Origin: Yuukianura sp. NJ FZ-2021 | Lineage: Eukaryota | Length of the DNA: 64,000 bases | Assembly: GCA_046563655.1 (NCBI GenBank) | Contig: JAJCTO010000014.1 | Span: 124,001 to 188,000 of the forward strand | Direction: 5' to 3' | Shown here: positions 1 to 64,000 of the stretch, piece by piece | Position numbering within the stretch: position 1 is the stretch's first letter | How the letters are laid out: each line of letters starts with the position of its first letter | Translations under genes and position numbers: made by a program | The notes under the pieces: model-generated | Told to the model about the DNA's origin: nothing | Seen by the model: the letters and a program-made list of their open reading frames with translations, nothing else | Database searches by the model: none

Positions 1-1372
1 TCACATTTTTCGCCATTTTTCGTAGCCTTCAATTTTTAATAAAAACTAAACCAAGTCAAAGTCAGAAAAGGGCGGAAAAATTTCATTTTGAAGGAAAATA
101 TTTCAAAATTGTTTTGTGTAGGGAGAAAAGTAAAGGGAAAATGAAAATTTTCCTTTTTTGAAATTTGTATGCAAATTTCACATTTTTGTTTAGAAAAACG
201 GCTTCTTTGGGTAAGACAAAAGACAAGTGAAAGTCAATTTGGGAAATTAGGTCCTTTATAATTACTTCTAACAAAATTGTTTCTTTTGTACCTCCGTAGG
301 TAAATTAGTGACAGTTAGGTTAGTTATGTTATGAAACCTTCACTTAAGTTATGAAGCCTAAAAGAAAAGCGGAGAAAGTTGTTCATTGTTCTGCTGTTGT
401 TAGTTGGTCATAATTTAATTACAGGAGTGGGGAAGCGGCAAAGTGAAAGCAGGGAAAGTCCAGAAATGTTTCTGGACTCTCGCGGACTTTCACCGCTTCT
501 GTTTTTGGAAACCGTAGGTTCAATCCCTACCAGGCGTCCCTAAAAGAGGCTTACAGCTTTTACGAGCCTTGTGCCCCTGAAAACGTAAAGCTGCTTGAGG
601 AGGAGAAAGCTGGAGTTGGGGAAAGTGAAATTTTATTTATTCATTGACTTCCTTTGCTTTATTCATCCTGTCCAACTTCCACAAGATCACTTTCCTCCAG
701 CACAAATTCCTCAAAGCTCCACTGCCACTACGAACCTCTTAATAGCAAAATCAAATCCAGCCAACCACATGGCAGTTCAGCAGTCAGCAGAAAGTCATTC
801 GGTCAACACACAAACAGTCAAAAGCAATTTAGTCAACAAGGGTTTCTAAACATTTGTGGAAAAATTTTTGACAAAATTAAAGTCAAAAATTTTTGACAAA
901 CGTTAAATCCTAAGGATAAGGAAGGCTACTGACTAATTTTTTCTTGTTAATTTAATTCGAAAATTGCAAAATCAATCCGTTTTGAAATAAAAATAAGAAC
1001 AAATTTAGAAACAAGAAAAAAAAAACAAAATAACAAAATTTTTACAAAAATTACAAAATAACAAAGGATTTAAGGGACGAAGCGCGAGCTGCAAAAGATT
1101 TAACTTTTTAAACAAAATTTATTAAAAAAGTTTACGTGGAATAAAATTTCGAAATTTGACTTGACTGAAGATTCTTTAAAAGTGAGAGTCTGAAATTCGC
1201 AACCCTAAACGAATTTGAGAATAATCGAATTTACGCTCCAATCATTCCGAAAGTGCCATTTAGCTTTCTAAAACCACAACAGAGAAAAAGAGAAGCACAG
1301 TTTTTCAAACCAACTTTTCGTTTTTTCATGTTCAAAAACATAAAAAGCAGCGAAGAAACCTTCGAGTACACT

Positions 1373-1870
1373 TATGGGGGGAGATTTGCTGATTAATGTT
1401 AGGAATTTTTCTACATTAGGAATTAATAAAAAAACAGGCTATTCCTAATGCAGAAATTCCTGACGTTCAATTCCTAATGCAGAAATTCCTGACGTTCAAT
1501 TTCTAATGCAGAAATTCCTAACGCAGAAAATCCTGATGTCCAATTCCTAACGCAGAAAATCCTGAGGCCGAATTTCTAACGCAGAAAATCGTGACGTTCA
1601 ACTCCTAACGTAAAAAATCCTGAGGTCCAAATCCTAACGTAAAAATTTCTGACAGTGAATTTCTAATGCAAAAATTCCTGGCAGCAAATTTCTAATGCAA
1701 AAAATGCTGAACCCCAATTTCTGACGTAAAAAATCCTGACACTCATTTTCTAACGTAATCAGCTGATTCCTAATGCAAAAATTCGTGGCGTGGAAAGTTC
1801 GTGTTCAATTCCTGGCGAGGAAAGTTCACAGACTTTCACTTTCTCTTTTTCATTCTCTCTCTATTGTAAC
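1373..1870 (+). repeat. Left TIR of the transposon, with an internal ~30-bp tandem array
   Basis: Reverse complement of ~9455-9939. Tandem units resembling AATTCCTAATGCAGAAAATCCTGACGTTC at ~1440-1790. Confidence 0.92.
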
Positions 1871-2180
1871 ACATTCTTTCTACTGTTGAGAGAGGGCGTC
1901 AATGGCATGCATAAAATACTTGGTTATGTGATAGTTTATTTACAAATGTTGAATGGCTTATATATATGTGCATGTAATATATAATATGAAAGTATTTACA
2001 ATCAAATTCAACCTCTTATACTAAAAACGAAGAGACAAATTCCAACAAAAGCTTTCTTGAAACCAGATCTTTTAGCAATAGTCGATTGAGTTAAGGATAC
2101 AGGGATACATTAATTAGATACAATAATGAGGATTACTTGAATTTTAAATCTAATTAGGCGTAGGAGGGTAGCGCTACCCA

Positions 2181-3424
2181 TTAATTAAAATAAACTCTAA
2201 CGAGGACTCGCAGTTTCTCTTTACAGATAGGACATCTTGGAGACTGTACTCTTCCAAAATCATCGCGCGGAACGTTCGCTTTTACGCCTTCGATGCATCG
2301 GAGACAGTACTGGTGGCCACATTTTAAAACGTACTCCTTGTTGTGATCGTAACAAATTGAGCACAGCATCTGCAGTCCATAAACGATTCATTACTGCTCA
2401 AATATTTATGCATACTTATATTCATGCCAGACTCGTTAGCTTACCCCCGTTTTTAGAGAGTCCATTTCCTCATTGACACGATGTGACCCTTGTTCCTTAA
2501 GAACTTCTTTGCGTCTTTTCAATTCCTTCAGTTCTGTTTCCATATCCCTGCAATCAGAGAATTGTTGCAGACAATTCAACATATGCTCTGCGTCATCGAT
2601 CTTCTTCTGAATTGTTTCCAGGTTAGTCAGCATTGATTCGAAAATTTCTGATGTAGGAGAGCGCTCTCCTAGTTTGCTTTGACAAACTTCCAGGTCAAGT
2701 TGGACCTCTTTAATTAAGTCGTGAAGCCTCGGACCTTGTATGCCAAACTCCTTCAATTGCGCAACAACCTTTGAGACTTTCGCGTACAGAGGTTGTCTAA
2801 CTTCGAACAATTGGTTTACAGTGAGTTGAAACATTTTGTCTTCCTCATCCCAAAACCGTGTTCCCCTGTAGAATTCTATATACTAAAACAAAAGAAAAAT
2901 AACACTTTTAAGATTGGCCGCAACAAAAAAACTAGGCTAGATTAATGGATCGCGCGATCCTTACGTTTCTCGAATGCGCGATACCATCCCTCATTGATGC
3001 TAGCCGCGACTTTAGTAGCTGGTGCAGTTCGGTCGCAGTTACTAAATCTTCGCGATGAGACATGAGAGTTGGCTTTTGGATATAGTATAAACCAAACTCC
3101 ACCTCTGCGATCACGTCCAGTTCAGCGTCAAGGTGCTTACGTAACATGTCTCGCTGCAATGAAAAGTTTCACGTTATTATCTTATCTCCTCTAGCAGATA
3201 ATGTTAAACAATGCATTACTTACATGATGAATAACTGGTGAAGTACGGATACTTTGCTTCTCTCGCCATTTCTGTTTCTCCGCTTCCGGTTTTGGAGCCA
3301 GCATTCTGCGTTCCGTTACTGCTGAACGTTTTGTTTGGATGGCGCCATCCGAGCGCATATCCGTCGTACAAGCACGTCGGTGATGGCCTAAACTACCGCA
3401 AGACCAACACCCACTGGAACTCAT
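2181..3424 (-). CDS. Transposon-borne zinc-knuckle (CCHC) + coiled-coil + C3HC4 RING finger protein (~338 aa, 4 exons)
   Basis: Exons 3424-3224, 3153-2965, 2882-2445, 2369-2181 join in frame via GT-AG introns. N-terminal CWSCGSLGHHRRAC (C-x2-C-x4-H-x4-C); helical middle; C-terminal CSIC...CGHQYCLRC...CPIC RING. Confidence 0.82.
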
Positions 3425-3840
3425 TTTAACGTTAAACAACTTTCTGGAATTTATAATGAATTGAATGTTTATAACTTCTGGATGCGTGTAAAACTAATTC
3501 TAAAACTTGGCCTGAAGCTAAACACTAACGAGCATCGTTGCACCCACCACTGTCATCTGTGTCTACAGTTCATAGCTAACCGCCGCAACCACATCGCTCA
3601 TGATTCCTACAACATGAACATTTGCTCAATTTGATTTCGAATGGTTTTTTATATTGAAATATTTCCATAAATTGTAAGGACAAAAGATAAATACATTACT
3701 TAAACTTAATTACACAATTACTATTATTCGTCCTTACTTCAGCCAAAATAACTGTGCGATTGGTGTATCTAAACCACTGCTATTTCGCACTACGAATTCG
3801 AATTTTTTAACTACGAATTCGAAAAGACTTATGTGGCGTG

Positions 3841-4198
3841 GAATTAAAATTTAGATTTCTCAAAAACGAAAGTCCAGATTTTGAATTCCTTTCGCAGGTT
3901 CATAGCGCGCATGAATCTGAGTACTTATGCAAAAATTTAGCTTTCGCACTGGTCGAAGTCGAAAGTTATGACCATCCGTTTCCACCAGCTTGGCAAGATT
4001 TGAGGTACTACAGAATTAAATTTTTGATTTCTCAAAAACGAAAGTCCAGATTTTGAATTCCTTTTGCAGGTTCATAGCACGCATGAATCTGAGTCCTTAT
4101 GCAAAAATTTAGCTTTCGCACTGGTCGAAGTCGAAAGTTATAACCATCCTTTTCCACCAGCTTGGCAAGATTTAAGGTACTACAGAATTAAATTTTTG
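3841..4198 (+). repeat. Tandem direct repeat (~172-bp unit, two copies plus a partial) inside the transposon
   Basis: 3841-4012 and 4013-4184 are nearly identical and a third start is at 4185. A degenerate echo lies at ~4283-4400. Confidence 0.9.
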
Positions 4199-4890
4199 AA
4201 TACAACTGATACAACTGAACAAACAGTAATCACTAAGACTGATTCTGACGATACATAATAAAAATTAATTAATACACTACAGCTCAAAAACGACTGTCCA
4301 GATTCTGAAATCGTTTTGTATACTTAAAGCTTCTATATTGAAGGATGTTTCAAGAAATTTGTAGCTTTCTTGCTGCTCCAGGTCAAAAGTTATGACAATT
4401 TAATTTCAAAGCCTACCCACTCTCGCTTAAATAAGGCTTTGAGCCTTGGTAGCTTAAATCGCTCACAGAAACGATGCCTATCTTAACGCCTTAAAGTAAA
4501 GATAAAGTACCGTATTTTAAAGCAAAACTGTTTTCATAAGGTTTCATTGATGAATTCCACTGGCGGTCAAAAGAGATTATGTTTTACGTTAAATTAAATT
4601 ATTAATTAATTATCATATCTCATTAATTAATTTATTAATCAACTATCAATTAATGAAAGAACGGGTTGAAAGCCCACGTCTTCTACTGATTTCTGACTAT
4701 AGGTTGTCAATATTCATTTCTTAAAAAAAGTTGAATAAGTAACTGACCACCGAACAGTTCGAGTTCTGACTATTATCCAGACCCCTCAGGTATTTCTTTG
4801 GAACCTGTTTACTTCCCGTGTTTTCACAGTATTGAACTCTATGCTTATTGCATTTCGTGTAGCGCTACACTTTTAGGTGCATTGCTGGTT

Positions 4891-6593
4891 ATGGAGCACC
4901 TAACGCAGCAATCCTTACGTTGCTCAATCCAGCAACTCATCAACGCTTTAAACGAAGGTGCGGATTTAGACATAGTCACACAAGGTTTAGATTTCCTGTT
5001 ATTAGAACTCGAGCTGTGTAACCAACAGGAACACTGGGTTGTGGAATCGGTGTCTAAATTGACAGAAGTTACAGGTCTATTGGTGCAGCAGTTGGAAGGG
5101 GAAACATTGCGCAAACTAGGAAGACCGAGAATTCATATTCCTATTGAAGATATTGAGTTTTTACTATCCTTCCGGTTCAAAGTCGTGGATATTGCCAAGT
5201 TGTACGGCGTGTCAAGAGATACAATAAGTGGACGCCTTCGAGACCATGGGATTTCGGTAAGTACTGAGTTACACCACGCTTAGCGCTAAGCAGTAATTGG
5301 AATGGGCTGACTCTGTTTTGTGAACAAAATTTTCAGGTTTCTCACAGCTATACAAACTTAACTGACGAGCAACTACACTCGGAAATGCTGAAAATCTTAG
5401 AAGACTTTCCAAACACAGGCTACAAACGAATGAAGGGATTCCTCTTAAGCAATGGAATTAAGGTGGCTGACAAAAGGGTTCGACTAGCTATGAGGCAAGT
5501 TGACCCTGAAGGTGTCGCTCTACGACGACGAGGCAACAGAGCCATAGTACGCCGGCAATATACAATGACCTACTCCAACGAGCTGTGGCATTTGGATACA
5601 AATATGAAGTTGATCAGGTTGACAAGTATAAAAACAGCAGTTTAAGGAGGTTGGAAAGCGCTTTCCGTTGTTACATTTTTTAAGTTTATTGCAGGTGGAA
5701 CATTATAATCAGGAGCTGTATCGATGGGAAGTCACGGGTTGTAGTTTATCTGGATGCCAGTGCCGATAACACGTCAAAGACTAATTTAGAATCATTCTTA
5801 AAAGCTGTGACAAAATATGGTATTCCTTGGAGGACTCGCTCGGACAAAGGCGGAGAGAATGTGTCAATTGCTCAATTCATGATTGAAAACCGTGGAGCTG
5901 GAAGAGCAAGTCATATTTGTGGTAGATCGGTGCACAACCAAAGGTGAGTAGCGCTACTCCAGAAAACAGTAGTGTCATCTGATAAAACCATAATTTTACT
6001 TTGTAATTATGTTAGGATTGAGCGGTACTGGAGAGACGTTTACTATGGGTATACGAGCACAATTGCGAGTGTACTAATTGCGCTGGAGGAGGATGGGTAC
6101 CTGGACATAGATAACCCGAAGCATGTAGAACTTGTCCACTTAGTATTCGTTCCAAGAATTAATGACGCTTTGGAAGTTTTTCGAAATGCCTGGAATAATC
6201 ACCCATTGTCGACGGAAGGAAATTATAGTCCAAATCAGCTCATGCTACTCAACCTGCCGCCTGATGACCATGTCCAACACATTTCTCAGGTACTTTGCGT
6301 AGCGCTACGCATCGGACTTGAGAAAATAAAATGTTTTTATCATGAGGAATATACCAAATCCGTTCCTGTTTCCCTAGGAGGATGTGGACGACTACTTGTG
6401 CCAGGACATGTCTGATGTTGCGTACCTGCTTCCACCGGATGTGGATTCGATAACATCGCCAATGAATTTGGCTGGAAGTATTACAGAAATTGAATTGGAT
6501 AGACTAAGACAGCTGGACTTCAACCAACCGTCATCCAGCTTTGGCTTTGACATATTTGTAAACGCAGTGAACCTACTTGATTTTACATCGTAA
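4891..6593 (+). CDS. DDE transposase / integrase-core protein (IS3/IS481-like, ~461 aa, 5 exons)
   Basis: Exons 4891-5256, 5337-5617, 5695-5943, 6016-6289, 6378-6593 total 1386 nt in frame. HTH-like IAKLYGVSRDTISGRL; catalytic motifs LWHLDTN, IDGKSR, RSDKGGEN, SVHNQRIERYWRDV, WNNHPL. Confidence 0.92.
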
Positions 6594-6834
6594 AAAACGA
6601 AGCTTGTTTAATCTGAAAAACATTAAATAAATTAGTGTGGCGCCGCACTACAGAATATAAGCTGAAATCATATCAGTAAGAGGTTTTTCGCAAATATTGC
6701 TACATGTGGCGCCACATAAAACGAAAATAATAATCTGAAAAAACTAAACTAGAAGTAAAGTAGCATGGGTTTTGTGAAGTTCGAATTAAGTAGAAACATA
6801 ACGCAAAAGCAATAAGTACACTTCCTCCGACGTG

Positions 6835-9250
6835 TTAGACTCCCCCGAAACCGTTGCTTGCGTACCGCACGACGAGATTCAACTTCTCCACTAGTTCCGT
6901 GCAACTGATATCATTCGGAATTTGTATTTCGTTGAAGCACGCACGAACCATAAAGTCAACATCGTCTTCAAAACGTACAATTAAAGGATCTTCCGGTAAA
7001 ACGGGCCAACCAGTCCACGCGGACAGCAGATTCTGTAGACCACCTGAAACTAAATATAGCAGTTAGTATGTTGAGCATTCCGGAGTAGCGCTACTCAACT
7101 TTGAGTAACGTAACTTACGCAGTTCCAAAGATTGTATGAAGCTGGTTACAACCGAAAGCATTTCTTGTCTTCCGTGACATTCGATTTTGGAAATAAGCAA
7201 ACTGGAAGGATAATTAAGTGCTGAACTCCGAGGAAATAACGATTCAACTAAGTACGACTTTCCTTTCAGGAATTCACTCAGTCCTGCGCACGTAAATCCA
7301 GCTTTAATCGCCTCCAGTTGTGCAACGCGACGGTCGACCACGGCATGATATAACACTTGTTCTATGACAAAGCCAGAGTTGTGTTTGTTGACGATTTCTC
7401 CGAATTCCGATGATTCTGCCACCTCTTGCACATGCGCTGCCTCATCCTCCGTTAGAGTGGCGCCACTCTGCAGTTTCGCCAACTAATTTTTTTCAAAAGT
7501 TGCTTGAAATTAAATCAAAGGTTAAGTTAATCAAACAACAAAATGATTAAGTTACCAATGCAACTGCTTCACGAACGTGAAGTTCTGGAACGTCCTCCAC
7601 GGTGATAGGAAGTGGCGTATCACTATCAACGGTTTCAAGAAGTACGTACTGCGCAACCGCCTCACTCAATCCAATAAACGCGATTCCGCAATGTAAAGCA
7701 GCGTGACCCAAAAACTTTCCAATCGTTTTGAAAACCCCAGCGCGTAGGAGCCTTCCATCTGTTGCCGGAACCTTGTGGTCTAGTTCACCTTCGAACGCAG
7801 GAAGGCCATCTATCTTGTCTTGAACTAATGCCGTCAGTCCTTTCCAAAAGTATTCACGAGTTATTGCTCCAATGTCGGCCCCTTCAAAATGTCAGTTAAA
7901 ATAAACTAAACATTTTAATTAATTTAATTAGTTGGATAGCGCTATCCTAGTACCGGGTTCACCCTGAAATTCTACTTTTGGTTTCTTCAGGAAGTTGAAC
8001 GCAGGATCCTTGTAAATGCCAAGAATTTTTTCTAGAAAACGCTCTCTTGAAGCAAGAATATACTGAAACCCTTCGTTTTCCATGTAAATTTGTTCGCGAT
8101 AATGGTCCAATGTCAATAGTTCTCCCTCGATTGATGGCGATGAGTTCGCAGATGTAGCATCCGACAAAGGCAAGTGATGATTAACAGCACCCTCGATTGT
8201 TGAATTTAATACCGAAGGCTGTCGTCCGTCTCCAATTGGTGTCTACAAAATGGATAACGCCATCCATTAAACATTGTTTATCACTAACATCAACATAGAA
8301 CTTACAACCATATAATTTGAGCGAGGAAGTTGAAGATTAAGTTCAGGTTCGGCAGTCAAGCCTTGTTGAAGCTCCTCTGAATCCAGTCGTATGGGCTGAT
8401 CAAGCTGAACATCCACTGCTACGTGTGGTAACGGTTGTTCAATTCCTTCCGCAACCTGTGTCAAGTGTACACAGTTCTAATTACAATTAGTTTTGATTAG
8501 GATAGCGCTATCCATACAAAGCAACACTTAAAATGAGTGAGTGTAGACGAGGAACGTAACTTACACTTAAAATGTCGGAAACTGGCTGGACGTAGATAAC
8601 TGCAAGTCGAGAAGCGCGTAAATGCAGCACACCAGGCACTGGCTCCGTGTTTGAAACTCGAACCAATGGCTTCCCTTTACCACCAGTCAGTGCACGATAC
8701 AATACAACATCTACTCCAACTAGTTTTGGGAAAGTGCTTTCCAGTGCCGCCTTCAATGCGTCAGTTGTTGCAGTGGGATCTAGCAAAGTAACAATTGATC
8801 ATTACCCATGCCACACTTTACGCCTTTATTTAAAAAAAACTAACCGATTGTGATAACTTCTTCCCCTAGTCCATGCCTTTTGAGAAGTAGCATACGAGAT
8901 TCGATTGGTGTTTTCAATTCCGAAGGTCCACCAAGACAGCAGTACCTGGCAGTCCAAGGCCTTATATTACGTACCGGAATGGAACGTTGTCGAAGTGCTG
9001 GGCGCCCAGTTAAACGCAGACCAGCAGCTGAAGTCGATGGTCTCGGATAAGGTGCAAACAGGCGAGACATTTCGGATCGCGCGAGTCCATTGGTAGAGCT
9101 TCCGGATTGACCTTGTTCTTGTCTTCGAGTTACCACTGGTGTAGTGTGACCCGGAGTCACTGTTGTAGCTGTGGGAGACTCAACGCCAAGTAAACTAGCA
9201 AGTTGGGTAAGAATTTGAGTAGCAGTAGCTCTGGTATTTCCATCCGCCAT
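6835..9250 (-). CDS. Transposon-borne HECT-domain E3 ubiquitin ligase (G2E3-like, ~652 aa, 7 exons)
   Basis: Exons 9250-8845, 8779-8565, 8455-8306, 8242-7954, 7881-7556, 7482-7119, 7043-6835 total 1959 nt in frame. HECT motifs VEFQGEPGADIGAITREYF, FKTIGKFLG, AWTGWP, catalytic-type RACFNEIQIP, C-terminal GFGGV. Confidence 0.87.
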
Positions 9251-9454
9251 ATTGGGCTGATTTGTATGAGTTCCGGTGTTAGCAAACCGTCACGACAAAA
9301 TTCTACATTGATTCAAATACAGTATTTGATATATCGCAACACTTATCCACTTCAGAGTGGCGCCACTCAACAGACGTGTAGCACTACACCTAAAAATGTA
9401 AAGCTAGTGTTTTTCACTGCAGATAACGCCCCCTCTTGACGGTTGGAAGAATGT

Positions 9455-9939
9455 TTTTACAATAAAAAGTGAGAATGAAAAAGGGAAAGTGAAAGCATGT
9501 GAACTTTCCTCGCCAGGAATTGAACACGAACTTTCCACGCCACGAATTTTTGCATTAGGAATCAGCTGATTACGTTAGAAAATGAGTGTCAGGATTTTTT
9601 ACGTCAGAAATTGGGGTTCAGCATTTTTTGCATTAGAAATTTGCTGCCAGGAATTTTTGCATTAGAATTTCACTGTCAGAAATTTTTACGTTAGGATTTC
9701 GACCTCAGGATTTTTTACGTTAGGATTTGGACGTCACGATTTTCTGCATTAGGAATTTGACGCCAGGATTTTCTGCGTTAGGAAATGGACGTCACGATTT
9801 TCTGCGTTAGGAATTTAACGCCAGGATTTTCTGCATTAGGAATTGGGCGTCACGATTTTCGGCATTAGGAATAGCCTGTATTTTAGACATTCCTAATGTG
9901 GAAAAATTCCTAACATTAATCAGCAAAACTCCCCCCATA
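9455..9939 (-). repeat. Right TIR of the transposon, with an internal ~30-bp tandem array
   Basis: Reverse complement of 1373-~1870. The inner segment (e.g. GAATCAGCTGATTACGTTAG) is near-identical; outer tandem units are more diverged. Confidence 0.92.
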
Positions 9940-12900
9940 TACACTAACTGAGAGAGAGTGTAGTTTGTAGTAAACCGAAACGCATCAATCATGGTTTGAC
10001 AGATGAACAAACTTACACAAAAGCCTAAAACCACATAACATCCTCCGTAAAAACGGATCCTACCTTCCTCCTCCTCCACCTCCGGCCTCCTCCTCCTCCG
10101 GAGTAGCAACAACGGTGACATTCCGTTTTTGTTCAAAAGAGAACAAAAGGAAGTCGGTTTGTGCGGAAGACGACTTCTGTTCTACTCAGGCCCGGTTTAT
10201 TTTTAGCGTCTGTTTCCTCTCCTACTCCAAATAATGTTTTCGCATTTGCAAATTGGTTTTTGGCGGTTCCCTGTTTTTTGGCATGTCTCTTCGAATTATC
10301 CAAACTTCTTCCAAAATGGAAATTGAAAACGAAAACTCAAAATGGAATTGACTCATGTCCTACATGTATTCCATGGAATTTAGATTTTCAACACACTTTT
10401 TGACAAAACAACATCATTATTTTTTTGAAAACTGTTTTTTGATTTTTTTTTTTTGAAAATGAAGAATAGGAGGAAGTTCGTGACAGGAGTGAAAGTTAAA
10501 AGCGGAAAATGGCTTTTGCAAAGAGCGGGAAATCTCGTAGTGCATCGCATGTTTCATCGTCTGATGGGTTAATAACTTTCTCCGCAGGGAAAGTTCGGGT
10601 GCTAAAACTAAAATGACAATTAAGTCCACGCAAAGACACACACACATACACGTCTGATTTCAACACGTAAAAAAAGCGTGTACAAAGACGTGTACGTGTG
10701 GTTCATGTTGACGCTTGAGGACAAACATTCATAATTCGGCTTTTCTTTTATCTGTGAGATGATCAGCAGATGTGATCCGAAAATCGGTTGAAAAGAAAAT
10801 TTTCTTGTGGAAAATTGATATGTTTAGGCTGTCTGTCATGATGATGATGTTGGCGTGACCTCAGGTCAACTTTTTTGACATTTGACGTGTGACATGTGTG
10901 CCAATACTGTTAGTGACATTGACAGTTATGTTTAATCTGAATTAGGAATCTGCAAGTACAAAACCAGGATCTGGAATGTTCGGAGAAGTCAAGAGATAGC
11001 ACTGCCTCGGCCTACTCTGCGTTTTACCCTACATTTGGAATACCCGTATCCAAAAATGGTGTGAGACATGACATACCACTCGTCATCCAGGTTATGATAT
11101 GGACACATTTAACTACTTTTTGGAAAGTTGACCTTTGACCTTTCAAAGTTGACCTTTGATGTTTTGGTTTTCAGTTGGGTGGTGGGGGGTCATTGGTCGT
11201 TTCACTCCAAGTCAAATTCTACAAAGCTCAAGATGAAAAGCATTCCGAATGGGGTAATGTGCAACAGAAAAAAAAATCGATGAGCATTTTTTTTTAAACA
11301 TGAAATGTATTTAGAAATTTTTGGAAATGTTTTTTGAAAATTGTTTTCGAATCTTTACTGATTTTCTTTTGTAGGAAGTTCACTTCATTGCATAGAGTAC
11401 GAATGCAGTTATATCCCAGGTGAGAACCAGTGGAATTGGAAATTTTTGTTTCAAAATTTTGAAATTTTGAGATTTCGAAATTTTGAAGCAAAATTTGTGT
11501 TGCCATTTTGTGTTGTTCAACAGGTGCGGAGCGAGTGATTGTGACAAAGGAGACTTACAGGTGACATAAATAATTTGTCAACTTCGTAGGATTTAATAAC
11601 TTTCGCATGTTAATTCAAGTTGAAAGTGATTGATGAGTGACCTCATGTTGACCTTTCCAGATTAACCAACAGCAAACCCCGCCTATGCTAAAACCAACGT
11701 TTAAACTTACGCCAATTCAGACCTGGATATGACCCTACACCGTCTGGGAAATGTGCGATTAAGACAAGTGACTTATCAGAGGTCAACAACAGTGACGGCG
11801 ACAATTGCTCTTAACCCTCAACTATTCTTTTACTCATGCTCTCTCAACTAATCGTAATTAAACTCACTTTTACCTTAATTAACCAACTTAGGGCCTTAAA
11901 CCTCCAGTTAGTTATGTTAACCTTAACTTTAACTGAGATTCACACCTTGCCTCTTGTGAGAAAGTTAGGACCAATACATAAAGAACCATCACCAATCATG
12001 TTTTAAAATTCACTATGTAAGAGATCTCTGCCATAATAAAAACTTATCCCAAAAATCTACTAAAAAATCACTCAAATGATTAGTTTCCTTAGTTTCCCAA
12101 TGTATGTGTATGAGAATCCTCGAAATTTCAAAATTTCTCACACCATAGAAGTAACCATGGATTTTTATTCTCAAAATGTAAATGTTGACCCCCCTTGCGG
12201 GAGGTCATGTCCAAAAAGTCAATGAATACTCATTGAGTTGTCCCCCTCCACGGAAATCTTTAGTAAAAGGCGAAAGATTTATACGTCTTGAAGGGAGACC
12301 TGAGTTGGTTTTCCATTTGAACTGCACGGTGCTATCCACTTCTACATTGAAAAATACATGCTGGACCATGCACATATTAAGGACAATTTAATACCGAAAT
12401 AATAACAACTGATAGTATATTTTACGTTAATTTTGAAGCATATTGTTTGAAAAAGTTAATTAGTGTTGTCACTGTTTTAGGTAATTTGATATACGTCAGT
12501 TAAAATTGTTTCATTTAACGATGAAATCTTTTAATTTGTAGAGTTTTTGGCAGTTTGAAATTTCACTTCTGCCGGGCGCCAGATTCAAATTCAAATTTTT
12601 GGTTTGGCGCTGCATGGTTTCACTAAATTTTTCCTTTTCTCATTTCTAAACCCACAAACTACTTTATGGGATCATAAATAGGCACCGTTAGAAAAATTAT
12701 CGCCATATTGTTATGAACAATCCTAGTGCAAAACTTAAATACAATTAATTACAACAAATGCAATACTAATTTAAGTAATTTAAACTAAGTTTAGTATGTT
12801 TAATGATCAGAGGTTAATCGCGTTAAGCAGATTAAGAAACTCAAAAATCAATAGTGCCCAGACATACTAGCTGGTAGTGATAAGTAGCCTATTGCGAAAC

Positions 12901-13105
12901 CAAAAAAAAATTCGCTTCGCTTCAGTTCGATTTGTTTTTTTTTAGATAAAAACAAAGTGAAGAGGAAGAGTGGAAGTGGAAGTGGAATCGAATTGGTAAT
13001 TGAAGAATTTAATTGACTGAAAGGTTACGTAATTAGTGCTTGAGTTAACGTTGTTCTAACGCACCGGAAGCCGAGGGTCAACTGTAAGTGTAAAACGGAA
13101 GAATA

Positions 13106-15220
13106 ATGGCTGATCCACTTTCAATTCTTCGTCAGTACACGATAGCTGGTAAATCGGCTGTGGAAAAAGATGAAAATATTGTCATTGGCGAATTTGCGTG
13201 GCGTAAAAATGTCAAAACTAATTATATGGTCTATGGGTAAGGTTCATAAAATTTGTAATTTTTACTTTATTTTAATTTTTAAAGTCACAAATTGATTGAA
13301 TTTTTGAATCTAAAGTCTATGTCCTGTAATCGTCTAGATCTGGGAAGGACGGTGCCCCAAAGGACTACTACACACTTGAATGTCTCGTATTTTTGTTGAA
13401 GAATATCCAGTTGAGCCATCCTGTCTACGTTCGGCGTGCTGCAGTCAGTAACCTCCACGGAGTTCATGATTTTTTGTGCTGGAAGGAACTGATGATGTGG
13501 ATTGTTTTGTGTTCTTATCACTTTGTCTAGGCCGAGAATATTCCGGTGGTGACACGTCCAGATCGAAAGGATATTTTGGCCTATCTGAAAGGAGAGAGCA
13601 CAACATCAAATAGCATCGATAAGTCAGCTCCGCTTGAGATTCCGACACAAGTGAAGCGAACTGCTGAAGAACCAGCGGAATCCTTAGCGAAGAAACCTAG
13701 ATTTGAAGATACGCAACTACAACGCGTCAAAGATGTCCTTGCGGCGAGACTGGATGCTCCCAGAGAAGCCCCTGTTTCTATCAACAACATTACCAAGTAA
13801 ATTCTAATTTTCAAATTGAATTTATAGCAATTCGGTTTCCTTAATTTCCTTTTGTTTTAGATCTCTCTCTGATGCAATGTCTGTTGAGAAAATTGCTGAA
13901 ATTAAGGCCAAACGACTTTCCAAGAAACGAACAACAATCAAAGGGCATGATGACATCGAGATGGGTTCCGACTTACGAACAATTCTTGATTATGATTTGG
14001 ATGTGACCAAGGACATTGTTTCAAGAGAGAGACAATGGAGAACACGGTCGACCATTCTGCTAACGAATGGAAAACAATTTACAAAAAGTATCATGGCTAT
14101 ACTAAATGCTGTCAAGAGTCGTGAAGAGGGAAAGCCTTTGCGTCCGCCCGTTGCGGCTCCGTCCTTAACGACTCCCAGGGGTCCAGCTCCTGTGAGACAA
14201 ATCCCTCAGACACAAGTTTACAATCGATATGAACAGGATAGGTTCAAGTCGCACGAAGGTAACGTCAATAATTGTCAAAATTCATGACTTGCAAAGGTAC
14301 CTTCTTACAAAGTGAACTTTATGTCTTCAATTTTTTAGAAACGGAGGGATTTAAAATTGACACACTGGGTACTTACCATGGTATGACTTTGAAATCTGTA
14401 ACGGAAGCAAACACACCGAAGAAGCCGTTCACACCAGCAACCTCCCCTTATACTCCTGCTGTTGTGGCAGTAAGAATTTGACACAAATGACATAACAGTG
14501 TCCATGACCTTTTGACCTTGACTGGTTTGATACTCTATTAATTTTTATAGACTCCTGGAAAAAGTCCTATTACACCGCCCTCGAACAAGCGTGTTTCCAA
14601 AACACCGATTATCATTATCCCTGGAGCGAATACTTCTCTAGTCACCATGTACAACGTCAAGGAGCTCCTGCAAGATCTCAAGTTTGTTCCCACGGAAGAA
14701 AAGAAGGCTCAAGGGCTAAGGAGAGACAATGAAATCTTGATCCATCGTCAACGAAACGGCGTCTCTGTTCCGTATCGCATAATTGACAATCCACTCAAAC
14801 TCAGTCCACAGGATTGGGAACGAGTGGTGGCAGTTTTCGTTATGGGTCCAGCATGGCAGTTCAAAGGGTACCCTTATGATGGAAATCCTGTGGAGATCTT
14901 TTCAAAAAGTATGCTGAACAATTTACCCAAGCAATCGGAAAATGTTAAAAAATATTCTCTTTTTTGTAGTCTCCGCTTTTCATTTGAAGTATGACGAAAT
15001 GAAGTTGGACTCGAACGTGGCCAAGTGGGCAGTACATGTCATCCAACTGTCCAGAACGAAGAGACATCTAGATCGAGCGGCTCTTATGACGTTTTGGGAA
15101 AAGTTGGACGCGTAAGTTAGCAAGTTATGTGGATTTTAAGACAAGGAGAGTAGAGAAATTAAAGAACTTGCGGTATTTTTTAGATTCATGGCCAAGTCGA
15201 AACCATTTCTTCGCTACTGA
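13106..15220 (+). CDS. CDC73: Parafibromin / Hyrax (PAF1 complex subunit), multi-exon
   Basis: [11 protein letters not shown]..., [59 protein letters not shown]. About 8 exons, stop at 15218-15220. Confidence 0.96.
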
Positions 15221-16206
15221 AAGTGACAAGGGTTTTCTGAGGACCTCGTTAGGAATGTTAATCAATTGACTATACAATTTTTTGACTAATTTACCAATAA
15301 TAATTACTTTACTTCAATTACATTTGTATCCTTTGAGTTTGGGAACATCTACCTTACGTTCAATATGCTTCGTTTACTTGTACATTTCTGTTTAAACTTT
15401 AACCTAACCTTAAGTATTATTTTAGCAGTTATACGAAAATTAAAATTAAATCATTAAATACTTTTACTAACAATGTTGTGTACAATTGCAAATAGTTTTA
15501 ATTGAAGGTTTCGATTATTATTAATCTTTAATTAAGAACTGATTAGTATAAATTTGGTCACTTTTCCAGAAAAAGGACGTGGGCGCCCTCTCGTATGCCA
15601 AAAGTTGCCCATCACCGTCCAATCGGAAAATCCTTTGTGTACAAACAAAGCGTAAAGTGTGTCAGTGTTGTTGTGTAATTGGAGGGGAGAAGACGTAATT
15701 CATCATCACCTTGCGAAACTTGCGATTTGCGAAAAGGTAGGATTGATTTGATTGATTAATTAACCTTTTGATTAATCGACTTAAAGAAATTGAACTACGT
15801 AGTTCTTTCGTTGCCATGGCGGATTCCATGATTCCAGCCTGAACCATTTTGTAGAACCTAAATATTTAACTCTCCTTTGGTGTTGTGTTGCAGTATTCCT
15901 TTCCATTCTTTCTACCCATGCTTTTTACCGTCTTCGATGGTCATCGTTTTCGCTGCTATCTCGATCGAATCCTTCGGTAACTAACTCTTGTTGCCAGTAA
16001 TTGATTCTTCATTAACAATCACGCTGAAACTTATCATCGTTCTATGTTCATCTACTAAGCGTGAATAACGAGATACGCGACTAGAGTTTAGCAGGTAAAG
16101 ATGGAACCCACATGACGTAGTCACTAACGTTTGGTATGGAATATGGTTTTCATCGAAGTAACTGTTTATCCGTAGATACATCGGGAGGAGCAATGCCGAC
16201 AGAAGC

Positions 16207-19200
16207 ATGGCAAGAGAAGAGGCGAGCGCATGGAAGCCACGTTCAAGCTTTCATAAAGTACGACACTGCTTTACAAGGATCACTTAGGAATTGATCAATT
16301 GAGTTAATCGATTCTTTAACTTAAGGGGGAAGCAATTAAGTGACAGAACTAAACAAAGGCAAGCAGATGATGGCGAAACTGAACCAACTGAAGAACCAGA
16401 AGCAGAGGAAGGAGAAGACACAGCGGAAAATGCTGCTGAAGGTGCAGCTTCAGCGGAGCAGGCTGAGATTGGAGACAAGCAGCTTCGAGAACTAAGGGCC
16501 GAGTACTTGAGAATCCACGATGCTCCTGAATACCACCACAAGATTGTTTCCATCACACACTTCTACATTCCCTTTCTGGAACTCTTCTGCTTCTTGTGGG
16601 AATTCTTCATTTGCTTGGTCATTATTCTGACATGTGTCTTGGCCATTTTTCACACCGTATTTTCATTTGCCGATCCACTAGTTGAAGATATTACGATCTT
16701 CCTCAGTTTCGTCTACGGAGCTGACGTGCTGCTCCGACTTATAATTGAAATTCTACGAGGACATTTTGCGACGATCTACCTCGTCTTCAAGGTTCAGTAC
16801 ACTTTTGCTCAATTCGTCTTCGATCTGTTAGTGCTGCTACCGATAGTGGACCTGAGCCACATGATTTGCAATCTTGCCATCCCAGACGCGCTGGACTGGG
16901 TAGCAACTGTTCAAATTTTCTACTTGTTCAAACTCTTCTCACTGTATCGCCTCGAGAGCTACTTTTGTAAGTGCGATCTATTGCCTAATTTACATAAATG
17001 TATGAAGTATAAGATTATTCTTTTGAATTTAGCCAAACTCAATGAGGACAACACCTTCAACAACAAGTTTGTACATATCTTCAAGCTGCTCTTCTACTAC
17101 ATCATTTGCTGCGAACTGTTTTCAGCTTGGCTGTTTGCGGAGTGCAGTGGTGTAAGGTTTTGCAGAACTTATTTGTTAACAATTTTTGGTTAATTGATGT
17201 TGTTTTTTCAGTCGTACTTGGAATGGCTTCTGCTCAAAGGTCCGTTCCTCGTTGATGATCGTAACACCAGTTGCTACTTGACGTTCCGACGACGTCGAGC
17301 GTTGTTTCTTGACAAAGAATTGATGCATCAACTGCCAACAGCTCAGGACTTGTTTTTTCTTACAATGGATTTTGTCGTTACGATTCTAACAACAACCGGG
17401 TAACAGAAACCGTAATCTCCGATTTTATCCAAACACGGTTTGCTTTTATTTTTCTTGCTTTTTAGAAAATTTGGAACGATTCCGCTCACAAATTGGGAAT
17501 TTGTGATTGTCATACTCATCATCTTCGCGTCAATCCTGATAAATGGTCATTTGGCAAGCCATATGCTGGATTTCTGCATTGAACATGATTCGGCCAGCTA
17601 CGAATTGTTCCACCGTCTCGATTTTGCAGAAAACCTTTACGTAAGTATTTAAAGAAAACGAGTAAAAATAGTGATAAAATTCAAGTATATTATTGTCATA
17701 TTTTTAGAAAACATCATGTCCACACTATTTCATACATAGGATCAATGTAAGTCAACGTTCACAACGATGCTTTTTGATCTCCTTAATTTTGAAATTCTAA
17801 TGTTGTTTTTTTTTTTCAAAACTTTATAGGAATATTACCTCTTCTTCTGGAATTTTCGTCAAGGTGTGAAGGAAAAAGACCTCAATGCTCTTCCAGGACC
17901 AATGCACGAATCAATCATGTACGCCTTTGGATTAACACTGAAAAAATGATTCACGAACAGACCTTCATTTTTAACTAGTCTTAGTGTATTTTAATTTTGA
18001 TGGATCAACAGGATCAACATTTGTCAAGAAATATTCGAAAAGAGTTTGTTCTTCTACGACCTTGAATCATCGTTTCTAACTGCTTTAGCCCAGAAATCGG
18101 AATTGGTCATCTACAATCCAGGCTACATTCTTTGTTCTCCTGTAACAAGGTGCAGTAACATGTTTTTCCTACTTCAAGGAGAACTGATTGTCCGCAGCAA
18201 GACAAATATGCAGCACATTTCAGCACTTCTTCGACCTGGTTGTATAATTGGAGAGATTAACCTCCTCTTCTCAATTCCATATGACCATCAAATCGAAACT
18301 AAAGTAAGCTTTATACGTTTATGCTTTAGTACTTTCCAAAATAACCAACGTTGCTCAATTTGATAAATTCTATAAAAAAAAAAAACCTGTGATTTTTCTG
18401 TATTTTCAGTACGTTTGTCAAGCACTGGTGATTAGCAGCGAATCGCTTTTTCAACTACTCGAACTTTTTCCTCATCTTGTGCAAGTTCTTCGAGAAAAGT
18501 TTGGGGTAAAAACGTTCTTGCTTGCAACGTTTTCCAATTTCAATGGACTTTTTTCAAAGTGTCTCGTTTTTTGATTTAGCGATTAACCGAAAAACTATCA
18601 AGAGACTACGAGTTTATTGGCACGTATCCGTTCCAGTATGCTGTGCGTAAAGAGGACCGGCAGTCCAAAAATCCAAGATACACTATGAGAAGGTTTGTCC
18701 AGGTTTCTTGTTTCTGAAATATTTTCGGTATTTCAAAAACATATTTTACATTTTTTTTACGTTTTGTTGCAGAAAAGTTTTCATTCACACAAGACGAGAC
18801 GATGTTACTGATGACTCTGCCAATACTTACATTATGACCATGCCTACCTATGCTGGAGAACACACGAGAGTAAAGAATCAAACTTTTTAAAAACTTGATT
18901 TTCTTTGACCAATTAATTGAATTAAGTATTTGATTATCCGCCTTGTAGGATTATACTCGGCCATACCGCTCATGTCCAGTACCGATCATCTTTTTTTCGG
19001 AAACGTCCTGGACAAGATTCTACAACATATTCGTGGTCGTCGTTATTTTGATTCTCGGAGCAGTTTTTCCAGCATGTGCAGCATTTCATCAGGACTTGAC
19101 AACAAATGAACTGGATCTAAGCATTTGTCAGTCACTGGCTGACTACTACGTCATTGACTATGTAATTCCAGTTGGAATTGTCGTCATGGTCATTCTGGAA

Positions 19201-22200
19201 GTTATCATTGCGTCTCCTTCATCAGGTCAATTTTTACCACATTTTTGAAAAACATGAATCTTTTTTCAAAAAATGGACAAAAGTGAAATCGTTTTTCAGG
19301 TTTCTGGTTCTGTTTGAAAGACGGACTGTTCATAAGAATTCACGCCTTGGGATTCTACTTGGACTTGGGCTGTGCGATAGCCTTGGTCATTCCACAAGAA
19401 TCCTACGCCAGTTACGACATCTCCCTCCGAAATCCATTTCTCATCGTGGCAATCGTCGTTATCATTCAATTTGTAAAAGTATGGAGATACTTTATACTGC
19501 TGGCCAATCTTCATCCCCTTCATCTCCTGTTCATCCGCTGTTTGAAAACGATAACAACTCTGGTGTATGGAGTCCATTATACTGCCTGTTTCCTGTACTG
19601 GATGACCACAAATATCCGAATCAGTTGGATCGATTCAATTACAATTGGATTTCAAACGGTAGACTACTTGGGGACAGCAATCAAAATGGAAGGGCCGTAC
19701 TTGTACCCAGTCTATTTTGCGACATCTCTCCTCACTTCGGCTGGATACACGGAGTTTTGTGCCCAAACGTTCAATGAGTTGATAATCATTTCTTGTCTGG
19801 AAGTTATTGGACTGTTTCTGCTGGTACTGCTGCTGACGGAACTTGCCAGTAGTATTTCATGTTCCGTTCTACCGATGCTGCGATTTCAACAACGTTTTCA
19901 AGGAATAACTCAATGTTTAAAACATTACGACGTCAATGAAATTCTGTTTGATCGAATCTACGAACACTACAAACTACAATTTGCATTCACCAAAGGCAAG
20001 TTTTCGAAACCAATATTTTCAATTTCTCAAAATTTTTTGAATTGTGACCACCCTAACATATTTTTTGGCTTTGTAGGTGTAAAACTTCCTTCGGATGAAC
20101 ATGTTCTCCTCTACGACGCTCCGCATCACCTTTTTCAAAATATTGTCGACATTGAGTACCGTATTTACCTCCAAGGAATTCCATTGTTTACGGTAAGCAA
20201 AATTACTGAATTTTTGGACATTATGTTGCGAATTCGTAAAACAACGGACTCTTTTGGTTTTTTAGAGCGCGGATGATTCCGTTTTTCTAAATGTTGTCAA
20301 TAATATGGGAAGGTATGTGCTTCCGCCTGGAATAACATTCCAGAGAGCTGGAGAAATTCGACATGAGATGTACGTCATCGTCAATGGATATGTGGGAGTA
20401 AGTACTTCAAACAACAAATGGAAAGTATAAACGATTGGTGCTGATTTATTTTCTGTGCAATAGTTGTATCCGCCACCAGTAAAGAAAAAGCCAAGTTCGA
20501 CTAGCCCTGGCCGTAGGAGAAGCTCGATTGGCCGGAGACCAAGGATGAGTAGCACATATGCAGCTCCGGAAGAAAAGTATGACACAATACTCGGTCCAAC
20601 GGCGCACTTTGGAATACGCGATCTCCTATTCTCGGAACCGGCAAGATTTGACGTCAAAACGCTAAGCTACGTTCATCTTTTTGTGATTGACCAACCTTGT
20701 CTCAAAGACAGTTTGAGCAAAGAGGAAGCATCAGCGATTCATAGCATTATCCAAGACGAAAAGGTTAGTTTAATAAAATTAACCTCGATTTTGAAATTTT
20801 GAACGTAATTGGCGAAAATTTTGAAATTTAACGCAGGCTCACGTGAGACGTGCCGATCCAGAAGCTATGGAACGGCGGAATGCTATTGGGGATGACGAGG
20901 AGTCGACGGATATTCCAGTAGTGACACCGTCGTGGATGGAGTTTCCAAAGTCAGAGGGCGAAAGTTTCCCGCACTGCACTTATGAAGAGAACAAAGCGAT
21001 TTGGGAAACCGTGCGCTGCAAGTGTCTGTTCAAGTAAGAAAAAATCAATTTTTATTATTTATAATAAGTTTTATAATACAATAAGCTTTATTGTTTAATT
21101 GTGACATTAAGTTAAGTGTTAAGTGCCTTTGGCATCTAAAGGTTGCTGCTCATGTCAAAGACGGTACATCCATGCGGAACGTTTGCCAAAGCCTGGACTG
21201 TGTTCGCCAGCTTAGGAGTATTGGGAATCATTCTGACACTGTTTATCGAAGTAAAAAATCAAAATTTTAGAAAAAAAAACAGTGAACCATGCATACATAT
21301 TGTGTTTAAATCGCTAAATTTTGTACCTTTTAGCTGTTCATGGGCTACCGAACTCCATTTGTGAGATTCATCAACCTTGTGCTGGATATCATCTCTTGGA
21401 TGGACATGTAAGAAAGATTATGTTGAAACTTTTGTATATTTAGTCCTTCTCCTTACATAATAACTACAGTTTGTATTTTATAATTTATACTTATAATTTA
21501 TAGTTTATACTTTTTATAATTTTATAGTTACCTGAAACTTCACTGGGCGTATTACACCAAGAATAAGTCTCTCATCTCACATCCAGCTATGACCTCTGCC
21601 CGTTACGTCAAAGAAGGAATGTTCCTCTACGACGCCATTTTTTCCACTCCAGCGGAATTGGTCAGTTCCCTGATGATGCTTTTCTTCTATGGTGGAGGAT
21701 TCACGGCATTTTTTGGTTACGGATTGCATGCCTCGTGGTACTCCAAGTTACGATGGATTCGGTTTCTGCAAATCTACCGGTTTTTAGCCCTGTTCGGCTT
21801 GGTCAGAAACTCATCCACAAGACGCCTTCCTAACTTGTAAGTTCTGGATAAAATTGAACTTTTATCCCAAGTTCGATAATTTTCGATAACTTTTTGTTTC
21901 TAGCATCGCTTTCTACGCAATCCTGACGGTGGCAGTGAGCATCATCTTTGCAACGATTGCTATTGAAATTGGATGTCCGTTGGGTCAGCATGATTGGAGA
22001 GATGGAGACGAGTATCGACTGCCCTACTGCTTCAATGGATGGATAAAAGCGCTTGTGCCAGGTTATACTTGCGCAATGTTAAAAAATTTTTTTCAGTTTG
22101 TTTTGCAAAATGTGGTCAGGTTTCATTTTTAATTTTTGTCTCAGACTTGACTTTCTATTCAATCTTCACTCGGCTAGTAATTGGACTGTACTATTCCATC

Positions 22201-25200
22201 CAAGTCTTGTTTTGTGTGGGATTTGGAGATCTGACGCCGTTGGATGCCCAGGATGAACTCATCTTTGTGTTGATCATGACCTTGTTTGGTTCGAAAAAAT
22301 TTTGAAAATGCTATTTTTACTGTGTGCTTGTTGATTGAATTTGAATTGTTGTTTTCCATTTCAAGGTGTCCTGTTGCTGGTCTACGTCGCTTCGGACAGT
22401 AAGTGAAAGTTTTAGTTATGAAATTGACTAGAAATGTTGAATTGCAGTTAATTTTGACCAATTCCAGTAACTGCGGCTGAGGTTGACAGCGACGAGTTGA
22501 GGGCAGACTTCGTTGAACACAAGTCCCGTGTCTTGCATTTGCTGCGTTATGTGGACGGAAACCGAGGAGAGAAATGGATCAAGTACAAGCAAAATTGACT
22601 TTAAAATGTCTGCTATTTTCTCACTTCTGTTTTTTAATTTTGTGTTTTGGCTGCAGACCTGTCGCTGACTATTTGAACTACACTTGGCTAATGGTAAGCT
22701 TGTTTCGTTTTTGGTTGTGTAAAAAGTGTAGATTTGAGTTTTATTTTGATTTTTCACAATTTTAGAGCCGAGGATTGCAACCGAAGCAGCTTTTTGGCGA
22801 CTTGCATCCCTGTAAGAAAAGTCGACGAACGAAACAACATGAACTGAATGTTATTTATGATTTGCTTCAAATACTTTTTTTTTATTCAACTAGCGCTGTC
22901 ACATGATCTGTTCAAACACTTTGTCGGTGACTCGCTCGACGGCATTCCTTTATTTCAAGACCTCTCTGAACCTGCTATGCGATTCATGTTCAACTGTAAG
23001 CTGCACAACTAACTATTTTGAAACGAAGTATTTTTTCAAATTTTGTGATTGTTTGAACAGTGTTCGAGAAAGTCGTTTTCCTCAAAGGATCCCATCTTGC
23101 TCGAATTGGAAATCTCCAATTTGAGTTTTGTATTCTGATCAGGGGTTCTGCATATGTCTGCAACAGTAGCGTGCAGTGGTTGTGTACGATTCGGGCTGGA
23201 GAGTGAGTCAATACATTTACTTTATTTTTTAATTTAAAAAAGTTTTGTTTTAAAAATGGAAAAACTTGTTAGATTTTTTGGCGAAACGGATCTCCTCTTT
23301 GAACTTCCTCGGAAACACGCCATCGTCGCAGCTACCAATGTTGAAGTGCTTGTGCTCAGTCTTCGAAATTTCAATAAACTGGTCCGCTACTATCCTAAAG
23401 TGAGGGGGAAGATGCTGGAGATGTTGAAAGACAGTCTCAATGACATTCACGAGAGCAAGATTCGGTATTCCCTACTTTCAAAAAGGCTCAAAATTGAATA
23501 TAAAGATTATTCTAAAGTTGAATTTGACTTAGACCGGAAGAGGAAGAAGATCCAGAATACACCAAGACTGCCAAAGAGACAACACGGTTGCTACGATCCT
23601 TAATACGGCGGAATCCACGGTCTTTGGAGGGAATTGCACAAAGAGTGAAGAAGGAAGGGAAGACACATCGCTGTGGGCGTCCGCTTTATGGTTCTGGAAT
23701 CCATGACAGCGACCTTCCAGTTCTCTACATGGCTACAGAGTAAGCTTAACTTAACACTATTCGATTAACGCATGAATGGATTTATAATGTTGTGTTTTGG
23801 CGCATTTTTTCCAGTCGCCCGAAGAAATTCAAGTTCCTCATCCATCCAAAATGTCCAGTGCAACGAGTATTTGAAAAAATTTGTCTGTTTGCCAGTTTCT
23901 TTTATCCGGGAGTTGCCCTGTACTGGGTCATCTTCATTGTCCTTGGACCACAACCGATTATTGGGACGGATGTGACAGTACGATCTTGGGTCATCGCGAG
24001 CATCATAATCTGCCAGATCATTTTTATCATCGATATGATTTTGCATTGGATTACGCCTTTCGAACTATACGAACCGGAAACTTACTGCAAAGTGTGGACA
24101 AAAATTATGATCAAGTAAGCAATCCAAATGAAATTACAAAACATAATTTTTGAAAAAACCGTTTTTGCTTTGCAGTTACTTCACCGATCTCAACTTGTTT
24201 GTGCTTGACGTATTGACGGTTATTCCTTGGTATTTGATCCACCCGGCCCTTGTGACGCTTCTGTATTTCAGACTGGTGAGTGTCAAAATTTCAAAAAGTT
24301 CAAGAAAATTCATCGATAATTCAAGGTTTTTTTTTTGTTTCCGACTTTAGATTTACCTTTACCGTCACTTATCGAAAGGTCAAAAAGACGACGTTGAAAT
24401 GTCAATATTTGCATCAAGACTGAAATTTTATGGAAGTCTTTTTCTACTTTTTGGACATGTTGTCGCTTGCCTCTTTTTCCATCTCGCTTTCATCACTCCG
24501 GAATCACCAAGACATAAGACTTGGATCATCATTTATCGTAAATCGAAAAAAACTTTGGAAAATTGATGTTGAAGTCTATGCTCAATGTTTTTTTTTTTTA
24601 CTTTCAGGTGAAATGTTTATTGAACCCGGAGACGAGGTTTCAGACTACACTTTTTCCTGGTATGTCGTTGATTCAACTCCGGAAAGTTCTTATAATTTTG
24701 AATTCGAAATTTTTGTTGAAGGTATTTGAGGTCATTGTACTTTGCGTTTGTGACGGTCACTACCACTGGCTTGGGAGAAGACATTGTTCCACACGTTTTG
24801 AACGTAAAGTCTTTTTTGATTTTACTAAAAGTAATGAAATCTGGAAGAAGTTTTTTCAAATTTTTCAGACTTACCTTCTAACGGTTATTGCAATGTTCGT
24901 TGGCACACTGGGTGTAAGCGTTGTCATTGCAAATATTGCTGTTGGCCTCACATCACTGTCCCAAGAGCGTCGTGTCTACTTCTACAATGTTCTCCTCATG
25001 ACGGTAATACTCAATACAATTTTAAGTTTTCATGGCCTAATGACCTTAACCTAAGCGTTTTTTTCAAGAACCATCTTAAAAGTATTGGGCTTTCCTGGAC
25101 CTTGGAAGCTTACGTCAGAGCATACTATTTGACGATGTGGCACCAGGTAAACAATGCTATTTTAAAATTGCAAAAGTGAAGCTAAAGTCCAACTTTGTTG

Positions 25201-25895
25201 CAGTGTCGCGGTGTTCCGATTCATGAAACGTTGCAATTTCTGCCAAAGTCAATGCGATTGGACGTCTCTTCCGTTCTATTCTGCAAAACTATTCAGAGAT
25301 GTCAAATGTTTGGAACAATTGGGGAACTAACGTTTATTCGCAACGTGGCTTGCCTTTTCAAGCATTCGATGTTTCTGCCTGGTCAATTTGTGGCCTGTGA
25401 AGGAGAACCTGGAAACAAATTGTTCATTATCCACAGCGGAGAAGTGGCTGCCTATGAACGAAACGACAAAGGAGGGACTGACTTTCTCAAAAAATATAAA
25501 CAGGGAGACGTAAAAACCATAATTTAAGAAATTCTTAAAACAGTTTTGGAATCATGTTCTAAATTGGCAGGCTTTTGGAAAAGCAGCGGCGTTCTTCTAT
25601 GGCTCAAACTATGCAAAATCCTACCGAGCTGAAACGTTTACTCAAATTCTGGTTCTGTCGCAGGCGTAAGTGTTATAATTTTTAATATTTAAACAAAAAT
25701 ACGTTCAATATTTGTGCAGGACGAAAATAAGTTTGGAATTTTTTTTTTGATTTGTGTAGGAAAATTCTTCTAATTGCGAAGTACTACCCACGTTGGCAAT
25801 TTTACGTCGAACACTTTATGCACGGAAGACATCAGCATGTACTGCATGATCCAGACTTTCGTCATATATTTAACGAAGCACCGCCGAAAGACTAA
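16207..25895 (+). CDS. Very large multi-exon cyclic-nucleotide-binding ion channel with four tandem (6TM/pore + C-linker + CNBD) repeats; CNGK/tetraKCNG-like
   Basis: Four pore-like segments (LTTTG/KFG ~17390-17475; LTSAGYTE ~19735; FCVGFGDLTP ~22210; TTTGLGEDIVP ~24760). Each is followed by a CNBD (GCIIGEINLL ~18240; AHFGIRDLL ~20600; FFGETDLL ~23275; FGKAAAF ~25575). The linkers I traced splice in frame (e.g. intron ~23465-23532). Not all exon boundaries were resolved. Confidence 0.78.
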
Positions 25896-26229
25896 CGGCA
25901 GCATTCTGGATGTACTGGAACAACTCAAAGCTGGATGCATTGGTTAGAAACGAATTTAGTGAGGCTTCAAACACTAGATGGCTAAGGTACTAATTAGTTT
26001 TTACTAATTTTCTCTATAATTCTATTGCTTAACTCCACCGCATTTAACGCTTTCTGCCTTCACGTGCACCACGTGCCGTTGACGTTTGTAAAGTACGATT
26101 TAAAAATCGATTAAAAATCAAAATCGATCTAAAAACGTCAAACAGCAATTGGGAGGTGGGGTGGGCTAAAAATGAGGTATGTCGATGACCCCAGTCACGT
26201 CAGAGGTCAAAGGTCATGGTCGGGGTCAC

Positions 26230-27757
26230 CGAGGTCAAGTTGGGATCACCGTGGGCAATGGGTTCCTATGACCCGTTATCGCCTTTTCTCTGATGCAGGA
26301 GTCAAATTTGACCTTTGAGACCGATCCTAGGTGACCTCGGTCATGACCTTTTGCCACAACCCTGCCGATCTATCGATCCGACCCGATCCACCACTGACTT
26401 TGGCTCGATTATTTTGGATTCGGTTCAAAACCACTTCCGATCAGTATCGGCAAAGCCAAGACCGAGTTCGGTTTCTATACCGTTCCGAGTATCGAACCGA
26501 ACCAAACCGGTCCAATGGGAAGTATACCTAGATTCTAATTCACTTAGCAAATTTTGCCGTCAAAATACAAAATAATCAAATCGGTTTGAAATGTAACCGA
26601 TCCGACTATACCGGTACCAGGTTCGGTCTTTTTACCGATCCGACTCAACCCCTCAAATGGTACGGGGCGGTAGTCAGAGCTCGGGGAAATCCGCTCCCCG
26701 TAAACACCAATCCCAATTCAAGTCGGGAGCGCAGGCTGTTTCTCGATCATTTCAAGCTCCCGCTCCCCGCTCCTTGTGCAGGGGATCGGATCGGGAGCGC
26801 CGGTTCTCAAAGGATGAAAGCGGTACAAAACCACCGAACCCTGGATGATGATATATTTGTATATAATATAATATATATACATTATATTATTATTATTATT
26901 TATTATTATTATTATATTGTATAATATTGTATCAACATATGATAATATATAGAAATATATTCCAACCACCGCACCCTCCGTGGTGCGGGAGGTATTGATA
27001 TCGGTAAAACGTATTTGAGAGTACCACGCCTAGCGTCACTAGGCAGAGCTCGGGGTGGGGGTTCGGTATACTCCCCTCTCTCCGTTCCAGGGCTTTCCAC
27101 TCACGATGATTTTGGCTTACCGCCCGCTCCCGCTCTGTTATGAGCGGCGAGTCAAAATATCCGAACCCCATGCTTTTAGTATACGGCGCGGTGATCGGGC
27201 GACTCAAATGATTGGACAACAGCCTGCTCTCCCGATCCTCGTCAGCAAGGATCCGGGGGCGGCGCTCCCGATTTGAATTACCATCGAGATCAGGGATCGC
27301 GCGAGAGAGGATTTCCTCGCACTCTGATTACTGCCCCCGCATCCTTTGAGGACTCGATTGGGATTGGCAAAAAGACCGAACCGTGTACCGATATAGTCGG
27401 ATCGGTTACATGTAGAACCGATTTCATGATTTTGACGGCTAGAATTGATAAGTGGAGTAGTACCTAGGCTCAATTTCCAGTGGATCGGTTCGGTTCGGTT
27501 CGATACTCGGAACGGTAGAGAAACCGAACCCGGTTCTGGCTCTGCCGGTACCGGTTCGGAAATTTTTTCGAATAACCGAATCCAAAACAATCGAGCAAAA
27601 GTCGATGATGGATCGGGACGGATCGGATGATCGGCCGGGTAGTGGCAAAAGGTCACCTAGGGCCGGTCTCAAAGGTCAAACTTGAAAGCTGCATCAGAGA
27701 AAGGGCGATAACGGGTCGTAGGAATACAATACCCACGGTGACCCCGACTTGACCTCG
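26230..27757. mobile_element. Non-coding foldback-like element: ~500-bp imperfect inverted arms around an AT-rich core
   Basis: ~26230-26730 is the diverged reverse complement of ~27270-27757 (e.g. CCCGTTATCGCCTTTTCTCTGATGCAG vs CTGCATCAGAGAAAGGGCGATAACGGG). TA/TTA microsatellite at ~26850-26960. No TSD identified. Confidence 0.7.
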
Positions 27758-28632
27758 ACCTTGATCCGGTCTTTCCATAATCCGGATTTCAAACCGATCT
27801 TGTCGGGATTTTCGATCGTGTCGGTAGAAAAACGAATTCTAAATATTTTCCATATAAAAGTAATATTTTATGGCATGTTACACTTTTTTTTCGCTGTTTG
27901 CAAAGGAAAAAATCAAAAAAAATTTTTTTTCAAAATTTTGAGAAAAAATTTCGAAATTTTTTTTTCGAAAAAAATATTTCAATGTGTTTTAAAAATTCTC
28001 GAAAAATCCGGAAATTTTCAGTTGACCCCGAAAAAAGTTTTCTTCAGTCCGAAAATTTCGCGTTGCAATTGTAAACGCTTTGGACCTGGTTGAGTTAATT
28101 AATAACATGATCTTGAGTTTGCTTTTCTTCTTTTGCAGCTAGTGCTTTTTTGTAAGATCTTATACAATTGGTTTCAGATTTTCCTAATCGAAGTCCATTT
28201 CCATTTCTCTTTAAATTCGAAATTTGATTTTTAGTTGCTTTCTATTCGGCATTATTTGTAGAAAATTTGCTGAAACTTAATGCTAAGTTTGATTTATTTT
28301 GGAGTGCTTGCTGTTAATCATTTATTGCTATGATCTTTTAGTAAAATGCAATGTGCTACAAATCATGCAATGTGTTCTGTGTGAAATGCTCTGTACTTTT
28401 CATGTTGAGAAGAGAAGCCAACTCGGTGCCAGCTCATCAACACTTTCCAAGTGGGAAGGCTCAAAATACGGTGTTGTCAATTTACAGATTTCACTTTTTA
28501 CATATTTCTTCATACAGGTGCAGGTGGAGAGACAGACCGGCAGGGAAGACACACCAAGGAGTTATCAGAAGATTTTAATTGATTTAGTTACAGAACTTAA
28601 GTGATTAGTTCATCAAGACCGAATTAGGCAAC

Positions 28633-29623
28633 ATGTCAACCAAGTCGAAACAGTTTACGAGGGAGGAAGAACTGCTGCTCCAAGACTTCAGTCGCAACGT
28701 TTCTACAAAATCCAATGCCCTCTTCTACGGAAATGCCTTCATCGTTTCAGCAATCCCGATCTGTAAGTTATCAAATGATGTGAATGAATGTGGGCAGTCG
28801 AGCCCAATCGATAAGATGTATCGATGGATCAGCTGTTCTGATGTAAATTGTTTCTTTGGTTACTGTAGGGTTGTTCTGGAGAATCCATCTGATGGATATC
28901 ATCACAGCATCACCGATCTTCCTTCTGGTGACCCTTGCCGCCACTTGGCTCATGGCCTTTGCTTACAAAAATACAAAGTTCTCACTCAAGCATAAGGTGA
29001 GTTCAGCTTACTTCACGATTTAATAGAATCTAGATTAGTTGCACTGCACTGGTTTCGCTACGAGTGCTAGGACTATCGGTGGTACTAGCAGAAATCCAAT
29101 TCAAACGATTCAAAGGACCTTTTGTGGCATGTTAGTCTTAATAAACATTGGTCAATCTTTTTGCTTCAGGTGGCAGTAAAACGTGAGGCTGCTGTGACGG
29201 AGGACATGAACAAACGTCTATCAGAAGACAAGAAGATGAGCAAGAAAGAGAAGGATGAACGGTAAGCAGTAGCAGTACTCAGCATTGATTTTATGAAGTG
29301 AAATCGTGATTGTGTTGGTTTAATTGGATGTTTATTTTTCCAGTATTCTCTGGAAGAAGAATGAAGTTGCAGACTACGAAGCTACGACCTTCTCCATCTT
29401 CTATAACAACGCTTTGTTTCTGGCTCTGATCATCTTCTGCAGCTTTTATATCCTCAAATCATTCTCACCCACGGTGTAAGCGATCTTTGAAGTAATTTAT
29501 CACTCTACGCAATTACGTATATGACTTCATCTTGATTTTTTTTCTTTGGTAAACAGAAACTACGTCCTGTCTGTCAGCTTGTCCGGCGGTCTTCTGGCTC
29601 TTCTTTCTACTGGGTCACAATAA
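28633..29623 (+). CDS. SSR3: Translocon-associated protein subunit gamma (TRAP-gamma), 5 coding exons
   Basis: [89 protein letters not shown]; ends [10 protein letters not shown]. Confidence 0.96.
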
Positions 29624-29829
29624 GTTCATCATATATTACTCGTTCTCCCTGTCATGTTCCATTTGAATTCCTTTAGATTAGCTCTTCCTCTCTTTCAATT
29701 CGAAATAATCTACTCTATTAAAAAATCAACATATAGTTTTCCGAACTTCTCAAAAACATTATTATTTGTTTATCTGTGGAGAATAAAACTTATTTACTTA
29801 TGATTCAAGAAAAAACTGCAAAAAAAGAT

Positions 29830-32180
29830 ATGTACTTCAGAAATTCAACTTTCTTCGAATAAAGTGAAATACCTCAACCACAATGTGTGATTTTTTCAAA
29901 ATTTGGTGTTTACATAAAAAAACATGTTTGCATTATCTAAAATTATTAATTTTTCTTATGGCTTTTGGGGAACTCCTAAAAATTTTTACTAGATTTCGCA
30001 TTTTTCAAAATCAGACAAAATTTTGCAAGTGCATTTTTAAAAAACTTTTTGCATGAATAAAGTGAAATACCTAAACCACAATTTGGGATTTTTTCAAAAT
30101 TTGAAATTCGACGGTACGCCTTTTGCAAAATTTTTGACTTTGAAGTAAAAAATGCAAAATCTTGTAACTAACTTCAACCCGTCGATGGAGTTGCAGCAAT
30201 TGCAACAGAGTTCAAATTTTAAGAATTTTCGAAAATGGGAATGGTGCTTGTGTTTTTGAAAGTTTTTGAGAGAGTCTTTTGCATGGGAGGCCTTTGGGAG
30301 AGGAGAAAAGTAGACAGGGGATTGTACGGAGCGAAGAGGCAGGTAGCCCCTCTCTGCTTTTGGGATTTTTGTATGGGAAGGCCACCGGCGGCAAAAAAGT
30401 TGAGGAAGGAGAGGAACCTTTTTGAGTCGCCTAATCTCCGCATAGCTTCGGTCAGTTTCTAAGCACAGCCTTCCCTTCCACAATGCACAATCACTTTCCA
30501 AAATTTCAGAAAATCAAAAAACTTTAAAATGCATATCTCAGGAACGGAATGCAATAAATTGCAAATTTCTTCACGATTGATTTCAGAATGATCTCAAGAA
30601 TATTTTAAATCCATAAAACAGAAATCGAAATTTTTACGAATTTTTAACTAAATTCATGAACAATAGTAGAGTCCATGGACTTGTTCAAATTTCGGCAAAA
30701 TTTTGAAGGTGCTTTTTTGCGAAATTTTTGCACCAAATTACATGAAACACTGCTTTGTAACAACGAACTGAATGCTTGGTTCACAGAAAAATCACTGTAA
30801 AGTTTTGTTTAATAAAAATGAAACTTTTTTCTGAGTTAGGCGCTAGTTAAAATTTTAAATATTTCAGTCCACGCTTTTCATACATGTTTACCTTGCATAA
30901 AATTATTAATTTTTCATATAGCTTGGAGCCACGTTCCTAAAAATTCATTAATCGCGCATTTTTCAAAATTGGAAACAATTTTGAAAGTCCATTTTTTAAA
31001 AACTGTTTGCAACAAATTATTCGAAATGTTGTTTTGCAATTTAACACAAAATTTTTCAGTTTTCTGATTTTAAAAATTTCAGATTTCGCAAATATTAACA
31101 AAACGCTGTTAAAACGTTTATCTTGCCATTTTCAGAATCTTTTGTTACCACAATCGTTTTGTGTTCAGTCATCAATGTCAGGAGAGTAGTAGCTGAAATC
31201 TATGGTATTTCGGTTCCTGTAAGTTAATAAAAGCAAATTTTGAAATTAATTGTGAATTTTCAACTAAGCTTTGGTGAAAGGAATCGAAAAAGTCAAAAAA
31301 AAAAATAAAAGAAAGTGAAATTTTCATTGCTATAACCCGAACGCCGAGTAAAAATTAAAACTTTACTTCGCTGGTATTTTATATAGACAATACAAGGATG
31401 AGATAAAAAATATTTCATGTGGCGTGGAGATAACCCTGAAAAAACCAAAAGTGAAAAATAAATTACATGTGAAAAAACTAAAAAGAATCAAAAAGACATC
31501 TTCCTGTTTATTTTTTTTTAAACAAAAAATTAATAATAATGAATTAATTAATTATTATTAACTATCTTCCTGATTTTCCTGAGTAAACGGTTCAAATAAT
31601 TTTGCAAATAATGTACCTTCAAAATTTTGGCGAAGGGGATTTGTAAAAAAATTAATCAAACTTTTATTTCGGTTTTTTGCACTTCAAATATTCTTGAGAT
31701 CATTATGAATTTAGGCGTGAAGAGATTAGCTCTCTAACACATTCCGTTCATGAGATATGAATTTTTAAAGTTTTCGAATATTCTGAAATTTCGGAAAGAG
31801 ATTTTACACGGTGAAGGGGTAGGCTCTGCTTAAAAACTGACCGGAGTTATCCGGAGATTAGGCGACGCAAAAAGGTTCCTCCCCTTTCTTAACTTTTTTA
31901 CCGCCGGTGGCTTCCCCATACAAATATTCTAAAAAGCAGAGAGGGGCTACCTGCCTCTTCGCTCCGTATAATCCCCTGTCGACTTTCCTCCTCTTCGAAA
32001 GGCCTCCCATGTAAAAGACTCTGTCGACCAATCCCATTTTCGAAAATTCTTAAAATTTGAACGAAAATTTGAAATTTCTGCAACTAACTCCTTCCACCGG
32101 TGCAGGTTGGCGAACAGTAACTTCAAGTAATTTAGTGCAAAGCAAACATTTTGCAAAAAAAAAATCCATCTTCAAAAGTT
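29830..32180. mobile_element. Non-autonomous repeat with long inverted arms (copy 1)
   Basis: ~30170-30620 is inverted relative to ~31690-32100. The whole unit recurs in reverse orientation at ~52460-55970. Ends approximate. Confidence 0.75.
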
Positions 32181-33091
32181 TTGCAATTTTGAGAAAGTTG
32201 CAAAAATTTGTACGTTGCAATCGTTCCATGTTGATAAGAAAGCCTCAAGAGCGTCGTTTTCCTTGTTTTTACACTTTTGAATTCTATTCCGCACTTTGTT
32301 TAGTCTGGTGCACAAATTAGGATTGTTTTTTAAAAACAATTCTGAACATAAACTTCCCGGTTGAGGTAAGGTTTAATGAGCATCCAAATTCCATCCATAA
32401 CGCCCATTTAGTGTTGCTATTAAAACAGGAGCAGGCGGCTACACCTCGGTGGCAACATTTGTAGCCGCTCTAATCTAATCGAAAGTAGCGACATAGTAGT
32501 ACATAGTCGCACATCGTAGCCATTGTAACATCAGCGTAGCCACCCATTGTAGTAGTCGCTTGCTACACTTCACATTACACAATATAGTACGCTGTCTGGT
32601 TGCAACAACTCTTCTTAAACCTTACTTGAACCACCATATCATATAATTTTGTACAGCACTTTACAGGATCTTCTTACAAAAAATATGGCAAGTTTTTCTG
32701 TTATATGTTACAAGCAAACTACGGTTGAGGCGAGTACAATGTGTAATTTCTGTTTTATTGTGCCTCTGCCTTCCCTTCGTGTTTTTTTTCAAATGCAAAA
32801 AATGGAGATACAAACAGAAGAAAAGAAGTGCCTTTATTATGGGCTAAGCAGTCCATGGGATAGGGCACTCCTTAAGCTAAGGAAGTAGAACCGTTTGGTG
32901 ACCCAGTGACCTTTACCCTCTCCAATATCATCTCATCATACGCAGGTCAACGTCCTCTAGCACTTTTTTCCCCGTGTCAAGGCACACGGGTCATTGTAGG
33001 CCCTTAAATTCCTTAATTTGTGTGACCTTTATTCTAAAAATATAAAAGTCAGCTGACTCGAACCCCCAGGAACTTGGAAGGGGGAGGGTGG

Positions 33092-35860
33092 ATGGAGGGA
33101 AAATCAAATTCAGCTGGAAATCGAAATCATATGACTAGGATGGGAGACGTTGTTGTGGTTTCATCCCCTTCGCCTTCACCACTTCATCAGCAGAACTTTG
33201 GAGGAGGTGAGTCGCCAAGAGCAGGCAGTACTTCTACGGTAGCATCAGCGGCACTGGAAATTGCTAAAAGTGTTGTCAGGATGCCAACAATTGCATTTGA
33301 GAAAGTGACGCACGAAGTAGGGTCGGGAGGCCAGGAAGAGAGCGAAGAAGATTTACAAGAGCAATTACTGGGTAAGAACGAGAAAGTTGTTAAAAATGGT
33401 AGGGTTAGGAGACGTCGTTTTTATCGAAATTGGTGTCCTTATTGTATAGGCGGCAATGGAGGAAGGAGGAAAAGTTTTCGAAAGCGTAAGAAATCAATAC
33501 ATGGAGGTGGGAATGATGGGAATTATATGCCACCGTACAAGTCAAGACGAATGTTCATTAGAAGACATATTTCTTGTCCATCCGGACCTGGAGGTGGCGG
33601 AGTCCATAAAACACCGCTGAAGTTTCTTCTGGGTGGAAATGCACACGATCCATTGAACTTGAACGGTCTCGGAGATTCGGATAATGCCGTAACACCAAAA
33701 ACGTCACCAATGCCATTTCCTTCTTCGCACAACTCGGGTGAAATTCCAATTATGATTCCTAAAAATTATCATGATCCGTTGCGCTTGTTGTCAGAAGATG
33801 ACGTAGAGAATACCAGGGATGTAATCGAAGGCATTTTGTCGGTCACTCCGACCGAAACCCAACCACAACCACACCCGCATAAGAGACGTCGTCATCGCAG
33901 AAGAAGCTTGAGAAAGAGAAATGAAAGCGAGTGCAGCGTTGAATCTGCCGGTTCTGACGAAGACGTTGAAAAAGTAGCTGCGGCAGTTATTGCAGAAAAT
34001 CATATCAAGGAACTACGAGACGATGATGAAGTAGATGCGATTCCCATTCAGCAACATTCAGAAATACAACCACAAGCGACTGGTGACATCTCAGAGGATG
34101 GCATCGGCGACAAGGGTCAAGTTCGAGAAAGTTCGAGTTCACAAGCTCAGGAAAAAGAAAAAATGACAACGCCTTCTGATGTCGCTCCAGCAGAGAAAGA
34201 AGTTGTTGCAGTTGAAAGGGAGCCGAGTACATCATATCCATTTCGTGTTTCCAGCGATTATATTCCTTTGTCGTCTCATTATCAACCTTCACCGTTTGTT
34301 TTAGATACCATGAACGAGAATTTTACGGTTTTGCCCTTCGAGTCACCTTCAATGAGTAACTACATGGGTACACAGGACACGTTCACAATTACAGAACCAT
34401 TTTCACCTCCGCCTCGTCCCATGGATGTTATGATTGAGCATCGTGTTCCTTCTGGACACTACGGTCTTGGATGCACCCCTCCAAGAAACGAAATTCAGCG
34501 TCGACAACTTCCTCCGGAACCATCAGTCCAGCAGCAGGCGATGTTCAACCGAAGGTATCGAAATCGACTTGATCCAATTGTGAGTCCGGTTTTCCCGAAT
34601 CTCACTACTGGAAAACGACCATGGGCTTCACACGCACATCTCCGACATCATCACAAGAAACAACATCAGCACCATCCACAGCAACCGAAAGTTGCCGAAG
34701 AGAAGAAGGAAAGTGACAACAAGCAGACGAAGCCAGTAGAGGGCAAGACACTTCATAAATTTCATACGAAGGACAAGATTTTTCGTTTTGGGAATTACAA
34801 CCAGTACTATGGGTATCGAAATGCTGGGCAAGCAGAGGATGCTCGATTGAGAGCATTCAAAAAAGAATGGATCGAAGGAAAGGATGTACTAGACATTGGA
34901 TGTAACGTTGGACATGTGACACTCTGCCTAGGACGGGACTTTGGACCACGCCGGATCCTGGGAATTGACATTGACGGATACTTGATCAAGGTGGCCAAGA
35001 AGAACATCAAGCATTACGTGGATCGAGATCCAAACGACGTGAGTATAAAGTTTCCTCTCGCCCTTTCAATCGTACATGGAAGTCTTCAACCTCCACAGTT
35101 GGAAGCGGCCGTGGGGAAAACACCGGAGTATGGAGGACCGAGTGCTACGCCGACGTCGACCACTGGCAGCCAAGGAGAACGCAAGAGGATTCTGTTTCCG
35201 TACAACGTTGGTTTTCGCCAAGTATGTCTTCAATTTTTTTAGAATTTCACACTTTTTTCTAATTTTTCATGGCAAGATTCTTCTAAACTTTTAATGTTTG
35301 TTTTGAATTTTAGGAAAATTACGTTATGGAAGATGACGACATGCTGTCAACCGTGAAACCCCAGTACGATTGCATCGTTTGTCTCAGCACTACGAAGTGG
35401 GTGCACCTCAATTTCGGAGATGACGGGCTGAAGCGATTTTTTCGGCGAGCATTTTTGAATCTGCGACCTGGAGGAGTCTTTGTTCTGGAGCCACAACCAT
35501 GGACATCGTATCGCAAGAAAAAGAAGTTGACCGTAAGAATCTACACTTTAACTTACCTTATATTTATCAGCTCGATTTAAACGGAATTAACTAAATGTTT
35601 TTTTTTGTTACTTGCAGGAGGAAATTTTCAAAACTTTTCAAAGTATCAAATTCTTCCCGAAGGATTTTGAAGCCTTTCTTTTGAAGGAAGTGGGCTTCTC
35701 ATCTGTTAGCTTAGTTGGAATCCCAGCTCACCACTCCAAAGGCTTTCAGCGACCAATCTATGTGTTCACCAAAGGCGGTACTGCTGCAACTACCTGCAAA
35801 CCACCCACTGAAGAGCACATGGAGATTCCTGACACAGTCGAAGATTCCGCTGTTTCCTGA
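33092..35860 (+). CDS. MEPCE: 7SK snRNA methylphosphate capping enzyme (Bin3 family methyltransferase), 3 exons
   Basis: [76 protein letters not shown]. Exons ~33092-35221, 35314-35532, 35618-35860. The start codon is uncertain. Confidence 0.93.
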
Positions 35861-36709
35861 ATCCGGAGGAAGTAACTAACTAACTCATCTTGCATTTTCA
35901 ACGATAAGTGTGCAGAAATATTTTCAAAGCTGAACATTGGTACCTGGACGCCCTTTTTGTAGTAACGACTTTGTAAATTGCAGAATTTTTGTGTGGGTCT
36001 CTAAATATCAATGTCAGCTTTATTTAGAATTTTTCTTGTAGCCGTTCATTTGCCACGATTTTTTTTTTTGGTTTTCAACTTAAGCCTTCTTTGGTTTCTA
36101 GGTAAATATGGATATATTTATGCATTTGTGACAAATAGAAGTTGAGGATTTTTTCAGTTACGTTTTTCCACTACTACTAGAACTATCGGAAACTATAGTA
36201 ATAACTATAACTATACTTTGATTTTAAATTGTGTAGCACCAGTTTAACACTTCAAGTTTCAAGTAACAATGCTATAATTTACTCGAAAGATACAAATAGC
36301 AAGGATTCCTATAATCTTAAACACTTTGTTGGATTTAACTGTAAGAAATAATGTATTTGCATTTACTAAACTAATTAAAGTAGCAATTTTTGAAAGTTTA
36401 GTACAATTAAAATATGACGGATTGAAATTATTGTGGACTTTTATAATAAGTTTGCATTTTAGGTTAAAAAAAAACCGGACTTTATGCGGCCTGATGCCTG
36501 AGGTACGTAAACCAATCCAATATTTTTAACAATTGTAAAAATTCAATAAATTAACACGTTTTTATTGCATTTTCAGATCGTTGTTGGAGTTGAAGTTTTG
36601 GAAACAACTAAACTACTGTCAGTCCGCGTCGGTCCAGTATGTTCCAGTTTTTTCCAAAAGTTTAGAACAACCAACATTTGCTGCAATTTGACTGGCAGCA
36701 TTTGGTGTT

Positions 36710-39700
36710 CTAAGGTGACGGTGACCTGGAACGATGTGCCAAGTACTTGGATGCTTCGTATCGCTTCTTAGTAGACTTTCGACGCTGATGAAGATTTAGA
36801 TTTGGATGTGAATTGGTAAGACGAGTATTTTGATTCATCACCGCTGTAGTACTACGCTGCGCTTCAATCTTACTTTGATGGAGGGAAGAGGAAGAAGACG
36901 CTTTTGTTCCTAACGACGGCACTGTAAGTCTATTGGACTTTTCCCCATAGTTGCCCGGAGTCAAATGAATAATTGAATTTGGAAATTTTTTGCCTAGGGA
37001 GGACTCAATAATTGGAAGCGTTGGATTTGAAACTGATTTGCTCATGGATCCAAACGGAACGTTCTGTCGATACTCCTGGTCATCAACGTGACCTCTAGGC
37101 CGTGTGCTGGAATTGGTCGAAGTGACGCTCAGGTTGTAGATATAGAAGGCCTCATTTCCGGCCTTCAACTGCGATCGAAGTTGAGAGTAGCTCTGGATCT
37201 GGAATAGAAAACGACGGTTCATTAGAAATAATTGGTAAGTTGAGTTAAAATACGATAATTTATTTTGAAACTTTAACAATTTGGGAAAGTCTGCAAGTAT
37301 CGGAGATGTTTTCTATTGATCTCTTTCGGTTTTTGCAGGAATTGGATAGAAAAGTGAAAAAAGAGGGTTTGCGTGTTTTCTAAAGAGGTTTGACCTTGAT
37401 TTTCCTCAAAAACATTTTAAGAGTTCGGAAATCAATGAAAATCTAAAAGGTAAACAGGATTTAACTAACCTGAAATTTAAAAAACAAAAAAAATGTTTCG
37501 GAAATCTACTATTAGGGGCCATAAGTCCTAAAACCAGGTTTGGCTGTTGTGTTTTCAGACGAGTCTGTCCGTCTGTATGTCTGCCTGCATATTATGATGA
37601 AGTTGGGGATTTAGAAAACCTACTTTTTGAAATTTCTCTAACTATTCTGTTTAAAATTTTATTCAATTGATTTTGAAGTTATGTTTATTTGAAAAGTTTG
37701 ATTGATTTTTGTTTCTACTTACAGCTCGACCGGTCAGCGTTTCCATCCTGGACTGAACAGACCTTGGAATTTTGACTGCCAGACCCAAATCTTTGACCAA
37801 TTCCTGGAACTCCTGTGACACCCGAGTATTTAGCAGTACTTGACTCTGGACAGTTGGATCTCCACCGTTGATGACCCGAATAATCTGTTTGTTGAGTACA
37901 GTCGTCGGAGCATGTGCTAGAGCCTGGCTTTCTTCAATGGCTGCTCTCAGTACTTTTTCAGCTTCAACAGCACTCTGCTGAAGTGGCCTTGTGTTTCGTT
38001 CACTTCCGCTGGACCAATCCTGATGTGGTGACCCCCAGACGACCCCATTGAGTGACCTTTCTCTTCGGACTCTTATGATTGGTGGCTTTCTATTTGATGG
38101 AGCCGATGGAGGACGACTTCGACTTCGGCGCTTGCTACTAGCACAAGTACCTTTGCCATTTCCTTCTCCTGTTCCAGTTTCTACAACTTCGCCACCGTAG
38201 TTCAAGGCCTTCAAAAGTGGATACAGTTTGGTTAGCATCTTTAGCGAAACAGTGGCCTTGAAAAATGTTTGCTAAGCTGAGAATTTTTGCAAACTTGCAA
38301 ACTAGCTCAACTAACTCTTTGATAACGTTGCCACTTTGAGACTGGTAAACTGGTTGTAAAAATTGCACAATTTATAGCGTTCGTAGAATTTTAATTTCGT
38401 GAAACGAAAAAATTGTTTTTGGGGAGGAGATCATTTCAGGTTCAGTTTTTGGCAAACATCACGAGCAAGTCAACATTTCACAATTTTTTTTGCAAACATT
38501 TTCTGACTCTTCTCGTGTAACGCTTGAGGCAGGTTAACTACTGGTGTGCGTCACAAAAAAATTGTAAACAGGTTACTTCTCGAGAACGTCGTTTTCTTTA
38601 CTACGAAAAGTTAATCTCTTGTGCAAATTATTATAATCCTTGTCTGTTTATGTTGACGAGACTTTAGCAAAAAAAAACTGCTAATTAACTAATTTGTCTT
38701 CCAAGAAGTGCTTTTCTGCTTCTCTGTGCTAAAATGTGTCTGAATAGGAAATCTACATCTATGCTCCATTTCAAAACTTTATTCCGCCTGTGTATTTCTC
38801 TGGTCCCCGCTCCCACCGCCTCCCCCCTGTGTTGTTGGGTTCAAAACTTTAGGAGAAGACACAGGGGGAGGCGGTGGGAGCGGGGACCAGAGAAATACAC
38901 AGGCGGAATAAAGTTTTGAAACGGAGCATAGTTTGTACATCTAGTTTTTAAAAACCTTTTATTTTTATTTTTTTTTTTGAAAATTTTTGAGTTTAGTTTT
39001 CCTAACTTGTTCAAGAACATGTCACGTTTTTTTTGACATCTATCAAGTAAAACATGCGTCAGTGAACAGAACAACGCGGGTGATGTTAGTTGCAATTTCT
39101 CAAAAAATGAGGAAAATTTCTGAAAAATCATGACAGTTAAATTGATAATTTACCTTGAATTTTTTAGTTGACGACACCACGTAGGCATGTTCATGTCTGA
39201 GATCATCCAGCGTCTCAATCGGGTCACCATGTAGAGTAAAGATGAATCTTACTCCACGGGGTAACTTGAGTCGCTCAGACAAAATGTCACAGAGACCATC
39301 GAAGTTATGGACATCCCGTCCAGGACGAAATCGATACTCGAATCTCGGTAAATGCTCATCTCCATTGATATAAAACCGAACAATTTTGGCCACCCACTGA
39401 TCCATGTTTTGTCTCCGCAGAACTCCAGGTACGTTTCCACCAAAGCCCCGTCGATTCCTGCTGTCTCGTTCATCTTCGGGGTAAATCGGAGAGAGTCGTT
39501 TCGGAAGAACAGCGGGATACCGAACCTGTTTAATATTCAAAGGATTGAGAACTGTGATGGACACGCTATTTAGAGCTCCCGGGAGTGTTAGAATGGTTGA
39601 AGGTGTCAAGTGACCCGGGGCATGCGAAAGAGGCAAGCGATCGCGCTTATCTTTTGTGTCACTTTCAATGTGAACTCGGCTGAACAAGGGGGTAAACTGT

Positions 39701-41235
39701 CCAGCTCCGATGCTGCCAGTATCGGACTCTCCGCTGCTACTACTGCTGCCTTCAGGTGTGGCGTTGTCTGACATTTCGTCGTGAGTTTTGTCGTCAATTG
39801 GTTCTTGCGTCTGCATATTGGCAGGTACTGATTCTGATTCGTTAGTCACTTGTGCTTCTTTGGCCAACTCTTCAGAATCTTTAGCAGTTTCCATGGGCTG
39901 AACAAGATCCTGGAGCGGAGTTGCATTTGGAGCCGAATTTGAATCAATCGAGACAACACGAATGTCAGCCTCTTTAGCTTCTTCTGTGGGCGATGCCTGT
40001 GGTGGATCTTCAGCTTTGTCCGGTTCGTACTCTGGTGACCTGTAAGTGACCTCTGGCAATATGTCACCCATTGTTGGTTCAAGTTTGTACTCAGGTGACC
40101 TGTACGTGACCTCTGGCAAAATTTCATCTACTGCCGGTTCAGCATCAGACTCATGTTGCGAATTCAAGATCCACTGAGTTATGGACGTTTCCTTGTCGGG
40201 GTCAAGGGACACATGAGGTGGCGCTGGATCTTCAACTTCAGCAGTATCCTCAGTTTTCTGATGCTTCGGAGATTTCTGTTCCTCAAAAACTAAAAGGCCG
40301 TCTTTGTCCGACTCTGCTACAACAACAGAGTGGTGCGGAGAGTCATTGGCTAGCCTTAACAACGCTTCTAGTTCTTGGTGATGTGCTGCCGAATTGGGAT
40401 TGTTATTGGTGTCACTACTGATACTGCCAGCACTACCTCCAACCTCGCCATGGTCCGTGTACAAGTTCTCAAAGAAAGTTGCTTTGGAAATGGCCCGGAT
40501 GTTGCTGAGCAGTTCTCTTCTGAGCGTCACTTCTGCTTCGGCCAATGAGGAAGAAGCGATTGAGCCAGTGTAGAACTGCCCCAGGGATCCAGCATCAGCG
40601 CGATCTCCTTTTCCTTTGAAATACTGACTTCTGGTTGGAGATTTGTCGGCAGGTTTGGCACTGAGGTCATTTGTCCCCTCAAGGTCAAGGTCATGCAGAA
40701 AGTTTTCTGGAATGACCTCCAAAGGCCTGTTGACCTCGTCACTATGGAATACTTTGTGGTCATTTCTAGCATCTCGCAGGAAGCTGCCATCTTCAGACTG
40801 AATCAAAAGGTCACGCTGATGGAGCGCATGACTCTGCGAACTGTTGAACAAATCGGAGAATTTACTGCTTGAAAAATGTTCTGGAGGGAGCAGAGTCATC
40901 ATGGAGGTCGACGATTGGTCAACGCCACTTTCAGCTTCACTGTCAATGTTATGCACTTCGGCACTTGTGACGGTCACGGTAGAAGCAGTATGTGCTGGCG
41001 TACTTTCTCTACCCGAGTCACTTTCACCTTCAAAAGAGTAAAATCGGGTGGTTTCAATTACGTGTTTGGTGGGTGTGGTGGGACGAGTTCCACTGCCAGC
41101 AGTGGCGTCAACAGTTGGTGGCTCAAAGGCTGAAGTTATGACTTCCTGCTCCTTCAAAAACTCCGAGTATTTGGTAATGATTCGGTTATTGTTTTGACTG
41201 TACATAGTTCCAGTACCAGAAAAGCCTGGCGGCAT
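36710..41235 (-). CDS. Tandem doublecortin (DCX) domain protein with a long acidic low-complexity N-terminus
   Basis: DCX1 KIVRFYINGD...LPRGVRFIFTLHG...YVVSS (~39150-39380). DCX2 IIRVINGGD...VLLNTR...FQELVKDL...TLTGRA/IQSYSQL (~37720-37890 plus ~37140-37200). Start and exon limits approximate. Confidence 0.75.
38759..38931. repeat. Near-perfect ~173-bp hairpin / small MITE in an intron of the DCX gene
   Basis: Arms 38759-38832 and ~38859-38931 are complementary except for one mismatch and one indel. A TACATCTA direct repeat lies at both flanks. Confidence 0.85.
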
Positions 41236-43030
41236 TAGAAAGTCAAAATCTTGAAATTCAAAAGTTAGACAACTTTGGGGAGATGGCGTTTTTTTTAAAT
41301 TGGACACCGTGGACACTGGACAGGGTCTAGAGCGTCACTGGGAGAAAGTTGCAAATACTCGACTACTTTTTCAAAATTTGGTCAAACGGAGTTGCGTGAA
41401 TTGAGTCAAACCTCTGCCTACCAATACATAATTGATCAGGTTTCACTAGCATCACTCCTCATTCGACAACTTGTCAACTTTGTCCTCGTCAATTTCTAGT
41501 CAAGTTCAAATAGAATTCAAATACAAATAAAACTTATACTTTTCAAAATATTTTTCAATTTCATCAAAATATGGCCCCACCTACTCAAATGTTCAACTGT
41601 ATAAACCTCAAATTTTCAAGCAATTGTCGATTTTTCGGAACTTTTTGAAATGAAAAAATTCTGGGTTCTTATCCTTCACCCTGCAAACTCTAAAAGAAAG
41701 TGATCGAACGTGCGTTGAATTATGCACAAACTTTTCTCTTCATTTTTGGAAATTTCGCACCGCAACACAAAAGAACTTTACTTTCACAAAAAAAAAGTAA
41801 GGGAAAGGTCTAGATTTCCCTAATTTGCCAAACTCTCGAATTCAGTGCTTTTCCATATGCCTCGTGCAGCCTTTGTCTCTTTGTGCAAATTTTTTGCAAC
41901 TGTCACGTCACCGTCCTGTGTCCACCTCCTTCTTTGTCTTTTTGGGGAATCCGTTTTTTTGGAAATTCCATTTCCGGAATGGCGAGCTTTAAATGGTGGT
42001 GGCCTCCACTTGAATTCCCATTAGGAAACAAATAAACACGAACGAAGTCGTTACTCTTTTGCGTGTTTCGGACTAACTGTATTACTAAAACTTGTTCCTG
42101 CATCTATCCAGCAGTTTCATTAATAATTTCAAACCAAAGTGTCCCTAACACAAGAAATCTAAAACAGACACAGACTTAAAGACAGTTGTGAGTGGGACAC
42201 GTTGGACACTGGACATGGAAGGAAATTACTGGACACATTTGAGGATACATTTATGAGGCGGAAATTGGAAGTCCAAATGTCTGTAATTGACTGACACCTT
42301 CCTCTGCTCTCAACATTGAAAATTGAAGTTTTCGGAAAATACTAAAGTTTCAATTTGTCATATATGTAATTACAATTTCAACATTTACAATTTCTCAGCT
42401 ACCAATTTGGTAGTACCAAAGCTAACAATTTTGTGTCAAAATTGCTTTGACACAAAAAGGAATTAACTGACTGATTGTGAGTGAGTGTACTAAAATGAAA
42501 ACTAAAGTCGAAATGAATTGGACGAAATTTTGTAACTTGTACTGTAAGTTTTATGATGGTGAAAAACTTACATTTTCTGGTGAGCTTTGACCCCGTTTAC
42601 GAAAATGTATCTTCCTGATCTGTTTGCTACTTCAGTTTGCACTGTGCGTTCATTCTCAATCAAAAACTTGGATGCAAAGTTGAGCGTTTTGCTTTAAAAT
42701 GAACGCTGAATGTGGGTTGGTCAGCCAATCCGCTGCTAAAACTGGACTGAAATCGGTGGTCACTTCAGGCTGATAAAATGTTTTGATAATGTGACTTGAA
42801 ATTGGTTCGCACGGGTTGATGTCACTTGTCGGTTCGTGACTTGGTCAAATATTTCATCGCAAGTGATGAGACGCTGCTGTGGCTTACTTTCTACAGCCCT
42901 ACTTTCCCTACATCAAAAATATCAAATCAAGGATCGACAACTTCTGGATGGGACACCATGCAGAGATCAATTTCGACCCAGCGCCAAAATGGTTACAGTT
43001 TTTGGCAAAAGTGAAATCAATACCTGGAGA

Positions 43031-44279
43031 ATGGCACCTCGAAATACAAACAAAAGCGGAGAGAAACAACACAATAACAATAGGCTCTACATTCTCAGGA
43101 GGATCGCTGATTGTTTTAGTTGGGCTGATTTGGATCGTAGGTGTTCCATGGCCCACAGCAGCGCTCTCCCGCAGCGATTCCAGTTACCCCCGGACTTAAT
43201 TTCTCCTTGCCTTCCACTTTTGAACCACTTGACCTTGGCAGGGCCTGACCCCCCGTGGGATTTCCGAGTGGACGCTGATTTCCCAGTGCCTTTTAAACCA
43301 GAAGTTGCTGTTCCAGTGCCAACAATTGAGGTGAAAGAGAGAATTCACTTGGAAGATTTTGATTTTAGGGGAATTTGGGCACTCAAAAAGCGGATTTTAA
43401 AAGAACTTGAATTTGGACCAACAAAATTGGAAACAGTGGAGGAACGAAGTCGATTTGTTTTGGAAAAAGCAAAAGAGTTACTGGAAATTAACAACAAAGT
43501 GGCTTTGGAGCTGAAGTATCCAAAGGTCAACAAAGGTCAAGGTCAGTTCCGTTAGCATTTCTAAGTCTTTGTATTTTTTGAAACACATTTACTTTTTGGC
43601 AGGAAACCAGCGTTGCGGTATATTAGGTGACGCGTCCGACAGGAGAAAGTTTGTGAAGAGTCAGAGGATTGGTGACACCTCTGGGCCAGACCGCAAAAAT
43701 TCAAGCGCTCCAGTGAAAGTAGTTGGAAAAAACGACACCATGGAGCAGACAGCCCCTCAGGTTGGAATTGAACTAGAAGTTGAAAATTCTGCACAGTTTG
43801 AACGCCGCCTACAAGAAATTTTTGGTAACTGCACTAAAAAACTGTACTGATCAGGTATCATGTCCAAACGGCGTGTAACTTTTTATTTGAAAGGTGACAC
43901 TAGTCCTATTCCTGAATTGTGCCAAAATGCTGACGACTACTGGCAGTTCAAGGTCAAAAGGTCAGCAAAGAAGACAAAAAATAAAAATTCAACTGCTAGA
44001 TTCTGGAAGCGGAATTCATATCCACCGAAAACTGAACTGGAACGCTTAAAATCTTTGAGAGAAAAAGCTTCTACAAAAATAATCGACACTGATTTACTCT
44101 CTGGAATTTGGATTCCTCAACTGATGACCTCCGATTTTGAAATCACTGGAATCAACTATGACTCCAGAAAGAACCTTGACACGGTCCAGGGATGTCCGGA
44201 TTGGTACCAGTTGCAAGTGATCAAAGAAAAATGTTCCCAATGGCTCAACAAAAATTCGAAGTTCATTGACCTCGAATGA
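43031..44279 (+). CDS. Uncharacterised coding region (one or two genes)
   Basis: Long ORFs 42836-43555, 43569-43850 and 43860-44279; probable intron ~43536-43602. The last ORF begins with KRRVTF (RVxF-like). No family recognised. Confidence 0.4.
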
Positions 44280-44944
44280 CATTTAGTCGTAGGTATAAAT
44301 TGCAACTTTTCTCATCTTCTCCATTTTCACAATTTTCAAAGTATTTTGTTTTAGAATTTGTTCAAACAACGAAAACAGGAGAGCATGGGTGAGTATTGGA
44401 GGGCGTATTTCATGTTCCAGAAGGCTAAGGGGACACGCGACTTAGCCACGCCCCTCTGCTCTGCTTTCTAGAAAGGGGGAACTGAAAAGCGAAAGTGAGC
44501 AAGTGCCCGCTTTCCCAACCTCGGATTTTCTACCCGGGTATTATTTGTCCACAATTCAGAAACAATCCAAACACTTTCCATTTCACAAGTGGCAGAGTGG
44601 CATCAAATCCCTAATTCACGGCTACTGCTCAGTCACGTGTGACCTCCGCTCGGTCGCCTGTCACCACTCAACAATCACGTTTCCAACAATAGGTCACGAC
44701 CTCACACAGTTCATCACTTCCACAACAAAACGTGATCTAAAATTTCACGTATTCTCCCTTTTCCTTTTTCGAAAAATAAAATATCCGGAAAACTTTCTCT
44801 GGTCTTGTAAATCAGAATTCTTCGAAGAAAAAACTTCAGGGAACTTTTTGTAAGTTCACAACATGAAAACTGGGAGAAACTGAAGTGATCCCCTCGTGAA
44901 AGTGACCTTTGACCTCTTGACTTTGATTTTGACTGAGGACGAAG

Positions 44945-45822
44945 ATGTACAACACTGGAATGAGCATGATGGACCATCACAGTCACCTCGACATGGAGTC
45001 AGCTATTCACCGTCAGTTTTTCGACTCAGGGCACTTTGGCGTGACGAGTGACTCTGCTTTTTGTCATCACCATATCCATGGTCATAGTGACAACTCAAGC
45101 TCCATCGACATGATGGATATGGACGACGAAGCTGATGATGAGGATGAAGATGACCTTCTGGATGACTCCAGGTCACAACTCTCCAGTTCGGCTCTTAGCG
45201 ATCAAGAAAACAACGGAGGCCGCGGAGCTCGACGACGAAGGAGACGCTGTCCACAGCAACAAATTCAGCAACGCCAAGCAGCCAATATGCGCGTAAGATT
45301 TTTAAAGTCCCCAAGAGAATTAAATTTTCAAAAAAAAAAAACTTGTTTTGTTTTTTTCTTTCAAAAAGGAACGGAAACGAATGCAGAGTATCAACGATGC
45401 TTTCGAAGGGCTCCGAGCACACATTCCCATGCGCCCTTACGAAAAGCGAATGAGCAAAGTAGACACACTGAAAGTGGCAATTGAGTACATTACATTTTTG
45501 TCACAAGTTGTGAAAGCAGACAAGAGTGGAATTGAACCCAAAGGGCCCGTCCCTGAAGTCCCCAAGAAAATTGTGGTCCAAAGTCATCGAGGTATAAAAA
45601 AAATCTGAAATTTTTTGAAAATAAATAATCAAAATTTTTACTTTCGTTTCACTTTCACTTTTAGGGGGTGACTTTGGTTTGATCGGAGGTCATTCTTTGT
45701 CGTGGATGAGTGAAAAAGGAAATCGTTGTGGTTCAGTCATGATTGCCAAAGTGTGGACACCCGAAAATCCTAATACCGGGAAATCCCTGTCAAGTGGAAC
45801 AACATTTTTAGATGAAAACTAA
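44945..45822 (+). CDS. Ptf1a: bHLH transcription factor, Ptf1a/Fer1 family (3 exons)
   Basis: [29 protein letters not shown]...[19 protein letters not shown], plus C-terminal GHSLSW and AKVWTPE motifs typical of PTF1A/Fer1. Exons 44945-45292, 45369-45591, 45665-45822. Confidence 0.9.
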
Positions 45823-47929
45823 AAATTTAGTCTTTTTTGTTTGGATAGCCTGTAAATGAAATTGTACAAACCAATTAACTTTTACTAAACACTTTTAGCT
45901 TTAAAAAACTAATCAGTTCGAAATTTTTGTGCAATTCAGTTGTTCCGTTCCTTAAAATACTCATTTGTGTGTGATTTGCTAACAACCTAGTTGTTATAAT
46001 TTTGTTTGCAAATTCAATTATAATTTTAGGAAGCAATTTGCAATTTATTAAATCATTTACAACAAAAGATGACAAAATTTCTTTCAAGAAATGTGGGCAT
46101 TCATTTTTCATTGTGCAACAAATTGGAAACGCAAAAGTATAGGAAATAGTACCTACAGCATGATTAGAACACAACAAAAGGCAAAAAATTCCTGAGTCAT
46201 AGCATTTAGTATGTTTCTTTAGAAACTTCAGAAGCGATTTGAAATGGGAAGCGATTAAATTTATCAGCGCTGAAAAATCGATTCGGAAGATAGACATGGT
46301 GGTAGGAAGAAGCCATTTTCTCTTGCTTCGTTTTCGGATGGTTTTCAGATGCTTTTGAGATGCTTTTGTGCTTTCTCTGTGAGTAAAAGTAAAGTGATAG
46401 GCACGACGAAGGACAAGAAATGGAAAACAGGTGAACAAGTTCTCACAGTTTTTTCCCACGCTCTGTACACAGTGAAAGCACTGCAGCCCAGCACACAGTT
46501 CTCAACAGCCAATCACTGTCGAGAAACAGAAAAGTCCAATTCCTATACGCCTCAATTCATTTTCATTTTCTTTCGAATCCAGCAGAAATTCAAGGAAGCG
46601 ATTAATCCATCAATTTTGAATGTACAGGAGCAAGCGATTTTTAAAAATCGCTGAAAATCTTGAACGATTTTGTATGTTCTGTACGTTCTGTATTGTCCCC
46701 ATTGTGAAAGAAGCACCTGGCCATGGCCAAAGTGCACAACAATAGAAATCAGCGTGACTAATCAAGGAAAGCAAAGACAATTGGTTTCGTCCAAACCTTG
46801 GACTTGGCACGAGCAGCACGAAGTGCTTTCCTATTGCTGTTTGTGTTGAACATTTTCATGAGCAGTGAAAAATGCTGCTGAAAATGATAACTCATGAATC
46901 TGTTGAAACTAAACTGGAAATGGACAGGGAGAAAGTTAATAGGCCACTCAATCACACACTTCCGTCCTTGCAGGTCACGCGACCTGGCGTGACCTTTGTC
47001 TCTTTCCAGTGTTCAAAAGTCGCAAACTTAAAAAAAAAGTTCAACATTGAAAATTGAAACAGATAAAAAGAATAAGAAAATTAAAATTAAAAAAAAATAA
47101 AGTTTCTTCTTCTTCTTCTAAAAAATCCTAATTTTAACGCCATTAAATTAAAACAACTGGATTTGGCTGAAGAAACTGTCGTAAAATTATGTCGATTTTA
47201 GACTTGAAATAGACAAAAATTTTAAGCGTCACCGCGGCGATGACACACTGTGCTAAGCTTCTTCCTCAAGGGGGCCATCTGCGTCTATTATTGTTAATTA
47301 AGTATTTACCTGAATGATGAATTGGATTTTTCAAGGGACCCGGGCGAGAGAGGGGGTACTTCATCTGTAGAATGCCCTTAGAATTACTGCTGCTCTGCAG
47401 ATTATGTTCCGGAAGCCCTTAATCAACTGATCACTTATTTGCAGTGTCCTCTTCGTCACACCTGACCGGATGATGGCTCATCATCGGAAGCATCTACTTA
47501 GTCCATAGGTACATCAATCCATTGTTAACCTGTCTTCATTTCCGAACTATTTCTTCCTGGATGTAAAAATAAATTTAAATTTTGAATTTCAATTCGAAAA
47601 TAATTATTTCGGTTGGGAAGTGTACATTTTTTGTGTTTCGGTGAAAAGTGTCATCAGTTCACCTGGAAAATGAAATCTTTAGAGCATTCATATCATATGA
47701 AGAAAATTTTGGGAGCAGCCCTTGAAGGGCACTAGGATATGAAGAGAGGGGGCCTTGTGGTGTAGCAGACAATGGACGTGGGTTACACAATGGGAAATCC
47801 AGAAGGAAATGGTCCGTGACTCAATTGATTTGAAATGGAAGGGCTGAGTGCAATTTCAGTTCTCTTTTCAAATCGCTGAATTTCTAAAACACAAAGGAAA
47901 CAACCACATTTTTTCTGCACATTTCAAAC

Positions 47930-49606
47930 CAGAGGTGGTAGCCTGCAACTATTTTCCCCAACCCGCCCCGCCTGCACTGCAGGAATTTTTAGCCTGCACG
48001 CCTGCAGCCCGCAAAATTATCGAAAATCGGCAGCCTGCACGCCTGCACCTGCAAGGGTCTTCGGCAGGCCAGCCTGCAGCCTGCGCAGGCTGCCTGCAGT
48101 CAGCCTGCAAAACTTTTTCTAAACAAAGTTGAATGTGATAGCCATTGAAACTTAGTTTTTTTTTATTGTTTTTCCAAGTTTCCAGTTAACCTACTCTATT
48201 AAATTAATTTGATTAGTGGTAAGGACTGGAACTGTACAAAGTTTCTGCATGTTTGATCCCCCGTCAGAGACGGCGACTGCTTCATCCAAGATTTTTGACA
48301 CAACTTCAGGAGGAAAATATGCTCCAACAATTCGCTCCACTTCCTTCCGAATATTTACTGTCGTCTTCCGCTGGTCAGGAAATTGGTCAACCCCAAGTAA
48401 CTTGGTTTTTAAGTTGAATTGGGCGTCGAAGTAGTGGATTGTAAGCGATGTGAAGTTCCGTTTTTTAAACTTGTCACTCCACATGTCCAACGAAAAAGCG
48501 AACCTGGGAAAATTCGGCGCCGAACTAAATGAATCGATTAAATTTGCTTTAACCGAATTCACTACTCTTGGTAAAACTTTGGATTTTAAAGTTGATCTGC
48601 TTTGAAGAATGTTGGAAATGTCCTGAGTCCCATGTCTGGCCCCAAATTCAATGAGTGATTGGGCGATCATCTTAAATCCTTCGTTTTCCACAGAGTATAG
48701 TGGACGCATGTCTTTTGCCAGCCCGATAACGATGGTGTCGTTCAGTTTATCTTTGGATGTGTCAGGAACTAGCTTACGAAAATGACTCTGAATTGTTGAA
48801 TACGGGGCCGTACACGTCGATGGAGACGATTTGGTCTTTGTGTTTGTAGTGGAGTCACAGGGAAGATGTCGGCCCAGAGCACCAGTGCCGCCACGAGGGG
48901 TCCAATGAAAAAGTTTATTACATGTAACTGTGTTACATTTAACATACTGTTGTGGCTTTTTGTCAACTAGCACCAGTTTATATGACTGCCAAACCTTTGA
49001 TGTCCCCGTGGTGATGTCTTTAAACGATACACGGGTACTCTTCTCATCAACTAACTTAATGATTTCCGATTTGGATAGTTCGCCTCCAGATTCTGGAACA
49101 CTATCACCTGTCAAGTCAACAACTGATGCCAAAGTGGAGCTCATTCCGGCGCCGGACTGAACGTTTAACGGCGACATATTGTCGTGGCCAGGTTACAACT
49201 GATTTATTGATATTAAGTCGAAAAGATTTAAGAAACTGAAAGTACACAACACCGTTTGCTCTACAAACTTTCTTTGAAAGGGAGGGAAAGAAAAAATTTA
49301 ACTTTTGCTGACCGTTGTTAGTTCCCTCTCTCGAATTTTTTTGTTGCTCGTGTGATTGAGACGAAAACAAAAGAGAAATAACTGAAATTTGAGACAAAAA
49401 GACAAAAACCACCCGACGCTCAGCCTGCAGGCCAACTGCAGGCGACTGCAATAGTGTTACAGGCTAACCCGCTAACCTGCAGAGTTCACAAATAATAGCC
49501 TGCACGCCTGCAGCCTGCAAGTTCCGTCGCGGGTTAAGCCCGTCTGCACTGCAGGCTGCAGGCTGCAGGCTGCCTGCGCAGGTTTACCTGCAGGCTACCA
49601 CCTCTG
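47930..49606 (-). mobile_element. Internally deleted hAT transposon (1677 bp)
   Basis: TIR CAGAGGTGGTAGCCTGCA / TGCAGGCTACCACCTCTG. 8-bp TSD TTTCAAAC (47922-47929, 49607-49614). Subterminal (G)CCTGCA arrays. Confidence 0.93.
48191..49177 (-). pseudogene. Truncated hAT (Hermes-like) transposase
   Basis: BED finger (SKVW...VKC...C...GTGALGRH), DMRPLYSVENEGF, first catalytic D (SLDMWSD) and second D (SDGGSNM). The ORF ends shortly after, with no insertion domain, catalytic E or dimerisation domain. Confidence 0.88.
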
Positions 49607-49767
49607 TTTCAAACAAAAGGTCACACCGTAGCTAATTCTTTGAAAAAAAAATCTAATTTATTCACAATTAAAACCTCATAGACATCTGTGTTGACGATAT
49701 TAGAATCGCTGACGCTGCTAGATTTACACCTACACTGCGAATCGCTGATGCAGCATCGCTTTTTTTT

Positions 49768-50255
49768 TCATGAGCGACACAATCGAATGATGTAGTCGTT
49801 GCCGTTCATTTGAATTCGTTCAACTTTGCAGGTTCCGCTGCAACACTCATCGCTCACAGTACATCCTCTGTTGTCTGGTATACATTGTGTCGAGGGCTGG
49901 AACAAGAAAAAAATTTGGAAATCAATATCTCGAATATTTTCAACATTTTGAAATCGAAAAATTACGCGATCAGTTTGTGGTGCTTGTGTGGGTGGCTGAG
50001 TAGGAGGTCGTTCAGGCCTAGGCCTGTTCACAGCAGGACGACTTTGGTCAGCACATTCGGACTAAGCGGAAATAGATTTTCAAAAATGTACCTTTTCATA
50101 AAGTTTTTGAGAAGAGGCATTTCGAAATTTACCTTAAAAACAGAACATGTTTGACAATCTGTGTAGACTTGCTTGCACAATTTGTCTACATCTTGGGTCT
50201 GTGTGAAAGAAACGCAACCAAAAATAAGAAACGCAGCGACAACAACTTTTGCCAT
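49768..50255 (-). CDS. Small secreted cysteine-rich protein: signal peptide + 4-Cys module + Pro/Thr linker + knottin (ICK)
   Basis: Three exons splice to MAKVVVAAFLIFGCVSFTQT...LCKQVYTDCQTCSVFK/SECADQ...PPTQPPTQAPQTDR/PSTQCIPDNRGCTVSDECCSGTCKVERIQMNGNDYIIRLCRS. Spacing is C-x6-C-x5-CC-x3-C-x16-C. Confidence 0.75.
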
Positions 50256-50680
50256 CCTGAGTATGTTTTAACGCGATTTTAATTAATTTTGGTGTTATAC
50301 TGCACTTTAAATACCTTCCCTTGAAAATCTTCCAGAAACCCAAAATACGAAAAAACTTAAAACCTAATTAACCAATAACTAATGACACAGATATGGTATC
50401 CTGTGTTTTCCGCTTTTTCTGAAACCTAAAAGCTCTCAAGGGGTTATGACCCCTTTGGCACGAGTTATTCAGTAGCGAAAGCTACTTTCTACAGATGTTT
50501 TGTCTGTCTGTCTGTCTGCCAAGCAATCTAAACCCCAAATTTCCACACTAAATTCTGAGATTTTGCTGTTTGGAATGAAAATTATTCATAATTTCAAAAA
50601 TTAAATTTCTAGCGTATTGAAATTTGGATTTTTTTATTCATAATCTCAAAATTTCATTCCAGTTTCTAGCGTATTGATAT

Positions 50681-51440
50681 GATTCCCGGGCAGTAACGGA
50701 CGGTCACTAACGGCCCGATATACTAACGGACGGGCACGAACGGACATACACTTGTGGACGTTCACTAACGGACGGTCACCAACGGACAGTCACTTATGGA
50801 CAGTCTCCAACGGACGGTCAACAATGGACGGTCAGTAACGGACGGTCACTAAAGGACAGTCACCAATGGACACATACTCTAATGGACACTTACTCTAATG
50901 GACGGTCACTAATGGACATTGACACAGGGTTAGGGTGGTTGCTTCAAGCACTGAAAATTAACTGATTTTTGAACCTAACCTAACCTAACCTAGCAGCAAT
51001 AACCTAACCTATAACCTAATCTCTATTGCCAATTCAGATAACCTAACACCGCGCCTTCGGCGCGGGAAACTAAAGGCATATTTACTGAATTAATCAGTAA
51101 ATAATGTTGTCAACTCGATTTCAGAGCTGGTTTCATTGTTACTGTGTTTCAAGAATCTGAAAATTTTCATTTCCTGAACCAGTTCCTGAAGCAAGGTGTC
51201 AATGTCCATTAGTGACCGTCCATTAGAGTAAGTGTCCATTAGAGTATGTGTCCATTGGTGACTGTCCTTTAGTGACCGTCCGTTACTGACCGTCCATTGT
51301 TGACCGTCCGTTGGAGACTGTCCATAAGTGACTGTCCGTTGGTGACCGTCCGTTAGTGAACGTCCACAAGTGTATGTCCGTTCGTGCCCGTTTGTTAGTA
51401 TATCGGGCCGTTAGTGACCGTCCGTTACTGACTGGCTACG
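50681..51440. mobile_element. Foldback MITE with ~237-bp near-perfect inverted arms built from ~15-bp tandem units
   Basis: Arms ~50691-50927 and ~51196-51430 (unit ~AACGGACGGTCACT). Candidate 8-bp TSD ATTGATAT (50673-50680, 51441-51448). Core has AACCT repeats and the hairpin CCGCGCC-TTC-GGCGCGG. Confidence 0.8.
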
Positions 51441-51498
51441 ATTGATATTGGGAGTTCATATGATTTATAAACTAAGATTCCTAAAAATTAGTCTTGGT

Positions 51499-51935
51499 CG
51501 GGTAGATTGGGGCAAGTGTCAAGCAGTCCCATGCTCTCCCATACATTGAAAATTTTCTAAGTACTTTTGTGAAAGTTGACCTCAGACAACCCCGAAAATG
51601 ACCCCTATGAAAGTTGTTGGGGGTCTTAAGGGGAGCATTTTTTGTCCTATGAAGTATGACCCTATGACCTTTCCCTGAGGTCACAGGTCAATCCAAAGAA
51701 GTTTCCCCCGCGCTCTTAAGGCTGACCTGTGACCTCAGGGAAAGGTCATAGGGTCATACTTCATAGGACAAAAAATGCTCCCCTTAAGACCCCCAACAAC
51801 TTTCATAGGGGTCATTTTCGGGGTTGTCTGAGGTCAACTTTCACAAAAGTACTTAGAAAATTTTCAATACATGGGAGAGCATGGGAGTTGGACTTAGAAA
51901 ATTTTCACTGCTTGACACTTGCCCCAATCCACCCG
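51499..51935. repeat. Palindromic element: ~190-bp inverted arms with a 32-bp spacer
   Basis: ~51545-51690 is essentially the exact reverse complement of 51723-~51868. Similarity extends outward, with a ~20-bp insertion in the right arm. Confidence 0.88.
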
Positions 51936-52654
51936 TCTTGGTCTTGTGAATGCATCTGGCGCTACTTTCTTACATTTCTCTTTACAACCGGTTATTATTT
52001 AGAACCTCCACTGTTTAATTTCCCATTGTGAATTTGAAGTGGAAGTTAGTGGAAGTGGGAAAATAAGGAAGGGCCCTTCGACGAAGGGTCCAGGAAGGGT
52101 GAGGGATCCAGCTGTGCTGCCGTGTCTACAAATTACGAGATTTAAAGTCCTGTCTGAAAAGAATTGGGGACTTAAGGGGTAGGATAGCCTTTGTGGGATC
52201 TCCTTGATCTTCTTTTGATCGAATTAACTCATCCATGACACTTTCAGAACAAGACACCTTATCCAAAAAAAAAAAAAAAAAAAACCAAAGGGCCCCCTTT
52301 TCAGTCAGTTCAATTTCATTGAAGCTCCAAAATACTTTTTAATTACCACAAAAACCTCATCCTCCACCAAGGTAAAATAGAATACTGATTTCAATCTTTA
52401 TTTCAATGGCAATGAATTCCATGAATTTTCGTTGTTTGCGTACTTTTTCCAAAATTTTTGAACCAAAGTATGCAAAATCTTGTTCTGCAACTTCAACCTA
52501 TCGATTGAGTTGCAGCAATTGCATCAGAATTCAAAATTCCAGAATTTTCGAAAATGGAAATGGTGCTTGTGTTTTTGAAAGTTTTTGACAAAGTCTTTTA
52601 GAAGCCTTTGGGAGAGGAGAAAAGTAGACTACGGAGCAAAGTGGCAGGTAACCC

Positions 52655-53005
52655 TGTAGCACTACGGCTACAATCTCCAGAAAAACCCTCCAAAAACCAG
52701 ACTACTCTCCGGGGCTGAAGGCCCGAGCTCCAGGAAAACGAAAGACAATAAACGAAACAACAAACGAACGAACGGTAGTGATGGTTGTGGAGTTTATTGG
52801 CTCCACAAAACAACCTGGCTCTTGGCCAACAATGCTAACTCCATCGATAGCAGAAACAGACTAAACTCTAACCGAAACTGAACTGACTGCTGGACACGGA
52901 TCGCAGTCCATGCAGCAAAGAAACGAAAAGCTAAACTCCTCCTACTAACTAACTAACTAATGACGAAATGGGGGGAAACTGGGGGAAAGGGACAAGGCCG
53001 CTACA
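52655..53005. mobile_element. Solo LTR (351 bp), probably Gypsy-type
   Basis: TGTAGC...GCTACA ends; 4-bp TSD ACCC (52651-52654, 53006-53009); internal AATAAA. Absent from the homologous arm at ~30345. Confidence 0.75.
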
Positions 53006-54688
53006 ACCCCTCTCTGCTTTTTAGAATATTTGTATGGGGCAGCCACCGGCGGTAAAAATAAAAAAGTGGAGGAAGGAGGGAAAACGTTTTGAGTCGCCTA
53101 ATATCCGCATAGCTCCGGTCAGTTTCCAAGCTGTGCCTACCCCTTCACAGTGTAAAATCTCTTTCCAAAATCTCAGAAAATTTGAAAACTTTAAAAATTC
53201 ATATATCAGGAAAGGAGTGCGTTAGAGAGCTAATCTCTTCACGCCTAAATTCATAATGATCTCATGAATATTTGAAGTGCAAAAAATTGAAATAAAAGTT
53301 TGATTAATTTTTTTGACAAATCCCTTTCGCCAAAATTTTGAAGGTGCATTATTTGCAAAATTATTTGAACCGTTTACTTAGTTGGAAAATCAGCAAATAG
53401 TTAATAATAATTAATCAATTCATTAATATCAATTTTTTGTTTAAAAAAAATAAACAGGAAGATGTCTTTTTGATTCTTTTTAGTTTTTTCACATGTAATT
53501 TATTTTTCATTTTTGGTTTTTTCAGGGTTCTCTCCACGCCATATGAAATATTTCTTTATCTCATCCTTGTATGGTCAGTATAAAACACCAGCGAAGGAAA
53601 GGTTTAATTTTTACTTGGCGTTCGCGTTATAGCAATGAAAATTTCACTTTCTTTTTTTTGACTTTTTCGATTCCTTTCACCAAAGCTTAATTGAAAATGC
53701 ACAATTAATTTCAAAATTTCCTTTTCTTAACTTACAGGAACCGAAATACCATTGATTTCAGCTACTACTCTCCTGGCATTGATGACTGAATACAAAACGA
53801 TTGTGGTAACAAAAGATTCTGAAAATGGCAAGATAAACGTTTTAACAGCGTTTTGTTATTATTTGCGAAATCTGAAATTTTTAAAATCAGAAAGCTGAAA
53901 AATTTTGTGTTAAATTGCAAAACAACATTTCGAATAATTTGGTGCAAACAGTTTTTCAAAAATGGAGTTTCAAAATTGTTTCCAATTTTGAAAATTGCGA
54001 AGCGATTAATGAATTTTTAGGAACGTTGCTCCAAGCTATATGAAAAATTAATGATTTTATGCATGGTAAACATTTATGAAAAGGATGGACTGAAATATTT
54101 AAAATTTTAACTAGCGCCTAACTCAGAAAAAAGTTTCATTTTTCATTTAACAAAACTTTACATTATACAACATTACAGTGATTTCTGTGAACCAAGCATT
54201 CAGTTCGTTGTTACAAAGCAGTGTTTCATGCAATTTGGTGCAAAAATTTCGCAAAAAAACACATTCAAAATTTTGCAGAAATTTGAACAAGTCCATGTAC
54301 TCTAGTTGAAGGATTTAGTTAAAAATTCGTAAAAAATTCGATTTCTGTTTTATGGATTTAAAGTATTCTTGAGATCATTCTGAAATCAGTCGTGAAGACA
54401 TTTCCAATTTGTTGCATTCCGTTCCTGAGATATGCATTTTAAAGTTTTTTGATTTTCTGAAATTTTGGAAACTGATTTTGCATTCTGGAAGGGAAGGCAC
54501 AGCTTGGAAACTGACCTGACCGGAGCTATGCGGAGATTAGGCGAACCAAAAAGGTTCCTCTCCTTCCTCTACTTTTTTGCCGCCGGTGGCCTCTCCATAC
54601 AAAAATCCCAAAAGCAGAGAGAGGCTACCTGCCCCTTTGCTCCGTACAATCTCCGGTCTAATTTTCTCCTCTCCCAAAGGCTTCTAAT

Positions 54689-55711
54689 CAGTGTTCCCAG
54701 TTTCAGTCACTGGACATTTCAGTCGTCCGCCCGAAAGCGGCTTTTGGACATTTCGGTCCGACCCCTTTCAGTCGACCGAAATGACCGAAACGTAATTCAA
54801 CCAAAATTGGGCGCGAATTCATTTGAATTTGCGGGTTGAAACTTAGAAAAGTAGCCAGGGAAGTAGTAAATTAGCAGAAACTGCTCAAAACCACTGCTCA
54901 AAGCACTTATCGTGAGTTTCAGGATAATCCCGACCTCAATCAAGGGTGAAGGTAACAGGGTACTTGCCTTGTCAGTGCCTGAGAGGAGGAATCAGTGTCA
55001 GCGCAGGCAAGTACTTCTGTTCCTGAGATGGGGAGTATGCTAGCTTCTAACAAAAAAATAGAACGAGTCATCTGCTTTTCAATTAACCAGTGACATATTA
55101 TTATGACATATATTAAAGTCAATCGTCATAGGGCTATCAGTCAGCGCAATGGGAGAGGGGAGGTAAGGTCAATTGTCAATGGCGAAGTGAGAATAAAAGG
55201 CCAAGTTTTGTAATGTTTGTTTACTTTTTATTTCAGAATTAGGCCTTCCGCTTACCCAAACGGCGCTGACATTGTGCAGTGACAAGCACTGACACGTTTG
55301 GGTTAAGGTCAGGTCAGGCGACAGTTGTAAGGGATAGTTCCACTAAAATTAGGGCTATTTCATGACGACTCAGACTCAGACTATATTGTAGTTATGTGTT
55401 CGACGTTAATTAGGAACTGGAAGATGAGACAAACTTTCCTTTAAGGGTTTTAGCAGTAAACTAGGTCTAATCGAATTAATTTCTAAGTTAATTCGATTTG
55501 TTTACTAAATCAGATGTGTAAAAAGCGAAAACTGGGCATGAAAACAATAAAATCAGCACTAAAGAGAAAGTTTCAATTTGAAATTGCCGAGATTGGCGCC
55601 TGGCGCATGCGCAAAGCGCATTGTGACTTTTGGTCGGACATTTCGGTCATTTCAGTCATTTTGGACATTTCAGACCAAAATTTCAAAAAGTGACCGAAAC
55701 TGGGAACACTG
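54689..55711. mobile_element. Non-autonomous hAT element (1023 bp)
   Basis: TIR CAGTGTTCCCAGTTTC(A/G)GTCAC; 8-bp TSD CTTCTAAT (54681-54688, 55712-55719). Confidence 0.9.
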
Positions 55712-57331
55712 CTTCTAATGCAAAAGACTCTCTCAAAAACTTTCAAAAACTTTCAAAAACACAAGCACCATTCCCATTTTAGAAAATTCTTAAAATTTGA
55801 ACTCTATTGCAATTGCTGCAATTCCATCAACCGGTTCAAGTTACAGAACGGTATTTCACATAATTTGGTGCAAAAATTTTGCAAAACCTACCTTCGAGTT
55901 TCTGAAAAAATCCCACATTGTGGTTTAGGTATTTCGCTTTATTTCAAGAAAGTTGAATTTTTGAAGCATCTCTCTTTGGACGTTCTTCTTGAATCATCTT
56001 AAATCGTTTAGTAAGGAGAAGGACTAAGACACTCGACAATCTATCAAAGCAGCCCTGTTCCTTGACCTGGATGGCATTCAATCCGGATTGGTTGACCTCC
56101 GACACAGAGGCCTCAATCGCGTAAAAAAAATCCTCAACCCAATTTTTTTTTGTGCGGTGGGCCCCCTCCTAGAGCAAGCTTAAAAACTTCTACGTTTCAA
56201 AAAATATGAACTAAAGGGCTCCTATAAATCAATGGCCCAAAAATGTAAAAATAATGGAACGAAGGGCCTCTGTAAATGAACTCATTTCTTGCCTTCATGA
56301 TCTCATTTTCGAAGGGCCCGAAAAACGATGATTGATTGTGTTCATTTTTTGGAAAAAGTTTTTCGCACATTCGTGTTTCGTGTTTTGAAACTAACATGAA
56401 GATAATTACGAAACAGAATCAAAAAAACGAGACCACATAAGGGGACCCTTCTCATATTTCATTTTCACCATATTTCATTATTGTTACCAAACAGAAGCTG
56501 AATGCAGGGGGCCCTTGAAGGGCAAAAACTGTTCAATTGTTGGAGAACTTTTGGGGGTTTTCTCTGCTTTTAGGGGAAAGTTTTTGTATGTGGTTTTGAT
56601 TGGTTCTCTAATTGAGTTGTTTTAGGGAGTAAAAGCAGATGAGAACACTTACGCCTTTTTAAATACAACTATTTCTGTTTAATTTGTAATAACATTCGAA
56701 CCTAAAATGACAATTGACAGCTGGAATTGTCCATTTTTTGATTTTTTTTTTCAAAAAACGATGTCGATTTCGGAAAAAAATGAACAATAGTTTGTAATGT
56801 TAGGGTAGGGTTCCCATATTGATTTCTATTGTCGTACCAAAAGAATAACATGGTGTAATTCTACTTTTTGATAAAATCCTTCAAGTGCATGTTTCTTTTT
56901 CACAATTTGATGGAAATTTTAAATTCGATTTTGATTTTTGAAAAAAACTTTCTTCAACTGAAGTTTGTACCCTTGCAAAATCTTAACTCACAGTCAGAAA
57001 TCTATCGAAACTTTCATACTTTTCATTTTAATCCGAAAAGAAAACAATCGGAATTAAATTAAAATTGAATAAATCAACGTAGACTTAAGCCATCTCAGCA
57101 TTAACGCTTTTTCAATTGTTTGAAAAAGAAGCGATACTCTCCATTTTTTTTTAAACCTTTGTTGAAATAGGCTTCGCATCGTCCCTGTTCTAAAACTTTT
57201 CAAAATTTTAATTCTTAAAAAAACAAGCTGTCAATCAAACCCCTTTTGAAGTTGAGCAAAGAACTGCGTAAGGGATTTACTTTTTCTTTCAAATACAAAA
57301 TTCGGTTGTTTGAACAATCATGCAGCAGAAG

Positions 57332-58152
57332 CAGTGTTAGAAGTTAAATATTTAACTTTTAGGTTAAAAGTTAAAAAAACTGAAATTAACTTAAAAAAAC
57401 CCTAAACTAAAAAAACCTCCGAGTTAAACAAACTAAACTAAACAAAACAGCTGTAGTTTCTTTAAGTTTCTTTAATTTTTTTAGTTTTTTTAATTTATTT
57501 AAGTTTATTTAGGCTAAACTAAATTTTGCTTTTGGGTTAAAAATTGACTTAAAAAAACTACAAAAAACGGACGGAGATGGCGTGCGAACTCAAAAGTCTA
57601 CCTCATTTTTGCAAAAATAAGCCCCGTATTCGCATGAAATAATGTCTGTGACCTAGTTTTTAGGTCAAAGTAGCTTGAATTTCCTTGACCTCCGAATTGC
57701 CGTTGACCTCTATAGGTAAGCGTAACCTAAATCAGAGGTCATTCCCGAATGGAACACGTTCATTCCAGTTAAAACGTGCAAAAAAACCTTTTTTTTAAAA
57801 AAGGTCACAGAGGTCACGGACATCAAGAACATACGGCTTGCGTGTATCACACTTTAAGTTACACGTTTCGCGAAAGGAAGCACTTCTGCAGGCATTCAGG
57901 CTGTCAACGTGTTAGCTCTGCATGCTTTACATGGTTAATTCTAAATCTTTTAGTTAATTTCAGTTTTTTTAGTTTCTTTCAGTTTCTTTAGTTTTTTTAA
58001 GGTTAAACTAAAGTTTGCTTCCCCAAGTTAAATTTATAGACTTAAAGAAAACAGCTGTAGTTTCTTTAAGTTTATTTAATATATTTAATTTATTTAAGTT
58101 TCTTTAACTGAAACTAAAAAAACTACCCGCCCCTTAAAAATATACAACACTG
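57332..58152. mobile_element. Non-autonomous hAT-like element (821 bp)
   Basis: Ends CAGTGTT / AACACTG; 8-bp TSD AGCAGAAG (57324-57331, 58153-58160); AAACTAAA-rich subterminal repeats. Confidence 0.82.
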
Positions 58153-58216
58153 AGCAGAAGGCACTCGGTTTGTGGCGGTTTTGAAGCGATGTGCTTTTTT
58201 CTTCTTCTGCTAATTC

Positions 58217-59302
58217 CTATTTCGAATCTCGTCCCGAATTGGCATCCGAGCGAAAATTAGATCCCGAGCTCACTGCAAAAAAAAAGTTATTACAAAGATA
58301 TTTCAAATATTCTGATGTTAAAATCACTTTTTTCAGTACTTACTTGGACAACGTGACCTAAGTAGACAGGTACTGCCAGGAAGCGGACTGGACCGACGAC
58401 AGTAAAAGCAAAAGTTGACCTTGTTGATCCTGGGGTCAAGTGGAGCAGCATACGGGGGGTTAAACGCAGGCGTTTCGAAAACCCATGCTCCCATAGAGGG
58501 GTAAAATGTCGCTATTGATTTAGGTGGGATGACCACCGATGGAAATGGAGCTTCAACTAGGTCGTCATCCAGTGGTCGTCGGCGTCGGCGTTTGACTTTT
58601 GGGACAACCGGAGTTTCAAGTTCCGTTGCAACTTGTCGCAGCTCTTCGATCAGTTTGTAGACTTTGAGAGCCGTTGACAGGTCCATCCTGAGGCCAAGTA
58701 CGTCACGGTTCATCTTTAGAAAGTCGGCGCCCTTCACATCCTAGGAAAAACACACAACTTAAGCAAAATATTTATTAGTAAGAGTAACTAACTGACGTAC
58801 GCTCGTTTTGGACAAAACGATGTCCGGGAATCCATTCTTGGCCAAAAACTTTTTGACGTCGTGACTGGTCCAGAGCCTTGGATTTTGAGATGAGAACTCT
58901 GGCTGAGAATCGTTTTCAGTAGAATCTCCTCCGTCCAGTACATTTTGCTGAATTTCTAAAAAAAAAAAACATTGTTAGTAACATCCTTGCTTTCACTTTA
59001 GGCAATTTCATAAAAACTGCAGATTTTATCTTACGTGTAGGTGCCGCTTGCAAGACAACTACTCGACCGGGTACTTTTGTGGTGTTATTAGGCTCTTCTG
59101 CTCCTGAAAGCGAAAAACTTTTGATGTTTAACCTTAAACTGATGTTTAACGATTAGTGACGCATTGACTTACGCGGACGAGAAGTTGGGATCTTGTGACG
59201 ACGATTTTTGGACCGAGTGAATCCAACATCAGCAAAATCTTGGTCACCGTCATCTTCATCCAAACTGAGTTTCTCTACAGTTGCTGCTAACTTGCTTAGC
59301 AT
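58217..59302 (-). CDS. Small SAM-domain protein (Polyhomeotic/Scm-like SAM), about 5 exons
   Basis: Spliced NPRLWTSHDVKKFLAKNGF...DVKGADFLKMNRDVLGLRMDLSTALKVYKLIEEL matches the SAM pattern. ATG at 59302, predicted stop at 58217-58219. Confidence 0.68.
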
Positions 59303-59546
59303 ATTGAATTAAGTATAACTTAATTAATTGAACAAACGTAATTACTTATTGAAGAAACTGTGCCACAACAATTTTTACAGGACTGAAGTGTTCTTTGAAG
59401 CGCAGACAAAAACATACTGACAGTTGAGAGTGACTGGGACAAAGAAATGAACAAAGAAAGGTCAGTGACCTTCTACGTGACATGAAAACGCGTTGCGCAT
59501 GCTTGGGTACAAAGGTTTGAGTTTTTTTTTGGCTTGGCGTTTTTTA

Positions 59547-60247
59547 TAGTGATGGGACGAGTACGAAGTACTACTTCACTACTTCGTACGAGTAATGACG
59601 AGTACAAGTACTCGTCATTACTTGTACTTCGCAACTCCGGTACTTCGTACTCGTGAAGGATTCAACGAGTACGTAGTAAAGTACTTGTGCGGCAAAATTG
59701 AATTTATTTTTTCAATTTTCCTTCAAATATCTTGCATTTTTATACAAAAAAAAAACTAAGGTTTCTCCACGAATAGGTAGAAATTGAATTTTCTTAGTAA
59801 ATTGTCGCTTTCTCTGTGAACAACCTCGCGCTGGTGCGAAATCAACACGGATTTTTCAGCAGCGACGCTAAGTGTACATCGTCCATCTACATTTAACTCA
59901 TATGATTAACTGCACCGAAACGTTAGATAACGCACTTAGGTCTAATGGTTCCGACACCGACGTAGACCTTACCGAGATACCCGGGTAATTACCGGAAAAA
60001 CCAAATTTCCGGTTTTCAGCTTCTTTTTTTTTTCAAAAATTTAACAAAAGATTGTCATATTTATATGTGAAATAGGCTAGGCTGTCGCTTATGTTTTCAA
60101 TTCTACACTATAGTGGTAAGTTAATGGTGAGTACGCTTGGATTTGTACTCGCGAGTACTCGGACGAGTAATACGTACTCGGGAGTAGAGAGCACGACAAT
60201 ACTCGTCAGTATTTGTACTTTGTAACTCTGTACTCGTCCCATCACTA
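59547..60247. mobile_element. Non-autonomous hAT-like MITE (701 bp)
   Basis: TIR TAGTGATGGGACGAGTAC / GTACTCGTCCCATCACTA; 8-bp TSD GTTTTTTA (59539-59546, 60248-60255); GAGTAC/GTACTC subterminal repeats. Confidence 0.9.
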
Positions 60248-60334
60248 GTTTTTTAAATGCACCTATGAAAATTAGTTCCATTTCATGGAAAGTTTGTTGA
60301 AAAAATTAAGTTGATCGTTTAGTAATATATTAAC

Positions 60335-63300
60335 TTATTGTGAGAGTTGACAAAGGAGTGCCACACCGCGCATAATCCAGTGCTCCGGTGGTCGTTTTGT
60401 ATTCAGCGTCACAGCAATTACAAAGTTAGTTGAGTGTCCAGTTGTAGATAGGACACCGCGACGTTCCGAAGTTTTGTACACAGGAGCAAGATAACCTGAA
60501 AGGAAAATTAAAGGGTTAACAGGTCAAGGCTGAAGGTCAAAGTCATGATGGCATACTAGGGCGCGGTTTGATGTCAGATCGAAGTAAAGGTTTGATCCAC
60601 ATGAGAGGAAGCGGCTCATAAAGTACTTTGGGAAGCGATTCGTTCAGTTCGTGTAAATCCGTGTCCCATCGAGCACCGTCCAAGAACAGCCCACGAACAT
60701 AAACTCCGTCATCAGGTGGAGCTGATGGATTCTGTTGATTGGCTCGAAGTACTTCAAAGTCGAAACTTAGCAGGTCAATTGGAATGGTGAACTTTCGAGC
60801 GTAGTTTTGTTGTGCTCCGGTAAGAAAAGCTTGAGTAAAGTAGAATCCCGACACCCAAAAAATAGTTGGCGGGCCATTCTGGAACCAGTCTTGGAGAAAT
60901 TGGAGTCGAGCGAGTAAGTCATTGACGTAGGAACCAAGCGGTTTGAGTGACGGGTAAGATTTTTTCATCCACATTGCTGGAATTCTGGATGTCAAAATGC
61001 TGGATCTGTAAATCCAGAAATAAAATTTTGACTTTGTTTTTTCCGAACAAGGCTGTTTTCGAAAAACTTACGCCACTTCTTCTAGAGCAACTGACATGAC
61101 CACGACACCCCGAATTGCTTTCTGAACGTTAATCAAGCTCTCTCGAATGACAACGAGGAGGTTGTTGAATCTGCCCATTTCTTGAACCAAAACGGTGTTC
61201 ATTGATTGGTTGTACAGAGTCGGATATTTTTTCAAAGCAGCATCAATATCAAAATCTGAGGGTAATCGGGCCAAAATGTCTGCTGCCACTTCACTGACCA
61301 GTTGATCCGGAGTTTTTCCGCCACCGCTTCCAGTGATCTTGCTCTGAACACAAAGAAAAAAAAAATCACATTTTGACTCCGAAATTTTGAAAATTTTTGA
61401 TTTTTGTACAAATACCTGTGTCATCAGAATCCCATCCAGCAAAGTGTTCGTTTCCTTCTGATCTTTCTTGATATCCTCATTGTCGTTCATTCCAAAAACG
61501 TTTGGACTCGTGGTCAGCGGAAACGAATTGGCATGAGCTACGTATTCTTCATACTCACCGTGCGGAGGAACGACATAAATTCCTAGAGAATTCAAATAAA
61601 AATTTAAGGCAGAATCTTTCAAAAAATTTAGAACAAAATTCTTACCAGCATCGTCCAGTTTGAATTTCTCGACAGTAAGAACTTCTGGACAGTAGAACTT
61701 GCTTAGACAAGTCGTGAGTGTTCTCCGATCCCAGTCGTCAGTGACTCGTCCACCATAATTACATTCTCCAGTGAGATATCTAAGAGCATCGAACTGGACA
61801 TCTTCATAGTCATCCAGGAACATTCGCAGTTGGAGAGCACTGATTCTTAGATCTGTTTCATTAAATTCGTATGGAATGTTCCATCCAATTGCACCGAATT
61901 TTCGACGTTCTTGAACCAGAGCGTGAAAGAAGCAGAGCGCGAAAAGGAGCTTCTTGAAGGCCTTGTCGTTTTTGCATCCATCAAAGAAGTCGCCGTCAGT
62001 AACTGGATCATTCAAGTACGATCTTTAAAAACAGAAAAAAAGAAAGCCAAAATTAGCCAAAAATAACTAAGAACGTTTGTTTTCGTTTTTTGCTTTGCCG
62101 TAAAACATTGGCTTTGAGACCTTTCGGCGGTTCATTGGTCATTTTGATTCCGTTTTCCAAAATTGTCACTGGGAAATCTGCAGACTGAAAAGCGACAAAA
62201 TTTTAAGAAAAGTGTTTATAAGTTGCTTCAATTTTGAAATAGAATGAAGTATATACTTACAGGGTACGATGTCAGCCACATTCGAAAATCCGGATGGACC
62301 GTCTCTGGTGTTAGATCTAGGCAAATCTGAAATTGGCAGAAACACAATTAGTCAAAATTTTAGACAAAAGTGATAAGGGATTTTCAAAATTACCTTTTCC
62401 AAAAATGGCATAAAACTTTTGGCCAAATGACAATTCTGGAGTACCACCCATGATCCATTTTTGAGAGCTTCGTTGATCATCTTAATTGCAAACGGACCTT
62501 GACCTTGTCCCTGAAAGAAAGATTTTTGAAATTGAAATTATTGACGAAATTAGTTTTGACTAATTTGTAATTGACGAAACATTACCAGCGACAGTGATTG
62601 GAGCTTGTAACCACCGAATCCCATGTCTTCTGCAAATTTGAGTAGAACTGCTGTTGGATCTGCTCCGGGTGTAAGAACAAAGATGAGCGGAATGCTGCAC
62701 TGAGAATCCATGAAGGATTTGGAGAGGTCAAACGGCGGTGGTTCAATGTACTGTTGACCTAAACTTTCCAGTACAAAGTCTTGAACGCCTGGAACCAATT
62801 TGTCAGCTCGAATGACTCTGAGAACCAGAAGTTTCTGGAATTTGTTCAACTTGGATTCCCATGGAGCTGGAAACTTTTCTTTATGCGGAGTTGGGCTGTC
62901 AAAGATGCGTTTCCAAGTGGCACGATCTGACGATAGAGAGTTTTTAATTCCAGCGTAATTTGGCAAATCGTTGAGTCGACACCATTCGTCCCAGTAAATA
63001 TCTTCCAACCAATCAGTCGGATTTTTGTTTGGATTGTCCAATCCCACACCTCCAGTCAGCAGAAACATCCATTCTTCGTTATTGATCAGTCCTTTGTGCT
63101 TGCTAATGTTGATATTCAGCAAGAAGCTGAACAGAAGCTTATCCTGTTCAAAAAACGAAAAAATTTGAAAAAGTTTAAAATCGAAATTTGAATTTTGAAA
63201 ATAATCTCACCTTTTCAAAAAGACTTCGGCAAACGTTGAGGTAGAGGGAGTACGTGAAATGCGATTTCAAATTCTCCAGTCGTTCATTCAAAACTTCTGA

Positions 63301-64000
63301 CCGTTCGGAAGTATCAATGGAATTCACAAAAAGATTGACGAACCAGGACAGAGAGTATTGGTACATTGGATCAATTCCGGCCAAATCAGCGATACAGAAG
63401 AACAGTACTGACGAATACTCTGAAATTGAAGTGTACTCTTCACGCTTTTCGTTCAATTTCTTGGCAGTTTCTTCAGCTCCGGCTTGCTTTGATTCGATTT
63501 CATTCGCCAGCAATTTGGAAGAACTCAAAACATTCACGGCTGTCTCATCTTCTAAGATATTTCCTTTGGAAGTGCTCAGAACCTCCAGAATTTTGTCTTC
63601 GATTTCTTTCAGTTGCCTGTAAAAGAAACAAAATTTCAAAAATTGCAGAGTTTCTTATTGTTTCTAAACGTACCGTTTGTTTTGTGCTGTTTGAACAGTC
63701 ATTTGTAGCCGTTCTTCTTCCAGTTCTGGATTTTCCCGAGCAACTACAATTCCAAGCAATTGATCCTGTAGACCCAGCGGAGTAATCATGAAGTTCAGCA
63801 GCGTCACTTTGACGGAAGTTTCTGGCAGGTAGTGGGGATTTCGCAATTTAGTTGTGATGTACATCCGGAAATTTTCAGAGTACTCGAGCACAGTTTCTCC
63901 CAATTTGATACAGAGTGACCCACTTTGACGAAATGTTTGCTTCAGCAGTACCGGCTCCAGTACGGGGTCCAGTTCTTCCATAACGTTTTCAATCAAGAAC
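60335..64000 (-). CDS. Axonemal dynein heavy chain (inner-arm, DNAH3/7/12-like), 3' portion; gene continues beyond the window
   Basis: AAA5/AAA6 and C-terminal motifs: [80 protein letters not shown]. Confidence 0.95.

Follow-up and report, generated by a model that had tools for sequence, protein, structure and literature searches.

An IS3EU/GingerRoot-type transposon with predicted HECT and RING/CCHC ubiquitin ligase genes between its termini

Within positions 1373-9939 of the 64,000-nucleotide stretch of DNA analyzed here (the window), a transposase gene lies between two genes whose products resemble ubiquitin ligases, one with a HECT domain and one with a RING domain. This locus raises the question whether the ligase genes belong to a transposon or to the host and merely adjoin one, and what such genes would do for a mobile element. 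The initial annotation read the locus as a cut-and-paste transposon of IS3-like or IS3EU type with HECT and RING genes inside its terminal inverted repeats (TIRs); the termini, the target site duplication (TSD) and the transposase agree with that reading.

Boundaries, class and mobility of the element

Positions 1373-9939 of the 64-kb window form a single 8,567-bp element with the termini TATGG..CCATA. An inverted-repeat search recovers the TIRs as two 59-nt arms that are 92% complementary, the left one starting with TATGG (1373-1431, plus strand) and the right one terminating in CCATA (9881-9939, minus strand). The first 34 nt of the TIR have exactly two matches in the window, both at the element ends (0 and 1 mismatch), and no match in any of 100 shuffles. 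The 6-bp TSD, TACACT, was read off the sequence at 1367-1372 and 9940-9945, and its length agrees with the six shared letters of the empty-site joint described below. The annotated picture of an intact element, with TIRs and a perfect TSD that enclose three genes, is borne out.

Subterminal regions lie inside both TIRs. The left one (1441-1860, plus strand) has about ten 29-bp repeats (1441-1739) followed by a unique part that is mirrored at the right end, and the right one (9468-9872, minus strand) is the left one mirrored, with its 29-bp repeats at 9570-9872. An inverted pair of 349 nt at 95% occupies 1512-1860 and 9468-9816. A central non-coding region (3425-4890), which separates the divergent RING and transposase genes, contains a 172-bp tandem repeat at 3841-4199 and a segment at approximately 4251-4541 that is common to a higher-copy repeat.

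The element has several features of the IS3EU/GingerRoot superfamily: a 6-bp TSD, TA..TA ends, a TIR of more than 30 bp (59 nt) and a DD35E transposase. TA..TA termini and a 6-bp TSD are given for IS3EU in the available text of Kojima 2023 (PMC10045372), and TAYGG..CCRTA termini with a 6-bp TSD for fungal IS3EU in that of Kojima 2025 (PMC12730594). The accessible descriptions of IS3EU/GingerRoot elements (PMC6839031; PMC10045372), which come mostly from aquatic and other animals, share with the window element a DDE transposase that is IS3/IS481-like and lacks an HHCC finger, the TSD length, the TA..TA termini and long TIR or subterminal regions. Judged by its sequence, the element is of the IS3EU/GingerRoot type, a placement set by published feature descriptions, the tree being built from unnamed relatives.

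Contigs from public runs contain an empty site in which the flanks are joined exactly, 1366 to 9940, with one TSD copy and 8,573 bases skipped. The ends at this joint are TA..TA, and six letters at it are shared and ambiguous. The contigs, one each from X1, X2 and X4, are all from one sample, possibly the source of the window's own assembly. An exact empty site with one TSD copy indicates that the insertion is polymorphic, and this polymorphism supports the annotated claim that the element was recently active. Contigs leaving positions 1373 and 9939 enter differing flanks (2, 6 and 4 contigs). Two further contigs, one of 5,028 nt spanning 4491-9500 with 161 differences and one of 2,162 nt spanning 2014-3960 with 29 differences, indicate that another copy or allele holds all three genes. 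This second variant is approximately 3% diverged and carries the same genes, HECT and RING included, rather than lacking them as the contrary case in the initial annotation had it. A run from a second study contains a deletion derivative in which part of the RING gene is kept between element sequences.

Summed word depth, which is no copy number, is 4-6 times higher in the subterminal regions than in the interior (run X1). The element ends are therefore probably common to more and shorter copies, and the same difference would fit a chance composite, in which two copies of a short non-autonomous element happen to flank three host genes. However, what is missing from the empty allele is precisely the TIR-to-TIR segment and one copy of the TSD. 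The TSD encloses the whole unit, the transposase type agrees with both termini and TSD length, and a complete relative, L004, encloses the same transposase and HECT gene pair in TIRs and a TSD. A composite of this kind is extremely improbable, and is contradicted by the empty-site contigs unless these are assembly artefacts. The empty allele, from which the whole 8,567 bp is absent, likewise speaks against the possibility, raised in the initial annotation, that HECT and RING are host genes.

Predicted genes and their products

All three genes have GT-AG introns of 63-88 nt, with splice junctions predicted from the sequence alone; given these junctions, the three spliced genes have open frames, as annotated, and encode products of 461, 659 and 338 aa. 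The transposase gene (4891-6593, plus strand; exons 4891-5256, 5337-5617, 5695-5943, 6016-6289 and 6378-6593) encodes a predicted 461-aa protein in which an HTH-like N-terminal region is followed by a DD35E core. Pfam rva_4 matches exons 3 and 4 with 104.8 and 74.3 bits, confirming the annotated core by profile. The DDE triad, said in the annotation to be retained, is D209/D266/E301, with spacings of 57 and 35, and is invariant in all 14 aligned sequences. Relatives of the transposase are "Integrase core domain-containing" proteins from fish and a springtail.

The HECT gene (6835-9250, minus strand; exons 9250-8845, 8779-8565, 8476-8306, 8242-7954, 7881-7556, 7482-7119 and 7043-6835) is convergent with the transposase gene and is predicted to encode a divergent HECT-domain protein of 659 aa. 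Two of its junctions have alternatives (donor 7953 or 7962; acceptor 7044 or 7050). When the exons are searched separately, Pfam HECT matches only the last, at 13.4 bits (E 0.062; cut-off 23.9), and none of three single exons, each searched alone, matched a solved HECT structure. The protein scores 189 bits against the family HMM, and 213 relatives were found at E<=1e-3; five of the 14 relatives tested pass the Pfam HECT cut-off. A family profile that includes the window exons matches 63 PDB sequences, the best 60 of which are all HECT ligases, and covers the whole domain of WWP1 (E 5.7e-14). A structure model of a relative (P0065, not the window protein) has pLDDT values above 90 in the N-lobe and low values in the C-lobe, below 50 over much of 624-723. 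A Foldseek search with this model matches solved HECT structures 33 times at E<=0.001; against single HECT-domain chains the target TM scores are 0.37-0.46. From profiles and this model, the HECT identity appears weak on the single exons of the window and clear at the level of the family.

The cysteine of the RACFN motif, annotated as a retained catalytic-type residue, lies 33 residues before the C-terminus of the window protein; in HECT ligases the catalytic cysteine is expected some 32-36 residues from that end, in a T/A-C-F-N context. It aligns with the TCF cysteine in all of the 11 relatives that possess a C-terminus and, in the family profile alignment, with the HTCFN cysteine of WWP1. 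The alignment of relatives further reveals that these proteins keep a terminal GFG motif and an N-lobe GxxRExF motif.

The third gene (2181-3424, minus strand; exons 3424-3224, 3153-2965, 2882-2445 and 2369-2181) is predicted to encode a 338-aa protein with a CCHC knuckle, a coiled coil and a C-terminal C3HC4 RING. The RING ligands are retained as annotated, all eight being present, and exon 4 matches zf-C3HC4 (31.2 bits, cut-off 21), zf-RING_UBOX (32.9, cut-off 25.2) and zf-C3HC4_3 (28.7, cut-off 27). The knuckle pattern C-x2-C-x4-H-x4-C is at residues 6-19, where Pfam zf-CCHC gives 20.4 bits versus a cut-off of 20.8.

These features bear on whether the two accessory proteins transfer ubiquitin at all. 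Instead, the HECT-like domain could act as a scaffold or in binding, and the RING/CCHC protein could be an adaptor that binds nucleic acids, for instance when the transpososome is assembled. The great divergence of the HECT protein, with its last-exon score and its lack of single-exon matches to solved HECT structures, and the low-confidence C-lobe of the P0065 model are in keeping with a non-catalytic role. So are the names of the fish relatives, "G2/M phase-specific E3 ubiquitin-protein ligase-like"; the HECT domain of G2E3 is reported not to act like a classical HECT domain. But the catalytic cysteine column, the GFG and GxxRExF motifs and the full set of RING ligands are kept, and conservation of this kind among elements whose transposases are only 34-52% identical is expected of a working active site. 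We therefore think a non-catalytic role unlikely.

The element also contains 16 perfect palindromes that are centered on GCGC and 12 nt or longer (15 of them 14 nt or longer), dispersed over 2166-9368. They start at 2166, 2654, 2947, 3337, 4857, 5278, 5653, 5946, 6296, 6704, 7083, 7454, 7934, 8500, 8998 and 9355, and are found only within the three gene bodies and their UTRs. The presence of the same GCGC-centered palindromes in all three genes argues that these have evolved together as one unit. The palindrome cores in close relatives are GCGC (L035), ACGT (L016) and TCGA (L046).

Gene company of related transposases

The comparison set consists of 80 related transposase loci on metagenome contigs. 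A HECT-like gene adjoins the transposase at 16 of these and was not seen at the remaining 64; in 14 of the 16 it is found downstream of the transposase and in the opposite orientation, which is also the layout of the window element. Where 4 kb or more of flank is available, the count is five of 20 loci, so the HECT-like gene is either not universal in the superfamily or often deleted. In the clade that contains the window's transposase in the tree of relatives, all four loci of at least 3 kb have a HECT-like neighbor. L004 is a complete 7,444-bp element (TATGG..CCATA, TSD GATAGA) that contains a transposase and a HECT ORF, the latter with a Pfam HECT score of 39.1 bits.

A RING or CCHC gene adjoins the transposase in three relatives, and its position differs among them. 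In L016, whose transposase belongs to the window's clade, the three genes share a strand; the RING gene of L055 is upstream of the transposase and on the same strand, and the RING ORF of L048 has the strand of the HECT gene. Over approximately 200 residues, the L016 protein shares 31% identity with the window's RING/CCHC protein, and its CCHC knuckle is almost identical. The RING genes of L055 and L048 have domains in common with that of the window, and their sequences are not alignable with it; beyond L016, no sequence relative was detected, the protein collection yielding none.

The true element might consist of transposase and HECT gene, with the RING/CCHC gene a recent passenger, either captured from the host or belonging to a nested element. 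The varying order and orientation in the three relatives would fit a passenger, as would the lack of relatives in the protein collection and the complete element L004, in which no RING gene was seen. Against it stand the L016 protein, whose gene adjoins that of a transposase in the window's clade, and the four of the 16 GCGC-centered palindromes that lie in the RING gene, as they do in the other two genes. In the deletion derivative a portion of the RING gene survives, flanked by element sequences, and the whole unit is missing from the empty site. A recent arrival of the RING/CCHC gene is thus distinctly improbable. The annotated view of both ligase genes as cargo of the element gains from these relatives in other organisms, which hold HECT-like and RING/CCHC genes beside the transposase or within TIRs. 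The empty allele, the diverged copy with the same genes and the gene pairing in relatives together indicate that the ligase genes are genes of the element and not host passengers.

Possible roles and relation to known systems

We consider it probable that the locus is an autonomous IS3EU/GingerRoot transposon that has recently moved, and that its HECT and RING/CCHC genes are long-standing genes of the lineage rather than captured host genes, with products that would act as ligases in trans. To judge from the family, the 29-bp subterminal repeats and the TIRs are presumably the binding sites of the DD35E transposase, and insertion would proceed by a 6-bp staggered cut. The HECT gene would be an ancient companion of the transposase, kept in synteny with it, and the RING/CCHC gene a third and more variable member. 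Their products may ubiquitinate host or element proteins, candidates being factors of repair, chromatin or silencing and the element's transposase, and such action would favor transposition or persistence; the initial annotation likewise supposed a degradation of silencing factors or a control of transposase turnover.

This role would parallel that of OTU and Ulp1 in Ginger1, Mutator and Helitron elements and of alpha-kinase and TET in fungal IS3EU. OTU or Ulp1 domains in Ginger1 transposases, Ulp1 in Mutator and OTU in Helitrons are described in the available text of Bao et al. 2010 (PMC2836005), where a wide role of the ubiquitin pathway in transposition was already proposed. As described there, the ubiquitin-pathway enzymes of those transposons act as deconjugating proteases and in most cases form part of a fusion with the transposase, whereas the genes of the window element are separate and predicted to encode conjugating E3 ligases. 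TET-containing IS3EU elements of rust and truffle fungi, in the accessible account (PMC12730594), are likewise multi-gene elements with a 6-bp TSD, TAYGG..CCRTA termini, an accessory gene, for an alpha-kinase, that runs against the transposase gene, and additional cargo; their cargo is thus alpha-kinase and a TET/JBP dioxygenase, whereas that of the window element, from an animal, is HECT and RING/CCHC. The available text on IS3EU/GingerRoot (PMC6839031; PMC10045372) mentions no HECT, RING or ubiquitin gene, whereas the window element has two ligase genes inside its TIRs. Searchable literature, which leaves Repbase aside, yielded no description of HECT genes paired with IS3EU transposases and no cut-and-paste transposon encoding ubiquitin-conjugating enzymes; the recorded cases are deubiquitinase and SUMO-protease domains and, in fungal IS3EU, the kinase and TET cargo. 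The window element is a variant within the known superfamily IS3EU, distinguished by its two ligase genes.

The palindromes allow a bolder and improbable proposal, that this clade of animal IS3EU runs a self-directed ubiquitin system. Element-specific, CpG-centered palindromes would mark DNA or nascent transcripts as "self", and an element protein (the CCHC-knuckle/RING protein or the HTH of the transposase) would read these tags and recruit both ligases, RING and HECT, to the chromatin or RNA of the element itself, where they would clear away silencing or repair factors or set the timing of transposition. If true, such an E3 ligase module, encoded by a transposon and addressed by sequence, would have no described counterpart; the element-specific palindromes are in any case a separate, testable puzzle.

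Multi-copy HECT proteins of teleosts and Allacma fusca, named "G2/M phase-specific E3 ubiquitin-protein ligase-like" or uncharacterized, belong to the same HECT-like family as the window gene, and the same taxa also hold related transposases. These proteins are annotated as host genes, and their sources state no link to an IS3EU transposase. The pairing of transposase and HECT gene would account for some of the many multi-copy "G2E3-like" HECT genes that annotations of fish and springtails assign to the host. The window copy, being intact and polymorphic, is a good candidate for a transposition study of the two ligases. Conservation of the transposase-HECT pair across distant IS3EU lineages suggests that ubiquitination helps this little-studied superfamily to move or survive.

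An intact, polymorphic, multi-copy transposon

The element begins with TATGGGGGG and ends with CCCCCCATA, as read from the sequence. An inverted-repeat search shows the outer 59 nt of its two ends to be 92% complementary. Within the 64-kb window, the first 34 nt are present just twice, at the two ends, with 0 and 1 mismatch, and no such 34-nt terminal match appeared in 100 shuffles. The target site duplication (TSD), TACACT, directly abuts both element ends, at 1367-1372 and 9940-9945. Inside the terminal inverted repeats (TIRs) there are 29-bp subterminal repeats, about 10 copies per end (1441-1739 and 9570-9872), followed inward by a unique stretch; the repeats and the unique stretch together form a 349-nt inverted pair (95%). 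The boundaries 1373..9939 proposed in the initial annotation are exact.

IS3EU/GingerRoot elements are defined by a 6-bp TSD, TA..TA termini and an IS3/IS481-like DDE transposase (PMC10045372), and fungal IS3EU elements have the termini TAYGG..CCRTA (PMC12730594). The features given in this literature (TSD, termini and transposase type) are all present in the window's element. It is a member of the known IS3EU/GingerRoot superfamily, and its gene content was not found described. An Rfam scan of 1000-10300 gave no match above threshold; a CRISPR-DR36 match was well short of it (24 bits, threshold 38) and was taken as chance. The central non-coding region of the element contains a 172-bp tandem repeat (2.1 copies, 95%; 3841-4199).

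The element lies in gene-rich DNA, about 4 kb from the detected exons of CDC73/parafibromin (13820-14994). The other host genes found are one for a doublecortin-domain protein (39100-41334) and one represented by C-terminal exons of dynein heavy chain (60543-63206). These three genes around the element indicate that the host is an animal.

Four Logan contig sets were aligned to window positions 600-10700. Three (X1, X2 and X4) are from the same sample; X3 is from another study and carries another organism label. The initial annotation had proposed looking for empty sites, and one was found in the contigs of the single sample: in X1, X2 and X4, one contig each joins flank to flank from 1366 to 9940, skipping 8,573 bases. 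The ends at this joint are TA..TA and six letters fit either side: the flank here carries TACACT once. The insertion is therefore polymorphic. Because the three runs derive from one sample, possibly that of the assembly itself, they count as one observation.

Contigs that exit the element at 1373 (two in X1) and at 9939 (six in X2, four in X4) have flanks that disagree with one another, which means that the element ends are also present at other loci. One X4 contig of 5,028 nt covers 4491-9500 with 161 differences and 32 gaps, and a contig of 2,162 nt covers 2014-3960 with 29 differences; these diverged contigs reveal a second variant with transposase, HECT and RING genes. The absence of the ligase genes from other copies, which had been named as evidence against their belonging to the element, is thus not what the contigs show. 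X3 contains pieces identical to the window (862, 547, 378 and 311 nt) that include transposase and HECT gene sequence, as well as an internally deleted derivative over 1883-9438 with joints 2938->4013 and 4739->9057. In X1 the summed word depth, which is not a copy number, is 4-6 times higher in the subterminal bins than in the element interior, and this fits extra short copies. Many run contigs end within about 4251-4541, beside the tandem repeat, where the summed depth jumps (3,665 in X3); this stretch is probably a high-copy repeat in its own right, nested in the element or shared with it. The element is intact, polymorphic and present in multiple copies.

HECT-like and RING proteins encoded beside the transposase

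Gene models were predicted from the sequence by joining open frames across GT-AG introns of 63-88 nt. The transposase gene is on the plus strand (5 exons, 461 aa), and the RING gene (4 exons, 338 aa) and the HECT-like gene (7 exons, 659 aa) are on the minus strand; the frames of all three predicted spliced genes are open. The models comprise 13 predicted coding introns, and a 5'-UTR intron is suspected to end at 4876. At two HECT junctions a second in-frame choice exists: donor 7953 or 7962 at one, acceptor 7044 or 7050 at the other. The sites adopted are those that preserve the family motif GEPGADIG..REYF. Single exons served as queries in the database searches, which lowers their sensitivity. 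The initial annotation had described a transposon enclosing three spliced genes with open frames, two of them for HECT and RING proteins, with the DDE triad, the RING ligands and the catalytic-type Cys of the HECT-like protein retained. The observation is real and its structural interpretation correct, and each of the three retained features is borne out below.

Transposase exons 3 and 4 match Pfam rva_4 (Integrase core) with 104.8 and 74.3 bits, and exons 1-2 have weak Pfam HTH matches. Residues D209, D266 and E301, spaced by 57 and 35, are invariant in all 14 aligned sequences.

The final exon of the RING protein matches Pfam zf-C3HC4 with 31.2 bits (cut-off 21) and has 8 of the 8 ligands. 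Its first exon contains a C-x2-C-x4-H-x4-C knuckle at 20.4 bits, against a Pfam cut-off of 20.8, and the middle exon (146 aa) is coiled-coil-like with no Pfam family. A word-index search among longer proteins, which is a weak search, gave no match for exon 3, and the ESM Atlas returned for it only unrelated helical proteins with scores of at most 0.80.

For the HECT-like protein, the window's own exons yield HECT in the last exon only, at the C-terminal end of the Pfam profile (13.4 bits, E 0.062). Searched singly by phmmer against PDB sequences, exons 5, 6 and 7 retrieved no HECT protein; their sole match, MccE (E 0.93), is attributed to chance. The word-index search among longer proteins, again a weak one, found nothing for exon 5. 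At E<=1e-3 an exhaustive HMMER search with exon 5 returned 213 proteins, and 42 of these reach E<=1e-10. The named full-length relatives are from the springtail Allacma fusca and many teleosts, with many paralogues per species, and some are annotated as 'G2/M phase-specific E3 ubiquitin-protein ligase-like'. The Pfam HECT profile scores above its cut-off in five of 14 relatives (35.5-54.7 bits against 23.9) and below it in four; five have no match.

An HMM of 13 relatives, with the window's protein left out, matches the spliced window protein with 189 bits over residues 335-658, and also covers a second conserved block near the N-terminus (residues 94-172). The Cys of the RACFN motif, 33 residues from the C-terminus, aligns in a T-C-F column with the Cys of every relative with a C-terminus (11 of 11). 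A profile built from 57 relatives and the window's seven exons has 63 PDB matches, the best 60 of which are all HECT ligases; WWP1 is matched over the whole domain at 5.7e-14. The AlphaFold model of one family relative (P0065) has an N-lobe with pLDDT above 90 and a C-lobe and N-terminus with low values; the mean for the model is 58.5. In Foldseek this model has 33 matches at E<=0.001, and among the matches listed all are HECT structures. The protein family of the window gene is HECT. By its sequence, the window's protein belongs to it at full length, retains the catalytic residue and is a putative ligase.

Palindromes with a core specific to each element

The element contains 16 perfect GCGC-centred palindromes of 12 nt or more (2166-9368). 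Fifteen are at least 14 nt long, and these are the sole palindromes of that length in the element. In 300 Markov shuffles the mean number of palindromes of at least 14 nt was 0.69 for any kind (maximum 4) and 0.017 for GCGC-centred ones; the remaining 54 kb of the window has one of the latter. The half-site is G-N-R-T-R-G-C, and each variable position agrees with its mirror position in every case. Neighbouring sites are 293-566 nt apart, except across the central non-coding region, where the gap is 1.5 kb. Eight sites are in coding introns, four in exons and four in UTR or intergenic sequence; the termini have none.

Palindromes are also present in three short metagenome-contig loci from the transposase clade of the window's element: L035 has three, GCGC-centred (63, 417 and 1095), L016 has four, ACGT-centred (23, 576, 1143 and 1850), and L046 has 11, 10 of them TCGA-centred (348-2540). 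The 542.5 kb of loci contain 29 CG-centred palindromes 14 nt or longer, 18 of them in these three. The palindromes are thus CpG-centred and 12-18 nt long; the core (GCGC, ACGT or TCGA) is element-specific, and the arms are variable but mirror-symmetric. In the orthologous intron 1 of the window's element and L035, the palindromes differ solely by a mirrored A>G / T>C pair; the introns are otherwise unalignable.

As RNA, 13 of the 16 fold to a short stem with a GCGC loop (-3.7 to -11.1 kcal/mol). Hairpin z-scores range from -2.2 to +0.64, and for just two of the 16 did no more than 10 of the 200 shuffles match the energy. These folding energies are ordinary and do not support a stable monomeric RNA hairpin. 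A methylation-decay reading of the palindromes finds no support either: the CpG observed/expected ratio (1.02 for the element, 0.92 elsewhere in the window) gives no sign of CpG loss in the element. The mirror symmetry of the variation speaks for pairing or a symmetric reader co-evolving with each element.

Outside the element the window has four GCGC-centred palindromes of at least 12 nt that are perfect or have one mismatch. One is at 46262 and three (18, 12 and 12 nt) are at 48076-49156, where a 333-aa open frame (48191-49192, minus strand) with no Pfam match overlaps two of them.

Companion genes in related elements and their possible role

Related transposase loci were taken from metagenome contigs, and 80 of at least 388 confirmed loci were kept. 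HECT-like neighbours were called by tblastn (E<=1e-5), the queries being the window's protein and 168 members of its family. Such a neighbour occurs at 16 of these 80 loci; by flank length it is found at 15 of 53 (at least 1.5 kb), 9 of 37 (at least 2.5 kb) and 5 of 20 (at least 4 kb). The arrangement of the window's element, with the HECT-like gene downstream of the transposase and on the other strand, is shared by 14 of the 16.

In a transposase-core tree (FastTree, 78 tips, midpoint root) the window's element clusters with L001, L002, L016, L035, L046, L055 and L057. The HECT gene is present in 4 of the 4 loci of this clade that are at least 3 kb long; the other three are contigs of 1.4-1.9 kb. 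HECT-bearing loci outside the clade are scattered across the tree. Some pairs of near-identical transposases differ in the presence of the HECT gene (L022 and L027; L051 and L043), which fits frequent deletion derivatives. One locus, L004, contains a complete element (9225-16668, 7,444 bp) with TATGG..CCATA termini and the TSD GATAGA, which encloses an intronless transposase (rva_4, 286 bits) and a HECT C-lobe ORF (Pfam HECT, 39.1 bits). Lineages whose transposases share only 34-52% identity with that of the window have kept the HECT gene next to the transposase long-term, and the catalytic residues have been retained.

RING genes accompany some of these elements. In L016 a homologue of the window's RING/CCHC protein adjoins the transposase (31% identity over two segments, with the knuckle almost identical), and a HECT C-terminus is on the opposite side of the transposase. 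Upstream of its transposase, L055 has two CCHC patterns and a RING ORF (zf-rbx1, 34.8 bits); a HECT gene is on the downstream side. In L048 a RING ORF (zf-RING_2, 33 bits) is on the HECT strand. The two-ligase content recurs among relatives in differing arrangements. RING-bearing relatives are counted as a lower bound, because the unsplit-pattern regex applied to the 80 loci missed the intron-split RING of L055; the sole hit of that scan, in L070, is a LIM-like false hit.

In L048 (3757-5816, minus strand) the RING ORF lies upstream of the HECT-like gene, on the same strand, adjoining an IS3EU transposase, and the two may form a single RING-HECT protein. G2E3 has the domain order RING then HECT. 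In L055, a 46-nt perfect inverted repeat (2-47 and 5510-5555) reads like an Illumina adapter and was rejected as a TIR, being an assembly artefact. In L051, an LTR-retrotransposon polyprotein (RVT_1, RNase H and integrase; 13297-17307, minus strand) adjoins the IS3EU copy, and there is a sub-threshold UCH (deubiquitinase) ORF (6724-7083, minus strand; 22.5 bits against 23.9).

Titles and abstract openings of the literature on IS3EU and ubiquitin yielded nothing on transposon-encoded ligases, and no literature was found combining DNA transposon, transposase, HECT domain and E3 ubiquitin ligase. The words HECT, ubiquitin, RING and ORF2 are absent from the GingerRoot paper (PMC6839031), and HECT and ubiquitin from the IS481EU and Hydractinia papers; Repbase entries, or the supplements to these papers, may list such ORFs. 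The Hydractinia paper describes IS3EU structure and function as largely unexplored. Companion genes have precedents. OTU and Ulp1 protease domains occur in Ginger1, Mutator and Helitron elements, and the Ginger1 authors suggested a wide use of the ubiquitin pathway in transposition (PMC2836005). Fungal IS3EU elements have an alpha-kinase gene opposite the transposase, with a TET/JBP gene between (PMC12730594).

The putative ligases of the window's element may modify host or element proteins, to the benefit of the element. Candidate targets, in no order of preference, would be proteins of repair, chromatin or silencing and the element's own transposase.

Follow-up and report, generated by a model that had tools for sequence, protein, structure and literature searches.

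Family-centred palindromes dispersed through the interior of a subclade of HECT-carrying IS3EU transposons

An IS3EU/GingerRoot-type transposon in the 64-kb stretch of DNA that we analyzed (the window) contains 15 perfect palindromes of 14-18 bp, mostly 14-16, every one of them centred on GCGC. These palindromes are an element-specific signal that recurs throughout a subclade of IS3EU elements carrying HECT genes, and coding sequence is less conserved than they are: in six locus pairs, 161 of 168 palindrome columns (96%) are identical, while the remaining aligned sequence is 64-80% identical. We regard them as a strongly conserved transposon signal that is apparently not yet described. In the literature, outside Repbase entries, we found no description of such dispersed, family-centred palindromes, nor any report of internal dispersed palindromes or of HECT or RING passenger genes in IS3EU or GingerRoot elements, and in the GingerRoot paper (PMC6839031) the strings "palindrom", "hairpin" and "ubiquitin" never occur.

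The transposon is complete, based on its terminal inverted repeats (Table 1). PMC10045372 defines IS3EU by TA..TA ends and a 6-bp target duplication and gives TAYGG..CCRTA for the fungal members, which the ends of our element fit. The IS3EU assignment made in an earlier sequence-only reading of this DNA is therefore borne out by the ends, the 6-bp duplication and the transposase, which is of the integrase type with a DDE core (rva_4), and the long terminal inverted repeats are a further likeness. Contigs of runs X1, X2 and X4 join position 1366 to 9940 with 6 letters shared, and in run X3 the joint is between 1372 and 9952, as empty sites would give in each case; the 6 letters at the joint are those of the target-site duplication. 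Contigs joining one terminal repeat to the other, with matched sides of fewer than 30 letters, give a weak hint that internally deleted forms without palindromes exist.

Genes were predicted from open reading frames, GT..AG splice boundaries and the homology of exons across families. By these models the element encodes three proteins: the transposase, a ligase of the HECT type and a protein with a CCHC knuckle and a RING domain. In Pfam, the transposase matches the rva_4 integrase core (E 6e-30 on exon 3, 1e-20 on exon 4), exon 1 of the RING gene matches zf-CCHC (E 5e-4), and its exon 4 matches zf-C3HC4 (31.2 bits, cut-off 21) and zf-RING_UBOX (32.9 bits). When a profile of the last HECT exon from 10 loci was compared with the PDB, all 47 matches were HECT C-lobes (best E 6.7e-5); the catalytic Cys shows no variation. 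Some IS3EU elements carry passenger genes, for which PMC12730594 proposes a role in counteracting silencing.

Table 1. Features of the transposon and its palindromic sites, in window coordinates.
Feature	Position	Strand	Notes
Target-site duplication TACACT, 6 bp	1367-1372 and 9940-9945		Left and right copy, read from sequence
IS3EU/GingerRoot-type DNA transposon	1373-9939		8,567 bp, ends TATGG...CCATA
Left terminal inverted repeat and array of 29-bp subterminal repeats	1373-1860		No family palindrome
Palindrome GGGTAGCGCTACCC	2166-2179		Directly downstream of RING stop codon
CCHC zinc-knuckle, coiled-coil, RING protein gene	2181-3424	-	Exons 3424-3224, 3153-2965, 2882-2445, 2369-2181
Palindrome TAGGAGAGCGCTCTCCTA	2654-2671		RING exon 3, coding
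Palindrome GGATCGCGCGATCC	2947-2960		RING intron 2; overlaps donor (GTAAGGATC...)
Palindrome GGATGGCGCCATCC	3337-3350		RING exon 1, coding, directly past zinc knuckle
Spacer between divergent RING and transposase genes	3351-4856		No family palindrome; 172-bp tandem repeat at 3841-4199
Palindrome GTGTAGCGCTACAC	4857-4870		Ends 20 nt upstream of transposase ATG
Transposase gene	4891-6593	+	Exons 4891-5256, 5337-5617, 5695-5943, 6016-6289, 6378-6593
Palindrome GCTTAGCGCTAAGC	5278-5291		Transposase intron 1; GCTTGGCGCCAAGC in equivalent intron of L008
Palindrome GGAAAGCGCTTTCC	5653-5666		Transposase intron 2; GGATAGCGCTATCC (L001) and AGAAAGCGCTTTCT (L007) in equivalent intron
Palindrome GAGTAGCGCTACTC	5946-5959		Transposase intron 3, starting at third intron base
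Palindrome TGCGTAGCGCTACGCA	6296-6311		Transposase intron 4; GCGTGGCGCCACGC in equivalent intron of L001
Near-site GTGTGGCGCCGCAC	6635-6648		4 of 5 arm pairs; 42 nt past transposase stop; 69 nt from perfect 6704 site
Palindrome ATGTGGCGCCACAT	6704-6717		Between stop codons of convergent transposase and HECT genes
HECT ubiquitin-ligase gene	6835-9250	-	Exons 9250-8845, 8779-8565, 8455-8306, 8242-7954, 7881-7556, 7467-7119, 7043-6835
Palindrome GAGTAGCGCTACTC	7083-7096		HECT intron 6
Palindrome AGAGTGGCGCCACTCT	7454-7469		Spans HECT intron 5 acceptor and exon 6 start; codes S-G-A-T-L; identical in L001
Palindrome GGATAGCGCTATCC	7934-7947		HECT intron 4
Decayed site GGATAACGCCATCC	8252-8265		HECT intron 3; perfect GGATAGCGCTATCC at apparently equivalent place in L001
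Palindrome GGATAGCGCTATCC	8500-8513		HECT intron 2
Near-site GCTGGGCGCCCAGT	8997-9010		HECT exon 1, outermost pair lost; perfect GCTGGGCGCCCAGC in same exon of L001
Palindrome GAGTGGCGCCACTC	9355-9368		About 105 nt upstream of HECT ATG
Decayed site GTGTAGCACTACAC, centre GCAC	9376-9389		21 nt from perfect 9355 site
Right terminal inverted repeat and array of 29-bp subterminal repeats	9468-9939		No family palindrome

An exhaustive scan of the window for perfect even-length palindromes with arms of at least 7 found 29, of which 15 lie within 2166-9368 and are the same 15, in position and sequence, that the sequence-only reading had listed. That reading argued that about 0.5 would be expected by chance, and the case is even stronger than it supposed: when the element was shuffled 300 times with its dinucleotides preserved, palindromes with arms of at least 7 averaged 0.71 for any centre (maximum 4) and 0.027 for a GCGC centre (maximum 1), against 15 observed for both. 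All five flanking pairs are complementary at 15 of the 31 GCGC sites inside the element and at 1 of 57 elsewhere in the window. Host DNA (9946-64000) has 12 palindromes of at least 14 bp, compared to 5.0 in shuffles, with 4 of the 12 GC-rich (1.5 expected), and the density is 0.22 per kb there versus 1.75 per kb in the element. The earlier impression that the flanking DNA lacks them thus holds in the sense that they are element-specific.

The palindromes fall in all four transposase introns, three HECT introns and one HECT acceptor site, one RING intron, two or three coding sites and four UTR or intergenic sites, a placement on which our gene models and the sequence-only reading agree. Each of the 15 falls within the span from putative 5'UTR to putative 3'UTR of a gene, and in the exhaustive scan neither the terminal repeats (about 490 bp at each end) nor the 1.5-kb intergenic spacer had a family palindrome; this association with transcribed DNA is drawn mainly from a single complete element. 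In L015, the region of the RING/knuckle gene contains a single 12-bp site in about 1.5 kb. Four decayed sites had been overlooked (Table 1), and two of these are 21 and 69 nt away from perfect ones, as in turnover. The sites are spaced more evenly than chance, the smallest gap being 291 bp (P 2e-5) for the window and 319 bp (P 1.5e-5) for L001, although even spacing is partly confounded with regular intron spacing. Even spacing fits the data better than a rule of one per intron.

We fetched 80 related loci from metagenomes and scanned the closest ones (L001-L020, L051 and L052). Palindromes of the same kind are present in these closest relatives (57-82% identity), with 65 more perfect sites in 17 loci and shorter versions in L009, L011 and L019. 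Each locus uses one centre only, GCGC, GATC or ACGT, all three of them self-complementary, so the GCGC core is not universal. Among related elements the sites occur at equivalent introns and UTRs, and they are kept there even where the introns of different families otherwise no longer align. Changes in the arms are compensated: at equivalent introns we observed GCGTA/TACGC versus GCGTG/CACGC, GCTTA/TAAGC versus GCTTG/CAAGC, GGAAA versus GGATA versus AGAAA, and TCTAA versus TCCAA. The centre can switch as well; the sister loci L003 (GCGC) and L004 (GATC) have the arms GTGTA/TACAC in common in an equivalent intron. Some palindromes are built in place inside exons through codon choice; GTACGGGATCCCGTAC comprises the Y-G-I-P-Y codons in conserved exon 3 of L005 and L017, and the sites in exon T2 of L015 and exon T4 of L018 fall within gap-free protein alignments. 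The sequence-only reading had placed one palindrome in every transposase intron, which is not a rule in the relatives: L001 and L007 have no site in the intron between exons 3 and 4, and some families use exons instead. Three distant HECT-carrying relatives (L024, L065 and L076) have no such palindromes, and therefore the ligase does not need them.

To avoid selecting on symmetry, we considered all 254 occurrences of family centres in 19 sources. Arms of 5 bp are perfect at 80 of them (0.2 expected) and have one mismatch at another 50 (3.7 expected). The paired fraction is 0.68-0.51 at distances 1-5 from the centre, compared to 0.31-0.37 when permuted (reached in 0 of 1000 permutations), is 0.35 at distance 6 and is at chance level at 7-8, so pairing ends 5-6 bp from the centre. 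Every arm position has all four Watson-Crick pairs, and the 80 perfect sites have 53 different arms between them. At non-family centres in the same elements and host DNA, pairing is at chance (0.20-0.30), and inverted repeats without the family centre show no excess. The earlier claim that symmetry, not arm sequence, is conserved is thus upheld on unselected sites by the permutation test, and by the compensated changes at equivalent sites. The 50 single mismatches comprise 12 G·T, 14 A·C and 24 other, so G·T is not favored.

Tentatively, and with somewhat less than even confidence, we believe that the palindromes are a cis signal under purifying selection, acting through arm pairing on both strands, recognized by an element-encoded reader, and marking the gene-bearing interior against silencing. 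A symmetric protein would be unable to check the match of two arbitrary arms, so the arms would be read against each other by base pairing, as a hairpin on either strand or as a cruciform, with a stem fixed at 5-6 bp and the four central bases as an apex carrying family identity. Since the centre is always self-complementary and G·T is not favored, the signal would act on both strands, which points to DNA over sense RNA alone. Predicted DNA hairpins (-1.3 to -4.6 kcal/mol) are marginally stable when free, so capture by a protein would be needed; melting a GCGC centre is difficult, and stems of 5 bp form cruciforms poorly. Because related families have different centres, the capturing protein is most likely element-encoded, and candidates for a family-specific reader are the CCHC-knuckle/RING protein and a DNA-binding domain of the transposase. 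Centre type does not go with the helix-turn-helix encoded by transposase exon 1; for the zinc knuckle the available set comprises three sequences. Many of the families with different centres come from one metagenome that may hold several hosts, so the reader may be a host factor.

The least certain step in this proposal is that the sites would mark the transcribed interior of full-length copies, about one per 300-650 bp, and would recruit the element's factors, e.g., its two ubiquitin ligases, so that the copy stays expressed despite host silencing. The purpose may be such expression and counter-silencing or it may be transposition mechanics. Two roles suggested in the sequence-only reading, self-recognition through a protein that the element encodes and evasion of silencing, would still be viable. 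By analogy, the palindromes would resemble the PATCs of C. elegans germline genes, which are intronic anti-silencing DNA signals made of periodic A/T clusters, and bacterial DNA uptake sequences, which are self-marking short motifs; these too are dispersed short DNA signals, tolerated in coding sequence and mainly intronic, that mark a whole stretch of DNA. They differ in having no palindromes or family-specific centre, and their carriers are host genes or whole bacterial genomes. The counter-silencing role that PMC12730594 proposes for IS3EU passenger genes is a precedent.

An RNA-level signal is unlikely. Here the sites would be stem-loops in the (pre-)mRNA with a family-specific tetraloop, either read by an RNA-binding protein such as the CCHC-knuckle/RING protein or pairing two transcripts through the self-complementary 14-mers, and they would control splicing, serve export, shield nascent RNA against small-RNA-guided silencing, or bring about RNA dimerization. 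The location of all 15 window sites inside putative transcripts, with none in the terminal repeats or spacer, agrees with this, as do the several sites that adjoin splice donors or an acceptor, the predicted RNA hairpins (-1.9 to -8.8 kcal/mol, somewhat stabler than the DNA ones) and the zinc knuckle, since domains of this type bind single-stranded nucleic acid at its loops. A common apex on variable stems is also the pattern of dispersed viral packaging signals. Single-stranded RNA virus packaging signals and the palindromic dimerization sites of retroviruses and Ty1 belong to packaged RNA genomes, usually with a zinc-knuckle protein as reader, and share with our palindromes the many dispersed stem-loops and the self-complementary GC-rich motifs; our carrier, however, is a DNA transposon that has neither a capsid nor a reverse transcriptase gene, its symmetry is strictly Watson-Crick on both strands, and some of its sites are intronic. 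Loop self-complementarity is unneeded in RNA, yet all three centres have it, mismatches that could still pair as G·U in the sense strand are not favored, many sites are no stabler than shuffles (z -0.3 to -3.2), and Rfam has no family matching the sites. Introns, exons and UTRs all carry sites, so no single RNA-processing step fits them all. The sense-strand hairpin for splicing or export control that was originally suggested is, for its self-complementary centre, indifference to G·U and marginal stability, a poor fit.

Somewhat less likely again is that the sites serve the moving or copying of a long element and are partly read by host DNA-metabolism proteins, as internal enhancer-like or synapsis sites, as places where priming or repair synthesis could begin on either strand in a copy-out type of transposition, as homology breaks limiting ectopic recombination, or as protection against self-insertion. 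IS3-family transposases, to which we take the element's transposase to be related, use copy-out-paste-in, and the internal cis sites of phage Mu are required by long elements but dispensable for short ones. Symmetry on both strands is expected when either DNA strand may be single-stranded, and even spacing along the interior, with a family-typical period of 400-650 bp, also fits. On the other hand, host machinery would not explain why closely related families differ in their centres, the spacer and the terminal 490 bp at each end have no sites though these roles should cover them, and the possible internally deleted forms (weak, given matched sides of <30 letters) lack sites. Among DNA sites read as hairpins, those of integron attC, IS200/IS605, REP/RAYT and the Helitron 3' end likewise conserve complementarity over sequence, with a small sequence-specific part and compensated changes between copies. 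These are single or terminal sites with longer stems for tyrosine recombinases or HUH nucleases, neither of which Pfam detected in any exon of the element, and unlike our palindromes they are not spaced along coding regions.

We consider it improbable that the sites are duplex operators for a symmetric dimeric protein, without extrusion or pairing, in which both half-sites follow the same degenerate preference. The window and L001 do have a loose arm consensus (the outermost base is G in 23 of 24 sites, and T then a purine usually adjoin the centre), the total length of 14 or 16 bp, fixed per family, resembles a footprint, and heteroimmune operator sets resemble family-specific centres. Independent half-sites would mismatch, yet all 24 of these sites are perfect while arm positions 2-3 vary freely, the GATC families have exact symmetry without any conserved arm position, and the 53 distinct arms among perfect sites are hard to reconcile with a shared preference. 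Subterminal transposase-binding repeats are similar in being short, family-specific cis motifs with many copies per element, but the 29-bp repeats here and the aaaaTCGAtttt arrays of the distant relatives L025, L026 and L044 have a fixed sequence and are clustered no more than a few hundred bp from the ends, whereas the palindromes avoid the ends, spread evenly over the gene-bearing interior and keep only their centre and symmetry.

A functionless by-product of replication, in which one arm is recopied from the other by intrastrand template switching, is very improbable: such switching can convert a one-arm change into a compensated pair, and transitions are somewhat enriched on both strands in single-mismatch sites, as in simple decay, but this leaves unexplained a roughly 500-fold excess limited to this clade of elements (host DNA and non-family centres are at chance level), one fixed centre per family, 96% conservation beside 64-80% in neighboring sequence, retention at otherwise unalignable introns, the codon-choice sites and the even spacing. 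Template switching is thus disfavored as a full explanation, but it may help keep the arms perfect.

The whole window was scanned exhaustively for even-length palindromes that are perfect and have arms of 7 bp or more; there are 29, of which 15 lie within 2166-9368, inside the IS3EU/GingerRoot-type transposon (the element), and these matched exactly, in coordinates and in sequence, the 15 that the sequence-only reading had listed. Every one of them (15/15) has GCGC as its family centre, the middle tetranucleotide or apex of the palindrome. In 300 dinucleotide-preserving shuffles of the element, palindromes with any centre averaged 0.71 (maximum 4) and GCGC-centred palindromes averaged 0.027 (maximum 1), so the reported excess over chance is real. 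The reading had also noticed no such palindromes in the flanking host DNA. GCGC tetranucleotides with 5/5 complementary flanking pairs make up 15/31 in the element and 1/57 elsewhere in the window. Our host control for density, the 54 kb to the right of the element, contains 12 palindromes of at least 14 bp against 5.0 in shuffles, and 4 of the 12 are GC-rich against 1.5 expected. Density is 0.22 per kb in the host DNA and 1.75 per kb in the element.

The sole GCGC-centred perfect palindrome outside the element, GCAGCCTGCGCAGGCTGC at 48076-48093, lies within repeated GCCTGCA-like words and is probably a low-complexity coincidence. Another perfect palindrome, GTACTCGCGAGTAC at 60145-60158, has a CGCG centre and does not belong to the palindrome family of the element; it is located near the dynein heavy-chain exons, with more ACTCG-type repeats after it.

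Gene models were built computationally on the basis of open frames and GT..AG boundaries, with exon homology in relatives added later, and they agree with the earlier placement of the palindromes in four transposase introns, three HECT introns, one RING intron, UTRs and coding exons (see the table). In the window scan, family palindromes were found neither in the terminal repeats nor in the 1.5-kb spacer that separates the divergently oriented RING and transposase genes. Three introns (RING 1 and 3, HECT 1) are without a site, and the exons adjoining them hold perfect or near-perfect ones. There are no further copies of the element within the window. None of the 40 copy-to-copy differences listed (of 590) falls inside a palindrome, with palindromes making up only ~2.5% of the stretch, too little for this to be informative.

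Features of the window and family centres of the related loci
Feature	Position	Strand	Description
Element	1373-9939		DNA transposon, 8,567 bp
Terminal inverted repeats	1373-1860; 9468-9939		~490 bp, composed of 29-bp subterminal repeats
Target-site duplication	1367-1372; 9940-9945		TACACT, 6 bp
Transposase gene		+	Five exons; Pfam rva_4 on exons 3 and 4
CCHC/RING gene		-	N-terminal CCHC knuckle, long helical middle, C-terminal RING finger (Pfam)
HECT gene		-	Seven exons; last-exon profile from 10 loci
Palindromes, transposase introns			One in each of the 4 introns (scan and gene models)
Palindromes, HECT gene			Introns 2, 4 and 6, plus one across the acceptor of intron 5
Palindrome, RING gene intron			One, intron 2
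Palindromes, coding			RING exons 1 and 3
Palindromes, UTR/intergenic, start side			Shortly 5' of the transposase start codon and of the HECT start codon
Palindromes, UTR/intergenic, stop side			Directly 3' of the RING stop; between the convergent transposase and HECT stops
Decayed or near-perfect sites beyond the 15	6635; 8252; 8997; 9376		
Host open frame, 734 aa	33038-35242	+	Weak methyltransferase-domain match
Host open frame, 744 aa	39100-41334	-	Doublecortin domain at end
Axonemal dynein heavy chain exons	61068-63206	-	Best named match springtail, 64%
Related loci, GCGC			L001 (9 sites in 3.7 kb), L002, L003, L007, L008, L009, L013, L052
Related loci, GATC			L004, L005, L014, L015, L017 (12 sites in 5.8 kb), L018
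Related loci, ACGT			L006, L012
Related locus, TCGA			L016 (one site)

To find relatives, the most conserved transposase exon was used to collect 22 proteins, and an alignment of eight of them was then used to scan metagenome contigs, giving 80 loci (L-numbers); the window holds the one complete element, and the relatives are partial metagenome contigs. When L001-L020, L051 and L052 were scanned, 65 further perfect palindromes (arms of at least 5 bp) were present in 17 loci, with a single centre per locus among these 17. Thus the core described as fixed is fixed in the element but not among its relatives, where GATC and ACGT families exist. Histograms of arm length are bimodal, with values of 0-2 and then at least 5, and the arms are exactly 6 at every site of L006, L007 and L012. 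Shorter, 10-12-bp versions of the same design occur in L009, L011 and L019, with arms of at least 3 at 8/12, 4/5 and 6/19 centre occurrences, and no palindromes were seen in L010 and L051. Dispersed palindromes were not found in the more distant loci (at most 56% identity). The sole enriched palindrome in one distant family, aaaaTCGAtttt, is clustered in both subterminal regions and is an ordinary terminal array, and the distant loci with ATAT, TATA, CATG and TGCA centres are taken to be simple or tandem repeats (those inspected were L023, L037 and TCGA arrays). The viral contig collection contained no relatives. In a FastTree phylogeny of three transposase exons, centre type is mostly clade-consistent with at least 3 switches; for instance, L003 (GCGC) and L004 (GATC) are sisters (support 0.94) and have common arms, GTGTA/TACAC, at the same intron. 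The only other site in L004 is GATC-centred, and at about 430-450, in its first transposase intron, there is an inverted repeat with a non-palindromic centre, GCATA-GCTT-TATGC, which may be a site caught decaying or switching. L014 and L019 have stop codons in the HECT gene and are decayed copies.

For an unselected test, we took every occurrence of each family's centre, palindromic or not, amounting to 254 sites in 19 sources. Perfect 5-bp arms were present at 80 of the 254 (0.2 expected) and a single arm mismatch at 50 (3.7 expected). Pairing at distances 1-5 from the centre was 0.68, 0.65, 0.61, 0.60 and 0.51; when right arms were permuted within loci it was 0.31-0.37, and the observed values were reached in 0/1000 permutations, bearing out the claim that arms differ yet stay complementary. 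Pairing at distance 6 was 0.35 (4/1000 permutations), and distances 7-8 were at chance, as were, within these elements, centres other than the family's own and, in host DNA, each of the three centres (0.20-0.30). All four Watson-Crick pairs are used at each arm position, and the 80 perfect sites have 53 distinct arms.

Palindrome columns are conserved beyond their surroundings: in six locus pairs, 161/168 are identical, in aligned sequence, mostly coding exon, that is 64-80% identical. Equivalent introns and UTRs are occupied in different families even though their introns can otherwise no longer be aligned, and the sites differ there by compensated changes. In the transposase exon 4/5 intron the window has GCGTA..TACGC and L001 has GCGTG..CACGC, while in the exon 1/2 intron the window has GCTTA..TAAGC and L008 has GCTTG..CAAGC; the arms of the exon 2/3 intron are GGAAA, GGATA and AGAAA, and those of the exon 3/4 intron are TCTAA and TCCAA. 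Within the most conserved exon of L005 and L017, GTACGGGATCCCGTAC encodes Y-G-I-P-Y, and it is broken by one synonymous change in L014 and L018. Other exonic palindromes lie within gap-free protein alignments, and the exonic palindromes have been made in place. The smallest gap between palindromes measures 291 bp in the window (P 2e-5); in L001 it measures 319 bp (P 1.5e-5). The coefficient of variation of spacing is 0.25-0.60 against about 0.9 expected, and the period typical of a family ranges from about 400 to 650 bp. The spacing is more regular than chance would give, though partly confounded with regular intron spacing. Two decayed sites in the window have a perfect one nearby, at 21 and 69 nt, as though sites turn over while each segment retains one.

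Several readings were rejected. Hairpins in general are not enriched, as the excess over shuffles (any 4-nt centre, spacers 0-8) consists entirely of family-centre palindromes. The palindromes are not terminal transposase-binding arrays because they are absent from the ends, dispersed through the interior and variable in their arms, in contrast to transposase-binding subterminal repeats, which have a fixed sequence and cluster near the ends. CpG methylation does not account for them, given that CpG observed/expected is 0.86-1.02 in elements and host and that the GATC centre has no CpG. A pseudo-5'-splice-site (U1-binding) reading of the GAGTA/GTGTA arms fails on the unrelated arms of other families, and the gap-free protein alignments rule out, for exonic sites, an origin from a repair footprint or from an inserted small palindromic element. 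HUH-nuclease hairpin sites (as in IS200/IS605, REP/RAYT and Helitron) are rejected because Pfam on 15 exon translations detected an integrase core, HTH, CCHC, RING and, weakly, HECT and nothing else, with no HUH (Rep/TnpA) nuclease.

Given that the arms are arbitrary yet always matching, and that a symmetric protein cannot compare two half-sites, we infer that what is read is base pairing between the two arms. All three families have a self-complementary centre, and among the single mismatches (12 G·T, 14 A·C, 24 other) G·T is not preferred on either strand; therefore the constraint is Watson-Crick symmetry on both strands. Folding of ten sites gave energies of -1.3 to -4.6 kcal/mol for DNA and -1.9 to -8.8 kcal/mol for RNA (z-scores -0.3 to -3.2), and with such marginal free stability, stability itself is not the selected property. 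The folded form would need a protein to capture it, and a protein reader would impose the fixed stem length and family-specific apex. That closely related families differ in their apexes speaks for an element-encoded reader. No covariation was seen between the transposase helix-turn-helix and centre type, and zinc-knuckle sequences for comparison with the centre come from three loci only.

The genes of the element supply candidates for such a reader. Its termini are TATGGGGGG at 1373 and CCCCCCATA at 9939, with ends TATGG...CCATA. In the accessible passages of the respective papers, IS3EU/GingerRoot elements are defined by TA..TA ends and 6-bp duplications (PMC10045372), and fungal IS3EU members have ends TAYGG..CCRTA (PMC12730594). 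Pfam rva_4 (PF24764), an integrase core, matches exons 3 and 4 of the transposase (E 6.3e-30 and 1.4e-20, respectively), and named protein relatives are annotated 'integrase core domain-containing'. By its integrase-like DDE core (IS3/IS481-related), TA..TA ends and 6-bp duplication, the element is a putative IS3EU/GingerRoot member. One accessory gene is predicted to encode a C3HC4 RING finger, above the Pfam gathering score (window:2184-2369:-; zf-C3HC4 31.2 bits, cut-off 21; zf-RING_UBOX 32.9 bits, cut-off 25.2). The other is predicted to have a HECT C-lobe with the catalytic cysteine motif: Pfam HECT on a single exon gave only 13.4 bits, and the last-exon profile (10 loci), in which the catalytic Cys is invariant, gave 47/47 matches to HECT chains among solved structures (best E 6.7e-5), including AREL1, HUWE1, E6AP and NEDD4. 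No homologues of HECT exon 5 were found among longer proteins. The transposase/HECT pair is present in every clade contig reaching far enough, and also in three distant loci without palindromes; knuckle/RING genes are present in L006 and L015.

In three runs from one sample, contigs connect 1366 to 9940, with six letters shared at the joint, and a contig under a second organism label joins 1372 to 9952; both joints across the element fit uninserted sites. Run X3, which carries the second label, contains pieces of the element with zero differences over hundreds of bases, yet an apparently uninserted site here, a pattern compatible with recent activity, with a single species filed under two labels, or with transfer. 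Joints connecting the two terminal repeats (1396 to 9833 and 1551 to 9797), with matched sides of less than 30 letters, are only a hint that internally deleted copies move without palindromes, depth not being equal to copy number. The spacer between the RING and transposase genes contains a 172-bp tandem repeat (3841-4199, 2.1 copies, 95% matches), with an apparent third, diverged unit at about 4270-4440. At 4210-4500 the summed contig depth exceeds that of the remaining element several-fold in each of the four runs, which may mean that the genome has this piece at other places too.

What the evidence supports best is that the palindromes are selected cis signals of full-length elements, read by both-strand pairing, with a family-specific apex. 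As to what they do, we tentatively favor the idea that the sites mark the transcribed, gene-bearing interior for an element-encoded factor that would aid expression or counter silencing. Consistent with this, palindromes are absent from the ends and from the untranscribed spacer, and the clade carries two ubiquitin ligases and a knuckle protein. In the accessible text of PMC12730594, passenger genes of other IS3EU elements are proposed to oppose silencing. A more specific version, possible but doubtful, is a self-recognition 'barcode', in which a family-specific four-base apex, displayed on short self-pairing sites every few hundred bases along the genes, would be read in its folded form, on either strand, by an element-encoded protein, the zinc-knuckle/RING ligase being the best candidate. 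This would tether the two ubiquitin ligases to the element's own chromatin or nascent transcripts, where they would disable host silencing, and apex diversification (GCGC, GATC, ACGT) would be the specificity determinant between competing families. If true, it would be of a kind unknown so far in eukaryotic mobile DNA.

A signal at the RNA level is unlikely, in that symmetry on both strands is easier to reconcile with DNA, whether as a cruciform or as a hairpin on either strand, than with an RNA hairpin of the sense strand, and no Rfam 15 family scores above its gathering threshold in window 1-12000, where the sole match at E up to 0.1 is mir-553 at 11444-11493, below the gathering score and outside the element. 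That the sites serve the mechanics by which a long element is copied or moved we consider distinctly unlikely. Plain duplex operators are less probable again, as the symmetric protein binding them could not check two arbitrary arms against each other. Recopying of one arm from the other may help to keep arms perfect, but a mutational by-product is highly improbable because recopying leaves the enrichment, family centre, placement and spacing unexplained.

The usual view of eukaryotic DNA transposons is that the termini carry the cis information and that the rest is just a container for genes. Across this entire clade the interior carries a second, strongly selected layer of information that is evenly spaced, conserved beyond the proteins, symmetric on both strands and provided with a family-specific centre that has switched several times. 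It is, in addition, a natural and clean example of very short DNA palindromes evolving by compensatory change. As the 14-bp sites can be mutated and compensated, they give experimental access to the means by which an autonomous element singles out or protects full-length copies of itself. The transposon-encoded ubiquitin ligases are possible counter-defense genes in animals, and if the reader protein is found, centre/reader pairs would constitute a set of orthogonal, programmable recognition modules. We found no description of dispersed internal palindromes, or of HECT/RING genes, in IS3EU/GingerRoot elements in the searchable full-text literature outside Repbase reports and subscription journals, and the passages of PMC10045372, PMC6839031 and PMC12730594 returned by term look-ups mention neither.

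Gene arrangement varies among the relatives. The window, L001, L007, L015, L017 and L052 have convergent transposase and HECT genes, and in L006 and L012 the HECT, transposase and RING genes are all on one strand. In L015, of the GATC family, at 608-1362 and 1397-1807, the RING finger is split by an intron that is a 26-bp tandem array (815-1004, 7.3 copies), and two separate CCHC knuckles lie upstream of the transposase, so its accessory gene arrangement differs from that of the window. Transposase exons 3 and 4 are contiguous in L024, L065 and L076, which are distant and carry HECT; it follows that the exon 3/4 intron, frequently the location of a palindrome in the clade of the window, either is specific to that clade or has been lost from these loci. 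For the host dynein exon in the window, the best named match is a springtail protein (64% identity, other animals at most 57%), and the host is therefore an animal, probably an arthropod.
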